64,000 nt of DNA from an uncultured Acidobacteriota bacterium (lineage in GTDB: Bacteria > Acidobacteriota > Terriglobia > Acidiferrales > UBA7541), in the NCBI GenBank assembly GCA_963703785.1, contig CAVPFR010000029.1, positions 19,036 to 83,035 of the forward strand. Reading direction: 5' to 3'. Below are positions 1 to 64,000 of this stretch, piece after piece. The notes below the pieces were generated by a model. It was not told the origin of the DNA. It did not search any database and saw only the letters and a program-made list of their open reading frames with translations. Position 1 is the first letter of the stretch. Every line of letters starts with the position of its first letter. A program made the translations under genes and the position numbers.

Positions 1-3
1 CAC

Positions 4-744
4 GTGGAAGGCGCTGCGCTTTGTGCTTGCTGGGATTCGCTGCCAGCGGACGAGGCGCGGCAGGCATCGAACTATCGCTTTGCAAAAGATTGCCGGGAGT
101 TCGTGGTCAGGCGAGCGGTTTTGCGGCAAGTCCTGGCGCGGTATTCGGGACGGCCAGCGGCCGAGTTGCTCTTCGATTTCAGAGCCGGCGGCAAGCCCGT
201 TCTGAGGAACGTGGAAGGCTTGCACTTCAGCATGTCCCACGCCTCCGACCTTGCGGTTTTGGCCATCGGACGCAATCCGGTGGGAATCGATCTTGAGCAT
301 GTGCAGGAAGATCTTTTCGGTCAATCGTTTTTTGGTGGGGCGCTTTTTGGTGAGGCGCTCATCGAGCAGTGCCTTTCCCATCGCGAACGATGTTACGTGC
401 GCGCGCTTCCCGCCGAACAACGCAACCAGGCGCTCTATCGTTGTTGGACGCGGAAGGAAGCGGTGCTGAAGGCTCTGGGCACCGGGCTACTCTACCCGCC
501 GCAACAAGTGAACGTGATTGCAGGAACCAAGAGGACCTGCGTCATCCGGCTATTCAGCCGCGACTGGCTCATCCGGCAGGTCGCGGCGCCTTGGGGATAC
601 GCCGCCGCCATGGCGATAGAAGAGCCCCACTGCAGGGTCGCGTGCCGCTCGCGGAAATTTCCCGTGAACACATTTTTCGGCCGGCGGAGTATCCGAGATT
701 CGGCGCGCATGGCGACGATGCTCGAACCGCAGCAAATTGCCTGA
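4..744 (+). CDS. 4'-phosphopantetheinyl transferase (Sfp/EntD type); frame is open to the window edge, probably 5'-partial
   Basis: ORF 4..744; PPTase motifs GIDLEHV and WTRKEAVLKALGTG read in the translation. Confidence 0.8.
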   Translation: MEGAALCACWDSLPADEARQASNYRFAKDCREFVVRRAVLRQVLARYSGRPAAELLFDFRAGGKPVLRNVEGLHFSMSHASDLAVLAIGRNPVGIDLEHVQEDLFGQSFFGGALFGEALIEQCLSHRERCYVRALPAEQRNQALYRCWTRKEAVLKALGTGLLYPPQQVNVIAGTKRTCVIRLFSRDWLIRQVAAPWGYAAAMAIEEPHCRVACRSRKFPVNTFFGRRSIRDSARMATMLEPQQIA

Positions 745-805
745 GCTTTTGAATAGCGATGAGTTGAGGCGATTCATAGGACGTAAGAATTTTGGAGGTG
801 ACACC

Positions 806-1832
806 ATGATGTCCGTTCCTCGTTTTGGCGCTCTCCGGAGCTTGTGGCTCGGTCCAGCGCTGCTGATCTGGGCGATTACCGTGATGGGGGCGCAAGCTCC
901 GAATCCCAACCCGCAGTCCGCCTCTCCAACTGCGGCAGCGCCGCAGCAGCGCAGCGCGCCACCAACTATGGCGGGCGCGCCTAAGACGGAGTCGATCCCC
1001 GTGGCGGGCATGCCGTCCGTGATCAGCAACGGCGATTTGCTCAACGTCAGCGTATTCGGAGTTCCCGATTACGCTCAGGAAGCGCGAGTGGACGCGAGCG
1101 GCCAAGTGACATTGCCGTTTATCGGCACCGTGAAGCTTGCGGGAATGTCGATCAACGATGCGGAGACTCTGGTGGCAAAGCAGCTTGCCGAACGAGGGAG
1201 TCTTTCGGAATCCCCAGGTCGTGATCGCGGAGAAAGAGTACGCGAACCAGGACGTCACGGTTCTGGGCGAGGTGCAGAAGCCGGGACTCTATCCCATCGC
1301 GGGCAAACGAACGCTTTTCGACATTATTTCCGCGGCGGGAGGAACATCCGTGAGAGCGGGAAACACCGCGTTCATCACGCATCGTGAGAATCCCCAGGCC
1401 CCGGAGACAATTACCTTGGCTTACGACGCGAGCGGATTGCAAGAAGCGAATGTCCCGGTAGCGGCGGGCGACACGGTCGTGATCTCCAGAGCGGGCATCG
1501 TTTATGTCGTGGGCGACGTGAGGGTCCCCACAGGCGTGGTCCTGGAAAATCCCAAGCTCACGGTGCTGAAGGCGCTGGCGATGGCGCAGGGCCCAAATCC
1601 GACGGCGGCCCAGGGTAAGACGACGATCATTCGCCACACTCCCGATGGAAGGGAAGTGGAGATACCCGTTCCATTGAAGCAGATCCTGCAGGCGAAAGTT
1701 CCCGATCCGCAGCTGCAAGCCGACGACATTTTGTTCGTTCCCAACAGCGCGGCCAAATCCGCCTTCAGGCGCGGCGGGGAAGCGGTGGTGCAAATGGCAA
1801 CGGGCATGGTTGTTTACGCGCCGCTGTACTAG
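806..1832 (+). pseudogene. polysaccharide export outer-membrane protein (Wza/Poly_export + SLBB type), one frame break
   Basis: ATG 806 with GGAGG at 794-798; hydrophobic signal-like N-terminus; GDLLNVSVFGVPDY..VTLPFIGTVKLAG (ORF 737..1387) continues as FRNPQVV..VLGEVQKPGLYP (ORF 1137..1832); frames join at GGG run 1196-1198. Confidence 0.8.
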
Positions 1833-2209
1833 CCGCGAGGCCAGCTGGACATAGGTTTCGTCCCCCGTACTTCGATCAATGTCTGGAGGTGGCCGGTGAT
1901 GTGTGCCTATCGGCATCATCATAATCATTCGCCGTAAACCAGGGATTTTGCGCCGCTTCTCTGGGTCTACAAGCCGCCCCGCCTTAGAGCCGTACTTCCC
2001 GCCCATTTCTCCGCTTCTGCTACCAGCCCGACATCTGCAGCGTCTTACAACCTACAAACTACCGAGTCGTAACTCGGCGGGGCGGCGGCGCGTCCACTTT
2101 TTTGGCTTACCCGTAAACCTCCGACTGGCCAGAAGTGTGCACCTCGAACTTTGAGCGCGATCCGCACCCGCAATTCGTTCCCTTCCCGTTTGGCAATGTA
2201 AGTGCGCCC

Positions 2210-2235
2210 GGGAGGGGTACCCCCCACTTTTTTTT
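2210..2235 (+). terminator. possible intrinsic terminator (short GC hairpin around palindrome GGGGTACCCC, then T8 run 2228-2235)
   Basis: hairpin about 2211-2225 with one bulge, 2-nt gap, then eight T; no annotated upstream gene ends here. Confidence 0.35.
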
Positions 2236-2236
2236 A

Positions 2237-2330
2237 CAAGAGTATCATTCTAGGGCGTTTATTTTTGCTTCTATGCAAGAGTATCATTCCACGTTATTTA
2301 TGTTTCAGTACTCACAAGAGTATCATTCTA
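2237..2330 (+). repeat. three direct copies of CAAGAGTATCATTC(T/C)A at exact 39-nt spacing in an AT-rich patch
   Basis: copies at 2237-2252, 2276-2291 and 2315-2330; units 1 and 2 also share degenerate T-rich spacer similarity (CGTTTATTTTTGCTTC / CGTTATTTATGTTTC). Confidence 0.9.
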
Positions 2331-2595
2331 CGCCACTTAGGCCCAGCCGCTGACCGTCATTACGCAAAACACCGCAGATCCCCGGCCTGCCCTCGGCACA
2401 CGTCGGGACCGACCCATCGGGCCGGCCTCGCGATCACAGCATCGAGCCGAAATCCCCACCGTAAAACCGACGCATCGGGCACCCACCAAGACGGCGCTCG
2501 AACATCAGTGCGTCATTTGGCACACATATGTCTATTTTATCGCGAAGGTCAAACCATTCGGCGTAGTGACAGCGAAAGCAGTCCAGGAAGGGAAG

Positions 2596-3657
2596 TTAGT
2601 CGGAAGCCGTCGGAACATCGACCGGCGCAGTGACGACCGTTGACGAGCGCTTCGGCGGCAGTCCCGCCTGGCGGATTTTATAGAGGAGCGCACGGTAGCT
2701 GATGCGAAGATCGCTGGCGGCGCGCTTGCGATTCCAGCGATTCGCTTCCAGGGCGCTGAGAATAATCTTGCGCTCGAGCTGCTGCACGGCTTTGCGCGTC
2801 ACCGTCTTCAGGTGGATCGGGCCACTGATGGGCAGTTCGGTGGAGATCGGGCGTTCCCAATTGGTAAGCTCCGCACCGATGGCTTCTTCCGAACCCAGGA
2901 TGACGTAGCGCTCCATCAGGTTTTCCAGCTCGCGAATATTTCCGGGCCAATTGTGCTTCCCAAGAAGGGTTACCAGCGACGCGGAGATGGGGCGCGCGTC
3001 ACTATTATGGCGCTTGCGGTGCCTTTCGTAGAAGTGCGCGGCCAACCCAGGTACGTCTTCGATGCGCGCGCGGAGGCCGGGCAGCTCTACCTTGGCAACA
3101 TTAATTCTGTAGTAGAGATCGGAGCGGAACCTGCCGGCGGCAATCTCATGTTCGAGTGGACGATTGGTGGCACAGATAATCCGAATCTGGACGCTGACAT
3201 CTTCCCTGCCGCCGATGCGGCAGAATTGGGAGTCTTGGAGCAACTGGAGGAGCTTAGCCTGAAGGCCCATATCGATTTCGTCGATGCCGTCCAGAAAAAG
3301 CGTGCCCGCATTGGCCAACTCGACGCGACCCGGCTTGCTGGTGTACGCGCCGGTAAAGGCTCCTTTTTCATAGCCAAAGAGCTCGCTTTCGAGCAGTGTT
3401 CCAGGAATGGCGGCGCAATTGACGTTGACAAAGGGCCCGTCGGCAACCGCCGAGCGGGAATGAATGTAACGGGCCAGAACTCCCTTACCGGTGCCGCTTT
3501 CGCCCTGGATCAGCAACGGGACGGTGGTCGCAGCGAACTTCTGGATTTTCTGCTGACATATCTGCATGAGGGCCGAGGACCCAAAAATCACTTCCTCGGG
3601 CGGAAAGTCTTCTACGCGAAGCGTGAACGAAACCCTTTGTGTACCAGCCAAAGCCAC
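2596..3657 (-). CDS. sigma-54-dependent transcriptional activator (AAA+ EBP + C-terminal Fis-type HTH) with no receiver or sensor domain
   Basis: GTG start 3657 with GGGGGAG 7 nt upstream; Walker A GESGTGKG, GAFTGA loop (EKGAFTGA), C-terminal HTH RWNRKRAASDLRISYRALLYKI; only about 35 aa precede the AAA+ core. Confidence 0.85.
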   Translation of the reverse strand: MALAGTQRVSFTLRVEDFPPEEVIFGSSALMQICQQKIQKFAATTVPLLIQGESGTGKGVLARYIHSRSAVADGPFVNVNCAAIPGTLLESELFGYEKGAFTGAYTSKPGRVELANAGTLFLDGIDEIDMGLQAKLLQLLQDSQFCRIGGREDVSVQIRIICATNRPLEHEIAAGRFRSDLYYRINVAKVELPGLRARIEDVPGLAAHFYERHRKRHNSDARPISASLVTLLGKHNWPGNIRELENLMERYVILGSEEAIGAELTNWERPISTELPISGPIHLKTVTRKAVQQLERKIILSALEANRWNRKRAASDLRISYRALLYKIRQAGLPPKRSSTVVTAPVDVPTASD

Positions 3658-4094
3658 CTGTCAGCTCCCCCGAAAACGAAAGTTTGAAACTCCCCCACGT
3701 AGTGGTTAGCACATGGAACGCCAAACTTTTGCACGGTTATCTATCCCTCATCGTTGTATGGCACGAGGTGCAACGGGCATAAGATAAGCCTTGTAATATG
3801 AAGCGGCTGGCAATTTTGGGCGGTCGGAGGGGAAGCAGTCTGGAATCGGGAAGCGGCTGAGGGGAAAAGGTTTGCCTATATTAGGAAGGACGATTCAGAT
3901 TCCTTGCCAAATTTTCCCTCAGGTTAGCTGCCATGTAACTTGGCGAGTAAAGGAACAGGAGCGGCCTATTGCGGATGCCGAGGCCGCAAAAGTCCCAGTA
4001 GGTGGATGGGAACATCTAACCCTGGCTGAGCACTTCGGACGCTTTGGCGGCGATTCCTTTGCTCGTAAACTGAACACTCCAGGAGGGTTTAGAC

Positions 4095-5027
4095 ATGCGG
4101 TATCTGGTGACAGGTGGGGCGGGCTTCATCGGTTCGAATACAGTGGACGAATTGGTGCGCCGGGGGCATGGCGTCACCGTGCTCGACGACCTGTCCGCCG
4201 GCAAAGAGGCAAACCTGGAAAAGGTCCGGCAGCAGATCACCTTCATTCGCGGCAGCATTACGGACCGGGAGGCGGTGGAAAAGGCATGCCAGGGCGCCGA
4301 TTACGTGCTCCACCTGGCAGCGCGCACGTCGGTGCCGCGTTCGGTGAAGCAGCCGGTGGAAACGAATCAAATCAACGTAGATGGCACCTTGAACGTTCTG
4401 GTGGCGGCGCGAGACGCAGGTGTGCGCCGCATCGTCTTCGCCAGCTCTTCTTCGATCTACGGAGATACTCCCACGCTACCGAAGCACGAAGGCATGCCGC
4501 CCGCGCCTATTTCTCCTTACGGGGTTACGAAGCTGGTTGGCGAACTGTACGGGCGCGTTTTTCACCGCACCTACGGGCTGGATTTCGTGGCGCTGCGTTA
4601 TTTCAACGTCTTTGGCCCGCGGCAGGATCCCGGCTCGCCTTACTCGGGAGTGCTTTCGCTATTCATCGCCGCGATGCGCAATGGCGGCGAGCCAAATGTA
4701 TTCGGCGACGGAGAACAGTCGCGGGATTTCACATTTGTGCAGAACGTGGTGACAGCGAACCTGCAAGCCTGCGAGACCCCAGGCATTGGCGGCCGGGCGT
4801 TCAATCTCGGGACCGGGGGCCGTTACACGCTGAACTACACGTTGCAGCTCCTGGAGGGGTTTGCGGGAAGGCCGGCAAAAGCGAAGCACGGTCCGCCGCG
4901 CGAAGGCGATATCCGCGATTCGCAGGCGGACATTTCACTTGCTGCCCAGAGCTTTGGATATAAACCGCAGGTCGAGTTCGAAGAGGGCTTGCGCAAGACT
5001 TGGGACTGGTATACGTCGCGGGGCTAG
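4095..5027 (+). CDS. NAD-dependent nucleotide-sugar epimerase/dehydratase (SDR, UDP-sugar 4-epimerase-like)
   Basis: AGGAGGG RBS at 4081-4087; Rossmann motif VTGGAGFIGSN; YxxxK region PYGVTKLVGE. Confidence 0.85.
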   Translation: MRYLVTGGAGFIGSNTVDELVRRGHGVTVLDDLSAGKEANLEKVRQQITFIRGSITDREAVEKACQGADYVLHLAARTSVPRSVKQPVETNQINVDGTLNVLVAARDAGVRRIVFASSSSIYGDTPTLPKHEGMPPAPISPYGVTKLVGELYGRVFHRTYGLDFVALRYFNVFGPRQDPGSPYSGVLSLFIAAMRNGGEPNVFGDGEQSRDFTFVQNVVTANLQACETPGIGGRAFNLGTGGRYTLNYTLQLLEGFAGRPAKAKHGPPREGDIRDSQADISLAAQSFGYKPQVEFEEGLRKTWDWYTSRG

Positions 5028-5050
5028 CTTCAGAAGCGGATCACAGCTCC

Positions 5051-5073
5051 AGGGGCTAAAGCCCCTTTTGTTT
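5051..5073 (+). terminator. intrinsic terminator after the epimerase gene
   Basis: AGGGGC-TAAA-GCCCCT perfect 6-bp stem followed by TTTGTTT. Confidence 0.6.
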
Positions 5074-5088
5074 AACCCTCCCTTTTGT

Positions 5089-5104
5089 CAGGGCTGAAGC
5101 CCTG
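5089..5104. repeat. second hairpin CAGGGC-TGAA-GCCCTG, paralogous to the 5051 hairpin (REP-like pair)
   Basis: same stem/loop architecture 38 nt downstream of the first hairpin. Confidence 0.5.
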
Positions 5105-5246
5105 ACCCACAACCCGGCGAACTCGTCGAAGCTAAAGCTGAGGGCCACCAGACTTCCCCAGGGCCCCTCACAAGAACCGTGAGGGCGCCCTGGGCTACGA
5201 GCTCACACCGACAACCTGAATTGCGACTTACTTCCGGGACAGGACA

Positions 5247-6438
5247 CTAAGGGCCGAAGCGAGTCCGCCAGCCGTAGGTGCGCGCCAGCCGCAGCGGACG
5301 CAGAAGGGCATAGAGGGGGTCGGGAAGGCGGCGCCTCCCGCGGTCAAGTTCGGTAGGCATCAACGCCAGCCGAATGGCATAGGGCAAGCCCTGAGTGAAG
5401 GGCCCTCGCATGCGCACCCGAAAGGCAAAGCGGCTCAGCACTCCAAGCTGTATTTTCTCCGCCGAAAAGAATCGGCGGGAGATTTGCTCAATCATCCGAC
5501 GGCTAACCCTATCGCGCTGCAGGCAGTTCGCCACTTCATCGGGCGGAGCCACTTCGAGGAGACGCGCAGCGAGTCCCACCCCCAACAGCAGCATGCGCTG
5601 AACGCGCCAACTCCGGGCACGCTCCAGCACGAACGCCCAATCGGGTCTCCAATGGGTGCGAGCGGGCCGTAAGAGCGGCGATATCCGCGATCCATGAGAG
5701 GCGATCCCAGAGGTGCTTCGATCCGTGTACGCTGAGGAGCAAGAGCGTGTCCTCGGCCGAAAACGTCAACACCTGCCGCCCGGCGAGGGTTATCGGCTGG
5801 CGCCGGGTACACAGCGCCTGGAGATCCAAGGCCGCGGGGAAGTATCGCAGCGTTCGTTCGGTATGCAGCTCGACCAGCTTCCAGGGCGTCCCGGCGCCAT
5901 TCCTATAAGCGTATTGGCCGGGAGTTCGCCGGGGAGATTGCGAAGGTTCGATGGCGGCAATTTCCGGGCAAAAGCCGAGATCGAGGAGCGCTTCATGCGC
6001 CGCGACGATTTGGCGCTGGGGAACGATGATGTCCAGGTCGGAAAATTCGCGCAACGCAACATCGCCATATGCCTGGGCAGCGAGAACCGGTCCCTTGTAT
6101 GGCGTAGCGGAGACGCCGCAACTTTCGAGAGCCGCCAGAACACGGAAGAGTTCGGCCGTAAGCGCCAAATTGCGGCAGGAGCATTCAAAATAAGATCGAG
6201 CGAAGCGCTCGCGCCAAGGTGCGGGCAGTGCGGCTGGGGCGCAGTCCTGGAGATTTTTGCAAACGAGAGAGGTGAGGGTGTGTTCGGAGGCCGCGGCGAG
6301 GAGCGCGTTCCAGTCCGGCTGGCCCGAGGCGATTGCGAGAATGCGCTTTGAGGTATCGGCGCCTATCTGGCGCCGAGCGCACAGAAGCAGCAGCTCCCAT
6401 GCGGGATTTTCGGATAGGGATGACTGAGCGGCCAGCAT
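5247..6438 (-). pseudogene. uncharacterised nucleotidyltransferase family protein (NTP_transf_5-like), one frame break
   Basis: MLAAQSSLSENPAWELLLLCARR..FSDLDIIV..SVHGSKHLWDRLSWIADIAAL (part of ORF 5536..7368) continues as DWAFVLERARSW..LLGVGLAARLL (ORF 5247..5630); join at run 5643-5645. Confidence 0.6.
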
Positions 6439-6475
6439 CACGAGCTTGAGTTCGGCGAAGGTATTCCGCTTTTGC

Positions 6476-7713
6476 CTAGGCTGCCATTTCTCTGGGCTGC
6501 AACGCCAAGGCGAGAACCGCGCCGATGGCGCACAACAGCGACATCTGAATCGCTCCAGCGAATACCCAACCCCATGGCTGGCCAAAGCGCGAATCAAATA
6601 ACCGCCAAACGCGGCACCGCCGTAGAGGCTGGTGACGAACATGCCCGATCCTTTGCTGGACAGGCCGCTCTGAAGCGACTTCACGTGATAGGCCGCCAGA
6701 CACACATAAAGCACCGCGCTGCCCACCACTCCGTAGATGCAGCTCAGATTTCGCGCGTCAGGACCGAAGCAGCCTGGCTGGAAGAACAGGTAGCCGAGCA
6801 CGGAAATGCAAACGAATGCCGCGCACAAGACGATTCGAGGAGGAAACGGATCGCCAAGCCAGCCGCCGGCAATCGAAGTAACGCACCGAGGCGAAGAAGC
6901 CCACCACGACTCCCGCGCGCGTGGGCGAATAGTGCAGAGTTTCCTGAAGGAAAGAGGCATAGTTCCCCAAGAATCCATACATGCTGAGCCCGTGAATAAC
7001 GCAGAGGATGGCAAGAACAATGGTGTTTCGGTTCCCGAGGCCCGCGGCACCGCCGGCCGCTCGGCGCGGGCGTGAGCCATGCGTCGCGTCTCGCTGAACC
7101 AGGGGCGCACGGTGGCGGCGATAATCGCGACCATCACGAACCCGAACAGCCCAAACGCAAGCATGGGCGCGCGCCAGTTGCCATATTTGGTAAGCAGCAC
7201 GCCGGCCAGAGAGGACCCACGAAACCACCGATGCCATAGCAAAAATTCACCGAGCCGATGGCGGCAGCCTGATAGGTGGCAAAATAACTGGCCGCCAGGG
7301 CGAACATCGAGGTAGCCAGCATGGCCATGCCGATGCCTTGCGCGGCGAGGCACAAGAGCATTCCCCAAAACCCGTGTGTGATCGTGGTCAGAGCCGTCGC
7401 ACCGGAAAAAATGCCAATCCCTACCAACATTACGGATTTGCGCGAAAGGTGCGAAAGAATATAGCCGGTGGTGAGCCCGCCGACGCCCAGGCCGAGCGTG
7501 AAGATCGTGGTGAGCAACCCGGTAATCGCCGGCGAAAAGGCGAACTCACGGCGGACATATGGGGCGACGACCGGGAAGAGATAGCGGTCCGCGGCCATTA
7601 ACACGTAAGAAAGAAGCAAAATGCAATACATCGCGATGGCGACGGAACGCGCGCCGGCTTGCTCGCGGGGAGCGGCGCTTACGCCGATCGCAGATACTCT
7701 GGGTATTGTTCAT
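6476..7713 (-). pseudogene. MFS transporter with 4-5 frame breaks
   Basis: TM-rich segments in three minus-strand frames: MYCILLLSYVLMAADRYLFPVV.. (7134..7631), SLAGVLLTKYGNWRAPMLAFGLFGF and IAGGWLGD..VTSLYGGAAFGGYLI (within 5536..7368), NTIVLAILCVIHGLSMYGFLGNYASFL (6758..7237), GQPWGWVFAGAIQMSLLCAIGAV (6476..6703); one join localised to run 7216-7218. Confidence 0.7.
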
Positions 7714-7897
7714 TTGCCGGTTCCTCTTAATTGCAGCGGAGTATACGCTACAAGACAAGGTTTGGGAAAGGATGGCAGCGGATCCGTTTGAATTTTGACC
7801 TCTGGTGGCACGATCCAGAAAGTTCAGACTCATCCACTGCCGAAACGAGGGACGCCGATTACGGATGGCGCTCTGCGGGCGGAGGAGTGAAAAAAAG

Positions 7898-8248
7898 CTA
7901 ATTCCGTTGAGCCGGGACCCAATCGGGCTGGGCAAATTCGACGCCCCAGAAGCGCGGCGCCGGGGTGAGAAATTCGATGCCGATACGGCGACCCTTGTCG
8001 CAATCGTCGCCGAGGTAGACCACGCGGCACTCCAGCTCGTCCTGAGTGAAGGGATTGGTAAGCACCAGGATGGATCCGAGTTCGAGATCCTGGGCAAGGT
8101 ACAACAGCCCGCCATGAGCATTGACGACGATGGTTTCGGTGGCCTCGCGGAAGCGGCGGCCGTGCTGGTTCTTGCCAGCGAGCTTCACGCGAATGCGCGT
8201 GAAGACGCGAGAACTGCGGCGTTCGCGGTCGTAAACGAGAGTGGACAT
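7898..8248 (-). CDS. PilZ domain protein (putative c-di-GMP receptor)
   Basis: internal ATG 8248 of ORF 7898..8440; RERRSSR arginine motif near the N-terminus and a beta-barrel-like C-terminal part typical of PilZ. Confidence 0.55.
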   Translation of the reverse strand: MSTLVYDRERRSSRVFTRIRVKLAGKNQHGRRFREATETIVVNAHGGLLYLAQDLELGSILVLTNPFTQDELECRVVYLGDDCDKGRRIGIEFLTPAPRFWGVEFAQPDWVPAQRN

Positions 8249-8398
8249 GACACATTCATGGTCTGGTAAAGGCGCAGGAGGGTCAATCGCGGGCGCGCTT
8301 GGCGTTTCCTCGGGGCTAACTGGCCGAGGGGACAGGGCGCGGAGCGCCTTGCAGCGCAGCAGCTTGGCTCTTAGAATCGGGACGCCGCAGGAGGGTCG

Positions 8399-9763
8399 AT
8401 GGAGCTGAATGAGTACATTGAACGCAAGCACAACGAACACTTGACCGATCTATACGAATTTTTGCGCATTCCCAGCGTCAGCGCACAAGCGGAACGCAAA
8501 CAGGACGTGGAGCGCGCCGCGCAGTGGGTGGCCGAGCGGTTGCGGCGCGTGGGGTTGGACGGCGTCGAAATTGTACCGACGAAAATGCATCCGGTGGTTT
8601 ATGGCGAATCCCTGCAAGCGCCCGGGAAGCCCACGGTTCTTTTTTACGGGCACTACGACGTGCAGCCGCCCGAGCCGCTGGAGCTGTGGACTTCGCCCGC
8701 ATTCGAGCCCACCGTGCGCGACGGCAATCTCTATGGCCGGGGCACGGCGGACGATAAGGGCCAAGTGCACATTCACATTCGGGCGCTGGACGCATTGCGG
8801 CAGACGGCCGGGAAGCTCCCGATCAACCTCAAAGTGATCATCGAGGGCGAAGAGGAGGTGGGCAGCGAGAACCTTTGGGATTACGTGAACAAGAACAAGC
8901 CAAAGCTCAAGTCCGACGCGCTGGTCGTTTCGGACACCTCCATGCTGGCCCGCGGGGTGCCCTCGATTACTTACGGTCTGCGTGGGCTGAACTACTATCA
9001 GGTGGACATCACCGGACCGGCGCAAGATTTGCACTCGGGTGTCTTCGGGGGCGCGGTTCCCAATCCGCTCACGATACTGACGGAGCTATTTGCCAAGCTG
9101 CACGATAAGAATTTCCGCGTCAGCGTGCCGGGTTTCTACGATGACGTCGCGGTCGTCTCTCGAGCGGAGCGCAAGGCCCTCAACGCCCTCCCGTTCAAAG
9201 AGAAGCAGTTCCGGAAGACGGTGGGCGCGCCTGCGCTATGCGGCGAAAAGGGCTACACGGTGGTGGAACAGCTGTGGTGCCGGCCGACACTCGAACTTAA
9301 TGGAATCTGGGGCGGGTACATGGGGGAAGGCGCAAAAACGGTGATTCCCTCGAAGGCGCATGCCAAGTTCTCCACGCGGCTCGTGCCGAACCAGGATCCC
9401 GGCAAAATAGCGCGGCTCGTCGAGCGGCATATACGCAAGCTGCTTCCGAAGCAGGTGAGCTGCGAGTTTCGGGTGCTGAGCACGGGCAAACCGTGGGTCG
9501 CGCCCTACACGCATCCGTTCTTCGAAGTGGCTCACGAAGCGTTGGAGAAGGGATTCGGCAAGCGCGCGGTGTTCATACGCGAGGGTGGGTCGATTCCGTT
9601 CGTCACGCAAATGTACGATACGTTCCAGGTGCCCTGCCTGCTTTTGGGATTCGGCTTGCCCGACGAAAACGCGCATGCCCCTGACGAGCACATCCTGCTC
9701 GAAAACTATTTTGGGGGGATAAAGGCTGTGGCTAGTTTCTATCAAGGATTGGGCAGGCTGTAG
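8399..9763 (+). CDS. M20 family dipeptidase / peptidase
   Basis: 454-aa ORF; N-terminal LYEFLRIPSVSAQ and metal-site regions HYDVQP, GRGTADDKG, IIEGEEEVGS. Confidence 0.85.
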   Translation: MELNEYIERKHNEHLTDLYEFLRIPSVSAQAERKQDVERAAQWVAERLRRVGLDGVEIVPTKMHPVVYGESLQAPGKPTVLFYGHYDVQPPEPLELWTSPAFEPTVRDGNLYGRGTADDKGQVHIHIRALDALRQTAGKLPINLKVIIEGEEEVGSENLWDYVNKNKPKLKSDALVVSDTSMLARGVPSITYGLRGLNYYQVDITGPAQDLHSGVFGGAVPNPLTILTELFAKLHDKNFRVSVPGFYDDVAVVSRAERKALNALPFKEKQFRKTVGAPALCGEKGYTVVEQLWCRPTLELNGIWGGYMGEGAKTVIPSKAHAKFSTRLVPNQDPGKIARLVERHIRKLLPKQVSCEFRVLSTGKPWVAPYTHPFFEVAHEALEKGFGKRAVFIREGGSIPFVTQMYDTFQVPCLLLGFGLPDENAHAPDEHILLENYFGGIKAVASFYQGLGRL

Positions 9764-9946
9764 CTTTAGCCACCCCGCCGCGGGCCCTCTATTTTTGGAA
9801 ACGCCGCATAGGAAGACGCGCGCGCGTGGGCTTGCCGAGCACGGCGAAACTGTGCCGAAACGGTTCTAAGGAGAGCAAGAACGAGCGAGAGAAAAACTCG
9901 CAGATTCGAGAACTATCACTTTTCCGGGGTTTTTTTGCATTTTCTC

Positions 9947-9975
9947 TTGCGTTGCGAAGAGACTCTCTTTATAGT
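9947..9975 (+). promoter_or_regulatory. sigma-70-type promoter candidate for the HU gene
   Basis: TTGCGT (9947-9952), 17-nt spacer, TATAGT (9970-9975), about 80 nt upstream of ATG 10057. Confidence 0.45.
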
Positions 9976-10056
9976 GTCGCGCGTGCGCGGCCCAGGTTCG
10001 GGCCTCCACAAAAGGCTCGAATCATTTGGAACGCTGGAGGAGGAAAGAAAATCGAG

Positions 10057-10347
10057 ATGGCAAAGCCGATGAGCAAGTCGAAGGTCGTGGGCTTTCTAGC
10101 GGATAAGTTAGAAACGCCGAGAAAGACGGTCAATAGCTTTTTTGAAGAGCTCTTCAAGCTCGCGGTGAAAGAGTGCAAGGGCAGCGCAGGAAAATTCGTA
10201 ATACCCAACCTCGGGCGCGCGGTGAAGGCGCATCGCAAGGCGCGCATGGGCCGGAATCCGCAGACCGGCGAGGCGATCAAGATCAAAGCAAAAACAGTGG
10301 TGCGATTGCGACCCGCGAAAGCGTTCAAAGACGCCGTCCTGGGCTAA
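10057..10347 (+). CDS. HU/IHF family DNA-binding protein
   Basis: ATG 10057 with GGAGGAGG at 10036-10043; 96 aa; arm motif RMGRNPQTGEAIKIKA. Confidence 0.9.
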   Translation: MAKPMSKSKVVGFLADKLETPRKTVNSFFEELFKLAVKECKGSAGKFVIPNLGRAVKAHRKARMGRNPQTGEAIKIKAKTVVRLRPAKAFKDAVLG

Positions 10348-10405
10348 TCGTCTCCAAATAGAGCATCTCCCCGTCGAGTTGAGTCGGCAGGAGTGTGCTT
10401 TGGAT

Positions 10406-10447
10406 GTGGCGGCCGGGCCGAACCGTAGACGTAGAGCCGGCCGCCAC
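10406..10447. other. perfect 11-bp GC stem-loop downstream of the HU gene
   Basis: GTGGCGGCCGG (10406-10416) pairs with CCGGCCGCCAC (10437-10447), 20-nt loop, no T-run. Confidence 0.6.
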
Positions 10448-10559
10448 ACCGATCTGCCTGCCTAGCCACCGCCAGATCGATCCGACCCATTTGGCCCCCC
10501 GTTAGGCCCTACCTGAGGACTCCACACCCGCAATAGTGGCATAATAGTTCGGGAACCCT

Positions 10560-11921
10560 ATGACAACCCCTCCGGCACCCTCAGGCTTATTAGCCGATCT
10601 CTACGAGTTAACCATGGCCGCAGGGTATCTCGAGACGCATTTCGAGGCGCGCGCCACGTTCGAGCTTTTCGTGCGAAGCCTGCCACCGAGGCGAAACTTT
10701 CTGGTGAGCGCAGGTTTGGAGCAAGCCCTCGAGTTCCTAGAGACGGTGCGGTTCGGCAAAGAGGACATCGCCTACCTTCGCAGGCACCCTGCTTTTGCTG
10801 AAATCAGCGGCAATTTCTTCGATTTTCTGGCGGAATTCCGTTTCTCCGGCGACGTGTGGGGGCTGCCGGAAGGGACCATCTGCTTTCCGGGCGAGCCGCT
10901 TCTGCGGATTACGGCGCCCATCGCCGAAGCACAAATCATGGAAACGGCGCTGCTGGCAACGGTCAGCTTTCAGACTATGGTTGCGTCCAAGGCCGCCCGA
11001 GTGGCCAAAGCAGCCGCCGGACGCCCCGTCGTGGAGTTCGGCGCGCGACGGGCCCACGGCACTGAATCGGGCGTTCTAGCCGCCCGGGCGGCATATATCG
11101 GCGGATGCCTGGGCACCTCTAACGTGCGGGCCGGGCAGTTATTCGGCATTCCCACCTACGGGACGCAAGCGCATTCCTGGATTATGGCGCATGATAAAGA
11201 AGAGGAAGCCTTTGCCCAGTTCATGGACCTTTTCCCGCAGCATTCCGTGCTGCTTCTGGATACCTATGAAGTGCATGCCGCGCTCGAGAAGATCATCGCG
11301 ATGGGACGCAAACCTCGCGGCGTGCGGCTGGATAGCGGAGATCTGGCCGCCGACAGCACCTGGGTGCGGCGCCGGCTGGACGAAAACGGGTGGGGCGACG
11401 TGGAGATTTTCATGTCCGGCGACCTCGACGAGGAGCGTATTTCCCTACTGCTCGACGGGGGCGCTCGCGTAGACACCTTTGGCGTAGGCACTTCGCTCTC
11501 GACTTCATCCGATGCGCCATCGCTGGGGGTGCTCTACAAACTGGCTGAAGTGGAGCGAGGCGGCGAAGTGCTGGAGGCTGCCAAGTTCACGGCCACAAAA
11601 GTAACTTATCCTGGGCGCAAGCAGGTGTACCGTCAGACCGATTCCGCAGGCAATTATGCGGGCGATGTGATCGCCCTGGAGAATGAGAGCATGCCGGGCG
11701 AGCCGCTCCTCATTCCCGTGATGCGCGGAGGAAAACGGGTGAGTCCGGCCGCGCCTTTGGCGGAATCTCAACGGCGCTGCCAAACGCAGTTGGAGCGCTT
11801 ACCCGCTGCTTTACGCGCGCTGGGGGTCGCCGAACACCCTTACCCGGTGCGGCATAGCGCGCGGCTGGAGGCCCTGCTGGAAGAGGTTCGCGAGCGCACG
11901 ATGCGAACGGTGACGCGGTAG
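10560..11921 (+). CDS. pncB: nicotinate phosphoribosyltransferase
   Basis: 453-aa ORF; N-terminal LLADLYELTMAAGY and overall NAPRTase-like sequence. Confidence 0.85.
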   Translation: MTTPPAPSGLLADLYELTMAAGYLETHFEARATFELFVRSLPPRRNFLVSAGLEQALEFLETVRFGKEDIAYLRRHPAFAEISGNFFDFLAEFRFSGDVWGLPEGTICFPGEPLLRITAPIAEAQIMETALLATVSFQTMVASKAARVAKAAAGRPVVEFGARRAHGTESGVLAARAAYIGGCLGTSNVRAGQLFGIPTYGTQAHSWIMAHDKEEEAFAQFMDLFPQHSVLLLDTYEVHAALEKIIAMGRKPRGVRLDSGDLAADSTWVRRRLDENGWGDVEIFMSGDLDEERISLLLDGGARVDTFGVGTSLSTSSDAPSLGVLYKLAEVERGGEVLEAAKFTATKVTYPGRKQVYRQTDSAGNYAGDVIALENESMPGEPLLIPVMRGGKRVSPAAPLAESQRRCQTQLERLPAALRALGVAEHPYPVRHSARLEALLEEVRERTMRTVTR

Positions 11922-11985
11922 CAGGAGCTTCGCCCTGGTTTCCCGCCAAGTTATCTTCTGGGACGTCGATACTCAGACCGATTTC

Positions 11986-12579
11986 ATGCTGCCGGGCGGA
12001 AGACTTTACGTTCCCGGCGCTGAAAAACTGATCCCAAATTTAAAGCTCCTGACCGACCAGGCCCGAAAAAACCGCGTCTTTCTCGTTTCCGACGCGTGCG
12101 TCCACGCGCCGGATGACCCGGAGTTTCAGCGATTCCCGCCGCACTGCGTTCGCGGCACCCGTGGCGCGGAAATCATCCCGGAGACCGTCGCCGACCGATT
12201 TTTAATCCTGCCCAATCGCCGGGAAGCGACGGTTCCCGACGATCTATCGCCCTATCAGCAAGTGATCCTCGAGAAGCAAACTCTGGATGTATTCGATAAT
12301 CCGCACACCGAAACAGTTATCGACCGGCTCAAGCAATTTACAGACGCGGACGCCGAATTCGTGGTCTTCGGAGTGGTCACGGAATATTGCGTGCGTTGCG
12401 CCGCCAAAGGCTTGCTTGGACGCGGGCGGCGCGTGGCCCTGGCGCATGACGCCATCAGGACGTTGAAAGCGGAGGATGGAGAGAGCGCATTGGCGGAGAT
12501 GCAGGCGATGGGCGCCAGGATGACCACGACCCGCGAGGCCATCGACTGGCTGGGCGCGTCGAGAGCGAAGAAGGCATAG
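11986..12579 (+). CDS. pncA: isochorismatase-family nicotinamidase; conserved N-terminus lies upstream of the first ATG
   Basis: catalytic Cys context VVTEYCVRCA and metal-site-like DACVHAPDD..HC; in-frame upstream VIFWDVDTQTDF (11950-11985) carries the expected catalytic Asp. Confidence 0.75.
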   Translation: MLPGGRLYVPGAEKLIPNLKLLTDQARKNRVFLVSDACVHAPDDPEFQRFPPHCVRGTRGAEIIPETVADRFLILPNRREATVPDDLSPYQQVILEKQTLDVFDNPHTETVIDRLKQFTDADAEFVVFGVVTEYCVRCAAKGLLGRGRRVALAHDAIRTLKAEDGESALAEMQAMGARMTTTREAIDWLGASRAKKA

Positions 12580-12604
12580 ACGCCAGTTCACGGCTGGGAT
12601 TGAT

Positions 12605-13010
12605 TCAAAGGGTTTTGACGTAAGCAATCAATGCGCGGACCTGCCCGGGCTTGAGGGTTTCCTTGAAGCCGGGCATGTCTTTCCCTCCCTCTTCAATCCA
12701 TTTGGCTAAGCCTTGATCGGTGACTTTCCTGCCGTCGGAAAAAGAGCGAGCGTACAGGCCCTTCAGACCGACAGCGATCTTTTGCGCTCTGCTCTCAGCG
12801 TAATGGCAGGAGGCACAGTGCTGGCGAAACAAACCCTGCGCCCTGGGATCTCAGCAGCACGGAAGCGGCGGCGGCCGAATTTGCGTCTGGACTGGTCCGA
12901 GGGGACTGAGCAAAGCCGGACATTACGCAGAAGGCGAGGGCGGCGGCGGCCGCCGAGGCGCCCCACACGCGCGCGAGACGGCGGGAGCTGGAAAGCTTTT
13001 CGTGAGTCAT
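12605..13010 (-). pseudogene. monoheme c-type cytochrome, frame break between signal peptide and heme domain
   Basis: ATG 13010 with GAAGAAGGAG RBS; signal MTHEKLSSSRRLARVWGASAAAAALAF (tail of ORF 12795..14006), then CASCH heme motif in ORF 12605..12832; join near run 12844-12846. Confidence 0.7.
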
Positions 13011-13030
13011 CTCCTTCTTCAAAATCCACC

Positions 13031-14356
13031 TCAGTGCGAATCCGCCAATGAAGAATCGGCAGCGGCAGTGGGCTTGAACACCATATTGTAAATCCACATC
13101 AGCAACGCTGTCGCGAATCCGATCGCCGGACACCACCCACCACATCTCCTGGGGGCGATGGAGAACATCGCCGAAATAATGCACCAAATATCCTCCCAAC
13201 TTTCCGCCGATAAGATAACCGATGGCCACCGGAAGAAAGGCAAAACCCATGTAGGTCCCTTGCTGCCCGGGCGGCGCCAAACGGGACACATATTCATAAT
13301 AGCGAGGCGACTGCATGATTTCGCCGACCGCCAGAATGAAGAGCGAGGCAATCACGAACCCCGTGCTGGCGTGCAGCAGCAAAATGAGCCAAGAGAAACT
13401 GGAGATCAGAATGCCGAGGGTCATGGCCTTAAACGCCGGGATTCGGCGCGTGAGATAACTCACCACGATCTGAAAGGCGATCACGGTGGCCGGATCGACG
13501 GACAGCAAAAGATCGATTTTGGCGTTGGGATCCACGTATCCCCGAAGAAAAAGAGGCAGGGCAATGTACTGCTGCCAGTAAATGGTCCAATAGCCCGAGA
13601 AGATCAAGAGAAAGACGAGGAAGGGCAGGTTGGAGAAAACGACGAAGATGTTTCGCAGCGCCGCGGCCACGGTGGGAACATTTGACTCACCGGCACGCGT
13701 AGGCTCGCGGTAAAAAATCAAAGTAGCAAAAAACATGGCGAACACACATAGCGCCGACACCCGAAATACATTCTCAATCCCCAACGAGCGGCGCACGAGA
13801 AAAGCGGTGATGGGGCCAAGCATGCCACCAATATTGACCAGGTGTAGTAGATCGAATATCCGATCGATCGCACGGACTCGCTGGAGGCTCGCGCCGTCGT
13901 TCCGGCGACGACAGGCTTCACGATGGAGGGACCCAGAGCGGGGACCATAAGTACGATCAAAACGACCCAGAAAAGTGGAAGCCTCTCCCGCAGCGGGGCC
14001 ATCCATGGGCGGAGAGCGAGCCCATCAGAAAATATCCAACCGCGAGCGTGAGGTAGGCCAAGGCCAGCGATCTGCGGAAGCCGAAGCGATCCGCCAGGCT
14101 GCCGCCGAGGATGGGCAGAAACCAAACAGCGAATCCGACCACACCCATGAGCGTTCCGGTTTGCTCGGTGGAGAGGTGCAGGGATTCGTGAAGAAAAATC
14201 GCCAGCACAGCGGCTTGCGCGTAGTAGGCCAGGCGCTCAAAAAGCTCGGTGATGTTGGCCACCCAAAAAGCAGGTTCGAAGCCACGCCGAATTTCTCTCA
14301 GACGATCCTTGAGGTTCAGTGGGGGCTTGAGCGGGCCGGGGCTGTGCGGTTTTCAT
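13031..14356 (-). pseudogene. proton-dependent oligopeptide (POT/PTR2) family MFS transporter with about 4 frame breaks
   Basis: FWVANITELFERLAYYA POT signature (ORF 13957..14262), then segments in ORFs 13718..14125, 12795..14006 and 13031..13351; joins at runs about 14350-14353, 14007-14009, 13841-13842, 13126-13127. Confidence 0.75.
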
Positions 14357-14469
14357 AGGGACGGTGGCTATCTTATAAGATAAGCTGGTCGAGTATTGAA
14401 CGGGCATAGACGGGCATTAGACGGAATTACAACGGATCACTCGGGGACCACGCGGGCAACCCGCATCGA

Positions 14470-15954
14470 ATGAATCAAAAATTGCCGTCCATCGTTATCG
14501 TGGGCCGACCCAACGTGGGCAAGTCCACGCTTTTCAATCGCCTAACCAGCACGCGCCGGTCGATCGTGACGGATGAGCCGGGAATTACCCGGGATCGCAT
14601 TTACGGCCCCGCTCTATGGCATGGGCGGCCATTTGAAGTGGTCGATACCGGAGGCTTGCTACCCAATGACCGCGCCGCCATCCCACGCGAGATTTTCCGG
14701 CAAGCACAAACGGCCATCGCGGATGCCACCACGCTGGTTCTGGTGGTGGACGCACGGGCCGGGGTGACTCCCCTTGATCTGGAACTTGCGTGCCTGATGC
14801 GGCAGACGGGCAAACCCTTTGTGGTGGCCGTGAACAAGGTCGACACGATGCGGCAGGAGGACCTTGCCGCTCAGTTCTACGAAATCGGCGCGGATGTTTT
14901 TCCCGTTTCGGCGGAACACGGTTTGGGCGTTGACCTTCTTCTCGACGCTCTGACAGGCGAGTTTGACAAGACGCCCGAGACTGAAAACGCCCCGGAGGAA
15001 AGAACGGAAGTTCAAGTGGCCATTATCGGCCGGCCGAACGTGGGAAAGTCCACGCTGATGAATGAACTAGCGGGGGCGGAGCGTTCGATCGTGTCGGACC
15101 AACCCGGCACGACGCGCGACGTGGTGGATACGCTCGTCATGCGCGGCGGCAAAAGCTATCGCTTCATCGATACGGCGGGTATCCGGCGCAAGGGCAAGAC
15201 CAATCTGATTGCGGAAAAGCTGAGCGTTATCATGGCGCGCAAACATCTGGAGCGCGCCGACGTGGCGCTTCTGGTGGCCGATGCGGCGATCGGCATTACG
15301 GCAGGAGACGCGACGATTGCCGGGTATGCCCAGGAGTCGGGCCGCTCCGTAATCGTGGTGATGAATAAGTGGGACCTGGCGATACAGAAGGCGCAGGAAG
15401 CCGCCAAGGAGGGCCGGAAGCAGCCAGGCGGAAAGCGGGTGGCGCGTGGCCGAGATCGCGGCAGCCAGGATCGAGGGCCAAAAATGATCGCCAGCGATCC
15501 CGAGCGCTTGGCCTCCGACTACGAAGTCTTGGTGCGGGAGCGGCTGAAATTTCTGTCCTACGCGCCCGTCGTTTTTTTATCCGCGCTGACCGGGGAGCGC
15601 GTGGAGAAGCTTTATGGGTTAATCGACCGCGTTGCCGTAGCGCGGAAGAGACGCATATCCACGGGCGAGTTGAACCGCTGGCTGGCAAGCGTTGACTTGA
15701 ACCGAGGAAGTTCGCCTACATCGCGTCGCGTGAAAATCTACTATGTGACCCAATCCGGCGTCTCCCCGCCCACGTTCATGCTCTTCACCAACCAGCGGCA
15801 GCGCCTGCATTTCAGCTATGAGCGCTTCCTGGAAAACCAGCTGCGCGCGCACTTTGATTTTTTCGGCGCGCCGATCCGGTTTGTGCAGCGCTTTCGGGAG
15901 CGCGAGCGGCAAGGAAAGGAACGAGCGGTGCGAAGGCGGGGGCAAGCCGATTGA
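14470..15954 (+). CDS. der: ribosome-associated GTPase Der/EngA (two tandem GTPase domains + KH-like domain)
   Basis: two P-loops GRPNVGKST at residues about 12 and about 187; DTGG and DTAG; NKVD and NKWD. Confidence 0.9.
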   Translation: MNQKLPSIVIVGRPNVGKSTLFNRLTSTRRSIVTDEPGITRDRIYGPALWHGRPFEVVDTGGLLPNDRAAIPREIFRQAQTAIADATTLVLVVDARAGVTPLDLELACLMRQTGKPFVVAVNKVDTMRQEDLAAQFYEIGADVFPVSAEHGLGVDLLLDALTGEFDKTPETENAPEERTEVQVAIIGRPNVGKSTLMNELAGAERSIVSDQPGTTRDVVDTLVMRGGKSYRFIDTAGIRRKGKTNLIAEKLSVIMARKHLERADVALLVADAAIGITAGDATIAGYAQESGRSVIVVMNKWDLAIQKAQEAAKEGRKQPGGKRVARGRDRGSQDRGPKMIASDPERLASDYEVLVRERLKFLSYAPVVFLSALTGERVEKLYGLIDRVAVARKRRISTGELNRWLASVDLNRGSSPTSRRVKIYYVTQSGVSPPTFMLFTNQRQRLHFSYERFLENQLRAHFDFFGAPIRFVQRFRERERQGKERAVRRRGQAD

Positions 15955-15981
15955 CTTGCCCACAAATCGGCATAGGATGGA

Positions 15982-16402
15982 ATGGCAATGTCGGAAAACG
16001 GGCATCAGGAAATCTCCGCAGAGAAGAATCTCTACCGCATCGGGGAAGTCAGCCGCATCACGGATACCAAACCCTTTGTGCTGCGCTACTGGGAGACGGA
16101 ATTCCCAACGCTGCAACCGGTCAAGAGTCCCAAGGGGCACCGCCTGTATCGGCGAAAAGACGTCGATACGGTGCTATTGATCAAGCGGCTCTTGTACGAC
16201 GAGGGATTTACCATCGCGGGCGCGCGACGCCACCTGCGCGAGCTGGGGGATTCTCCGGCGGAACTGGAGTCGGAATCCGGCGTCGAGGCGGAAGGCCGCA
16301 CGAGCCACGGAAGCCCCTCAGGCGGCGGAGATCAGCCGCAAGGTGCTGCTCGACCTGCGAGATTCGCTGCGCGCGTTCTTGACGCTCCTCGAAAGCGAGT
16401 GA
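15982..16402 (+). pseudogene. MerR family transcriptional regulator, probable frame break near the C-terminus
   Basis: HTH YRIGEVSRITDTKPFVLRYWE; ORF as given (to 16470) runs 23 nt into the tRNA; removing one C from run 16314-16317 gives AAEISRKVLLDLRDSLRAFLTLLESE with stop at 16400-16402. Confidence 0.6.
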
Positions 16403-16447
16403 TAGGCTCAAGATCGAAGCGTTTCGAGAACCCCTTACCTAGCCGGT

Positions 16448-16524
16448 CGGGACGTAGCGCAGACTGGTAGCGCGCACGCTTGGGGTGCGTGAGGCCCCGG
16501 GTTCAAATCCCGGCGTCCCGACCA
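16448..16524 (+). tRNA. tRNA-Pro (anticodon GGG), encoded CCA
   Basis: hand-folded cloverleaf: acceptor CGGGACG/CGTCCCG, D stem GCGC/GCGC, anticodon stem CACGC/GCGTG with loop TTGGGGT, T arm CCGGG-TTCAAAT-CCCGG, discriminator A, CCA. Confidence 0.9.
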
Positions 16525-16600
16525 TTTCCACATCGAAAATCGAGGATTGCAGACTGAATGACCTACCGCTTCAATCCGGCCCGAACGCCCCGCGAAGCTC

Positions 16601-17390
16601 GTGCCTGAAATCCTGATAACCAACGACGATGGCATTCACGCGGCTGGCTTGCGAGCCCTGGTGGAGGCTTGGCCGGGCTGGGGACCGTCAGCGTCGTAGC
16701 GCCTAACCAGGAGCGCAGCGCCGCGGCGCAGTCGATCACTGTGCGACACCCCATCTTCTGCGAGCAGATAGCCGAGCGGGAATGGTCGATCGAGGGCACG
16801 CCGGCCGATGCCATGATGATCGCCCTGCACCGGCTCTTTCCGAAGCCACCCGACCTGGTGATCTCTGGAATAAACCGAGGGGCCAATCTGGGCGAAAACG
16901 TCTTCTACTCGGGCACCGTGGGCGCGGCCACGGAGGCGGTCATCAACCACGTTCCGGCGTTCGCCATCTCTTTGGCCCACCGAGGCAACGGAGTTTGCCT
17001 TTGACCACGCCGCCCGATTCGGCCGGCGACTAGCGCAAGTGATTCTGCAAAAGGGCTTGCCTGCGGGCGTGCTGTTGAACGTGAACGTCCCTTTGGAGTG
17101 GAATGGAGGCGTGCGCTTGACGCGGCAGTCTGGAAAGGTCACCCGGACCGTGCTCCAGGAAGGGGCTGATCCCAGGGGCCGGATCTATTATTGGCTTAAC
17201 GAGGAGCCGGTGAGCGGTCAGCCTGGACCCCCAAAGCGACTATGCCGCCGTCCTAGCGGGGCAGGTATCCGTGACACCGATCCAATTGGAACGCACCCAC
17301 GAGCGTTCCCTAGATGACCTCTCCCCATGGGCCGAACTGCTGGAAGCAGGCGTCGGTTCCGAACGGCACGAGTGGCTTTTCGATAACTGA
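16601..17390 (+). pseudogene. surE: 5'/3'-nucleotidase SurE with three frame breaks
   Basis: GTG 16601: ILITNDDGIHAAGLRALVEA, then GTVSVVAPNQERSAAAQS..SGINRGANLGENVFYSGTVGAA (ORF 16669..17004), then LPAGVLLNVNVP (ORF 17039..17317), then SDYAAVLAGQVSVTPIQL to TGA 17388-17390; joins at runs about 16669-16670, 16990-16991, 17228-17232. Confidence 0.8.
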
Positions 17391-17905
17391 TTTAGTATCA
17401 TCATGCTTGGGTGTATTGCTATGAACTATAAGGCAGGTTACATATATCTACCTTACCCTCAAACCGCTCTCGTTTCTCGCAGTTTAAATAGCTAAGTAAT
17501 ACTTATATCTACTCATAGTACAAGACTTATATTAGATCTGCCGCTCCTAAGGCCTAGTACGCCCGTACCTAGAAAAATGAAGCTTCCTGCCCATCGATCT
17601 GGCTGGCCGGCACCGATAGATTATTCCCACACCGAACAGCCTAGTCGCTCAGTGAGAAAGTTGAAATTGAGCATTGGTGCTGGCGGGGAGCAAGAGGCCC
17701 GAAGTCAGAGGGACGGCGCTACAAGGATCCACGGGTAACGCCAAGGAAAAGAGTTGAGAACGAGGCGTAAATGACCCGATTTCGAAGAAGCTAGCTGTCC
17801 ATGTTCGTGGGAATGCTAATCCAAGGGTTTAAGGGAGGAAAGCGGTACAGGCAAGGAACGCGCGGCCTTTGTAATTGCCGAGCGAAACGATACCGGAGGA
17901 TAAAC
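17391..17905. other. ORF-free AT-rich island (first about 170 nt markedly AT-rich by eye)
   Basis: no ORF of 60 aa or more on either strand in a GC-rich genome; TATATCTAC occurs at 17443-17451 and 17504-17512. Confidence 0.7.
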
Positions 17906-18419
17906 ATGCAGACCAAGCTACGAACAGCCGCAATAGTCTTCGCAGCCAGCCTGCTATCCGCTTCCATGATCTCTGCGGCGTCTCAGGCCAAAAAGCTGAA
18001 CTCCACGGCGCACCCTAAGTCCCACTTCGTGGGGATCGCCTCCTGGTATGGCTTGCAGCACCAGGGCCTCAAAATGGCTAACGGCAAGCGATTTGACCGC
18101 CGAAAGCTCACGGCAGCGTCTTGGTATGTGCCGCTCGGAACCGTGGTTCGGGTGGTCAACCTGCAGAACGGCAAAGCCGTAACGGTGACTGTAACGGATC
18201 GCGGGCCCAACTTCCGGCTAAACCGGATTCTCGGATCTGTCTGAAGCGGCGGCGCGGGAGCTGGATTATCTCGGCAAAGGCCTGACCCCGGTCCTTGTTA
18301 CCCCCATGCTGGCGTACGAGCCGGAACACGCAAAGGTTGGTGCCGCACTCGTCGAGCCGCTTGATGCCGACCTGGTGGCAACTTACGCCGCCCCGTTAAC
18401 TCTCCCCTTGGTTCCCTAA
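17906..18419 (+). pseudogene. RlpA-like lytic transglycosylase (DPBB domain) lipoprotein, one frame break
   Basis: GGAGGA RBS 17895-17900; signal peptide; ASWYG..MANGKRFD..VTDRGP, then ILDLSEAAARELDY in the +1 frame; join at GG 18233-18234; stop 18417-18419. Confidence 0.75.
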
Positions 18420-18426
18420 CGCCCCT

Positions 18427-19727
18427 CTAACCCCCTGGGGGCGCTCTTTCCGGAACGTGCAGGAAGAGCGCCAGCATGCCCGATAGGACCATCGATACCA
18501 GAAGAAAAGCCAAGCCCGGCGCGAAGGAATTGGTGGCGGTCCGCAGATAGCCGATAAAAAAGGGCCCCGCGAAGCCGCCTAGATTGCCGACGGAGTTGAT
18601 CAAGCCGATCGATGCAGCGGCGGCGGACTCGCTCAGCAGGGCCGTAGGCAGCGCCCAAAAACTGGGCATAAACGCCGTCGTGCACGCTCCCACGATCACC
18701 ATGCAGAGAAACGCCAAGGGCAGATGCGCGCTTGCGCGGATGGCTATCCCCAGGCATCCGGCGCCCAGGAACAAAGGCAACGCGGTATGCCAGCGGCGTT
18801 CGGCGGTGCGATCGGAATGCCACCCATTCCAGAGCATGGCGCCTAGGCCGGCAACATAGGGCAACGCGGAAAGCAGCGTAACGGCAAAATTGGGCAGGTT
18901 CGTGGCGCGCTGAACGATCGTTGGGAACCAGATCACAAAGCCATAGATTCCAATAATCGCGAAGAAATAGACGAGCGTGAGCAGAATGACTTGCTTGCTG
19001 CGCATCGCCTGGCCCATCGTCCATCCGCGGACCTGCGATTTGGCGGCTTTCTCGCGCTGGAGCTCTGCTTCGATCCAGGCCCGTTCGTCCGGCGTGAGCC
19101 AGCGCGCCTGGTGCGGCCAGTCCGTCAGATAGATCAGCGTGAGAATTCCAAACAGGATCGCGGGAATCCCTTCGGCGATGAAGAGCCATCTCCAGCTCGA
19201 GATTCCGACCCAATGCCGGCTGAGAATCCACCCGCGAGAGGCGATCCAATGATGTTCGACATAGGGATGGCCGCCATAAAGATCGCACCCGCTTTGGCGC
19301 GGTCTTCATAGCGGAACCAATGGGTGAGATAGACGACGATACCGGGGAAGAATCCAGCTTCCGCGACGCCGAGCAGGAATCGAGCCAGATAGAATTGGCG
19401 CGGAGTGCGCACCGCCGCCATGAGAAGGGTGACCAGTCCCCAGGTGACGAGGATGCGCGCCATCCACTTCCGGGCGCTCCAGCGCTCCACGATCAGCGCA
19501 CCGGGTATCTCGAAGAGGAAGTATCCGATGGAGAAGATGCCCGCGCCCAATCCAAAGACGCGATCGCTGAAATTGAGGTCGCGCGACATCTCCAGGCCGG
19601 CGTAGCCCACATTCACCCGGTCCAGAAAAGCGATGACGTAAAGGACGAAGAGGAACGGCAGGAGGCGGCGGGAGATGCGCCGAGTGGCGCGCTGTTCTAC
19701 GCCGGTGAGAACTGCGGTGGCAGGCAT
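18427..19727 (-). pseudogene. MFS transporter (anion:cation symporter-like), one frame break
   Basis: N-half ORF 19134..19727 (LPFLFVLYVIAFLDRVNVGYA) and C-half in the frame of ORF 18427..19017 extended upstream (GWILSRHWVGISSWRWLFIAEGIP); join near 19230. Confidence 0.75.
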
Positions 19728-19789
19728 GTGGGTTCAGCGTTTGTAGCACAATTTCGTGGTTTGCGAGCGGCAAACCAACCGGCCGCGGC

Positions 19790-21620
19790 TCACACCAATT
19801 CCGCCCGATCGAGAAGCTCCCCCGTGTAACTGTAGGTTTCCAGAGTGACGCGGGGCCCTCGCACCTGCACCAGGCAATAGGACCACGTGTGGGCCACGAA
19901 TTTCTTCACGCTTTTCGCCCACGGCACATCGCTATCCGGGGGATAGAAGGGCGCGCCCGCAGCTCCCTGGGTGATTTGCCAAGTGGGCTTGGCAAAGGCG
20001 GCGTTCGCCGTGCCGTCCCGATGGACGGGCGTCTTGCTGTCGATGAGCGTGCGGCTGTAGTTGTGCTCATGCCCGGAGAAAACAGCGCTCGCGCCGGCCG
20101 CGTTACGATGGTCCAGAAGCGATCCCGCGCTTTGACCGCCTCAGGGTCGCGGCCTCCTCCCCAAAGCGAGTCCGCCACATGCCCGCCATTTGGGAACGCC
20201 GGTTCGTGCACAAATACAAAAATGTGACGGGCTTGGGCAGACCGCGCCGCCGTCAAATCCTTTTCCAGCCAGTCCAGTTGTCCCGGAAGCAAACGCCCGA
20301 AGGGATTTCCCTCGCGCTGCTGAGGGCGGCTCGAGTACCAATAATCCGAATTGAGCTGGGAAAATGGCAGCCGGCATAATCGAAGCTATAGACGCTGCCC
20401 TTATACGGCGGCAAGCCGGGCCGTTCCGGCTCCGGGCCGTTCATGGGATGCACAAATTCCGAAGCGAACACGGCTTCGGCGCTGTGCTCTCCGTGCTTAT
20501 CGGCTTGGGCTCCGTCCTCGAATAGATCCAAAAGCGACTCGTGATTGCCCATTCCCGTATAGACGGGAATCTCGCGCCAGAGCGGCCCATAAATACGCTT
20601 CCAGGAACGTAATTGGGCGCGAAAATCGTCCTCGCGCGTGGTGTAGCCGTTGATGAGATCGCCTGTAAAAATCAGCAAGTGCGGCGCATGACCAGCCATC
20701 TGGATGGCGAGCGCGCGCGCGGAAACGCCATTAATACCTTCCAGGGCCGCGTCGCCGCCGCCCAGCCCGCCGGTGCGGCCGTCGCAAGTGAAAACAAAAG
20801 AAAATTCCGGCTCTTGCGGGGAGGTTCTCAACGTGTAGCTGCGCGAGCGGATCTCGCCGCCGTCCGATGCCTTGCTCATCACTTGATACCCGTACTTGGT
20901 GTTCGCGGTAAGCCCCTTCAGAGGCACCACATGACGGCCAGCCGCACCGCCCTCATCCGCGATTACTCGGGTATTCGCGCCGTTGCTCAGGCGCACCTGG
21001 CCCGTGGCTGGCTGGTCGGTGACCCACCAAACGACGGCGGAATCGACGGTGATTTGCGCCAGGAAAGGACCCTCCAGAATGGTGGGCAATTTGTGGAACT
21101 GGCCCCGGTCCACCTGGAAGGAGAAATGGCGGTCAATGAACTGCGCAGAGCCTTTGCGAGGATCGAAGAGCTCGAGCCGGTATGCCAGCGTGCCACCCCC
21201 TTGCAACATTTGCGGGGCCGAGCGGTTCAGGTAGGTGCGAACCTCGATATTTACCGAATGCATCAGCGTGGCGCTCTGTTCGTTCAGGGCTTGGTTGGCA
21301 TTGTAGATTGGCCAATCGAGCGCGACCTCATCATTGGGCACGCCTATATAGATCGTGCCACCCTGCGTGGGAGTCACCGTCTCCCAGGCGATAGTAGCTG
21401 AGCCTCCGGCATCAAGGCTGACTTGAGGCTCCGACTGGAGCAAGCGTTCGGGGGCCCGCTCAAGGCCTCGTTCGGGAGCCGATTTAGCCGGCGTGGCTTG
21501 GTCATGTGGGGCCGGTGCCGTTGCCTGGGGCAGCATCTCTTCCGCCAGCAGGCCATCGAGCGCAGCGCCGGCTGCGGTCGTGCCAAAGACTTTGAGCAGG
21601 TCCCTGCGGTCAATGCTCAT
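19790..21620 (-). pseudogene. Tat-secreted metallophosphoesterase (calcineurin-like, beta-sandwich N-domain), two frame breaks
   Basis: twin-arginine signal MSIDRRDLLKVFG; GDLINGY, GMGNHE, then FVFVHEP and SGHEHNY in shifted frames; joins at A/T runs 20361-20364 and 20103-20104; stop TGA 19790-19792. Confidence 0.75.
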
Positions 21621-21683
21621 GGTTCTCTCCTAAAACGCATCGTCGTTGTCCATACAAGGGCTCTCGATACAAGGCACGGGACA

Positions 21684-21713
21684 CGGCACTTCGGCCGCGA
21701 CGAAGAAGTGCCG
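21684..21713. other. perfect 9-bp stem-loop in the divergent intergenic region
   Basis: CGGCACTTC (21684-21692) pairs with GAAGTGCCG (21705-21713), 12-nt loop. Confidence 0.6.
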
Positions 21714-21733
21714 AGAAATCAACACAGTCGCCT

Positions 21734-21755
21734 ATTCTAAGCGCCCATTCTAAGC
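21734..21755. promoter_or_regulatory. tandem direct repeat ATTCTAAGC x2 (13-nt period), candidate operator
   Basis: copies at 21734-21742 and 21747-21755, between the divergent phosphoesterase and ATP-grasp genes. Confidence 0.4.
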
Positions 21756-21923
21756 ATAAGTTGAGCTGGCTCGGCCGCTGCGTGCGGACCGATGTGGCGG
21801 CGCCTGGCCGGAATTGCAAACTCCGTGAATCGCCACCCGGATTGCCGCCTAAATTGCTGATGGACCGCATAGAAATTTTGCGTGAAGGCCTCTCCAGCCC
21901 GGCTGATACAGTAATCCAACTTT

Positions 21924-23408
21924 ATGGAGGCCGCACCCGTCCGCGCTACCGTCACCGGGCTCTTCTCCGGCTATGAGCCGGGGAGTTTCTACGACGAAAT
22001 GTTCATTTCGGCGGGCGTGCCGCGTCCCTCGTACGCCAATGTCTTCCAAAAACTGGCCTCCATGGCTCGCGAGCAATTCGAGGAGCGGCGCAAGCTGGCC
22101 GACCTTTCCTTCCTGATCCAGGGCATCACGTTCACAGTCTATAGCGATGGCCGAGGCACCGAGCGCCTCTTTCCCTTCGACTTGATCCCTCGGATTGTTC
22201 CGAATACGGAATGGCGGCGAATCGATCGCGGCCTAGCGCAGCGGGTGGTGGCCCTGAACCTCTTCCTGCAGGACATCTATGGCAAGCAATGCATCTTAAG
22301 GGATCGCAAGCTATCGCGCGCTCTGGTCTACTCCTGCCCCCACTTCCGTCGCGAGATGGTGAATGTGGAGGTTCCGCGAGGAATCTTTACGCACATTTGC
22401 GGGATTGATCTGGTCCGCGATTCCAAGACAGGCGAGTACTACGTCCTGGAAGATAACGTCCGCACTCCCAGCGGCATTTCGTACGTTCTCGAAAACCGGC
22501 TGGTGATGACGCGAATCTTCCCGGAATTCTTTCATGCCTGCGGGGTGTTACCCATCGATCATTATCCCGCGGAACTCTGGCGAATCCTGCGCAGCCTCTC
22601 ACCTCGCGGCGAAGATGACGCGCAGATCGTGCTGCTCTCGCCGGGCATTTACAACAGCGCTTACTTCGAACACAGCTTTTTGGCAAGGCAGATGGGCATT
22701 GAACTGGTGGAGGGCCGCGACCTGGTGGTGGATGGCGGCATCGTGTACATGAAAACGATCCGCGGCCTAAACCGCGTGGACGTCATCTATCGGCGCATCG
22801 ACGACGAGTTCTTGGATCCGCTGGCCTTCCGGCGCGACTCGCTGCTGGGCGTTCCCGGATTGATGGGCGCTTACCGCTCCGGCAACGTGGCCTTGGCAAA
22901 CGCGGTCGGCAACGGCGTGGCGGACGACAAAGCGATCTATGCCTACGTCCCCGAATTCATCCGCTATTACCTGGGCGAGGAGCCGATTCTGCGAACGGTG
23001 GAAACCTACGTCTGCGCCCGACCCACCGATCTCGCCTTTGTCCTGGAACACCTTTCCGATCTGGTGGTGAAGGCCGTGGGCGAATCCGGCGGCTACGGAA
23101 TGCTAATGGGACCAACGGCGGATCGGAAAACGATCGAGCAGTTCCGCGCCAGAATCATTCAAAATCCGCGCAACTACATCGCCCAGCCGGTGATTCCGCT
23201 CTCCCGCGTACCCTCCTACGACGTTTCCAGCCGGCGCTTGGCCGGCCGCCACGTGGATTTGCGCCCGTATTGCCTTTACGATGGCGAGAAAGTGACCATC
23301 GTTCCGGGAGGGCTGACGCGCGTGGCCCTGCAGCGCGATTCGCTGGTTGTCAATTCGTCGCAGGGCGGCGGAAGCAAGGATACCTGGGTGTTGCGAGGAG
23401 AGGACTGA
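21924..23408 (+). CDS. circularly permuted ATP-grasp type 2 protein (COG2308-like)
   Basis: 494-aa ORF; sequence recognised as the family that always precedes alpha-E proteins; stop overlaps the next start (TGATG at 23406-23410). Confidence 0.75.
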
Positions 23409-24364
23409 TGCTTTCGCGCATTGCCGATTCGCTTTTCTGGCTGGCGCGCTATATCGAACGCGCCGAAGATACGGCGCGCATTCTCGATGTGAACTATCAC
23501 ATGCTGCTCGAGCAGTCCCAGGAGGCCTATCACCTGCGATGGGAGCCGCTGATGGTGATGGCGGGAGAAGAAAATCTCTTCCACCGGCTCTATTCCGAAG
23601 TGAACGCCGAGAACGTCTTCGAGTTTCTGGCATTTCGTCACGACAACCCCAGTTCCATCGTTGAATGCATCGCCAAAGCTCGCGAGAATGCGCGCACCAT
23701 CCGCGACTGCATCTCCCGCGAGATGTGGGAGGACATCAACGGCCTGTATCACATGGTGAGCCGGTTCAATGCCAGCGACGAAATCGTCGCCGGGCCGCAT
23801 CGCTTTTGCGACAAGATCAAATTCGGCACGCATCGCTTCCACGGCGTCACCGACGCCACCCTGGAGCACGACGAGGGCTGGCAATTCCTGCGCATCGGCT
23901 GGTCGCTGGAGCGCGCGGAAATGACTTCACGCCTGGTGGACGTGCAGTATCAAAATTTACTGGACGAATTGCCCATGGTGGGAACGCCGGACAACCATCA
24001 ATGGATGGCCGTGCTGCGCTCCGTGGGCGCTTTCGAGGCCTATCATCGCCAGTTCCACTCTTCCATCGAGCCCGAGAAAGTGGCCGGCATGCTCATTCTT
24101 AAACCGCTACTCCCTCGCTCGATCCGTTTCAGCACCACGGAAGTGCAATCCGGCCTGCGTGCCATCAGCGGCAGCAGCCCGGGCTCCTACGCGAACGAGG
24201 CGGAAAGGCTGGTGGGCAAAGTGGTGGAAAGGCTCAGCTACGATAAAATCGAGGAGATTTTCAAACAAGGGCTGCATAACTATCTGAACGAACTTTCCGA
24301 TATGTTTGGCCTGATTGGCAGCGACATCGCCCGCAACTACTTCTACTATGCGGGCGTGGCATGA
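23408..24364 (+). CDS. alpha-E domain protein (COG2307-like)
   Basis: ATG 23408; hallmark N-terminus [28 protein letters not shown]. Confidence 0.8.
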   Translation: MLSRIADSLFWLARYIERAEDTARILDVNYHMLLEQSQEAYHLRWEPLMVMAGEENLFHRLYSEVNAENVFEFLAFRHDNPSSIVECIAKARENARTIRDCISREMWEDINGLYHMVSRFNASDEIVAGPHRFCDKIKFGTHRFHGVTDATLEHDEGWQFLRIGWSLERAEMTSRLVDVQYQNLLDELPMVGTPDNHQWMAVLRSVGAFEAYHRQFHSSIEPEKVAGMLILKPLLPRSIRFSTTEVQSGLRAISGSSPGSYANEAERLVGKVVERLSYDKIEEIFKQGLHNYLNELSDMFGLIGSDIARNYFYYAGVA

Positions 24365-25332
24365 ATCGATATCACCTGATCCATGTTACCGAGTTCGCTT
24401 ACGACGACCCTGTTTCGGAAAGCTATAACGAGTTGCGCCTGAGGCCCATGCACGACGAGCGGCAAAGTTGCCTGTCGTTTCGCATCATCACCGAGCCGCA
24501 CGCCAGCGGCACAACTTACCGCGATGCCTATGGCAATTCCGTGTACCAATTCAACATCCTTCAAGAGCACCGGCGCTTGAGAATCGAAGCGGAATCCATC
24601 GTCCTGACGCACGAGATTCCGGAGGCCGCCTGCCAACCAATGAAGCTGGCGGAACTTGACTCGATGGAGGACGAGTTGCGCGAAGAGTACTTCGACTTCA
24701 TCGCGCCCACGGGATACGTTCCCCACCTCCCGGAGCTTCGTCGTTTTATCGAGGCGGCGGAAGCGGCAAGCGGGGGCGTCCTAACGTTTGTGCACAGGGT
24801 TTCCAGCTTGCTTCACGATAGCTTCCAATATCTGCCCGGCGCCACTCACGTACACTCATCGATCGCCGATTCTCTATCGATCAGCGCGGGCGTTTGCCAG
24901 GACTTTGCGCATCTGCTCTTGGGAGCGGTGCGCATGCGCGGCTTGCCGGCTCGGTACGTTTCGGGCTATCTGGTTCCGGCACGAACCGCGTCTCCGCAGA
25001 GCAGGCAAGAGGAGGTAATCGGCGGTCAGGCTTCGCACGCCTGGACCGAGGTGTTGATTCCGGGAAGCGGCTGGGTAGGGGTGGACCCCACGCTCGGCGC
25101 TCCCGTGGGCCTTCGGCACGTGCGCATCGCGTACGGCCGCGACTACGGCGACGTGGCGCCGGTTCGCGGTGTTTACCAAGGCCATGCCGGGCAGCGCCTC
25201 TCGGTGGACGTCCGGGTGCGTCCGGCTCTCGATGACGAAGGCCACGAGCAACTTGCCAAGACTGCCGCGGCGCCTCCTCCCTCGGCGCCCGTCATGGAAC
25301 GCGCCCAGCAACCCGCGCAGCAGCAGCAATAG
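24361..25332 (+). CDS. transglutaminase-like cysteine protease family protein (Bact_transglu_N + transglutaminase core)
   Basis: ATGA overlap with alpha-E stop; catalytic Cys GVCQDFAH, His SHAWTEV, Asp GVDPT. Confidence 0.85.
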   Translation: MNRYHLIHVTEFAYDDPVSESYNELRLRPMHDERQSCLSFRIITEPHASGTTYRDAYGNSVYQFNILQEHRRLRIEAESIVLTHEIPEAACQPMKLAELDSMEDELREEYFDFIAPTGYVPHLPELRRFIEAAEAASGGVLTFVHRVSSLLHDSFQYLPGATHVHSSIADSLSISAGVCQDFAHLLLGAVRMRGLPARYVSGYLVPARTASPQSRQEEVIGGQASHAWTEVLIPGSGWVGVDPTLGAPVGLRHVRIAYGRDYGDVAPVRGVYQGHAGQRLSVDVRVRPALDDEGHEQLAKTAAAPPPSAPVMERAQQPAQQQQ

Positions 25333-25385
25333 CCAAGTCCGCGGTTCAAGGCCTCATTTTTTAAAGCGAAGTCCGAGCCCAGCCG

Positions 25386-26184
25386 TCAAAGCTGGATTGG
25401 GGCGAGGGGTTCGTGCTGCGAAGCTACTAGCAACTCGCCGCGAAAGGCGGCTTCGCCGGGACGACGGCCCAGCGCTTCTTCCGCGCAGATACGAGCGACA
25501 TCGGGATTGTTGTTATTTTCCGAGAGATGCGCCAGCACCAGGTAGCGCGGGCGCGCGTCAAAGGCCTCGGGATCGGCGAGAAACGTGCTGACCATTTCAT
25601 TGGAAAGATGTCCCGTGCGGCTCATGACGCGCTGCTTCACATGCCAGGGATACGGACCAACCTTGAGCATCTCCAGATCGTGATTCGATTCCAGCACCAT
25701 TCCATCGCAATCGCGCAGATGCTGCTTCACGAGCTCGGGCATGTAACCGAGATCGGTGACGAGCGCGAGCTTCACGCCGCCGGCACGAAAGGTGAAGCCA
25801 AGCGGGTCGATGGCGTCATGCGGGATGCGGAAGGGAGCAACCTCGATATCGCCGACGCAAAATCCGTGGCCGGCTTCAATGAACTCGACGCGCTCGAGGC
25901 GGCGCGCATGCCGTTCGGGGAAGAAAACGCAGAGTTTCGGCATGGGTTTCCGCATTGAGGTAGACGGTGGTGCGCCAGGCGCCCAGCAGGGCCGCCAGAC
26001 CGCCGATGTGGTCGGTGTGTTCGTGAGAGATGACGATGCCGTCGAGGCGATCCAGGGAATGAGCCAGCGCAGCCAGGCGGCGCAACGTTTCGCGCTTTCC
26101 CAAGCCCGCATCCACCAGCAGGCGCGTCTGGGAAGTCTCGAGCAGGGTGCAATTGCCCGAACTGCCCGACGCGAGAACGCTCAC
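25386..26184 (-). pseudogene. MBL-fold metallo-hydrolase, one frame break
   Basis: HEHTDHIGG motif (ORF 25876..26184) continues in ORF 25386..26111 (ERHARRLERVEFIEAGHGF..HD..TGHLSN); join at run 25917-25920. Confidence 0.75.
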
Positions 26185-26425
26185 GCGAAGGCTGATGGAT
26201 CTCCCCCCGAAACCTGCACCCCATCATGCGTAAAAGCGACGCATGCTGGGGGCCCCGCCGAAACCTGCCGCTGACCGGCTGCAAGCGCAAAAAAGCGGCC
26301 GCACGCATCATGGCAAAAGCGCGGGGCAGGCGTCAACGCAATTCACGAGATTTTGTGATTATGAAGGCGAGGGGTACAACCTATGGGGGTCGCATTCCGG
26401 TTCACCACCGCGCGCCAGAGGCCGC

Positions 26426-27709
26426 TCAGCAGGCCAGCAGATCGCGCGTCAGGCGGAAGCCCTCGAGCGGGCCGACAACGGTGGCGGCAATTTTTCGAGG
26501 GTCGAAGAATTCCAGGGCCGTCTGCTGGACATCCTCGGCCGTGACGGCCTCGATCGAGGCGTGCAACTCTTCCACGCTGAAGAAACGCCCGAAGTAGATC
26601 TCCTGGCGGGCCAGGTTGGACATGCGCGCCCCCGGCGATTCGAGCGAAAGCACGAGCGAGCCCTTGAGCTGGTCCTTGGCCCGGCGCAATTCCTCCGGGG
26701 CGACAAGCTCCTTCTTCAGGCGTTGGAATTCGTCGGCAATGGACCGCAGCACGCGTTCCGTGGTGCTGCGGCTGGTGCCCGCGTAGACCGAGAGCATGCC
26801 CGCGTCCGAATAAGGATTCAGCTCGCTGAAGACGGCGTAGGCGAGTCCCTGGCGCTCGCGGATATTTTGGAAGAGCCGCGAAGACATACTGCCGCCGAGA
26901 ATGTTATTCAGCACCGAAGCGGCATAGCGCCGCGGATGCGTCAGAGGATAAGACGGAACGGCAAGAGTGATATGGGCCTGCTCCAGGGCGGGCTTGTTAC
27001 GGGTAATCAGCCGCGCGTGCGTAAGCGGCGCCGTGCGGTTATTGGGGGAAGGGCGGGACTTGCTCTTGAGGCCGGCAAAGGACTTTCCCACAAGCTTCAT
27101 GAGGCTTTCGAGGTGAACATTGCCGGCGGCGGTGATGACCGTGTTCGCGGGCGTATACCAGCGCCGGAAACAATTCACGACAGAGGCGCGCGTGAACCGC
27201 CGCACGGTCGCGCGGGTGCCCAGGATCGGCGCGCCCAGGGGATGGCCGCGCCAAAAGCTTTGCGTGAGCATCTCATGCGCCAGCGATTCCGGGTTGTCGT
27301 CCTCCATGCGGATCTCCTCGAGGATGACTTGCTTTTCCTTGCCAATGTCCTCATCGGCAAAGACGGGACCCAGAACCAGGTCGGAAAGCACATCGAAAGC
27401 GATGGGCAGGTTTTCGTCGAGCACCTTGGCATTGAAGCTAACCATCTCTTTCGAGGTGAAGGCGTCGAGCAGACCGCCGACGGAATCCATCTCGCGGGCA
27501 ATCTGCTCCGCGCTGCGCCTGGAGGTTCCCTTGAAAACCATATGCTCGATGAAATGGGCAATGCCGTTCAGTTCGGAGGGCTCGCCGCGCGAACCGGCGC
27601 CCACCCATATGCCCATGGCGACCGAACGCATGTGGGGCATGTGCTCGGCGACCAGCACCAAGCCATTGGGCAACGCTTCCCGTTCAATGGAAGTAACAAC
27701 CCGCCTCAT
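26426..27709 (-). CDS. M16 family zinc peptidase (insulinase-like)
   Basis: inverted zinc motif HFIEHMVFKGT; 427 aa. Confidence 0.85.
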   Translation of the reverse strand: MRRVVTSIEREALPNGLVLVAEHMPHMRSVAMGIWVGAGSRGEPSELNGIAHFIEHMVFKGTSRRSAEQIAREMDSVGGLLDAFTSKEMVSFNAKVLDENLPIAFDVLSDLVLGPVFADEDIGKEKQVILEEIRMEDDNPESLAHEMLTQSFWRGHPLGAPILGTRATVRRFTRASVVNCFRRWYTPANTVITAAGNVHLESLMKLVGKSFAGLKSKSRPSPNNRTAPLTHARLITRNKPALEQAHITLAVPSYPLTHPRRYAASVLNNILGGSMSSRLFQNIRERQGLAYAVFSELNPYSDAGMLSVYAGTSRSTTERVLRSIADEFQRLKKELVAPEELRRAKDQLKGSLVLSLESPGARMSNLARQEIYFGRFFSVEELHASIEAVTAEDVQQTALEFFDPRKIAATVVGPLEGFRLTRDLLAC

Positions 27710-27878
27710 CGTTATTGAAATAATGGCACACTCGGAAGTGAAAGACTATTGGGCGTTTGCCGCACGCAGGACAACGGCGCGGAAGCGAGCGCGCCAATTC
27801 CCCGCGAGGTCGGCGCGAATGGGCTCGAGCAATGAGCTATTTCACGCGTGCTATGATGGAGCTTAGAAGGCCCATTCC

Positions 27879-29054
27879 ATGCCTGGACAGATTGAATCCT
27901 GCGTTCCGGAAGGCGCGAAGAGTTCGGCAGCGGAGCTTTCCGGCGCGGCAAAACACGATGTACTGGGAAAATCGCGCGAAGATTTGCGCGCGCGGATGGA
28001 AGAGATCGGCGAGCCGGCTTATCGCGGCGCGCAGCTTTACCACGCGCTCTATGCCGAACGGCGGTTCGATTTTGCCTCCATGAGCAACTTGCCGGCCGCG
28101 CTTCGGGAGCGGCTGGCACAACGTTTCCACATCGGGATGCCGGAGGTTTCGCGGCGCTTTCATTCGAGCGACGGCTCGGTGCGTTATCTGCTGGCGCTCG
28201 CCGCAAGGGGCGAGGAGGGCGCGGGCGAATCGCCAGCGCGAGTGGAAGCTGTGTTCATGCCTTTTACCGGCCGACAAACCATCTGTATTTCGACGCAAGC
28301 CGGATGCGCGGTGGAGTGCCGCTTTTGTCTGACCGCGCAGCTTGGGCTGGTGCGCAATCTGACCGCGGGGGAGATCCTGGCCCAGGTTCTGCTCGCGCTC
28401 GAGGAGAATCGGGAATCCCTGACGCCGCGCACGAACATCGTGCTCATGGGACAAGGCGAACCGCTGCTGAACTACAACCCTGTGGTGGCGGCGCTGCGCG
28501 TGATGCTCGATACCAACGGCATGGGTCTCGGCGCGCGGCACGTTACGCTCTCGACCAGCGGCATTGTCCCTGGAATCGAGCGGCTGGGGCGTGAAAAAAT
28601 GCGTCCCAGGCTAGCCATTTCGCTGAACGCCTCGACCGATGAAGAGCGCGACGCCATCATGCCCATCAATCGAAAATATCCGCTGAAGATGCTGCTGGAG
28701 GCGTGCCGCGAATATCCCCTGCGGCCTCGGGAGATCCTGACGTTTGAATACGTGCTTCTCGGAGGCTTCAACGATTCAGCCGAAGACGCCCGCCGCGTGG
28801 CGCGGCTCCTCTCCGGCATAAACGCCAAGGTCAATCTGATTCCGTGGAATCCCGGCGAACTACCCTATCGCCCACCCGCGGCCGAAAGCACGGAGGAGTT
28901 CCGGCAGGTGCTCAACGCAAAAGGCGTTCCCGCCTTTGTGCGTTACTCGCGCGGGCAAGACGTGAACGCCGCGTGCGGACAGCTTGCTCTTAGCGAAAGG
29001 GGATCCCTGGTTCCCGCGATCGCATCCTCTCCTTCAGCTGCACCTTCCGCCTAA
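27879..29054 (+). CDS. rlmN: 23S rRNA/tRNA (adenine-C2)-methyltransferase RlmN (radical SAM)
   Basis: radical SAM cluster CAVECRFC; GEPAYRGAQLYHALY N-domain; C-terminal CGQL. Confidence 0.85.
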   Translation: MPGQIESCVPEGAKSSAAELSGAAKHDVLGKSREDLRARMEEIGEPAYRGAQLYHALYAERRFDFASMSNLPAALRERLAQRFHIGMPEVSRRFHSSDGSVRYLLALAARGEEGAGESPARVEAVFMPFTGRQTICISTQAGCAVECRFCLTAQLGLVRNLTAGEILAQVLLALEENRESLTPRTNIVLMGQGEPLLNYNPVVAALRVMLDTNGMGLGARHVTLSTSGIVPGIERLGREKMRPRLAISLNASTDEERDAIMPINRKYPLKMLLEACREYPLRPREILTFEYVLLGGFNDSAEDARRVARLLSGINAKVNLIPWNPGELPYRPPAAESTEEFRQVLNAKGVPAFVRYSRGQDVNAACGQLALSERGSLVPAIASSPSAAPSA

Positions 29055-30163
29055 CGCGGCTTCCCGAGAATTCCGACCACGCTCATCATGCGGCCGGTGG
29101 CAGGACCTTCTTTTCGATAGCAAAAAAAAAGATCGCTGCGGCACGAGGTACAGAGCGCGCTCACGGCAATGTTCCGCGGGCGCATGCCAGCATCCACGAG
29201 CTGCCGGCGGTTCGCCGAACGTAAATCGAGTTGCACGCGCTCGGGCGGCGGCTCATGGCCCGGCGGCATCATGGTAAGCCAAGGAAGCGGGTTCGGCTCC
29301 TCGCCCGAACTCAGCCGCTCGAATGGTCCCTCAAACCACTCCGCCGCATGAGCGAACTGCCCCAGAAACGCCTGCGCGACTTCAGGGCCGACTTCATAGC
29401 AGCAAGGCCCAATCGCCGGGCCAAGCGCGGCGAAAACGTCTTCAGGATTCGTACCGAACTCCAGCCGCATCCGGCCGAGCGTCTTGACGGCAGTCCGCGC
29501 AAGCGTTCCGCGCCATCCGGCGTGAACCGCGGCCACCACATGCCGGCGTGGATCCGCCAGCAAAATCGGGACGCAGTCGGCCGTCTGAATCCCCAGAAAC
29601 AGGCCTGCGTGGCTGGAAATTGCGGCATCGGCTTGCGGCGCGGGTGTCGCCGGCATCGAAAAGACGCGCACCACATCGGAATGAATCTGCCGCAGGGTCA
29701 CCAGCGATTCTCCGGTTTCCGCGTGCAGGACCGATTGCGGCGTTGGTTTTTGACCCAGCACGGCGCGCAAGAAGGCGGCGCGATTCCGAGCCACAGTTTC
29801 GCGCGAATCCCACTCCGTGAACCCGAGATTCAGCGCGGCGGCAGCATCGATTTTGCCGGCGATCTTGCTGGCGCCGCCGTTCCGCGTGCTGAAACCATGC
29901 GCAATCCATGGAAGCGAGTCGAAACTATTTGCCGTGAGGATCTGCAAACCCGCAACCTCGCGGACCGACCAGCCATCTTCGATGGCGCTCAAAAACGCGC
30001 GCTTCTGCGGCTTTTGCGGCCGCTTTCGCGACTCCTTTCGCCTCTGAGGCCGAATGGATGATGCCCGCGGCATTACTGGCTGCTCCCTGGCATACCGCTC
30101 CGCTTCCGCTTCTCGGCTTGATCTAAAAGTCGCGCGAAACAACGTGGAGTCCAAAACTCGCAC
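29051..30163 (-). CDS. pgeF: YfiH/PgeF-family (purine nucleoside phosphorylase / peptidoglycan editing factor); true start probably internal
   Basis: HGFSTRNGG, QIHSDVV, ADCVPIL, HAGWRG motifs; N-terminal about 90 aa is basic and low-complexity (alternative starts at 30073 or further in). Confidence 0.75.
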   Translation of the reverse strand: MRVLDSTLFRATFRSSREAEAERYAREQPVMPRASSIRPQRRKESRKRPQKPQKRAFLSAIEDGWSVREVAGLQILTANSFDSLPWIAHGFSTRNGGASKIAGKIDAAAALNLGFTEWDSRETVARNRAAFLRAVLGQKPTPQSVLHAETGESLVTLRQIHSDVVRVFSMPATPAPQADAAISSHAGLFLGIQTADCVPILLADPRRHVVAAVHAGWRGTLARTAVKTLGRMRLEFGTNPEDVFAALGPAIGPCCYEVGPEVAQAFLGQFAHAAEWFEGPFERLSSGEEPNPLPWLTMMPPGHEPPPERVQLDLRSANRRQLVDAGMRPRNIAVSALCTSCRSDLFFCYRKEGPATGRMMSVVGILGKPR

Positions 30164-30237
30164 GGCTCGGCGGTATAATTCGCTGCCGCTGCTGGGGCGA
30201 CTTTTGTCTCGCGGCGCGCCGGGAAGGAACTCGCGAA

Positions 30238-30615
30238 GTGATTGTCGGCATGGGCGTGGACATGGAGGAGATTAGCCGCCTGCGTGAGGCCATCGCGCGT
30301 CACGGCAGAGCCTTCCTCGAGCGTGTGTTTACCCCCGCCGAGATCGCCTATTGCGAGCGCCACCGCGACAGCGCCGAGCGTTTCGCCGGGCGCTTCGCCG
30401 CCAAAGAGGCGGCCATGAAAGCGCTCGGCACCGGCTGGAGCAGAGGGGTGCGCTGGCGAGACATTGAAGTGACGCGCGCGCCCGGCCAGCGACCGACCAT
30501 CGTTCTTCACGGCGCGGCACGCGAACACGCGGAGCGCCTGGGCGCTCGACACATCAGCCTGAGCATCACCCACACGGGCAACCTCGCGCTGGCGGAAGTG
30601 ATTTTCGAGAACTAA
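30238..30615 (+). CDS. acpS: holo-[acyl-carrier-protein] synthase
   Basis: 125 aa; MIVGMGVDMEEI and FAAKEAAMKALG motifs. Confidence 0.9.
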   Translation: MIVGMGVDMEEISRLREAIARHGRAFLERVFTPAEIAYCERHRDSAERFAGRFAAKEAAMKALGTGWSRGVRWRDIEVTRAPGQRPTIVLHGAAREHAERLGARHISLSITHTGNLALAEVIFEN

Positions 30616-30734
30616 CGGATACGGAGGAATCGCGGCAGTGAAAAGGTTCACACAACTCCCAACAGAGGCATCGCACCAACACGCCTCAGAATTCCACCTC
30701 AAAGTATATGCGGGACGACCACCGATAGGGAGAG

Positions 30735-31109
30735 TCAGCTCTTCTTCGCTTTGTCCAGCTTGAGCGAGATGACGATGTCTTTGCGGCTGTCGAAACTCGA
30801 GACCGTTCGCGTGTTGGACATCATCTTGTCGTCTTCGGCGTGAATTTCGTAATCCACATTGGGATCAAGGCCGCTAAAGCGGTACTCGCCGGCATGATCG
30901 GAGATATAGGTTTTCACAACCAAGGTACGGACGTTCTTGAGGTAGACAACGGCCGATGCAACGGGGTTCTCCGCTTTGTCCAATATCGCGCCGTGAACGG
31001 TACGCAATTCGCTTTGCTGGGCGGATGTGGAAAGGACCAGCAGGGCGAAAAACACAGCTGCCGATAGCAGGCGCAGAGCCTTGTGCGAATAACGAGTGGC
31101 CAGTCTCAT
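30735..31109 (-). CDS. secreted carboxypeptidase-regulatory-like (CarboxypepD_reg) domain protein
   Basis: signal peptide, then GAILDKAENPVASAVVYL..DHAGEYRFSGLDPNVDYEI. Confidence 0.65.
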   Translation of the reverse strand: MRLATRYSHKALRLLSAAVFFALLVLSTSAQQSELRTVHGAILDKAENPVASAVVYLKNVRTLVVKTYISDHAGEYRFSGLDPNVDYEIHAEDDKMMSNTRTVSSFDSRKDIVISLKLDKAKKS

Positions 31110-31256
31110 AGCCTCCCCTCCTCGCGGACCATCACACCGCCGATCCCAAATGAAATCACGCCTGGAAAACCAAATTGCCGCGATTTAGCGGTTCGAGCAT
31201 GACATAGGAAAGAAGGCCGTAAATATAGGCGCGTTGGCGCGAAGCCCAAAAAGGCA

Positions 31257-31496
31257 CTACTCGAGATCATCCTCCTCATCCAGCACTTCGTCCCGCATAT
31301 CACCGTCGTCCCCCTCGGCTTCCGGCGCTTCCGCTTCTTTCTCTTCTTCGTCTTCGGAGATGACGTTCAAGTGCACGGGATGAGTCTGCACCACTTCCAG
31401 CTCGGCCTCACATTCCGGGCAGTTCAGAATCTCGCCTTCTTCCACTTCGTCTTCGTCGAGATCGATTTCGACGGCGCATTCCGGACAGCGCACCAC
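31257..31496 (-). CDS. LysW-like zinc-ribbon protein with long acidic C-terminal tail ending in Glu
   Basis: GTG 31496 with AGGAGG 7 nt upstream; CPECAVEIDLDEDEVEEGEILNCPECEAELEVV matches the LysW/ArgW ribbon pattern; about 35-aa D/E-rich tail ..DEEDDLE. Confidence 0.65.
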   Translation of the reverse strand: MVRCPECAVEIDLDEDEVEEGEILNCPECEAELEVVQTHPVHLNVISEDEEEKEAEAPEAEGDDGDMRDEVLDEEDDLE

Positions 31497-31581
31497 AGCC
31501 GAACCTCCTGGCCAAACATGGCCCCTCACGCAAGCGTATTATATATCGCGTGCGAGTCAAGGGGGGAACCTCGCCCAATAC

Positions 31582-32103
31582 ATGAGCAAGCGCGAATTTC
31601 CCGAATGGCCGATGGTGGGGGTGGGCGGCGTGGTGATCGAGCAAAATCGCGCGCTGCTGGTGCGTCGCGCCAGAGAACCGGCGCTGGGCGAATGGACGAT
31701 TCCGGGCGGATTGCTCGAGGTTGGCGAAACGCTGGCTGCGGGCGTGGCACGCGAAATTCAGGAAGAGACCGGCCTGATTGTGCGGGTGGTAGAGCTGATT
31801 GAAGCGCTGGAACGAATTTTCTCGGAGTCAGGTGAGATCCGCTCCGGCGTGGAGCCCGCCGGCGTTGCCGCAGACCTGAAGGACGCTGCGCGGATGCCCG
31901 AGGCGCGCATTCGCCCACGCTATCATTACGTGATTCTCGATTATTTGTGCGAGCGCGTTTCAGGGGAGCCTGCGATCAGCGACGAGATCAGCGATCTGGC
32001 CTTTGTCCCGGAGGCGGAACTCACGAATTATCGGCTCACGCCCGCCGCGACGCGAGTCCTACACAAAGCCTTTGCGAGGGCCCGCGAGCGAAAGCGTACA
32101 TGA
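31582..32103 (+). CDS. NUDIX hydrolase
   Basis: Nudix box GGLLEVGETLAAGVAREIQEETGL. Confidence 0.85.
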   Translation: MSKREFPEWPMVGVGGVVIEQNRALLVRRAREPALGEWTIPGGLLEVGETLAAGVAREIQEETGLIVRVVELIEALERIFSESGEIRSGVEPAGVAADLKDAARMPEARIRPRYHYVILDYLCERVSGEPAISDEISDLAFVPEAELTNYRLTPAATRVLHKAFARARERKRT

Positions 32104-32108
32104 AGCGA

Positions 32109-32513
32109 TCAGGTTCCCGACTTTTCCCGGGCCGCGCGAATCAGCGATTCCATGTGATCCAGGTAGCGCTCGAAAGCGCGCCGGCCTGCGGCAGTGAGGC
32201 GGTACTTGGTCTTGGGCAGCCGGCCGTCAAACATTTTGATGCAATTGATATAAGCCGCTTCCTCGAGCTTGCGGGCGTGGACAGAGAGATTTCCGTCCGT
32301 GGTCCGCAGCAACGCTTTCAATTCGTTGAAGGTCAGCCAAGGGTTCACCGCCAGGGCGCTGACAATTCCCAAGCGCATGCGCTCGTGGATCAATCGATCG
32401 AGGCCCGGCGCCAGCGGCTCCCGCGCCTGATTATCGAGCGCGGTGAGGCGCGACTCCTGAGGGCGGGCCTTGGAAATGCGTTCCGCCGTCGCGGTTCCCG
32501 TCTTAGCTCGCAC
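32109..32513 (-). CDS. winged-helix transcriptional regulator (HTH_34 / ArsR-like)
   Basis: LIHERMRLGIVSALAV..LTFNELKALLRTTDGNLSVHARKLEEAAYI..RLPKTKYRLTAAGRRAF. Confidence 0.7.
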   Translation of the reverse strand: MRAKTGTATAERISKARPQESRLTALDNQAREPLAPGLDRLIHERMRLGIVSALAVNPWLTFNELKALLRTTDGNLSVHARKLEEAAYINCIKMFDGRLPKTKYRLTAAGRRAFERYLDHMESLIRAAREKSGT

Positions 32514-32550
32514 GTGGCCTCCTAACGCAAGCGCGATCCTGCGAACAAAC

Positions 32551-33228
32551 TCAACCGCCGTATCTCTGCGCGATCACCAATCCAAAAGCAATTTGCAAGC
32601 CGCCAAAGCCGGCCATCATGTAGCCGTTGCCCCAGGAAGCCGGAGAAGCAATGGCCGCGGCTCCCAGAGCAATAAAGCAAAGGCCCATGACGGGAACGAC
32701 GCGCACCGAGAAAGAGCCTCCGCTAACGACAGCCGTCCCATATAGCAATAGCCACATGCCAGGCAACAGGCGAAGATCGCCATCGCGGTAGAGCGCAACG
32801 GTCAGCAGCGCGCCAACAATCATAGGCGGGGAGAAACCGAGGGCGAACTTGCGGCCTGGTCCAGAGAAAAGCGGTATATGCGCCTCTCGGGACTTCTGAG
32901 CAACCGTGAGTACGGCAAGAATCATAGCCAGCGCCGCTTCCGCCAGCCAGACGAAGAGCCAGCGCGCCGCACTCGTCTGATGCGAGGCGATAGCCGCAGC
33001 GGCAAGCGCGGTGAAACCAATGGCTGCGCCGCCCCATCCAGGAACAGCCGTGAAGGAACCGGCGCGCTCCATCGTTTCGCGAATAAAGCGGAGATTATCC
33101 GCGGCGCGATCTTCCAGGGGAACGAGAACGGGACGCGGAGACCGAGCTGGTTTTGCCGGCGTCATGAATTCTGAGGATACGCGCGGACCGCTTGATGTCA
33201 AGTTCTTTGCCCCACAGAGTCGAAGCAT
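32551..33228 (-). CDS. polytopic membrane protein of unknown function (about 6 TM); start may be 33165
   Basis: hydrophobic segments throughout; 38 nt upstream of the HTH_34 gene on the same strand. Confidence 0.55.
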   Translation of the reverse strand: MLRLCGAKNLTSSGPRVSSEFMTPAKPARSPRPVLVPLEDRAADNLRFIRETMERAGSFTAVPGWGGAAIGFTALAAAAIASHQTSAARWLFVWLAEAALAMILAVLTVAQKSREAHIPLFSGPGRKFALGFSPPMIVGALLTVALYRDGDLRLLPGMWLLLYGTAVVSGGSFSVRVVPVMGLCFIALGAAAIASPASWGNGYMMAGFGGLQIAFGLVIAQRYGG

Positions 33229-33246
33229 TACTCAGTCGCTGCCGGG

Positions 33247-33948
33247 CTACCAGCCATACTTGCCCACAAGAGGGACGAACCGGCAGTGGAACAACGGGCG
33301 CGAAGAAGTGGCATTGCCGCGCTTCTCCACGCGCAAGAGCCGCTGCTCGTCCGGGGAGCCCACCGGAAGGACCAGCCGGCCGCCTTCGTCAAGTTGCGCC
33401 TCGAGTGGCGGCGGAATGTCCGGCGCCGCCGCGGTGACGAGAATCGCCTCGAAAGGGGCCTCGCCAGGCCATCCCAGAGTGCCATCGCCGACGTGCACCT
33501 GCACGTTGCCATAGCCCAGCCGGGCCAGCCGCTCGCCGCAGGAGAGGGCAAGATCTTCGCGCACCTCCACGGCGTGAACTTCGCGCGCCAGCAGCGATAG
33601 CACCGCCGCCTGGTAACCCGAGCCGGCGCCAATTTCGAGCACGCGCTCGCCTCCCGAGAGCCGTAACGCCTCGGCCATGGCCGCGACCATAAAAGGCTGA
33701 GAAATCGTTTGCCCCTGGCCGATAGGCAGGGGCCGGTCGGCATAAGCCTCCGGCGCGAGTTCGGCGGGAACAAATTGGTGCCGCGGAATGCTCAGCATGG
33801 CAGCGAGGACACGCTCATCCCGAATGCCGCGCTTGCGCAGTTGCAGCTCGACCATCTGCTGGCGGCGCAGGGCGAGTTCAGTTTCCGCCGGGGCTCCGGC
33901 ATGCGGGAAGCTGTTGCCGTTCCCGGAAGCGCTGGGCGGATCAGACAC
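33247..33948 (-). CDS. pcm: protein-L-isoaspartate O-methyltransferase
   Basis: GQTISQPFMVAAMAEAL and SAM motif VLEIGAGSGYQAAVL. Confidence 0.9.
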   Translation of the reverse strand: MSDPPSASGNGNSFPHAGAPAETELALRRQQMVELQLRKRGIRDERVLAAMLSIPRHQFVPAELAPEAYADRPLPIGQGQTISQPFMVAAMAEALRLSGGERVLEIGAGSGYQAAVLSLLAREVHAVEVREDLALSCGERLARLGYGNVQVHVGDGTLGWPGEAPFEAILVTAAAPDIPPPLEAQLDEGGRLVLPVGSPDEQRLLRVEKRGNATSSRPLFHCRFVPLVGKYGW

Positions 33949-33962
33949 GAAAGTTCCGCGCG

Positions 33963-36900
33963 CTACTTGAATCGCTGCCGGCGAACGATGTCGACACCGA
34001 AGGTGCCGTTTTCATCGCGCAAGGCGACCACGGAGATGTCGGGCCGCAGGGTGTATTCGATCTGAATGATTTGCTCCTGAGTGGAGGTCACATCGGTGCT
34101 GTAGGTGATGACCAGGTTGCGCGCGAACTGCTCGGCAATGGTGACGCGCGCGCCGGGATTCTGGGTGGCGCTGGTAGCGGCAATGTAGTCTGGATCGACG
34201 CTGAAATGGCGCACTCCAAAAAGGCGCTGCACGCGCCCGCCTAGCTGGGAGGAGATCGCTTCGGAAAGCAACGTGGTCGCGCCAAGTTGGGGGGTCTGGG
34301 TGGCCGCGGCGCCGCCTCGAAGGCTGCTTTCCTGGCCCGTTTGTCCGAGGGCCAGCAGGGTGACGATATCGTTCGAGGGCAAAGGAGGATCGGAGCGATA
34401 GGACATGATCAAATGGCTTGCGGGGCCGGTGAAATCGACGGTGACCTCGTATTGCTGGATGGTGGTGGCCACCTCGACGTTGAGCACCGGATCGGCGCGA
34501 AACGGGTTCACGAAATTCAAGTCGCCACGCGTCAAATTGTAGTCATTGCCGCGCATGGTCATCCGTCCGTTCAGCAAATGGATATTGCCGAGGAGGACCG
34601 GGTGGTCAAAGGTGCCGCGGACACGCACGTTGGCCTCGGTCTGAAATCTGCCGCTAGACCATTCCATGACCGCGCCGGAAGTGGTATTGGCTTGCACGTC
34701 GAACTGCAAGTTCCGCAAGAAGGGAGACGTTGCCGTGGAGCCGGCGGAAGTCTCGGCGGAAGAGGCGAGCAAAGTTGTGACGTCGAACCCTTGCGACATG
34801 AGCAAACGGTCGACACTTACTGTCCCGGAAAGAGTAGCTGACTGCGTCGTGCCCAATAGGCGCAAATCGCCGCCCGCGAGCCAGCTCATGCCTACCGGAT
34901 AGCGTACGCGCACCTGTGCGGTCCGCGCCGTAAGATCGTAACTCACGGGCCCATTGCCGTAGCTCAGCGAACCGGATAGCTGCAGGCGGCCGCCTCCTGT
35001 GTCCGAGTTGATATTGGAAAACGTGATGCGGCTGGCATCGAAGATAAAATCGCCGGCGAGCTGGCTCAGGCCCGCGGGAAAATCTCCGTACCGCACCGAA
35101 GTGTCCTGTACGTGAACGCGCCCGGTGATGCGCGGGTTGTACAGCGTGCCGGCGATCCCGGCATCGATCTGTGCGGGACCCCGTACATCCAGGTTGGGCA
35201 CGAATCCGCTGAACAGGCGCAGGTTCGCCGCGCCGGTGAGGCGCAAATCCATGGCGCGGTCCCCCGCAAACCGTGCCAAACCCGTGATACGGAAGTCCGT
35301 ATCGGCGCCGCGCAGATTGGCCTGGCGCACCTGGACTTCGTGATTGCCGTATTGGAGCAGCACCGGGCCCTGGTTCTGCAGCTTGATATATTGATAATCG
35401 AGCGAGAGCTGCGTGAGATTGGCGTCCACGGAAATTGTGTCTGGCTGCAGGAGCGCGCCGGAGATGCCAAACCGGCCCACGACCTGGCTATGGCCGGTCA
35501 TGCCGCCGAGATGCAAGGCGCTGACGATCAAGGGATCGAGGTCGATCTGCGAAACCATGATTTCGCCGGTAAGCGGATAGCTGCCGTGCAAATCTACATT
35601 TACGTTGCCGTGCAGCTCTCCCGTAGTGATTGCCGAATCCACTTGTAAACCGAGCTTGGAGCCGTCGGATTGGAGCTTGGCATCGAAACTGCCCACCACT
35701 TCGTTTCGGAATCGCAGATCCACCAAGCGCAGTGCGCCATCCAGTTTGGGGGCCAGCAACGGTCCCTGACCGCTCAGATGGAAACTGACCTTGCCCGCGA
35801 TGGGCAGGGCAGGCGTCTGGATGAGCGAGACGCTTTCGAGCGGGAGTGCGGCGCCCGTCAAATCGAAAACAGCCTGGCCGTCCGCCGTGCTGTAGTTGAA
35901 ATTGCCGGTCAGCAAACCGGGAGCTTGCGGAGTCGCCGTTCCACCCGCCGGAGGCAGTAGACGCAATTCCGCATTGGCAATACGAACCTGGCCGTGGCGA
36001 AGCGTGATTTGGCCGCGGGCGCGATCGAAACGCCAACCCCAGGCTTGCGGATCAACCACGTCGAACAAGCCCGTCAACTCCGGATTGGCATGCGTTCCAC
36101 GGCCGTGAAATGTTCCACTCAACAGGCCATGCGCGGGATACGCGGTTCCAAATAGCGCCTGCAATCCATCCGCGTCCGTGCGGACCAGGGTGGCGTCCAT
36201 TTGCCAGGAGCTGTCGGGATCGAAGCCCCACTTATTCAGCATCAACGACAGCTCGAGTTGAGCGGAGGAAGGCTCGCGGCGCACGTTGGCGCGAGTCAGG
36301 CTGAACCCCTCAGGCGAATAGATCATGTCGCCTTCGATTTGGTCCCACATAAGCCTGTCGTAACGGGCGCTTGTTCCCACCACGTGGCCGGCGAAGGTTG
36401 GGCCCACCAGGGGTCCTGTTATGCTGCCCTGCCAATGGGCGCGTCCGGCGATGATTTTGGGCTCGGCGTCCTCGCCTCTGATGCGGTTTATGAAATCATC
36501 CCAGGGCATAAGGTCCTGAGAATCGAACATCACTTCGAGTTTGGAAGCTTCCGCCGCGAGCGTTCCGGCGAACTGCACCGTACTCGTAGGCGTGTCGATA
36601 TGGCTGGCATCCAGCACGACGTCCCGCGCCGCCATGCTGTAGTGATAGTTCAGGCTTGCAGTGATAGGAATCTGGCCTGCGGGCAACTGAGGTTTCGGTA
36701 CCCAAAGAGAGATGCCCCGCGAATCAAGCTTCTTGAAGTCCGATGTCCAGGTGGTGACCGCTTGCACGTCGGCAATTCCGCCCCAATGCAGGGGAACGAT
36801 CGGGAGACTATCGTTGTTAACCGCCGCCAGGAGCGTGGCCAAATCGATATCATGCGCGTGGGCGTTCACGCGAAATTCCAGCTTCGGAAAATCAAGATGA

Positions 36901-37952
36901 AGCTGGCCCTCAATCGCTCCGCCCAGCGCCGCAATCGAGAACTGGGGGACATCGAGCGACACGCGGTTCGCGCGGTAGGTACCGCGAGTGCTGATGCCGG
37001 AAGCGTGGAACCAGCCATAAGGCATGGCGATATTCGCCGCGGAGTAGGTCCCGGTCACAGCCAAGCGATTATCTAGGAAATGTCCGTCACCGGAGAATTC
37101 GACCTCCCCGGAGGGAGTGGTTGGTTTGCGCAGCAGGGTGCGGATATCCTCGAGGCTGAGGTGCCCACGATAGCGAAAGCCCCAATTGGGATGCGCAAAG
37201 CTCGAGTTGGTAACCTGGGCGTCAATGGAGGTGTGCGGACCCTGCCAGAGCAGTTGTGTGATGGTGAAAGAATCCGGCTGGAGCGTGAATCTCACCGACA
37301 GGTCGGAAGTAAAGGGCAGATAGCGGCGGGCCACCAACTCCATGTGTTGCCATCGCAATTGGCCCAGGTACATGGACTTGCGATCAAGTTCGGCATAGTC
37401 GACGCCAAAATCAAACTGCCCGCCCTCGGCCACCAGGGGGACGCGCACATCGTTCCAAAGCATCTCGCCATCCGTGAGGCGCAACCGGCGCGCTGCGATC
37501 TCAAAAATGCGCTGCCGCAACGGCTTCGAAGAGGTGCTGCTTCGCGCCATGGGCACATTAATAGAACCGTCGCGTTCCACGCGCACATGCACCGTGGGAT
37601 GAACGATTTCGACGTCCCCAAGGGAGATTTTGCGCGCCCAAATCGAATCGATGCGCAGCCCGACCTCCAGCCGTTCGGCGTGAAAGAATGGCGGCGTCCC
37701 TGCCGGCTCGCGTCCATGGACCGTGAAATCGCTCAGGGTCACTCGGAGCCGCCAGGGATTAAAGTGAAAGTCTCGCAATTCGGCCGTGCCGGAGGTGAAT
37801 TTCTGGATCTGCGCGACGATGGCACCCCGGATGTAATTATCCGCCGCGCCGCTGGAAACGATGAGTAAGGCCACGAGCGGCACCGCTAACGTCATAACTA
37901 CCAACCCCACGATCCAGGGCAGCAACTTTCGGCTTATCCCAGGTCGGTTCAT
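33963..37952 (-). CDS. tamB: translocation and assembly module protein TamB (DUF490 C-terminus)
   Basis: 1329 aa, N-terminal signal anchor, repetitive beta-rich body; ATGA start overlap with the upstream gene. Confidence 0.8.
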   Translation of the reverse strand: MNRPGISRKLLPWIVGLVVMTLAVPLVALLIVSSGAADNYIRGAIVAQIQKFTSGTAELRDFHFNPWRLRVTLSDFTVHGREPAGTPPFFHAERLEVGLRIDSIWARKISLGDVEIVHPTVHVRVERDGSINVPMARSSTSSKPLRQRIFEIAARRLRLTDGEMLWNDVRVPLVAEGGQFDFGVDYAELDRKSMYLGQLRWQHMELVARRYLPFTSDLSVRFTLQPDSFTITQLLWQGPHTSIDAQVTNSSFAHPNWGFRYRGHLSLEDIRTLLRKPTTPSGEVEFSGDGHFLDNRLAVTGTYSAANIAMPYGWFHASGISTRGTYRANRVSLDVPQFSIAALGGAIEGQLHLDFPKLEFRVNAHAHDIDLATLLAAVNNDSLPIVPLHWGGIADVQAVTTWTSDFKKLDSRGISLWVPKPQLPAGQIPITASLNYHYSMAARDVVLDASHIDTPTSTVQFAGTLAAEASKLEVMFDSQDLMPWDDFINRIRGEDAEPKIIAGRAHWQGSITGPLVGPTFAGHVVGTSARYDRLMWDQIEGDMIYSPEGFSLTRANVRREPSSAQLELSLMLNKWGFDPDSSWQMDATLVRTDADGLQALFGTAYPAHGLLSGTFHGRGTHANPELTGLFDVVDPQAWGWRFDRARGQITLRHGQVRIANAELRLLPPAGGTATPQAPGLLTGNFNYSTADGQAVFDLTGAALPLESVSLIQTPALPIAGKVSFHLSGQGPLLAPKLDGALRLVDLRFRNEVVGSFDAKLQSDGSKLGLQVDSAITTGELHGNVNVDLHGSYPLTGEIMVSQIDLDPLIVSALHLGGMTGHSQVVGRFGISGALLQPDTISVDANLTQLSLDYQYIKLQNQGPVLLQYGNHEVQVRQANLRGADTDFRITGLARFAGDRAMDLRLTGAANLRLFSGFVPNLDVRGPAQIDAGIAGTLYNPRITGRVHVQDTSVRYGDFPAGLSQLAGDFIFDASRITFSNINSDTGGGRLQLSGSLSYGNGPVSYDLTARTAQVRVRYPVGMSWLAGGDLRLLGTTQSATLSGTVSVDRLLMSQGFDVTTLLASSAETSAGSTATSPFLRNLQFDVQANTTSGAVMEWSSGRFQTEANVRVRGTFDHPVLLGNIHLLNGRMTMRGNDYNLTRGDLNFVNPFRADPVLNVEVATTIQQYEVTVDFTGPASHLIMSYRSDPPLPSNDIVTLLALGQTGQESSLRGGAAATQTPQLGATTLLSEAISSQLGGRVQRLFGVRHFSVDPDYIAATSATQNPGARVTIAEQFARNLVITYSTDVTSTQEQIIQIEYTLRPDISVVALRDENGTFGVDIVRRQRFK

Positions 37953-38638
37953 TGTTTTTCACCGGGATTGACTGCGGAGAAAGAGTCCATCGGCTCGAGT
38001 TCGATCTTCATCCTCGGCTTGGTTTCATCGAACCATTCCGCGGTGCGGTCATTCACGCCTTGCTCGATGAGGAGCTCGCGAATCTGATCGGTCACATCCG
38101 TTAAGGGAGGCGCGTGCTGGCCTTTTGCCTGAAGTTCAGGCAGCAGGTGATCCCGATAATAGTTTGCGATGGCGGCATCATCCACTTGAACCGATGATTG
38201 AAATTTGTAATCGAGATAACGGGCCAGATAGATTTGCCGCGTCATCACCCGGCGCAGGGCTTCTGAAGTAAGAGCGACTTGGCCGAGGCGCTGCTCGAAC
38301 GCGGCTGTATTGGGAAAGCTATTCTGGACGCGGCTCATTTCGCGATCCACTTCCGCCGCCGCCGGCATGGGGAATCGCGCGCCGGTAGCCTCATCATTCA
38401 GTATCCACTGCTCGATCAGCTCCGACCGCAGCTCTTCGTCGGTTTGGAAGTGGCCATCGAGGAGTTGCTGATAGGCCGCCAGTTCGCGGAGCTCACTGAA
38501 CGCGATGATGTCGCCTTCGATGCGCGCCACAATGCCGTCCACGATTTGCGGCTGCGAATGGCCTTGCGCCGCGACGCAAGCGGCCGGGGAAAAGGCCCCG
38601 AGCAGAGCACACAACACGAGGATAGCCCCGAGGCGCAT
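37949..38638 (-). CDS. SurA N-terminal-domain-like periplasmic chaperone (no PPIase domain)
   Basis: signal peptide; IVARIEGDIIAFSELRE.. helical chaperone-type sequence; overlaps bamA stop and tamB start. Confidence 0.6.
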   Translation of the reverse strand: MRLGAILVLCALLGAFSPAACVAAQGHSQPQIVDGIVARIEGDIIAFSELRELAAYQQLLDGHFQTDEELRSELIEQWILNDEATGARFPMPAAAEVDREMSRVQNSFPNTAAFEQRLGQVALTSEALRRVMTRQIYLARYLDYKFQSSVQVDDAAIANYYRDHLLPELQAKGQHAPPLTDVTDQIRELLIEQGVNDRTAEWFDETKPRMKIELEPMDSFSAVNPGEKQ

Positions 38639-41628
38639 CAGAACGTGGACCCCAGATTCACGAAAAATTGAAACGCCGGCAGACGCTGCACGGTTAGGGG
38701 TCCCCCCGACACGGCGGAATTGGCCGGAACGAGAAAATTGGCCGGATTGAGCTGATACGCCAGATCGATGCTCACCGGCCCCACGGGCGTGTGATAGCGA
38801 ATTTCAAACCCCACCGTGTGCGAAAAATAATTCAGCTCATTGGTGCAATCAGTAAGACAAACGCCCCCTAGGTTCACCATGGGCATCGGGGGAGCGGAAC
38901 GCAAAGTAATAGCGGAAAACGTCTGGAACACGTTTCCGGCGTCATAAAAAACTCCCCCGCTGGCGCGCGAGCCGATTAACGGAAGGCGCATGGGAAATTC
39001 CAATTGCTGATTGAAAGTGAGCAGGCCCAATCCGCCGACAGGAAAGCCCGTCACCGGATCGCGCGGACCGGCCTGATTGAGTCCAAATCCGCGCAGCGTG
39101 GTGCCACCGCCGGCGAAAAAGCGCTCAGGCAATGGAATATCCGACAGGGTCGAACCGGCGAAGGGTTCCTCTATGCCAATGCGTGTTGACCGGGCAAAGA
39201 CGAATATTGAGCCCAGGTGCGTGTAGGTGGAATTCTGAAGGGTTGCGCGGAGAAAGGAAGCGGCAGAGCCGAAGTCCTGGCTGGCCACGTCGATGTCGAA
39301 TGTATTGAAACTTCCGCGAGCTGGGTCGGCGGCATTATCGCGGCGGTCGCGAACCCAGGTGAAAGCGAAGAAAGCGACCTGTGTGGGCTGATTAAAAAGG
39401 GGAATCTCTTCCGGCGCAACTTGCAAATCGGTGGCCTGCACGCGGCGATACACGAATCGATAAAGAAGGGACGTAAGGATCGAGCGCCGATCGGTCAATT
39501 GAGCGGAGCCCTCTTCGCGCGTGGACGTGAAGGTTTGCACGTCGCGCGCTTTGACGTAGTCGCCGATGAGCTGAAAGCTCATGGTGGGGAGAAGAAAATG
39601 GGGCGAGGAGCTGTAGGTAAGCAGGGCCCGTCCCTGCAATAAGCTGGCCCGCGCTTTGAAGGAGAGCGAATCGGCGCGGCCAGTGAGATTGAGCTTGGTG
39701 AATTCGCTGGTGAGGCGCGGGCTGAAGTAGAGCGGCTCGGCCACTGGGCCGGTGCTGGCGGTCCCAAGCCGCTGGGCTTCCAAGCCCAGACCATAACCAA
39801 CGGTGTAGCGCCGGGCCTCGTCCACCAGGAGGTCGATCGTTTTTGACGTGCCGCTGCCTTCCGGGTCCTGCGGTGCAATGGCCACGCGGCTAAATATCCC
39901 CAGATTATACAGCCGACGCTGCGTTTCCACCACCGCGCTTTCGCTGAAAGGCCCGCCCGGGTGCAGTTGCACCTCGCGAACAATCACGCTCGGATGCGTA
40001 TGCTGGTAGCCGCCCACAAGAACCTGCGCGACGCGAATCTGCTCGCCTTCCTCAATTTGATACGTAAGATTCACGCGCGGACCCTCGCCGGGCTGAGCGG
40101 GGATGTTATCCACCGAGGCGTGAAATTGGGCGTTGGGAAAACCCTGGTCGTAGTAAAGCGTCAGCACGTTGTCACGGTCGCCGGCGACGTTGAGATCCGA
40201 ATACGGCTGCCCCGCCGTGGATCCGATCGCGCCGGAAAGCTCCTGGCTGCTGATGGCGTGGTTGCCCTCGATCATGAGGTTGGCAATGCGCGTCTGCGGA
40301 CCTTCCGCGATCCGGAAAGTGATCAAGAGGTCGCCCGGGTGGCCTCGATAGTTGTCCATCAGATCACTGCTCACCTGGACTTCCCGGAAGCCGTTGGATT
40401 GATACAGTTCGGCGATCGAGGCCACGTCATTCGTCAGCTGCCCTGAACTGAAGCGCTCCGGGGAGCCAAATGCCGCGGGCTGGATGCGGATGCGGCCGCG
40501 CAGCAAATCGTCGCGAAAGTAATGGTTTCCGGAGAACGCCAAACCCACCAGCCGCTGATGCGACCCTAATTCCACGCGATAAGTGATCACTTCCATATTT
40601 CCCGGCTGGCTCTCCTCGGGATCCTCGGAAGTCGTGTAATCGACCTCGGCGTCGAAATATCCCCGGCGCTCCAGATAATCGCGCAAATTGCGGCGGCCCT
40701 CCTGAAGCAGATCTTCGTCGACCGCACCCTCCTCGAAGATTGGCAGCAGGGACCGTAACGTGCTCTCCGAAACCTTCGCTCCAAGCACTTGCACGCGTAC
40801 CTTGAGCTGCGCAGACACAGATGCCTGCAGCGCCACGGTGTTTGTATCGGGCTCGTATGCACCGCGCACCACTGAGACGCGAGCGCCCAGATAGCCGCGC
40901 CCAGTGAGCCATTTGCGGCTGTTTTGCACGCTTCTCTCCAGCGCTTCCGACGTCACTCTGGTCTTGGGCTTAAGGCGGAGGCGGTCGCGGATCTCCGCCT
41001 CGGTGAAGGGAGACTGATTGACCAAGTTGATCGTTCCCACGCGCGCGCGCTGGCCCTGAACGACGTCGACAATAATATCCATTTGCCGCGTAGCCACGTG
41101 AGGCACGAGACGGTAACTGAGCTTTGCTTGATACAGTCCTTCGTCTTCCAGCGCATCTTTCAAGCGGTCTAACGCCGCAGGGATATCGGACTCACGAAAA
41201 GGCTCGCCCAGTCCCAGGCGCATGGAAGAGACGGCGACGCTGTCGCTCGGCGGCTCGTGAAGCCCATTCACGCGAACCGCGTCCACGAAGAAATTTGGCC
41301 GCACCAGGAAATCCACCTGCAAGCCTTGGGGCACGTTGGTAACCTGGACTACGATGTCGGCATATAGTCCCGTGCGATAAAGCTGGCGCAGGCTTTGGCG
41401 TTCTGCCTCAATAGTGAATGACTGATTTAGTTGGAGCGGCAGGCCCGAGGCCTGGACCTGAAGGACTTCGCCGGACTGGTCCAGGATGCGAATCGCAGCC
41501 ACCCGCTTGCCTTCGATCTGTCCCGCGGACTGCGGCGCTGCTTGGGTTTGAGCCAGAGCGCTCGCTGCGCAGGACAGGCCTATGCCGGCCAGAAAAAGAA
41601 GAACTGCACAGGGACGATTCGCAATCAT
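38638..41628 (-). CDS. bamA: outer membrane protein assembly factor BamA (Omp85), unusually long
   Basis: 996 aa; signal peptide, repeated POTRA-like units, C-terminal beta-barrel ending ..FQFFVNLGSTF. Confidence 0.85.
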   Translation of the reverse strand: MIANRPCAVLLFLAGIGLSCAASALAQTQAAPQSAGQIEGKRVAAIRILDQSGEVLQVQASGLPLQLNQSFTIEAERQSLRQLYRTGLYADIVVQVTNVPQGLQVDFLVRPNFFVDAVRVNGLHEPPSDSVAVSSMRLGLGEPFRESDIPAALDRLKDALEDEGLYQAKLSYRLVPHVATRQMDIIVDVVQGQRARVGTINLVNQSPFTEAEIRDRLRLKPKTRVTSEALERSVQNSRKWLTGRGYLGARVSVVRGAYEPDTNTVALQASVSAQLKVRVQVLGAKVSESTLRSLLPIFEEGAVDEDLLQEGRRNLRDYLERRGYFDAEVDYTTSEDPEESQPGNMEVITYRVELGSHQRLVGLAFSGNHYFRDDLLRGRIRIQPAAFGSPERFSSGQLTNDVASIAELYQSNGFREVQVSSDLMDNYRGHPGDLLITFRIAEGPQTRIANLMIEGNHAISSQELSGAIGSTAGQPYSDLNVAGDRDNVLTLYYDQGFPNAQFHASVDNIPAQPGEGPRVNLTYQIEEGEQIRVAQVLVGGYQHTHPSVIVREVQLHPGGPFSESAVVETQRRLYNLGIFSRVAIAPQDPEGSGTSKTIDLLVDEARRYTVGYGLGLEAQRLGTASTGPVAEPLYFSPRLTSEFTKLNLTGRADSLSFKARASLLQGRALLTYSSSPHFLLPTMSFQLIGDYVKARDVQTFTSTREEGSAQLTDRRSILTSLLYRFVYRRVQATDLQVAPEEIPLFNQPTQVAFFAFTWVRDRRDNAADPARGSFNTFDIDVASQDFGSAASFLRATLQNSTYTHLGSIFVFARSTRIGIEEPFAGSTLSDIPLPERFFAGGGTTLRGFGLNQAGPRDPVTGFPVGGLGLLTFNQQLEFPMRLPLIGSRASGGVFYDAGNVFQTFSAITLRSAPPMPMVNLGGVCLTDCTNELNYFSHTVGFEIRYHTPVGPVSIDLAYQLNPANFLVPANSAVSGGPLTVQRLPAFQFFVNLGSTF

Positions 41629-41816
41629 TCGCCACTATAGAGAAAAGGTTAGCACAAGGCGGGTTGCCTACCGGAAACTTCCGTCCACCAGCGTGCTTAC
41701 TAGGCGCTCCCCAAAACAGCGCTATCATAAATGACGCCGGAATGTGCGGCGTCACCGTGAATTGAATTTATCACGAAGACGTTCGAGGCGCCCAAAACGG
41801 ATGCCCCCCGGCAACG

Positions 41817-41822
41817 TATAAT
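41817..41822 (+). promoter_or_regulatory. TATAAT box 7 nt upstream of the thiF-like ATG (possible leaderless mRNA)
   Basis: perfect TATAAT at 41817-41822, ATG at 41830, no Shine-Dalgarno between; no good -35 found. Confidence 0.3.
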
Positions 41823-41829
41823 TGCCCAA

Positions 41830-42876
41830 ATGGACGCAAAGCTCCGCGAACGCTACTCTCGGCAAATCCTTTTCGGCCCCATCGGGGAAGCTGGTCAGGA
41901 GCGCCTGCGCCAGTCTTCGGCGGTCATCGTCGGTTGCGGCGCATTGGGTTCGGCACTGGCAGGCCTGCTCGCGCGTGCCGGCGTCGGCCATCTTCGGATT
42001 GTCGACCGTGATTTCGTGGAGCCATCGAACCTCCAGCGCCAAACCCTGTTCGAGGAGTCCGACGCGCAGGAATTATTGCCAAAGGCAGTCGCGGCCGAGC
42101 GCCGGCTACGGCGCATCAACTCCGACGTCGAAGTACGGGGCATCGTAGGGGATGTGACGCCGGAGAACGCCGGCGAGTTGCTGGCCAATTCCGAACTTTT
42201 GCTGGACGGCACCGATAATTTCGAAACGCGGCTTCTGATCAATGATTACGCCGTGAAGAGCCACCTGCCCTGGATTTATGCAGCCGTTGTAGCCAGCCAC
42301 GGGCTTACCATGCCGATACATCCGGGACAAAGCGCTTGTCTGGCGTGCCTCGCTGAAGAGGATCCATTCGGAGAGGATGGTTTAGGCCGACGTGCTAACG
42401 AACCTACGTGCGACACGGTCGGAGTGCTGGGCCCGGCAGCCGGAGTTATTGCCTCCCTCGAAGCCGCTTCAGCGATCAAGATTCTCGCCGGCCAGTCGCA
42501 AGCGCGAGATGCCCGTCTGATCACGGCGGACGTATGGAACGGACGTTTCCATTCCATGCACATTCCCCGGCGTGAAAACTGCCGCGCTTGCGGGCAGGGC
42601 CGATTCTCTTACTTGGAGGGAGAAGCGCAGCCTCGCCTTACCCTATGTGGCCGCGACTCCGTCCAAATTCACGAGCGCGGCAGGCGGCTGGACTTGACTG
42701 CTCTCGGACACACCCTCGCCGCGGCGGGTAACCCGGTGCGGCAGAACGATTTCCTGCTACGCCTTCAGGTGCCGCCCTACGAGATGACCGTGTTTGCCGA
42801 TGGCCGCGCCATCATAAAAGGCACGCGCGACACCTCTGTGGCCCGTTCCATCTATGCGCGTTACATTGGCGCCTGA
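41830..42876 (+). CDS. ThiF/MoeB-family E1-like adenylyltransferase with about 95-aa C-terminal extension
   Basis: RYSRQILF, GCGALGS nucleotide loop, CLAC..CRAC zinc cysteines, C-terminal FADGRAIIKGTRD..YARYIGA. Confidence 0.8.
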   Translation: MDAKLRERYSRQILFGPIGEAGQERLRQSSAVIVGCGALGSALAGLLARAGVGHLRIVDRDFVEPSNLQRQTLFEESDAQELLPKAVAAERRLRRINSDVEVRGIVGDVTPENAGELLANSELLLDGTDNFETRLLINDYAVKSHLPWIYAAVVASHGLTMPIHPGQSACLACLAEEDPFGEDGLGRRANEPTCDTVGVLGPAAGVIASLEAASAIKILAGQSQARDARLITADVWNGRFHSMHIPRRENCRACGQGRFSYLEGEAQPRLTLCGRDSVQIHERGRRLDLTALGHTLAAAGNPVRQNDFLLRLQVPPYEMTVFADGRAIIKGTRDTSVARSIYARYIGA

Positions 42877-42895
42877 GGGCGCAGGGGGAAGGGCG

Positions 42896-43240
42896 TCAGC
42901 GGCCTTCCGTGCGCCCAATCGGATGGCGAAGCGCGGCGCGGTCGAGGTTTTCCCGCAGGTTCATTAAGGTCAGGAAAGTGTTGAGGATGCGGGCCTTCAG
43001 CTCATCGGGCAGGTGCAAGCCGCTGGTCGCGGTGCGCGCGAGCAGTTCGCCCCGTCCTCCGACATAATCAATGATCTCCACCTGCCGTTCGCGAGGGGCT
43101 CGGCCAGTCGCCGTCTCACGGCGCATATCGGCGCAGCGCCGCTCAATCTCCAGCGTGAAATGCAAAATACAAAGCTTTTCCGCCTCCAGCGCCACGGGAA
43201 CCGTCGACTTGCATCCAGGCGCGCTGCACGAATTTGGCAT
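42896..43240 (-). CDS. hypothetical Cys/His-containing small protein
   Basis: internal ATG of ORF 42896..43279; CSAPGC..LCILH possible metal site; no recognisable family. Confidence 0.4.
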   Translation of the reverse strand: MPNSCSAPGCKSTVPVALEAEKLCILHFTLEIERRCADMRRETATGRAPRERQVEIIDYVGGRGELLARTATSGLHLPDELKARILNTFLTLMNLRENLDRAALRHPIGRTEGR

Positions 43241-43506
43241 CGCTTCGGAATCCCTCTTAAATCGATTTTTGCATCTCAATCACACAAAATCCAGAGGTAG
43301 CTTGCCGGGAACAGCGAATCAGCCATTGACGGTTGCGCTCTCGCTGGGGATGGCAAGTTGGGTTTTATGCTGGACCGGGGCTCGTGTGGATACCCGCAAA
43401 AGCAAGGGTATGCTAGACTGGCGAGGCAAAAGAGGGAAAGCGGCTCGAGATTATCTCCTGAAGGCCGTTGTGCGGTAACTTCTATAAACTCAACGAGGGG
43501 CAAGAT

Positions 43507-44262
43507 ATGTCTGGGCATTCCAAATGGGCCACGATCAAGCATAAGAAGGCGGCGACGGACGCCAAACGGGGCCGGATCTTTACGAAGCTGATTCGAGAAA
43601 TCACGATTGCGGCCCGAGTCGGCGGCGGCGACGTGGATTCCAACCCTAGGCTACGCACCGCGATTTCCGCGGCCAAGAACGAGAATATGCCTAACGAAAA
43701 TATCGAGCGGGCACTTCAGCGCGGTACCGGCCAACTCGAAGGGGAACAATACGAGGAAGTGAATTTCGAGGGCTATGGTCCCGGAGGCGTGGGAATGATC
43801 GTGCAGGTGGTCACCACGAACCGCAACCGGGTGGTCAGCGAACTTCGACACATGATGAGCCGGCACGGCGGAAATCTGGCCGAGACTGGCGCCGTGGGCT
43901 GGATGTTCAGCCGCAAAGGCCAGATTGTGGTCTCCAAGGAACAGGCTGGCGAGGACAAGATGCTTTCCATTGTTCTCGATGCCGGGGCGGAGGACCTGCG
44001 TGACGATGGCTCGGAGTGGGAAGTTCTCACGCCTCCCGATGCCTTCGAGAACGTGCGCGACGCTCTGAACAAAGCGGGCGTCAAGCCCGAATCGGCGGAG
44101 GTCGCCTGGGTACCACAGAATTACATCAAGCTGACGGGCTCGGCGGCGCAGCAGATGCTCAAACTCGTGGAATCTCTCGAAGAACACGACGACATTCAAC
44201 ACGTCTTCGCTAATTTCGATATAGACGAAAAAGAACTGGCCGTCATGGCCGCGCAGAGTTGA
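43507..44262 (+). CDS. yebC: YebC/PmpR family DNA-binding transcriptional regulator
   Basis: MSGHSKWATIKHKKAATDAKRG hallmark N-terminus. Confidence 0.9.
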   Translation: MSGHSKWATIKHKKAATDAKRGRIFTKLIREITIAARVGGGDVDSNPRLRTAISAAKNENMPNENIERALQRGTGQLEGEQYEEVNFEGYGPGGVGMIVQVVTTNRNRVVSELRHMMSRHGGNLAETGAVGWMFSRKGQIVVSKEQAGEDKMLSIVLDAGAEDLRDDGSEWEVLTPPDAFENVRDALNKAGVKPESAEVAWVPQNYIKLTGSAAQQMLKLVESLEEHDDIQHVFANFDIDEKELAVMAAQS

Positions 44263-44359
44263 TGGAAAATTCGTCGAGAGTTTCCGCCACGCCGGAGCGA
44301 GAGATGCCGGCGGGGGGTTTTCCCGCTGCCGTACCCTTTGCCGCGGCGGTTCGATTCGC

Positions 44360-44953
44360 GTGAGTGCGGAATCCTATTGTGTGCTGGGAATTGACCCCGC
44401 CGCTGCCGGCGCGACGGGTTTCGGAATCGTCGAACGCGAAGGTAGCCGCTGCCGTATGCTTCGCCTCGGCGCCCTGCGGCCTTCAAAAGAAATCGCTGCT
44501 GCCGGCGATCTCCACCTGTGCCGGATTCACGCCCTGCTGAGCGAGCTCATCCGCGAATTCCGGCCGCGAGCCGTCGCCCTCGAGTCGGTTTTCACCGCGC
44601 TCAATGTGAAGGTGGCCTTGCGGCTGGCGGAGGTTCGCGGCGTGGTCCTTCTGGCGGCAGCGCAGGCCGGCATCGCGGCCTTCAGCTATTCTCCGCGGGA
44701 GGTGAAGGCGACCGTGGCTGGCTATGGCCACGCGGGGAAGGAACAAGTACAGCAGATGGTTCGCGCGTTGTTGAGCATGACGGAAACGCCTGAGCCGGCG
44801 GATGCCGCGGACGCTCTGGCAATTGCTCTCTGCCACATTCAGGTCGCGGAAGCGAAGGAGCGCCTTGGCGCCAGCCTGATTTCGGCGCGCGCTGCGGGAA
44901 CCGCCAAGCGCCGTAACTCCAGATCCACTTCGCGCATCATTTCTGTACGATGA
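44360..44953 (+). CDS. ruvC: crossover junction endodeoxyribonuclease RuvC (start 44360 or 44381)
   Basis: VLGIDPAAAGATGFGIVE and C-terminal PADAADALAIALCH. Confidence 0.85.
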   Translation: MSAESYCVLGIDPAAAGATGFGIVEREGSRCRMLRLGALRPSKEIAAAGDLHLCRIHALLSELIREFRPRAVALESVFTALNVKVALRLAEVRGVVLLAAAQAGIAAFSYSPREVKATVAGYGHAGKEQVQQMVRALLSMTETPEPADAADALAIALCHIQVAEAKERLGASLISARAAGTAKRRNSRSTSRIISVR

Positions 44954-45669
44954 TCGATATGCGTCGAGAGAATCATCGCGGGCCTCTCGTTCTTTGGCTT
45001 GCCGGTGTTCTCTGGCTTGGCGGCATTTTGATTTTTTCGCCGCTTCTGCGCGCTTACGATGCCGCGACGATAACTTATCGGCGCGTGTTCAAGGGCAGCA
45101 ACCCGGAATTCATTGAAATAAAGATCGGCGAGGACGGAACAGCAACTTACGATATCCGGCAACTAAGCGACGCCCCGGATCCCGAGTCCTTCCACGTGAG
45201 CGATGCCGTGCGGATGAAGGTTTTCGAACTAGCCGGCGAGCTGCACAATTTTGATGGCCTCGATCTCGATGTCCACCGCCGCATTGCCGATCTGGGCCAA
45301 AAGACCTTCCGTTACGAGAAAGGCCGAGAGGCGCACGAAACGCACTACAACTACACCTTGAACCGCCCGGCGACCCAGCTCGCACTCGTCTTCGAAGGAC
45401 TTTTCCTACAGCAACGCGACGTCATGGATCTGGAACAAAAATTGAAATACGACCGCCTGGGCGTTAACGACTCGCTGCGCCAATTCGAGATGGACCTGGC
45501 GCAGCAGGCGCTTCCCGAACCGGACCAATTTCTAGCGGTGTTGGATCGCATCGGCGCGGATACACGCGTGGTTGACGTCGCCCGCCAGCGTGCGCGTGCG
45601 CTTGCGGAACGAATTCGCATGGCAACACCGGACAGCGCCAGTCCAGCGCCCGCTAAAGCCCGCCCATAG
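44950..45669 (+). CDS. hypothetical membrane-anchored/secreted protein, translationally coupled to ruvC
   Basis: ATGA overlap at 44950-44953; N-terminal hydrophobic anchor; no recognisable domain. Confidence 0.5.
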   Translation: MIDMRRENHRGPLVLWLAGVLWLGGILIFSPLLRAYDAATITYRRVFKGSNPEFIEIKIGEDGTATYDIRQLSDAPDPESFHVSDAVRMKVFELAGELHNFDGLDLDVHRRIADLGQKTFRYEKGREAHETHYNYTLNRPATQLALVFEGLFLQQRDVMDLEQKLKYDRLGVNDSLRQFEMDLAQQALPEPDQFLAVLDRIGADTRVVDVARQRARALAERIRMATPDSASPAPAKARP

Positions 45670-45685
45670 GCCACCGTGAGTCGGC

Positions 45686-46507
45686 TCACTCCACAATGAC
45701 GCCGGCATAGCCGACCACTTCGTCACGATCGCCGTTCACGTCTCCCGAAGTTTCATAACGTTCGAGCTTGGCTCGCTTGGCGCCCAGCAGGCGCGCCGCC
45801 GTCAAGACGCTCACTGCCGCGCCGACCCCGCACATGGTAATCCCCTCGCGACGCACGACATCGAATAGCCCGCGCGGGTCGAGGGCCAGCACGGCTTCAA
45901 GCGCTCGAGCGTCTTTGCGGCGGGTGATCTCGTCCGATTCGTAGTGATTCATGTCCGAGCTAGCAATCATGAGAACGGGTTCCGGCAGCCGCAGCACGAC
46001 CTCGGCCATGGCGCGTCCCAGCGCCTCGAGCAAATCGTAATCGCTGGGGCCCAGCGCAATGGGAACAAATCGAAAGTCGTTCGCGAGATGCTGAAGGAAT
46101 GGAAGCTGTACCTCCAAGGCGTGCTCGCGCAGGTGCGCCTCTTCATCCTCGCAGAGGAAGGGGCAGGCGCTCTTGATCTCGCCGGCCAGTTGCGCATCGA
46201 TCTCGGCAGGGCCCAACGGCATTTGCCAGATTCCATCGGAGAGAATGGCTTGCGCTTTGCCGTTAGGGAAGTGCCTGGGTCCGACCAAGACAAACCGCCT
46301 CGGCAGCTTCAGGCGGGCATAAACGGCTCCGGCAACCCGCCCAGAATACCGATAACCCGCGTGCGGGACCATACAGGCGATGGCGTTTCGCGGCGGCAAT
46401 TCCGCCGTGATCGAAGTGAATTCGGATATTTGGCGCTTTAAGTCGGCGGGATCGTTGGGGTAAAAGCGGCCAGCAACGGCAGGCGGGCGAAGCACCGAAA
46501 ATGCCAC
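45686..46507 (-). CDS. MEMO1-family protein (AmmeMemoRadiSam system protein B-like)
   Basis: PPAVAGRFYP N-terminus, MVPHAGYRYSG, SSDMNHYE motifs. Confidence 0.8.
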   Translation of the reverse strand: MAFSVLRPPAVAGRFYPNDPADLKRQISEFTSITAELPPRNAIACMVPHAGYRYSGRVAGAVYARLKLPRRFVLVGPRHFPNGKAQAILSDGIWQMPLGPAEIDAQLAGEIKSACPFLCEDEEAHLREHALEVQLPFLQHLANDFRFVPIALGPSDYDLLEALGRAMAEVVLRLPEPVLMIASSDMNHYESDEITRRKDARALEAVLALDPRGLFDVVRREGITMCGVGAAVSVLTAARLLGAKRAKLERYETSGDVNGDRDEVVGYAGVIVE

Positions 46508-46552
46508 CTTCTTGGAGAAACCGATTCGAGCAGGCGAGAAATTAAATTTCTG

Positions 46553-46909
46553 CTATTTGGGCTCGTCGAACGAAATCTTGAGCGACTTCAAGAAGCGCAA
46601 ATCCTGAGGCGTAACCTCGAATTTCGCCTCGTGCTTCTCCTCTTCGAGAACCTCTTGATCCACTTGAATGTGGAGCGACTCGAGGAACCGGCGGTCGTTC
46701 GATGTGATCTGGGAGGAGTTCGACTCGCGGCGCGCCAAGCCGATCGTGGCGTCAAGCTTCAATACGAGATCGTAGCCGGCGGCGCGAACCCCGGAAATCG
46801 CTTCGGTAATTCTTTCGGATTCGGAAACCGTGTCATTAATCGCGTGGCCCAGTTCGCGGAGCAGGCGCTTCAGGTGGTCGTCGATTTGCAAGGTCGTTCC
46901 CCCCTTCAC
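46553..46909 (-). CDS. hypothetical protein with an internal duplicated motif (start may be TTG 46891)
   Basis: ITSNDRRFLESLHIQVD and VTPQDLRFLKSLKISFD; GGGGGGA RBS-like run 6 nt before the TTG. Confidence 0.5.
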   Translation of the reverse strand: MKGGTTLQIDDHLKRLLRELGHAINDTVSESERITEAISGVRAAGYDLVLKLDATIGLARRESNSSQITSNDRRFLESLHIQVDQEVLEEEKHEAKFEVTPQDLRFLKSLKISFDEPK

Positions 46910-47098
46910 GGCACATTCGGAATTGTAGGCGTTGCCGCGAGACGAAACAAGGGCCGCTCTGAGCGTTGTTGCTCAACGCAGCCCCACGTGGGTGGGCTAA
47001 TCCACGCCAAGCCGCAATGGCATTCGCCGAGCCTTCGGCTCGTCCAAATCGTCCAGATAGGGAGCCTCACAGCCGCATTTTTGGTCTAAAATTAGCCC

Positions 47099-47350
47099 AT
47101 GGAAAACGTTGTTCCGGCAGCCGCAAAGCCGCGTGGTTTTTTTGGGAGACTCTGGCGCGCCGTGCGGCAAGTTTTTCATGAGACCACCGGCGCCATGTTT
47201 TTTCTCCTGGCCTTGACTTGGACAAGCGGAGCGCTCCGGTACTGGAGACAGCGAGCGCCCGGTTGGGAGTGGAAGACTTCCGTGGGCATGGCTCTCGTAA
47301 TGGCGTGTTTTGGCCTGGCTTCATTCCGGGCGGCGCGCCGCGTAAACTGA
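47099..47350 (+). CDS. small two-TM membrane protein (hypothetical)
   Basis: 83-aa ORF with two hydrophobic stretches, directly upstream of the mutase gene. Confidence 0.35.
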
Positions 47351-47373
47351 TCTCCTTCTTCCTGCAATTTGAG

Positions 47374-49045
47374 ATGCCCCATCCGGACCACACCGAAGCT
47401 CCAAACCCGCAGGGTGCGGGAGTTGCCGATTCGGGCGAACCCTCGCAGACAGCCGCCAGCGGCTCTCGTGGGGTGACCTTATCGGGTGTGCCGCTCAAAG
47501 TCGTATATACGCCCGAAGATCTTGCAGATTTTGATCCCGAAACGTCTCTCGGCTCCCCGGGCCAATTTCCCTACACGCGCGGAATCTATCCCACGATGTA
47601 CCGGGGCAAGTTCTGGACGATGCGGCAGTATGCCGGCTTTGGCACGGCGCTCCAATCCAACGAGCGCTACCGCTACCTGCTGGCCCAGGGCCAAACCGGG
47701 CTCTCGGTGGCGTTCGATCTGCCCACGCAGATGGGGTTCGATTCCGACCATCCCCGCGCGCGCGGCGAGGTTGGCAAGGTCGGCGTGGCCATCTGCTCGC
47801 TCGACGATATGCGCGAGCTGTTCGAAGGCATCCCGCTTGCGCAAGTCTCCACTTCGATGACCATTAACTCCACGGCAGCGATTCTCCTGGCGCTGTACGT
47901 GGCTGTGGCCCGGCAGCAGGGAGCCGATCTCGAAAAGCTCTCGGGAACCATCCAAAACGATATTCTCGAAGGAATATATTGCGCGTGGGACTTACATCTA
48001 TCCGCCGCGCCCGGCCATGCGCATCGTCACCGATGTTTTTGCCTGGTGCAAAGACGAACTCCCCGGTTGGACCACGATTTCCATCTCCGGCTATCACATC
48101 CGGGAGGCCGGTTCGACCGCCGCCCAGGAAGTGGGGTTCACGCTCGCCGACGCCATCGCTTACGTCGATGCCGCCATAGCCGCGGGTCTTCGCGTGGACG
48201 ACTTCGCCCCGCGGCTTTCTTTTTTCTTCAATGCGCACAGCGATCTACTCGAAGAGATCGCCAAGTTCCGCGCCGCGCGCCGCCTTTGGGCGGGACTCAT
48301 GCGAGACCGGTTCGGCGCGCGGGACCCGCGTTCGATGATGCTGCGCTTTCACGCTCAAACCGCGGGTTCCTCGCTCACGGCACAGCAGCCGGAAAATAAC
48401 ATCGTGCGCGTTGCCGTCCAGGCGCTCGCCGCCGTGCTGGGAGGATGTCAATCGCTGCACACCAACGCGCTCGATGAAGCTTTGGCGCTGCCCACGGAAG
48501 AGTCCGCGCGCCTCGCACTGCGCACGCAGCAAATCCTGGCCCACGAGACCGGAGTGACGAATACCGTCGACCCGGTTGGCGGATCGTATGCCATCGAGCA
48601 TCTGACCAACGAAATCGAAGCCGCCGCGCGTGCGTGTATCGAACGAATCGACGCCATGGGCGGAATGCTGCGCGCGATCGAAGCGGGTTACGTCCAGCGC
48701 GAGATCCAAAAGGCCGCTTACGAATACCAGCAAAGCGTGGAACAAAACGAGCGCATCATCGTGGGCGTGAACCGGTACCGCGCCGAGCGGGACGAGCCAA
48801 TCCCCATTATGCGAATCGACCCGGGGATTGAGCAGGAGCAGATCGGGCGCCTGCAGGCGCTGCGCGCCAAACGCGATAGCGCTCGCGCGAACGCGGCAAC
48901 CGCCGAAGTGGAATTTCGCGCCCGCACGGGCGAGAATCTGATGCCCGCAATCCTCGCGGCGGTCGAAGCTTACGCCACGGTGGGGGAAATCTCCGATGCG
49001 ATGCGCCGCGTTTTCGGCGAGCACCAGGAAACGCTTGCTCTTTAG
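47374..49045 (+). pseudogene. methylmalonyl-CoA mutase family catalytic (TIM-barrel) subunit, one frame break
   Basis: [37 protein letters not shown] (ORF 47218..48399), then [23 protein letters not shown] (ORF 48017..49045); join at about 47966-47972; no B12-binding domain. Confidence 0.8.
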
Positions 49046-49087
49046 GGCGCTCTTTAGGCGGGGCTGCGGCGTTCGATTCATCTTGCA

Positions 49088-49705
49088 ATGAAATTAATTT
49101 TGGCATCGGCTTCGCCGAGGCGCGCGGAAATTCTGCGCGACGCGGGCTTCTCTTTCGAGGTCGCCCAGGCGAACGTCGACGAAACTCGCCTTCGCGGCGA
49201 GACCGCTCGCGCCATGACCCGCCGCTTGGCCGAAGCCAAAGCCCGAGCGGTTGCGGAGAAATTAGGGGCTGAACCGCTGGAAGCCATCGTCATTGGCGCC
49301 GACACAACTGTAGAACTCCAGGGTCGGCTGCTCGGCAAGCCGGGATCCGCTAAAGCGGCGCGCGAAATGCTCCTGAAATTGAGTGGGAAAACTCATCGCG
49401 TGGTTACATCCGTTGCGCTTTTCCGCCTTACCGATCATGCGAGAAAGACCGCCACGGAGTCGACGCGGGTTCGTTTCGCACGGCTCAGCCGGGACGAAAT
49501 TGCTGCCTATGTCGACACCGGAGAACCGCTGGACAAAGCAGGGGCCTACGCGGTACAGGGAATCGGGGGGTGCTTCATCGAAAGAATTGACGGGTGCTAT
49601 TTCAACGTGGTGGGACTGCCACTAGCGCGGCTTTACCGTATGCTGGTTAGTCTGGGCTGGCAGTCTCCACGGAGAGCTCACGAGGGAGGCGAAGCCGCAG
49701 GTTGA
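49088..49705 (+). CDS. maf: Maf family nucleoside triphosphate pyrophosphatase
   Basis: MKLILASASPRRAEIL.. and DKAGAYAVQG. Confidence 0.9.
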   Translation: MKLILASASPRRAEILRDAGFSFEVAQANVDETRLRGETARAMTRRLAEAKARAVAEKLGAEPLEAIVIGADTTVELQGRLLGKPGSAKAAREMLLKLSGKTHRVVTSVALFRLTDHARKTATESTRVRFARLSRDEIAAYVDTGEPLDKAGAYAVQGIGGCFIERIDGCYFNVVGLPLARLYRMLVSLGWQSPRRAHEGGEAAG

Positions 49706-49727
49706 GCGCCGCTACTGCGGCTGGGAA

Positions 49728-49760
49728 AAGAGCTGTCGCTGGGGACAGCTCTTACTTCTT
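49728..49760. terminator. bidirectional intrinsic terminator between convergent maf and tatA
   Basis: 10-bp stem AAGAGCTGTC / GACAGCTCTT (49728-49753), 6-nt loop; U-rich tracts follow on both strands. Confidence 0.6.
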
Positions 49761-49961
49761 TTCAACCGAAGCCGCCGTATTGGGCGGAGGAACGGGATTC
49801 TGCGTTGCAGGCGTCGCCGGGGTATCGCCGCGCATGCCTTCTTTGAAGCTGCGGATGCCTTCGCCCATCCCGCGCATGACTTCGGGGATGCGCCTGCCGC
49901 CGAACAAAATTACGATGATCGCCAAAACGATCAGCCAGTGAATCGGGCTAAACTCACCCAT
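49752..49961 (-). CDS. tatA: twin-arginine translocase subunit TatA/E
   Basis: internal ATG 49961; HWLIVLAIIVILFGGRRIPEVMRGMGEGIRSFKEG. Confidence 0.9.
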   Translation of the reverse strand: MGEFSPIHWLIVLAIIVILFGGRRIPEVMRGMGEGIRSFKEGMRGDTPATPATQNPVPPPNTAASVEKK

Positions 49962-50069
49962 AGTTAACCTCGCCTCTTGAAGCTGCGTTCGCTGAGCCGC
50001 GCAGAAACCGAAGATCCACACCATAAAGCGTCAAATCCACGCATATGGTGACGACCCGAAACCCAGCGC

Positions 50070-52022
50070 CTATAGTATAACACGGTAATCTCCTACTCGC
50101 CTCGTAACACCGGAGCGATCCAAATACTCCAGCAGCGGAATGGCAAATTTGCGGCTCACGCCGGCAAGTTCCTTGAAATCGGCAATCGCCAGACGTTCGC
50201 CGCGGGTCCTCTTGTAATCGGCAAGGAGCTTCGTCAGGCGATGAACGGCATCCCGATGCAGAACCACGTCGCTTCCGATCTTTAGCAGAACTCGCTCCCG
50301 GACGAGCAATTCAAAGAGCTTTTGCGCCTGGGCTACCTCCACGGGCACGGACGCGAGCACCTGCTCCACGCCGGGCGTAGAGAGTCCCGCACGGGCAAAC
50401 TCGCGCTCGATCTGCTCCTTGGCGCGAGCCTCCTTCGGTTGCAAGTCGATGGAGCGACCCGCGCGCTTCACCAAATCGCCCGCGACTGCCAACTTGCCGG
50501 CCGTCACGGCATCCTCGAGGGCGGCGCGAAATATTTCCGGACGCAACGCCGAGGCGCAGCGGGTGCGCAAATCCTCTTTGGAGATGGCGTCGAGCAGGGG
50601 GTTTCCGCGATGGAATCGTTCCACTTCGTTCCATAGCCGGTTGGCGCAAGCGCTCACCACTGCAGGAGAGACGGCTACAAAAGGCTGCGAAATGATGCGC
50701 AACCGGCGTTCGGCCGCCAGGGCCTCCGCGATTTTCCGGATCTCCTCCTCCGGCCATCCCGTCCGCATGACCAGATTCGCGAGCGTGCTGCCCTGAGCCT
50801 CGGAGCAAACCATGGCCTCGAGCGCCGCTGCGCGCGCGCCAAAATCGCCATTCAGGCCGCGCTCCTGCAACTCGAGAAAAGTTGCCGCTTGCGGGCCGCG
50901 CAACCGCAGCCGCGGGATATGCAGCACCGTGCCGCCGCCAATGGTAACCACCGGGGAGAATTGCCGCAGGATGAAGCGGTCTCCCGGCAGCGCGAGTGTG
51001 GCATCGGCCAGGCGCAGGTGCGCGAACGCCGAGCTTCCCGGCGCCAACTCCGGCGCGGCGAGCAGCTGAACTTCCGCAATGGTTTCCGAGGAACCATGAT
51101 GGAAATGCACGCGCGCGCGATTCTTCAGCTTTCTCGCTGAACCCAGCAGAACGATGCGTGCACTCAGCCGCGAAGTCGCCTCGAATCGGCCGGGAGCCGC
51201 GGCAACCATGCCCCTGGACACTTCCTGATGGTCAATCCCGGCCAGATTTAGCGCCGTGCGCTGCCCCGCGGACGCCCTCGGCACCGCCTTACCGCCGGAC
51301 TGGACGGCCCGAACACGCAGGCGCCTCGCCGAAGGAAAAAGATCCACCTCGTCTTCAGGTTTTACCTGCCCTCCGAGCACTGTTCCAGTAACCACCGTGC
51401 CGAATCCCTTCATGGCAAACGCGCGATCGACGGGCAGGCGGAAGTAGCGCAGGGAACTTTTTGCCGGCGTTTCGCTGGCGACTCGATAAAGCTGACGGCG
51501 CAATTCGTCCAGTCCCGCGCCAGTCTTCGCACTCACGGGGACGATGCAGGGTCCCCCGGCTCCACCGAGCTCCCCGGGGCCGTCGGGGCCCGCCGGGCTA
51601 TCAAGGAACGATCCGCGGACGAACTCCTCCGCCTCCAGCCGTACTAGCTCAAGGACCTCGGGATCGACCAGATCGCACTTTGTAAGCGCCACGATGCCTC
51701 GGGGAATCCCCAACAGCTTGCAAATCTCAAAATGCTCTCGCGTTTGCGGTTTGATGGACTCGTCGGCCGCAATCACCAGCAGCACCAGATCGAAGCCGCA
51801 CGCCCCGGCGAGCATGTTGCGCACAAACCGTTCGTGGCCCGGGACGTCGACAAAGCCGATGCTCAAATCCTGGATCTGGAGGAACGCGAATCCAATATCG
51901 AGCGTGATGCCGCGCCGCTTCTCTTCTTCGAGGCGGTCCGGATGCGTGCCCGTGAGTGCCTCCACGAGCGCCGACTTGCCGTGATCGATATGGCCGGCGG
52001 TGCCGACAACGACATTTCGCAT
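50070..52022 (-). CDS. selB: selenocysteine-specific translation elongation factor SelB
   Basis: GTPase [20 protein letters not shown]; long winged-helix C-terminal part, 650 aa. Confidence 0.8.
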
Positions 52023-52117
52023 AGCAATGCGGTCCGATTACTTGAGCTCATGCTACAGAAGACTTACGGAGGGATCAAATTTGAGGGGTAAGTGTAAATA
52101 GCGCGGACTCAAGCTCT

Positions 52118-52831
52118 CTACAACGCTGCCGCGACTTCCTGCGCGATGGCCTGTGCCGCTGCCGCCGGATCAGGCGACGCCGTAATCGGCCGCCCCAATA
52201 CGAGATAATCGGCTCCCGCTCGAATCGCCTCCGCCGGAGTCGCGATCCGCGCCTGATCGTCGGATTTGTTGGCTTTGCGCGCTCCCGCTTGCGCCGGCCG
52301 AATTCCTGGGACGACGATCAAGAAATCCGGCCCGCAGGCGCGGCGGATCCGCTTTACTTCTTTTGGAGAGGCCACTACGCCATCCAGCCCGCATTTTTTG
52401 GCAAGTCGCGCCAGGCCCAAGGCTGTCGCTCCCGGAGTTCCCTTGAACCCCACGCGCCGCAGCTCGGTCTCATCGAGGCTCGTCAGTATGGTGATGCCCA
52501 GCAGCTTCGCGCGCAAATTGCCGCCGTGCTGCGCCAGCGCCTGCGCTGCGGCTCGCATCATCGGTGCTCCGCCGCTGGCATGGAGATCGAGGAGCCGAAC
52601 TTCGGGGAGTTCGGCCGCGGCGGAAATTGCGCCCGCCACCGTGTTAGGGATGTCATGGTACTTGAGATCGAGGAATACGCCCGGCCCCAGCGCCCCGATC
52701 TTTCGAACCGCTTCCGGGCCTTCCGCCGTGAATAGATGGATGTTGATTTTGAACATCCCCACAAGGCGGGCCATTCCGCGAGCCATGTCCAACGCTTCGT
52801 TGAGGCGGCCGAAGTCGAGCGCCAGGATCAA
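52118..52831 (-). CDS. pyrF: orotidine 5'-phosphate decarboxylase (TTG start)
   Basis: LDLKYHDIPNTV and PGIR..DQ..TP motifs. Confidence 0.85.
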   Translation of the reverse strand: MILALDFGRLNEALDMARGMARLVGMFKINIHLFTAEGPEAVRKIGALGPGVFLDLKYHDIPNTVAGAISAAAELPEVRLLDLHASGGAPMMRAAAQALAQHGGNLRAKLLGITILTSLDETELRRVGFKGTPGATALGLARLAKKCGLDGVVASPKEVKRIRRACGPDFLIVVPGIRPAQAGARKANKSDDQARIATPAEAIRAGADYLVLGRPITASPDPAAAAQAIAQEVAAAL

Positions 52832-52851
52832 TTTCTGAGTGGCGGAAGAGG

Positions 52852-53304
52852 TTATGGGAGTGGCGGCTCCTGGAGCAGTTCGATGCGAACCAGGGCCACG
52901 CCGCGGTCGATCAACCCCAGGCGGGAAGCGACGAGATAGGAGACGTCCAGTTCGCGGTCGTCGATAAACGGCCCCCGGTCGTTAATCCGTACCAGTTGGC
53001 TGTGGCCAGTTTTCAGGTCCGTGAGGCGCAGCAGCGAGCCGAAGGGAAGCCAGGGGTGGGCCGCCGTGGCGGCAAACATATCGTACAGCTGGCCGCTGGC
53101 GGTCTTCTTGCCTTCGAATTCCGGCCCGTACCAGCTCGCCAGCCCCGACCATACCTTGATCGCTTTCGGTGGCGTAGAAGGTCGCGCGGCTAAGGGTGCC
53201 TGAACTCCGGGTGTGATCAGCAAGACGAGAAGCGGCCAGGAGAGGGCGGCCGACGAGATGGAGAGGCGCTGGCGCATGAACGTGGACGGCCGGAAAGAAC
53301 GCAA
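52852..53304 (-). CDS. rlpA: RlpA-like lytic transglycosylase (DPBB) lipoprotein
   Basis: signal peptide; ASWYGPEFEGKKTASG..INDRGPF..RELDVS. Confidence 0.8.
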   Translation of the reverse strand: MRSFRPSTFMRQRLSISSAALSWPLLVLLITPGVQAPLAARPSTPPKAIKVWSGLASWYGPEFEGKKTASGQLYDMFAATAAHPWLPFGSLLRLTDLKTGHSQLVRINDRGPFIDDRELDVSYLVASRLGLIDRGVALVRIELLQEPPLP

Positions 53305-53331
53305 GGATCTTACTCCAGAGGGCCAGCTTGC

Positions 53332-54267
53332 TCAATCTTTTTGTATACGAAATGTCCCCCGTAAGTCTCTGATATAAATGATCTTCTCGGAGGCGCAGAG
53401 CTTTTCCACATCCGCCACGATGCGCGCGCAGGAGTTCGGATCGGCGAAGCTCGCTGTGCCCACCTGAACGGCCGAAGCGCCCACCACGAAGTATTCCAGC
53501 ACGTCCTCAGCCGTGTCGATCCCGCCCAAGCCGATCACCGGTATTCCCACAACCCGCGAGGCTTCGTAGACCAGCCGGAGCGTGATCGGCTTGATCCCTT
53601 GTCCCGATAATCCTCCCGTGGGATTTCCGATGCGCGAGGCTCTGGTTCGGAAGTCGATGCTCATTGCCGGATACGTATTGGCAACGGTCAAGGCATCGCC
53701 CCCCGCTTCCTCCGCCGCCTTGCCAATCGAGCCGATGTCCGCGACATTCGGCGAAAGTTTCACCCATAGTGGCCGGCGGGCTATCTTTCGCGCGGCGGCT
53801 ACAACCTCCGCGGCCATGGCGGGATTGCTGCCGAATTGAATTCCGCCGCAAGCGACATTGGGACAAGAGATATTCAGCTCATACGCCGCCAGACCTTCGG
53901 CGTCTTCCAAATGGCGAACGACCTCGGCGTACTCTTCCACGGTCCGCCCGAAAACGTTGGCAATGATCGCCGTCCGGTAACCCCGCAGCGCGGGTAGCTT
54001 TTCCGAGACAAACCGCCGTACCCCCACATTTTGCAGACCCACGGCGTTGATCATGCCGGCAGCCGTGGGCACCAGGCGCGGCGCCGGAGCGCCTTCCATC
54101 GGCTCGAGCGAGAGCCCTTTCACCACAATGCCGCCGAGCCGATTGAGGTCGGTGAGGTCGGCGAATTCAATGCCGTAGCCGAAGGTGCCGCTCGCAGCGA
54201 TAATGGGATTGGCGAGGTGCACGGCGCCCACATCTACGGAGAGATCCACTGCACTCGGAGGATTCAC
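53332..54267 (-). CDS. pyrD: dihydroorotate dehydrogenase, class 1 catalytic subunit (start chosen at GTG 54267)
   Basis: NPIIAASGTFGYG, NISCPN catalytic Cys, GGLSG; the longer ORF to 54636 would overlap pyrR. Confidence 0.8.
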   Translation of the reverse strand: MNPPSAVDLSVDVGAVHLANPIIAASGTFGYGIEFADLTDLNRLGGIVVKGLSLEPMEGAPAPRLVPTAAGMINAVGLQNVGVRRFVSEKLPALRGYRTAIIANVFGRTVEEYAEVVRHLEDAEGLAAYELNISCPNVACGGIQFGSNPAMAAEVVAAARKIARRPLWVKLSPNVADIGSIGKAAEEAGGDALTVANTYPAMSIDFRTRASRIGNPTGGLSGQGIKPITLRLVYEASRVVGIPVIGLGGIDTAEDVLEYFVVGASAVQVGTASFADPNSCARIVADVEKLCASEKIIYIRDLRGTFRIQKD

Positions 54268-54330
54268 GGCGCGTAGTCTAACACGCGAAACCGCAGAACT
54301 CGGTCGCCTGCCCGGCTTGAAAATGCGGCG

Positions 54331-54343
54331 GATCCCTCTGGTC
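54331..54343 (-). promoter_or_regulatory. weak PyrR-binding-loop-like element in the putative pyrD leader
   Basis: minus-strand GACCAGAGGGAUC versus remembered consensus UCCAGAGAGG; about 65 nt upstream of the pyrD start. Confidence 0.2.
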
Positions 54344-54421
54344 TCGGACTCCCCGGCTCCTCGAATCCACAGGACACAGGCTGCTGCGCCTTCGGTCTCC
54401 TGTGCTAGGATGTTCGCCCGG

Positions 54422-54970
54422 ATGCGCGTCGTCGAGAAAAACCAATTGATGTCCGCCACGGAGATCGACCGGACATTACAGCGCTTGGCCCATGAAATCG
54501 TGGAGAAAAGCGGCGGCACCGCGAATCTGGCGCTCATCGGGATCCGCCGCCGAGGCGTGCCTCTGGCACAGCGCATTGCGCGCTCCATGAACGGAATCGA
54601 GCACGTGGATATACCGGTGGGAACGCTGGATATCACGCTTTACCGCGATGATCTCTCCAAGATAGCTTCTCAGCCGGTGCTGCATTCGAGCGAGATATCC
54701 TTTCCCGTGGACGATAAAGACGTACTCTTGGTGGATGACGTGCTGTATACCGGACGCACCGCCCGCGCGGCCATGAACGGGCTATTCGATCTCGGGCGCC
54801 CCAGCCGCGTGCGCATGCTGGTGCTTATCGATCGGGGGCATCGCGAGCTTCCCATCGAAGCCAGTTTCGTGGGCAGGTCCATCCAGACGAGCTCCAGCGA
54901 AATCGTCGAGGTCCGGCTGCATGAAATCGACCGCGAAGATCGCGTCATGCTCGTGGAGCGCGTGGAATAG
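54422..54970 (+). CDS. pyrR: bifunctional pyr operon regulator / uracil phosphoribosyltransferase PyrR (start 54410 or 54422)
   Basis: IDRTLQRLAHEIVEK and PRPP motif VLLVDDVLYTGRTARAA. Confidence 0.85.
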   Translation: MRVVEKNQLMSATEIDRTLQRLAHEIVEKSGGTANLALIGIRRRGVPLAQRIARSMNGIEHVDIPVGTLDITLYRDDLSKIASQPVLHSSEISFPVDDKDVLLVDDVLYTGRTARAAMNGLFDLGRPSRVRMLVLIDRGHRELPIEASFVGRSIQTSSSEIVEVRLHEIDREDRVMLVERVE

Positions 54971-55020
54971 CCTCCCGCGCGGGACCGCACCGAACGGGGC
55001 AAATTTTCTAAGGGGACGAA

Positions 55021-55987
55021 GTGGTTGAACGCCTGCACGACCTGCTGACCATCGAAGATCTAACCAAGGAGCAGATCGGTTTTCTTCTCGATGAAGCCAA
55101 GCCATTTCAGGAATTTCACCGCCATCCGCTGAAAAAACTGGCCACCCTGCGCGGCAAAACCGTGGCCTTGGCCTTTTTCGAGGCTTCCACGCGCACGCGC
55201 ATCAGCTTTGGAACCGCAGCCTCGCGCCTCGGCGCGGACACGATGAATTTGCAGGCTGAGTCTTCCAGCCTGAAAAAGGGCGAATCGCTGCTGGATACCG
55301 TTCGAACATTGGACGCCATGAGACCGGACTGCATCGTCATGCGCCACGGTTCCTCAGGCGCCGCCGATTTCGTTGCCCGCCATCTGGATATACCTGTGAT
55401 CAATGCCGGCGATGGCACCCATGAACATCCCACGCAAGGGCTCCTCGATGCCCTCACCATCCGCGATCGCCGCGGCCACATCGAGAATCTCAACGTCACG
55501 ATTATCGGAGACATACTCCACAGCCGCGTGGCCCGTTCCAATCTCCACCTGCTCGGAAGATTTGGCTGCCGCTTCACCCTCTGCGGGCCGCCCATGTGGT
55601 TGCCGCGTGAGTTTGAGTGCCTTGGCAACGGCGTGCGGCGCTGCTCGAGGATCGAAGAGGCGCTCGAGGGAGCCGACGTGATCATTGTTCTGCGCGTGCA
55701 ACAAGAGCGACTGCATCGAGCCTGCCCTGCCGCTCGACGAATACATCATGCTTTATCAACTTACGCCCGAGCGCCTCAAGATTGCCCGCCCGGGTGCGCT
55801 TGTGCTTCATCCCGGACCAATGATTCGCGGCCTGGAGATCGATCCCGCCGTCGCCGATGGCCCCCAATCTTGCGTCCTGGAGCAGGTTACCAACGGCCTG
55901 GCTGTGCGCATGGCTCTGCTCTTTGTCATGCTGGCCACCGGCTCGGAAGCCGATGAGGCCAAAGGATCCGCTCATGCTGCAAATTAA
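55021..55987 (+). pseudogene. pyrB: aspartate carbamoyltransferase catalytic subunit, one frame break
   Basis: FFEASTRTRISF, HPTQGLLD, then [12 protein letters not shown] in the frame of ORF 55685..55987; join about 55711-55720. Confidence 0.85.
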
Positions 55988-57260
55988 GAACGGCCGCATG
56001 CTCGATCCTGCCAGCGGCACGGACGCGGCTCGCGATATTTGGATCGACGCCGGCCGCATCTCGCGAGTCTCGCCTCCGGAAAATTCGGCCGGCGCACCGA
56101 TCTCGTCGAACGGTGAAACACTCGACGCCGCTGGCCTTGTGATCGCTCCCGGGTTCATTGATTTGCACTGCCATCTGCGCGAGCCGGGCGGAGAGAGCTC
56201 GGAAACCATTGAAACCGGGACGCGAGCCGCGGCACGCGGCGGCTTCACGGCTGTGTGCCCCATGCCCAACACACGGCCCGTCAACGACAATGCCTCCGTG
56301 ACACGCGCGATCCTCGATCGCTCGGCTTCCGTAGCCAGCACGCATGTCTGGCCCATCGGCGCGGCGTCAGTCGGAAGTCGCGGCGAGGGCCTTTCCGAAA
56401 TTGGCGCCATGCAAAAGGCGGGCATTGTCGCGGTGAGCGACGACGGGCGGCCCATCGCCACAGCCAAGCTGCTGCGTCAGGTGATGGATTATTGCCGCGC
56501 CCTCGATCTGCCCGTCATCGACCACTGCGAGGACTCCTCGCTTTTCGCCGGCGCGGTCATGCGCGAGGGACGCCAGTCGGTGCGCCTGGGCCTTCGCGGC
56601 ATGCCCGCGGCCACCGAATCCATTGCCGTCGGACGCGATATTCAGGTCGCTGAACTCACCGGCTGCCGCTTTCATGTGGCGCACCTCTCGTCGCGTGACT
56701 CGCTCGATCTCGTCCGCGCGGCCAAGAAGCAGGGCCTGTCTGTGAGCTGTGAAGTCACTCCCCATCATTTCACGCTTTGCGACGAAGACGTGGTCTACGA
56801 CTCCCGCTTCAAAATGAATCCTCCGCTGGCCTCCACGCAAGATCGTGAAGCTTTGATCGCAGGACTCGCCGACGGTACCGTGGATGCGATCGCCACCGAT
56901 CACGCGCCACACGAAGCGGCACTCAAGGAAGTCGAATTCGATCGCGCTCCCTTCGGCGTCACCGGCTTTGAAACCGCCTTGGGCTTGGCTTTGGAACTGG
57001 TTCACGCCGGGAAACTATCGCTGATGCGTATGGTGGAGCTGTTTACTACCGGTCCGGCGCGAGTTTTGGGACGAAAGCGCGCCATCGCCGTTGGGGAGCC
57101 GGCGGACCTCACGATTTTTTCGACGGCCCACCCCTGGACGTTTCACGCTAAGCAGTCCGCCAGTAAATCCACCAATACCCCGTTTGAAGGCCGCTCCTTC
57201 CGCGGCGCTCCCATGGTCACTGTTGTCGGCGGACGAATTGTCTATCGGCGGGATGTCTGA
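55974..57260 (+). CDS. pyrC: dihydroorotase
   Basis: internal ATG 55974 (14-nt overlap with pyrB); [19 protein letters not shown] motifs. Confidence 0.85.
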
Positions 57261-57314
57261 ACCGGCCAGGTTTTCCTCTAAATCTGCGAAAGGCTGGACG
57301 CGTCGAGGATCCAA

Positions 57315-58195
57315 CTAGCGCGTGGCCGGCTCGGCTGCGGGATGCATACCGTGCTGCGGCACTTCGTGGATTCCCCGCGGCGGCGGCTCGAGGTGACTTC
57401 GATAAAAATGATCGAGCGGCCCGGGGCCCTTGCCGATAGCAAAGCCGTTTTCGATAGCCTTAACGACATACGCTTTCGCCAGCATCACGGCTTCCCGCAG
57501 CCCGCGTCCTAGGGCAAGCTGCGCGGCAATCGCCGAAGCAAACGTGCAGCCGGAGCCATGCGTGTGTTCCGTGCGCACGTGGTCGCCCCCAAGCATGAGG
57601 GCTTCGGAGCCGTCAAAGAGCAGATCGACGGCTTTATCCATGTGGCCGCCCTTCACCACTACCGCCCGTGCCCCGGCCTCCACGAGCTTGCGCGCCGCCG
57701 CTTCCATTCCCGCCAAGTCCTTGATCTCCAAACCTGTGAGCGAGCCGCTTCCGGAACATTCGGCGTGATCACTGACGCGCGCTTCATCAGTTCCTCGGCC
57801 AGATATTTCACTCCGGCCGCATCGAGCAGATCCGGACCGCCCGCCGTGGGCTGCACCACCGGGTCCAGCACGATGTTTGGCAAATTCGTCTTGTCCAGAA
57901 ATTCGGCAACGGCCACCGCATTGGCCCGCGTGCCCAGCATCCCGATCTTCACCGCCGCGATTTGCAAGTCTTCCGCAAGCGCATCAAGCTGCGCCCGCAG
58001 AATTGCCGCGGGAGTGGCGTGAACGGCCTTCACGCCCTGAGTGGACTGCACCGTCAAAGCCGTGATCGCCGCGACGCCATAACAATTGTTAGCCGCCAAT
58101 GTCTTCAGGTCGGCGCCGATCCCAGCGCCGCAGGAAGGATCAAATCCCGCAACCGTCAAGACAATGGGAAAAGAAGGATGATGGTGGTTATTCAA
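57315..58195 (-). pseudogene. thiD: hydroxymethylpyrimidine/phosphomethylpyrimidine kinase, one frame break
   Basis: VLTVAGFDPSCGAGIGADLKT (ORF 57659..58195), then VVVKGGH..THGSGCTFASAIAA (ORF 57315..57731); join about 57741-57747. Confidence 0.85.
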
Positions 58196-58394
58196 CTTGC
58201 CGTGCCCTCCGCGCTAGGCACAAAAGCCGGCCACTCGCCCGGGAGTGAACCGGCACAGCAGAATTTACGCGCCTCGATGTGCCAGTGCAAGTTTTTTTCG
58301 TGGGATTAAGAGACTCTTGCCACTTAAAAGCCGCTCTCATCACTTATACAGATGCGCGGCGAACCTACAGGGTGAGCGAGTCGAGAAAAAAAGT

Positions 58395-59696
58395 TCAGGG
58401 GAAAAGGCCCCGCGTCAGCATCGCTTCCGTCACGCGGCTCACTGCCAGCACGTAAGCGCCAGCGCGAGAGTGCGTGCGGTGTTTGCGCATCATCATGTAT
58501 ACGTCATTGAACGCGCGGCGCATGACCATCTCGAGCTTCTGGTTCACTTCGGTATCCTGCCAGTGGGAGCCTTGCAGATTCTGTGACCATTCGAAATAGC
58601 TGACGGCCACTCCACCGGCATTCGCCAGGATGTCTGGGATCACGAAAACGCCCTTGCGCGCCAAAACCTCGTCGGCATGGGGCGTGGTCGGCCCGTTGGC
58701 GCCCTCGGCCAGGATTTTGGCCTTGATTTGGTCGGCATTGTGCAGCGTTATGGCGTTTTCCAGCGCCGCAGGCACGAGAATGTCGCATTTCAGCGCGAGC
58801 AGGTCTTCATTGGAAATTCGCGACGCGCCCGGCATGCCCACAACGGTTCCGGCGCGCTCCTTATAGCGATACGCCTTGAGCGGATCGATTCCGCGCGGAT
58901 TCAGCACGCCGCCCCGCGAGTCGCTGACGGCCACAATCTTTGCTTTTTTCTCGGAAAGGATGCGCGCCGCCGCCGAGCCCACATTTCCGTAACCCTGCAC
59001 CGCCACGCTCGCCCCGCGCAGAGACATCTTCTTCAACTTACAGGCTTCCTCGATGGCAAAGGCTAGGCCTCGAGCCGTGGCATCCGCGCGGCCTTCCGAG
59101 CCGCCCAGCGAAACGGGCTTGCCGGTAACGCACCCGAGCGCGGCTTCGCCGGCCAGAGTGGAATACGTGTCCATCATCCACGCCATCGTTTGTGAGTCTG
59201 TCGCTACGTCCGGAGCAGGAATATCCCGTTCCGGTCCCAGAATGGGCATGATTTCGTAGGTGAATCGTCGCGTCAGCCGTTCCAATTCGGTTCGCGACAT
59301 CCGCTTCGCGTCGCAAATCACGCCGCCTTTGGCGCCGCCGTAAGGAATGTTCACCGTGGCCGTCTTCCACGTCATCCACGAAGCGAGCGCCTTCACTTCG
59401 TCCAGCGTGAGATTCGGATGGTAGCGAACGCCCCCCTTCGCCGGTCCTCGCGCCATGTTATGTTGCACGCGATACCCAGCGAAAACCTTCACTTGGCCGT
59501 TATCCAGCTTGATCGGAATGGAGACTTCCATCACTCGCTTAGGGGTGCGCAGAATCTGCCGCAATCCCGCGTCGATCTTCAGAAACTCCGCGGCCATATC
59601 GAACTGCATTTGAGCGATGCGGAAAGGATTAAGATCTTCCCGAGGAGCGATTTTCGGAATCACCGGTTGCGGAATAGCTTTGGCCACCGTTCCCAT
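58395..59696 (-). CDS. gdh: Glu/Leu/Phe/Val dehydrogenase family, glutamate dehydrogenase-like
   Basis: PAKGGVRYHP..PYGGAKGG and GYGNVG dinucleotide motif. Confidence 0.85.
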   Translation of the reverse strand: MGTVAKAIPQPVIPKIAPREDLNPFRIAQMQFDMAAEFLKIDAGLRQILRTPKRVMEVSIPIKLDNGQVKVFAGYRVQHNMARGPAKGGVRYHPNLTLDEVKALASWMTWKTATVNIPYGGAKGGVICDAKRMSRTELERLTRRFTYEIMPILGPERDIPAPDVATDSQTMAWMMDTYSTLAGEAALGCVTGKPVSLGGSEGRADATARGLAFAIEEACKLKKMSLRGASVAVQGYGNVGSAAARILSEKKAKIVAVSDSRGGVLNPRGIDPLKAYRYKERAGTVVGMPGASRISNEDLLALKCDILVPAALENAITLHNADQIKAKILAEGANGPTTPHADEVLARKGVFVIPDILANAGGVAVSYFEWSQNLQGSHWQDTEVNQKLEMVMRRAFNDVYMMMRKHRTHSRAGAYVLAVSRVTEAMLTRGLFP

Positions 59697-59737
59697 CCAC
59701 TCTCCTTATCGTTTCGGCGCTCGTTGCGCCGTCACTT

Positions 59738-60019
59738 CTAGGCCCCTGCCGCGCGCGCAGCCGGCTGCGCGTACCGTTCACGGCACTCGGAGGAACAGAA
59801 GTGTGTGATATGGCCCGATTGCTCCAGCTTGACGGAAATCTCCGCGGAGACGTAGGTGCCGCAAACGGGGTCCCGGTGAAGCCGGTTTGCGGCGGGTGAT
59901 TTTCGAGGCGGCGCGCCGTGGGTCATTTGGAGGTCCGAGGCTTGGCGCACAAAAGAGATCAGCCCGCCCGTCACCACTCCCCACAGCACCACTCGAAATA
60001 TACGACTGAGCGAATTCAC
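59738..60019 (-). CDS. small membrane protein with C-terminal YHS/TRASH-like metal-binding motif
   Basis: GTG 60019 with GGAGA 6 nt upstream; one TM (VVLWGVVTGGLISF), then DPVCGTYV..HFCSSECRERY. Confidence 0.55.
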   Translation of the reverse strand: MNSLSRIFRVVLWGVVTGGLISFVRQASDLQMTHGAPPRKSPAANRLHRDPVCGTYVSAEISVKLEQSGHITHFCSSECRERYAQPAARAAGA

Positions 60020-60188
60020 TGGATTCTCCGAGCTCGTAGCAAACAAGGGCGCAGTGTATTGATTACCAAAAGCGGTTGTCAATTGAATCCGGCAGATCCT
60101 ATTGAATGATTGGTTCAACTTAGGACACTAGGACGGCGCGCATCTGCGCGTATCCCTATATGCAGCAGTTACTTACGGCACACTAAAG

Positions 60189-61463
60189 CTAACGGATGTG
60201 TGGTCGGATCGATTCGACCCCCATGTACGGCCGCAAAGCCTCTGGCATGGCGATCGATCCATCGGCCTGCTGGTAGTTTTCGAGCAACGCCAGCCATGTG
60301 CGCCCCACGGCGAGCCCCGATCCGTTCAATGTATGCACGAAATCGCTTTTTCCGCCCTTGGGCTTAAAACGAATGCCGCTGCGCCGCGCCTGAAAAGCCT
60401 CGCAATTGGAGCAGGAAGAGATCTCGCGGAACTCGTTGGCCGAAGGCAGCCACACCTCAATATCGTAGGTCTTGCTTGAGGCGAAGCCCATGTCCCCGGT
60501 GCAGAGGAGCATCACTCGATAATGCAGCCCGAGCTTCTGCAGCAGAGACTCCGCGTCGCCAACCAAGGATTCCAGCTCCTCATAGCTCTGCTCCGGCCGC
60601 GTGAACTTGAACATCTCCACTTTCTGAAATTGATGCTGGCGTAGAATGCCTCGCGTGTCTTTGCCGGCGGCGCCCGCTTCGGAACGAAAGCAGGCCGTCC
60701 AGGCGCAGGCCTTGACCGTTAGTTGGTCCGCATCGAGCGTTTCGTCCCGGTAAAGGCTGGTCAGCTCGACCTCGGCCGTCGGAGTCAGCCACAGATCGGT
60801 TCCCTCCAGATGAAACATGTCCGCCGCGAACTTCGGCAACTGCCCAACGCCGATAAGAGAAGCCGTGTTGACGAGAAACGGCGGAAGATATTCCGTATAC
60901 CCTTTGCGGGTATGCTCATCCAAGAAGAAATTCGCCAGCGCCCTTTCCAGCCGTGAGCCTAAGCCGCGATACAGCGCAAAACGCGCTCCCGCGATCTTTG
61001 CGGCTCGCGCCAAATCCAAAATGCCGGCTCGTTCGCCGATCTCCCAGTGCGGCTTCGGCGCGAAATCAAATTTCGGAGGGCTGCCCCAGCGGCGAACTTC
61101 CACGTTGCAGTTGGCATCGTGACCCTGCGGAACCGACGAATGCGGCAGGTTCGGAATGGACAGCATGAAATCCTGCAATTGCGGGTCCAGGCGGGCAATC
61201 TCCTCGTCGCCACGCTTGATCTCCTCCGATGCCGCTTTCATCGCCGCCAGCAGATCGTCGGCTTTTTCGCCCGCGCGTTTGCGCCGGGCAATCTCTTCGC
61301 TGGCGCGATTGCGTTCGGCCTTGCGCTGCTCGGTCGCGGTAACGAGTTCGCGCCGCTTGCGGTCCAGCGCGCGAAAAGCGTCGAAATCGATGCTTACGCC
61401 GCGGTTTGCCGCCATTTTCTCGAATTCAGGCAGGTGCTCGCGAAAATAGTTGAGATCATGCAT
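60189..61463 (-). CDS. serS: seryl-tRNA synthetase
   Basis: N-terminal coiled coil, class II motifs [25 protein letters not shown] and GSGLAVGRT. Confidence 0.9.
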
Positions 61464-61589
61464 GAACGGACAGGATACCGTAAGCGCGGGGCACGGGAAA
61501 CACCGCCCTTACCACGGGCGCAACTCTTCTCTCTTGGGCAACGCTGGTGGACGATATAGGATGACAGTTATCATGAACCATATTCGCTC

Positions 61590-62701
61590 ATGGAATTGAT
61601 GGAGCAAAGCGCGGCACTGCCCGTCTCAACGGCTTCAGACGGCGGCGAATTTCTGTGGGGTTTTTGGTACCCGGTCCTACGCGGCAAAGAAATACGCGGC
61701 CGAAGGCTGGTAACTGCGCAGCGCCTCGAGATCCCTCTCGTTCTCGGACGCGACGCCGAAGGCAAACCGTTTGCGCTGCGCGACGTCTGCCCCACCGCGC
61801 CTTCCCGCTTTCGCTTGGCCATTATGACGGGCAGACCGTCGAATGCGCCTACCACGGCTGGCGTTTCGACGCGCATACCGGCCAATGTTGCGTCATTCCC
61901 TCCGTCACGGACGACTCGAAGCTGCAGTGCGGCCGCATCTTTGCCGGCAGCTTCCCTTGCCAAGAGCGCGACGGTTACATCTGGGCCTATCTCGCCAACG
62001 CGGAAGGGCGTCCGCCTGCCGACGGCACGCTGCCGCCTGTGCCGGAATTGCCGAAATACAGCGGCAACTATCGCCTTGCGCATCTCTCTGCGACCCTGGC
62101 CTGCAGCATGGATACCGCCATCATCGGGCTGATGGATCCGGCTCACGGTCCGTTCGTGCACCGCTCCTGGTGGTGGCGAAGCCGCCACAGCATTCGCGAG
62201 AAGCAGAAAACCTTCGAGCCGATTCCTCGCGGTTTTCGCATGAGCCCGCACGCGCCGTCGGCCAATAGCGCGCCTTACAAGCTGCTGAAGATCTATGGCG
62301 CGGCAGTCACCACGCAAATTGATTTTGTTCTGCCCAATATGCGCACCGAGGAAGTTCGCTGTGGAAAATACTGGTTCACCAATCGCACCACCATCACGCC
62401 CATCCGGCGCGAGCTTTGTCGCCTTGATTTCTGCGCCGCCTGGAACCTCTTTTCGTGGCTTCCCTTGGTGGCGCCGCTGCTTCATTTTTTTGGAAAGCGC
62501 TTCATCGCCCAGGATCAGCGCGTGATCGAACTGCAAAAGCCCGGCCTCGAAGTGCAGCCCCGCATGATGCTGATCGACGATGCGGACCGGCAAGCGCGCT
62601 GGTATTTTCAGTTGAAGTCGGCGTATATGGATTCACAGCGCAATGGCGGGCCCATGCGGCACCCCCTGGAAGGCCCGGTCACGCTGCGCTGGCGCAGCTG
62701 A
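61590..62701 (+). pseudogene. Rieske [2Fe-2S] non-heme-iron oxygenase (PaO/vanillate-type), one frame break
   Basis: Rieske motif split: RDVCP / HRAFPLS..CAYHGWRF; join at C run 61790-61793 (CCCC where CCCCC restores CPHR). Confidence 0.75.
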
Positions 62702-62726
62702 TTTCGAAACTGGCTGCGTTGCTTAG

Positions 62727-63866
62727 TTATGTCTTGAGCCGCAGTATCTTGGTGAGGTTCCCGCCTAGGATCGCTTCCTTGTCGGCGTCGGAGATCTGCG
62801 CGTTGAGGACAGCATCGACCGTGTCCGGCCAGACCAGCGGAATGTCCGTGCCATAAACGATCTGGCTGGCGCCAACCTCCGCCACCAGATGTCGTATGCC
62901 CTCTGGCGAAAAGATCATCGAGTCGATATACACCTGCGACTTGAGATAATCACTCGGCTTCTTTTTGTTCAGGCAACCGGCATTCGCGCGCACCTCGCAA
63001 GCCACTTCGCTCCGGCCAAGATAAGACGGCATGTAGCCGCCCGCGTGCGCCGCCACGACTTTCAGATTCGGAAACTTATCGAATACGCCGTCGTAAATCA
63101 GGTGGGAGAGGAAGAGACTCGTTTCCAGCGGATTGCCGATGATATTTCCCAGATCGGCTCGCCCTTTGAAGGCATCCTCTTTTGCCACGTTCGTGGCGCC
63201 ATTGGGATGCATGAATACGATCACGTCTAATTCCTGCGCCTTGGCCCAGAAAGGATCGTACTTGGGATCGGAGAGCGGTTCACCTTCCACGTGGCCTCCG
63301 ATCGCCGCTCCCACCATGCCCAAATCCTTCACCGCATGCTCGAGTTGTTGAGCGGCCAGATCGGGAAACTGCAACGTGGGTGAGGTCATCGCCGCGAATC
63401 GATCGTGATGGGCGCTGCACCAGGCCGATAGCCCTTTATCCTGAACGTCAACAATCTTCGCGGCGAGATCGCGATCCGCCACCCCGTACCACCAGAACAT
63501 GTTGATATCCAGCACTTGGACATCGATGCCTCGCTTGTCCAGTTCCCGGATGCGATCGTCGCCCAGAGGCCGCCCTCCGCCGCCGCGGGCGAAGCGCTCC
63601 GCCGCAGTACCCTTCACGACGTCCGCGACTTCCGGAATCGAAGCGTGGGCATGCACGTCGATCACTTTGACGCGCTTGTTTCCGACGCGTACCTCGCGCC
63701 GCACCACGGGACCCGACGGCGCGTCCTCCTGCCGGCCACCGCCCCGGCCGCCGCGCCCTTGCCCCTGATTCTGAGCCAGCGCGTCACCGGTGAAGACACC
63801 GTTTGCAACCCACAGTCCCGCCGTCGCGCCCGCCACGCCCTTGATGAAATCTCTGCGATTCGGCAT
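62727..63866 (-). CDS. Tat-signal amidohydrolase (Amidohydro_2 / ACMSD-like)
   Basis: MPNRRDFIKGVAGATAG twin-arginine signal; VIDVHAH metal motif; ..GTD.. near the C-terminus. Confidence 0.7.
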   Translation of the reverse strand: MPNRRDFIKGVAGATAGLWVANGVFTGDALAQNQGQGRGGRGGGRQEDAPSGPVVRREVRVGNKRVKVIDVHAHASIPEVADVVKGTAAERFARGGGGRPLGDDRIRELDKRGIDVQVLDINMFWWYGVADRDLAAKIVDVQDKGLSAWCSAHHDRFAAMTSPTLQFPDLAAQQLEHAVKDLGMVGAAIGGHVEGEPLSDPKYDPFWAKAQELDVIVFMHPNGATNVAKEDAFKGRADLGNIIGNPLETSLFLSHLIYDGVFDKFPNLKVVAAHAGGYMPSYLGRSEVACEVRANAGCLNKKKPSDYLKSQVYIDSMIFSPEGIRHLVAEVGASQIVYGTDIPLVWPDTVDAVLNAQISDADKEAILGGNLTKILRLKT

Positions 63867-64000
63867 GCTCTCCCCCGTTCCTCTTGACGCTTGCTAAAGA
63901 TGGCGAGTTTTCGCCAGATGGCTTTCCCTGAGCCCGAATCATCCCTAAATTCGCCTGTCAGGCTATCACAGACCGCGCAAGAATTCCTCTGCTCAGCCCT

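Follow-up and report, generated by a model that had tools for sequence, protein, structure and literature searches.

A conserved glutamine tail as candidate substrate of an Anbu-less ATP-grasp, Alpha-E and transglutaminase-like gene trio from a soil acidobacterium

The window analysed here, a 64-kb stretch of DNA from the chromosome of a soil acidobacterium (Terriglobia, Acidobacteriota), carries a long-described and widespread enzyme trio. Judged by its sequence, the trio is the COG2308-COG2307-COG1305 core, an ordinary Anbu-less copy of the first three genes of the 'Anbu operon', and it is not new. Since its description in 2008-2009 it has stood without a substrate, though it is very widespread, including in pathogens. 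The window contributes one more copy; the comparative work adds the Anbu-less core and a candidate substrate, namely a conserved run of glutamines at the C-terminus of the transglutaminase-like protein, which may be what the trio has been missing. The features of the locus are the following.

21621..21923, + strand: upstream intergenic region, presumed promoter site, non-coding (comparison with the close relatives L001 and L002)
21924..23408, + strand: gene 1, circularly permuted ATP-grasp protein (COG2308), predicted carboxylate-amine ligase, 494 aa
23406..23410, + strand: TGATG junction of genes 1 and 2 (direct sequence reading)
23408..24364, + strand: gene 2, Alpha-E protein (COG2307), all-alpha, 318 aa
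24361..24364, + strand: ATGA junction of genes 2 and 3, 4-nt overlap (direct sequence reading)
24361..25332, + strand: gene 3, transglutaminase-like protein (COG1305) with Bact_transglu_N and Transglut_core, 323 aa
24895-24897, 25036-25038 and 25084-25086, + strand: Cys179, His226 and Asp242, catalytic triad of gene 3
25225..25329, + strand: Pro/Ala-rich variable linker and C-terminal glutamine tail of gene 3 (orthologue comparison, AlphaFold2)

Reading of the open reading frames in the window gave three intact + strand genes that overlap stop-on-start, and the reading frames and both junctions agreed exactly with those given in the earlier note. At the first junction TGA 23406-23408 and ATG 23408-23410 have one A in common (1-nt overlap), the true start of gene 2 being ATG 23408, and a Shine-Dalgarno-like stretch, GGAGAGGA, lies immediately 5′ of TGATG; at the second, ATG 24361-24363 of gene 3 overlaps TGA 24362-24364 of gene 2. 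In 59 of 82 related loci the ATP-grasp and Alpha-E genes are spaced by -1 to +4 nt; in 52 of 80, and also in the Anbu operons of Yersinia and Aeromonas, the Alpha-E and transglutaminase-like genes overlap by ATGA. The overlapping stop and start codons suggest that translation of the three genes is coupled; the further step to stoichiometric co-expression, taken in the earlier note, is not proven by overlaps.

The intactness of the trio had also been read as a sign that it is maintained among genes with frame breaks. Such breaks are present: about 16 window-specific single-base indels were detected, concentrated at 12.6-20.4 kb, and the broken genes still have 88-96% amino-acid identity to their orthologues; the breaks look like sequence errors. 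As free of breaks as the trio are the der GTPase gene and the 4.7 kb downstream of the trio (26.4-31.1 kb); the trio is therefore not specially spared, and selective maintenance is unsupported.

The family assignments made earlier from the letters alone were borne out by profile searches. The product of gene 1 matched Pfam CP_ATPgrasp_2 over the full-length profile (1.8e-163) and CP_ATPgrasp_1 (3.4e-140), aligned with PDB 3N6X across residues 23-491 (2.7e-166), and was 93-94% identical to its orthologues in L001 and L002, without a frame break. The depositors of 3N6X labelled it 'putative glutathionylspermidine synthase'. That identity was rejected at the sequence level: phmmer against the PDB (E <=10) returned only 3N6X and noise, and a Pfam search of gene 1 gave the CP_ATPgrasp families alone, with no similarity to characterised Gss/GspS. 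Gene 2 matched Pfam Alpha-E at profile positions 1-294 of 294 (1.3e-96), and R14, Y15, E17 and R18 of its N-terminal ER motif were invariant in 50 sequences, in line with the hallmark N-terminus recognised before. Its AlphaFold2 model consists of helices only (pLDDT 81.7, pTM 0.83), and no relative was found in the PDB, either by sequence or by fold (best Foldseek E 0.28, TM <0.3). Gene 3 matched Bact_transglu_N (3.4e-23), Transglut_core (9.5e-19) and PDB 3ISR (6.2e-11), whose Cys and His motifs line up with its own. The papain-like catalytic triad described in the earlier note is intact, with GVCQDF at residue 177, HAWTEV at 226 and GVDPT at 240, and Cys179, His226 and Asp242 were invariant in 62 of 62 orthologues. 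None of the three proteins matched an anti-phage defence model in PADLOC or any NCBIfam model. The ATP-grasp homologue of Yersinia releases phosphate from ATP (PMC6376114), and together with the invariant triad this makes it likely that both the ATP-grasp and the transglutaminase-like enzymes are active.

All three genes, in unchanged order, were kept in 80 relatives, most of them Acidobacteriota (Granulicella mallensis included) and a few Chloroflexota; the counts of 71 of 80 for Alpha-E and 62 of 80 for the transglutaminase-like gene are lower bounds, the GC3-based gene caller being imperfect. Anbu was searched for by tblastn with the A. caldus protein and with a five-sequence HMM on six-frame reading frames, and neither the 64-kb window nor the 80 related loci, each spanning about 21 kb, gave a match (E <=10); no Anbu gene was thus found within 10 kb of the trio in the 80 relatives. 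In the loci searched the three-gene core stands alone across Acidobacteriota. In Yersinia, Aeromonas and Ralstonia the canonical operon with all four genes was recovered, its gene order and ATGA overlap being the same. The identity of the trio rests on these operons, on the Pfam matches and on gene-for-gene agreement with the published operon; recurrence across bacteria, as stated in the earlier note, is right. A second cluster type, seen in Caballeronia, encodes a large transglutaminase family protein, a fused ATP-grasp-Alpha-E protein and a small transglutaminase. The peptidases associated with the module differ by lineage, being Anbu or a Peptidase_Mx with a zinc ribbon. Cluster counts indicate how abundant the module is: when 8,000 candidates were scored, at least 7,500 Alpha-E clusters (90% identity) were counted, and the transglutaminase-like proteins gave 13,092 representatives (clusters at 50% identity, E <=0.001). 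The module was seen in the pathogens Yersinia and Klebsiella, and Pseudomonas, Burkholderia and Mycobacterium are named in the literature.

Neighbourhood profiling of orthologues, proposed earlier as a way to a co-varying substrate gene, revealed no such family: in all-against-all clustering of the reading frames of the 80 loci, no family beyond the trio occurred in more than 13. A separate precursor peptide gene of the graspetide/microviridin type was likewise not found, the upstream 300 nt being non-coding and no small gene being conserved in the 80 loci. The earlier statement that no precursor or carrier is visible holds for small conserved reading frames beside the trio, but it overlooked a candidate built into gene 3.

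Upstream of gene 1, region 21621..21923 differs from L001 and L002 by indels of 26, 13 and 4 nt, and a k-mer within it, GCTGATACAGTA, is common to 8 other loci. No sigma70-like promoter matched on the + strand of this region, and the best match to a sigma54 -24/-12 promoter had 3 mismatches and was unconvincing. Weak sigma54 matches were found in 7 of 79 related loci (expected, 0.058 per 400 nt); in Aeromonas and A. caldus the identical scan found sites with 1 mismatch, and good sigma54 promoters lie upstream of the proteobacterial copies. In the acidobacterial loci scanned neither another nitrogen signal nor a convincing sigma54 promoter was found. Around the trio no Rfam family (riboswitch) was detected, and a terminator scan gave nothing convincing.

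The published record of the trio starts with Valas & Bourne 2008 and with Iyer et al. 2009, where the module is named a 'peptide-ligase system'. The prediction of an amidoligase plus a peptidase/transamidase, which the earlier note repeated, matches that of Iyer 2009 as given in papers citing it (PMC3495828, PMC6376114, PMC5666114). No defined substrate was found in the literature up to mid-2026, and so far the earlier note stands; its 'no phenotype' is too strong, as nitrogen induction and ATP turnover have been reported. In nitrogen-limited P. putida the Anbu operon is reported to rank with the most strongly induced genes, and in B. cenocepacia to depend on NtrC/sigma54 (PMC8050072 Table 2, PMC5491218, PMC3235984). 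The module is reported to co-vary with urea-metabolism domains in marine metagenomes (PMC3597751). Anbu itself had no peptidase activity in vitro, and when it served as bait in pull-downs it brought down no partner, the transglutaminase bearing a C-terminal FLAG tag (PMC6376114). Rv2411c and Rv2567 were negative when tested for GABA-trehalose synthesis (bioRxiv 10.64898/2026.04.15.718621). The glutamine tail described below is not mentioned in the literature found up to 2026, in which Iyer 2009 is represented by citing papers only.

Gene 3 ends in QQPAQQQQ (25306-25329), directly before the stop codon and after the linker of residues 289-315. A terminal or near-terminal Q run was present in 62 of 62 gene 3 orthologues, and at least two C-terminal glutamines in 115 of 120 close clusters of the transglutaminase-like protein; among 129 diverse family representatives 25 had at least three. 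A terminal glutamine was also found in 113 of 118 gammaproteobacterial Anbu-operon homologues, and as a single residue it persists in 43 gammaproteobacterial clusters. Among control reading frames 5% end in Q, with QQ in 2 and QQQ in 1 of 1024 (0.1-0.2%). The linker is unalignable among orthologues while the terminus is retained, and the tailed forms are grouped in the family tree at core identities between them of <=40%. The Q run has 4, 6 and 8 residues in the window, L001 and L002, respectively. The AlphaFold2 model of gene 3 is poor (pLDDT 59) and gives no information on tail docking; the tail itself, with pLDDT <40, is consistent with disorder. About three quarters of the diverse representatives are short forms without a glutamine tail. 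The transglutaminase-like protein encoded by the Anbu operon of Ralstonia is one of these, and so is the small transglutaminase from Caballeronia; the tail can therefore not be a universal substrate.

Glutamine is the canonical acyl-donor substrate for transglutaminase-fold enzymes, and the substrates of RimK, TTL and LysX are C-terminal tails of proteins. Since terminal glutamine is enriched over the controls and the terminus is kept despite the variable linker, the tail suggests a module that may act on its own tail in a Pup-, RimK- or TTL-like manner. The best explanation of the whole, still held tentatively and short of probable, is an Anbu-less module in which one complex makes and breaks an amide bond on its own glutamine tail. 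The trio may be taken as one functional unit because it is kept in 80 loci, its junctions are conserved, and natural fusions occur both ways (ATP-grasp with Alpha-E, and Alpha-E with transglutaminase). The three proteins would form one complex, in which Alpha-E is the probable bridge between the ATP-dependent carboxylate-amine ligase and the Cys-His-Asp amidase/transamidase; the two enzymes would make and break one shared amide bond on the flexible, glutamine-ended tail of the transglutaminase-like protein itself. In one variant the ligase would extend or charge the carboxylate at the terminus, in the manner of RimK (ribosomal protein S6), TTL (tubulin) and LysX (LysW). In a second, the Cys site would first deamidate the last Gln to Glu, whose carboxylate the ligase would then couple to an amine; Dop and PafA treat Pup-GGQ in this way. 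In a third, the Gln side chain would be a direct acyl donor for the Cys site. In Proteobacteria nitrogen limitation switches the module on. That the transglutaminase-like subunit carries the module's substrate, with the Cys-His-Asp site and the ATP-grasp enzyme deamidating, transamidating or extending its free terminal glutamine, is possible and on balance rather doubtful. Counted against the explanation by the own tail are the many tail-less family members, the poor gene 3 model, the failure of free glutamine or glutamate to stimulate the Yersinia ATP-grasp (PMC6376114), the Anbu pull-downs that yielded no partner, and the acidobacterial copies, for which no convincing sigma54 promoter was found.

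The original Iyer/Aravind model places the chemistry on other molecules: in peptide tagging or small-peptide synthesis the ATP-grasp enzyme would ligate amino acids or a peptide and the transglutaminase-like peptidase would remove the tag, leaving the glutamine tail a docking, regulatory or autoinhibitory (pseudosubstrate) role. It has the standing of a published prediction (PMC3495828, PMC6376114), the lineage-varying peptidases suit a tag-and-process system, and for the many tail-less members at least an external substrate must exist. Yet no target, precursor or carrier gene is conserved beside the trio in the 80 loci, and docking alone poorly explains a near-universal free terminal glutamine in two distant subfamilies, so that this model, too, is a possibility to be doubted. 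Nitrogen-scavenging turnover, a hypothesis listed in PMC6376114, is unlikely. Here, under nitrogen limitation, the transglutaminase-like enzyme, as a protease or protein-glutamine deamidase, would free ammonia or amino acids, the ATP-grasp enzyme would recapture nitrogen or serve as an ATPase helper, and Anbu, if present, would degrade proteins. The strong induction in P. putida, the NtrC/sigma54 dependence in B. cenocepacia, the sigma54 promoters of the proteobacterial copies and the co-variation with urea metabolism speak for such a role; however, deamidation of protein glutamine yields little nitrogen, the acidobacterial loci have neither a convincing sigma54 promoter nor a nitrogen-related neighbour, Anbu was inactive as a peptidase, and Alpha-E and the ligase chemistry would be unexplained.

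More improbable still is a tail of neutral low complexity arisen by CAG/CAA slippage, the trio's product being a small metabolite, for instance a gamma-glutamyl or polyamine amide. The lengths of the Q run in close relatives are typical of repeat slippage, the depositors' name for 3N6X points the same way, and an ATP-grasp ligase with a papain-like amidase parallels the E. coli glutathionylspermidine synthetase/amidase; but neutral repeats would not stay C-terminal across phyla at <=40% core identity, nor as a single Gln in 43 gammaproteobacterial clusters, and no true glutathionylspermidine synthetase structure was matched at E <=10. If action on the own tail is true, the trio would run a C-terminal modification cycle like Pup-Dop-PafA or RimK-S6 from unrelated folds, coupled to a proteasome homologue where Anbu is present, and the 17-year-old 'Anbu operon' question would gain a concrete, testable substrate. 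A tag placed at the C-terminus of the transglutaminase-like protein, such as that of the published pull-downs, may then inactivate the system.

Among known systems, E. coli Gss joins a ligase and a papain-like Cys-His amidase on one amide bond, as is proposed for the trio; unlike the trio it has a CHAP rather than a transglutaminase-like amidase and no Alpha-E, and no similarity to its solved structures was detectable. Pupylation shares a flexible C-terminal glutamine, an enzyme able to deamidate it (a candidate here), a carboxylate-amine ligase that uses ATP (predicted here) and a proteasome homologue, which the operon of the trio has in other lineages. The likeness is one of logic only, as the ATP-grasp and papain-like folds are unrelated to the glutamine-synthetase-like Dop and PafA, and the glutamine ends a 323-residue enzyme without a GG motif instead of a small tag; no Pup-ligase family appeared when the three proteins were run against Pfam and NCBIfam, and no small conserved reading frame lies beside them. 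RimK/S6, TTL/TTLL/tubulin and LysX/ArgX/LysW also pair an ATP-grasp ligase with a flexible protein tail whose encoded end resembles the added residues (S6 ends in Glu-Glu), and the Aravind group compared the module to TTL tagging (PMC3495828); here the ATP-grasp is circularly permuted, the tail is Gln and not Glu, and the eraser would be of transglutaminase fold and not an M14 carboxypeptidase. The Caballeronia cluster has the same domain families, and its fused protein shows ATP-grasp and Alpha-E to be partners in action, whereas the window has three separate proteins, no 1100-residue transglutaminase, and a glutamine tail that the small Caballeronia transglutaminase lacks. The NtrC/sigma54-dependent cluster I35_5080-83 of B. 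cenocepacia, with its annotated large transglutaminase-like protein, is grouped with this second cluster type, to which Rv2567 of M. tuberculosis may belong. Closest is the Anbu operon of Pseudomonas, Yersinia, cyanobacteria and others, with the same families, order and overlapping junctions, and with transglutaminase-like proteins that end in Gln in Yersinia and Aeromonas; the window differs from it in having neither an Anbu gene nor a convincing sigma54 promoter match, and in its longer tail, in which about 27 linker residues precede QQPAQQQQ, versus 1-8 residues in gammaproteobacteria.

Between positions 21,924 and 25,332 of the window, three intact forward-strand genes were confirmed in the stop-on-start arrangement described in the earlier note, and the family assignments proposed there were supported by HMM searches, in which all three proteins gave Pfam matches.

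Genes of the triad and their Pfam matches
21924-23408, + strand: gene 1, circularly permuted ATP-grasp (COG2308), 494 aa; CP_ATPgrasp_2 (1.8e-163), CP_ATPgrasp_1 (3.4e-140)
23408-24364, + strand: gene 2, Alpha-E (COG2307), 318 aa; Alpha-E (1.3e-96, whole profile)
24361-25332, + strand: gene 3, transglutaminase-like (COG1305), 323 aa; Bact_transglu_N (3.4e-23), Transglut_core (9.5e-19)

The TGA of gene 1 (23406-23408) and the ATG of gene 2 (23408-23410) have one base in common, and the TGA of gene 2 (24362-24364) is overlapped by the ATG of gene 3 (24361-24363). The complete papain-like triad noticed earlier in the third protein was borne out: the motifs GVCQDF, HAWTEV and GVDPT were located at residues 177, 226 and 240, respectively, and none of the 62 orthologues deviates at Cys179, His226 or Asp242. 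No NCBIfam or PADLOC model matched any of the three proteins. The AlphaFold2 model of Alpha-E is confident and all-helical (pLDDT 81.7, pTM 0.83), and neither sequence nor fold comparison with the PDB gave a relative (best Foldseek E 0.28). For the ATP-grasp protein, the PDB sequence search returned a single solved homologue, the structural-genomics entry 3N6X; its label 'glutathionylspermidine synthase' was rejected at the sequence level, as no similarity to genuine enzymes of that name backs it.

COG2308, COG2307 and COG1305 in this order are genes 1-3 of the published 'Anbu operon', the fourth gene of which encodes the proteasome beta homologue Anbu (PMC3235984, PMC5666114, PMC6376114). The set is thus already named and published, as the core of that operon; no paper defining the substrate of the module was found in the searched literature. 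Canonical four-gene operons were recovered from Ralstonia, Aeromonas and Yersinia, and a related cluster from Acidithiobacillus caldus, where two nearby Anbu paralogues (52% identical) lie on a megaplasmid beside genes for a large transglutaminase, an ATP-grasp and an Alpha-E protein (region with L085:2415-3185 (-), L085:6054-6818 (-) and L085:7011-7201 (+)). The nitrogen-regulation kinase gene glnL is located a few kb from these paralogues. Anbu was not found in the window or in 80 related loci, using tblastn and a five-sequence HMM on six-frame ORFs. Acidobacteria are not included in the list of Anbu-bearing phyla by Fuchs et al., COG2308 is known from genomes without Anbu (Valas and Bourne, PMC3235984), and Anbu-less triads were also located on Deinococcus and Hymenobacter plasmids. 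As a member of this well-known module the window triad is ordinary, lacks Anbu and offers little that is new as a system. A gene for a 'putative zinc-binding metallopeptidase' (Peptidase_Mx plus zinc ribbon) adjoins the Hymenobacter triad divergently (L084:3554-4507, -) and occurs within the Caballeronia cluster as well (L081:8535-9596, -); its product may be an alternative to Anbu as processing peptidase.

The nearest relatives are metagenome-assembled Acidobacteriota genomes (Terriglobia, 'Acidiferrales'), and the two closest loci, L001 and L002, carry an ATP-grasp protein 93-94% identical to that of the window and are syntenic with it from about 12 to 33 kb. Around the triad lie housekeeping genes: der/engA GTPase, M20 and M16 peptidases, NAPRTase, RlmN, a YfiH-family gene, TamB, BamA, SelB and a sigma54 activator.

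Further features of the window
2596-3657, - strand: sigma54-dependent activator
16448-16521, + strand: tRNA gene, the sole Rfam match in the window
33963-41628, - strand: TamB and BamA-type outer-membrane assembly pair
50070-52022, - strand: SelB selenocysteine elongation factor

For neighbourhood profiling, ORFs were clustered from 80 loci of Acidobacteriota and a few Chloroflexota with ATP-grasp proteins at 60-94% identity; one of them, L077, comes from the culturable Granulicella mallensis. The same gene order recurs, with the ATP-grasp gene in 79, the Alpha-E gene in at least 71 and the transglutaminase-like gene in at least 62 of the 80 loci, the latter two counts being lower bounds from a crude gene caller. 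The gap between ATP-grasp and Alpha-E measures -1 to +4 nt at 59 of 82 loci, 52 of 80 keep the ATGA overlap between the Alpha-E and transglutaminase genes, and no non-triad gene family occurs in more than 13 of the 80 loci. Because order and junctions are kept while no neighbour family is, the triad is a self-contained unit, and no precursor, carrier or transporter gene is conserved next to it in the 80 loci. Upstream of the ATP-grasp gene, the k-mer GCTGATACAGTA (window 21898-21912) and, in another subset of loci, CGATAGATTCTTTCGT were observed in 9-12 of 78 loci with constant spacing to the start codon (-20 to -50 region); a promoter or leader element is conceivable, as is mere common ancestry.

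Fusions link the three proteins further. An ATP-grasp+Alpha-E fusion of 860 residues is encoded in Caballeronia, and two transglutaminase-family homologues (P0192, P0196) carry an N-terminal Alpha-E domain. Because fusions are known in both directions and their domain order equals the gene order, sequence comparison places Alpha-E, as a predicted bridge, physically between the ATP-grasp and the transglutaminase-like enzyme. In another homologue (P0228, 406 aa) the transglutaminase-like protein is fused to a C-terminal STAS domain.

In comparison with the intact orthologues of L001 and L002, about 19 single-base indels were detected in the window, the majority outside homopolymers: about 16 window-specific ones in coding sequence between 12.6 and 20.4 kb, two in a metallo-beta-lactamase-fold gene (25.9-26.2 kb; 25900-26210) and one near 31.5 kb (~31525).

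Examples of genes broken by indels
16601-17387: 262-residue gene, three breaks
18427-19727: MFS transporter gene
19793-21620: metallophosphoesterase gene

Since the broken genes retain 88-96% amino-acid identity, even with as many as three breaks in a single 262-residue gene, the indels are probably sequence or assembly errors, or else very recent events; old pseudogenes do not fit. The triad is free of indels, as are the stretch at 26.4-31.1 kb (4.7 kb) and der, a gene lying within the affected region. With the breaks clustered by region, the triad does not stand out by being intact, and the earlier suggestion that its intactness points to maintenance of the module is not supported.

The transglutaminase-like protein ends in ...ERAQQPAQQQQ, directly followed by the stop codon (tail at window 25306-25329). 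All 62 orthologues from the 80 loci, Chloroflexota included, have a terminal or near-terminal glutamine run behind a variable Pro/Ala-rich linker. Among the 120 closest clusters (90% identity), 115 end in at least two glutamines and the remaining five in Q7-9 followed by 3-7 residues, and among 129 full-length representatives (33-66% identity) at least three terminal glutamines were counted in 25 and at least five in 18. In control ORFs of the same loci (n=1,024), terminal Q, QQ and QQQ occur at 5%, 0.2% and 0.1%. Tailed forms lie close to one another within the family, with a tailed nearest neighbour for 23/29 tailed versus 12/99 untailed forms. The Hymenobacter (Bacteroidota) orthologue ends in QQQQ, the Aeromonas Anbu-operon orthologue in QQQ and the Yersinia protein, encoded in a verified four-gene Anbu operon, in ...MSQ. 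Among 118 gammaproteobacterial proteins homologous to that of Aeromonas (from Klebsiella, Dickeya, Erwinia, Alcanivorax and Yersinia), glutamine is the last residue in 113 (one in 43, two in 34, at least three in 36). The tail is conserved across Acidobacteriota, Chloroflexota and Bacteroidota, with one or more glutamines in gammaproteobacterial Anbu-operon homologues. Members without it include Ralstonia (...EAA) and Deinococcus (...RQE), and the majority of the diverse representatives are short, tail-less forms ending after the last strand. In all, the transglutaminase-like family comprises roughly 13,000 homologues. The tail is predicted to be disordered (AlphaFold2), and no mention of it was found in the searchable literature, a scope outside which the text of Iyer 2009 lies. 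The Deinococcus deserti ATP-grasp protein (L082:5977-7779) has a C-terminal extension of its own, of about 110 low-complexity residues rich in Gln, Glu and Pro. In the published pull-downs the transglutaminase was tagged with a C-terminal FLAG (PMC6376114), and a free glutamine terminus would therefore have been masked. As a lead on the long-standing question of the module's function, the conserved C-terminal glutamine is new and concrete, if modest.

Several roles were weighed against the published data. By the Aravind group's prediction the module is a peptide-ligase system, likened to TTL-type tubulin tagging, whose ATP-grasp tags are undone by the transglutaminase-like peptidase (PMC3495828). 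Phosphate release from ATP has been shown for the Yersinia ATP-grasp, which is not stimulated by glutamine, glutamate or Anbu, and Anbu itself showed no peptidase activity and, used as bait in pull-downs, no partner (PMC6376114). Rv2411c and Rv2567 were negative for GABA-trehalose synthesis in 2026 (bioRxiv 10.64898/2026.04.15.718621). Generic tagging or peptide synthesis on other molecules appears somewhat unlikely. A nitrogen-scavenging turnover role, which we judge quite unlikely, can be set beside the expression data: the operon is among the most induced in P. putida under nitrogen limitation, according to a note added in proof by Valas and Bourne citing Hervas 2008 (PMC3235984), PP_2685 and PP_2688 are about 16-fold higher on nitrate than on ammonium (PMC8050072), a related cluster in B. 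cenocepacia depends strongly on NtrC/sigma54 (PMC5491218), and module domains co-vary with urea-metabolism domains in marine metagenomes (PMC3597751). The Aeromonas and A. caldus copies are preceded by near-consensus -24/-12 sites. Because sigma54 matches upstream of the acidobacterial triads are weak and at background frequency, and no Rfam element was found upstream of the triad, a nitrogen link for the latter would be carried over from proteobacteria by analogy. A neutral tail combined with a small-molecule product is very improbable.

The module comprises an ATP-grasp ligase and a transglutaminase-fold enzyme that is catalytically intact by sequence and carries a conserved free C-terminal glutamine, with Alpha-E as the predicted bridge between them. 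A family of models in which the protein's own tail is a substrate is tentatively proposed, at rather under an even chance: ligase and Cys enzyme would make and break an amide bond on the glutamine tail of the transglutaminase-like protein. The terminal carboxylate might be extended or charged by the ligase, the Cys enzyme might deamidate the terminal glutamine before the ligase conjugates it, or the glutamine side chain might serve as acyl donor, as it does in classical transglutaminase chemistry. Precedents for the first variant, in which a ligase acts on the terminal carboxylate of a protein tail, are RimK, which extends the Glu-ended tail of ribosomal protein S6 with Glu, the TTL/TTLL enzymes, whose targets are tubulin tails, and LysX, which charges the tail of LysW. 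For the second variant the precedent is the Pup system, in which the GGQ end of Pup is converted to GGE by the deamidase Dop and then attached to lysines by PafA, a step that precedes the proteasome, and the co-occurrence of the module with Anbu in other lineages fits this comparison.
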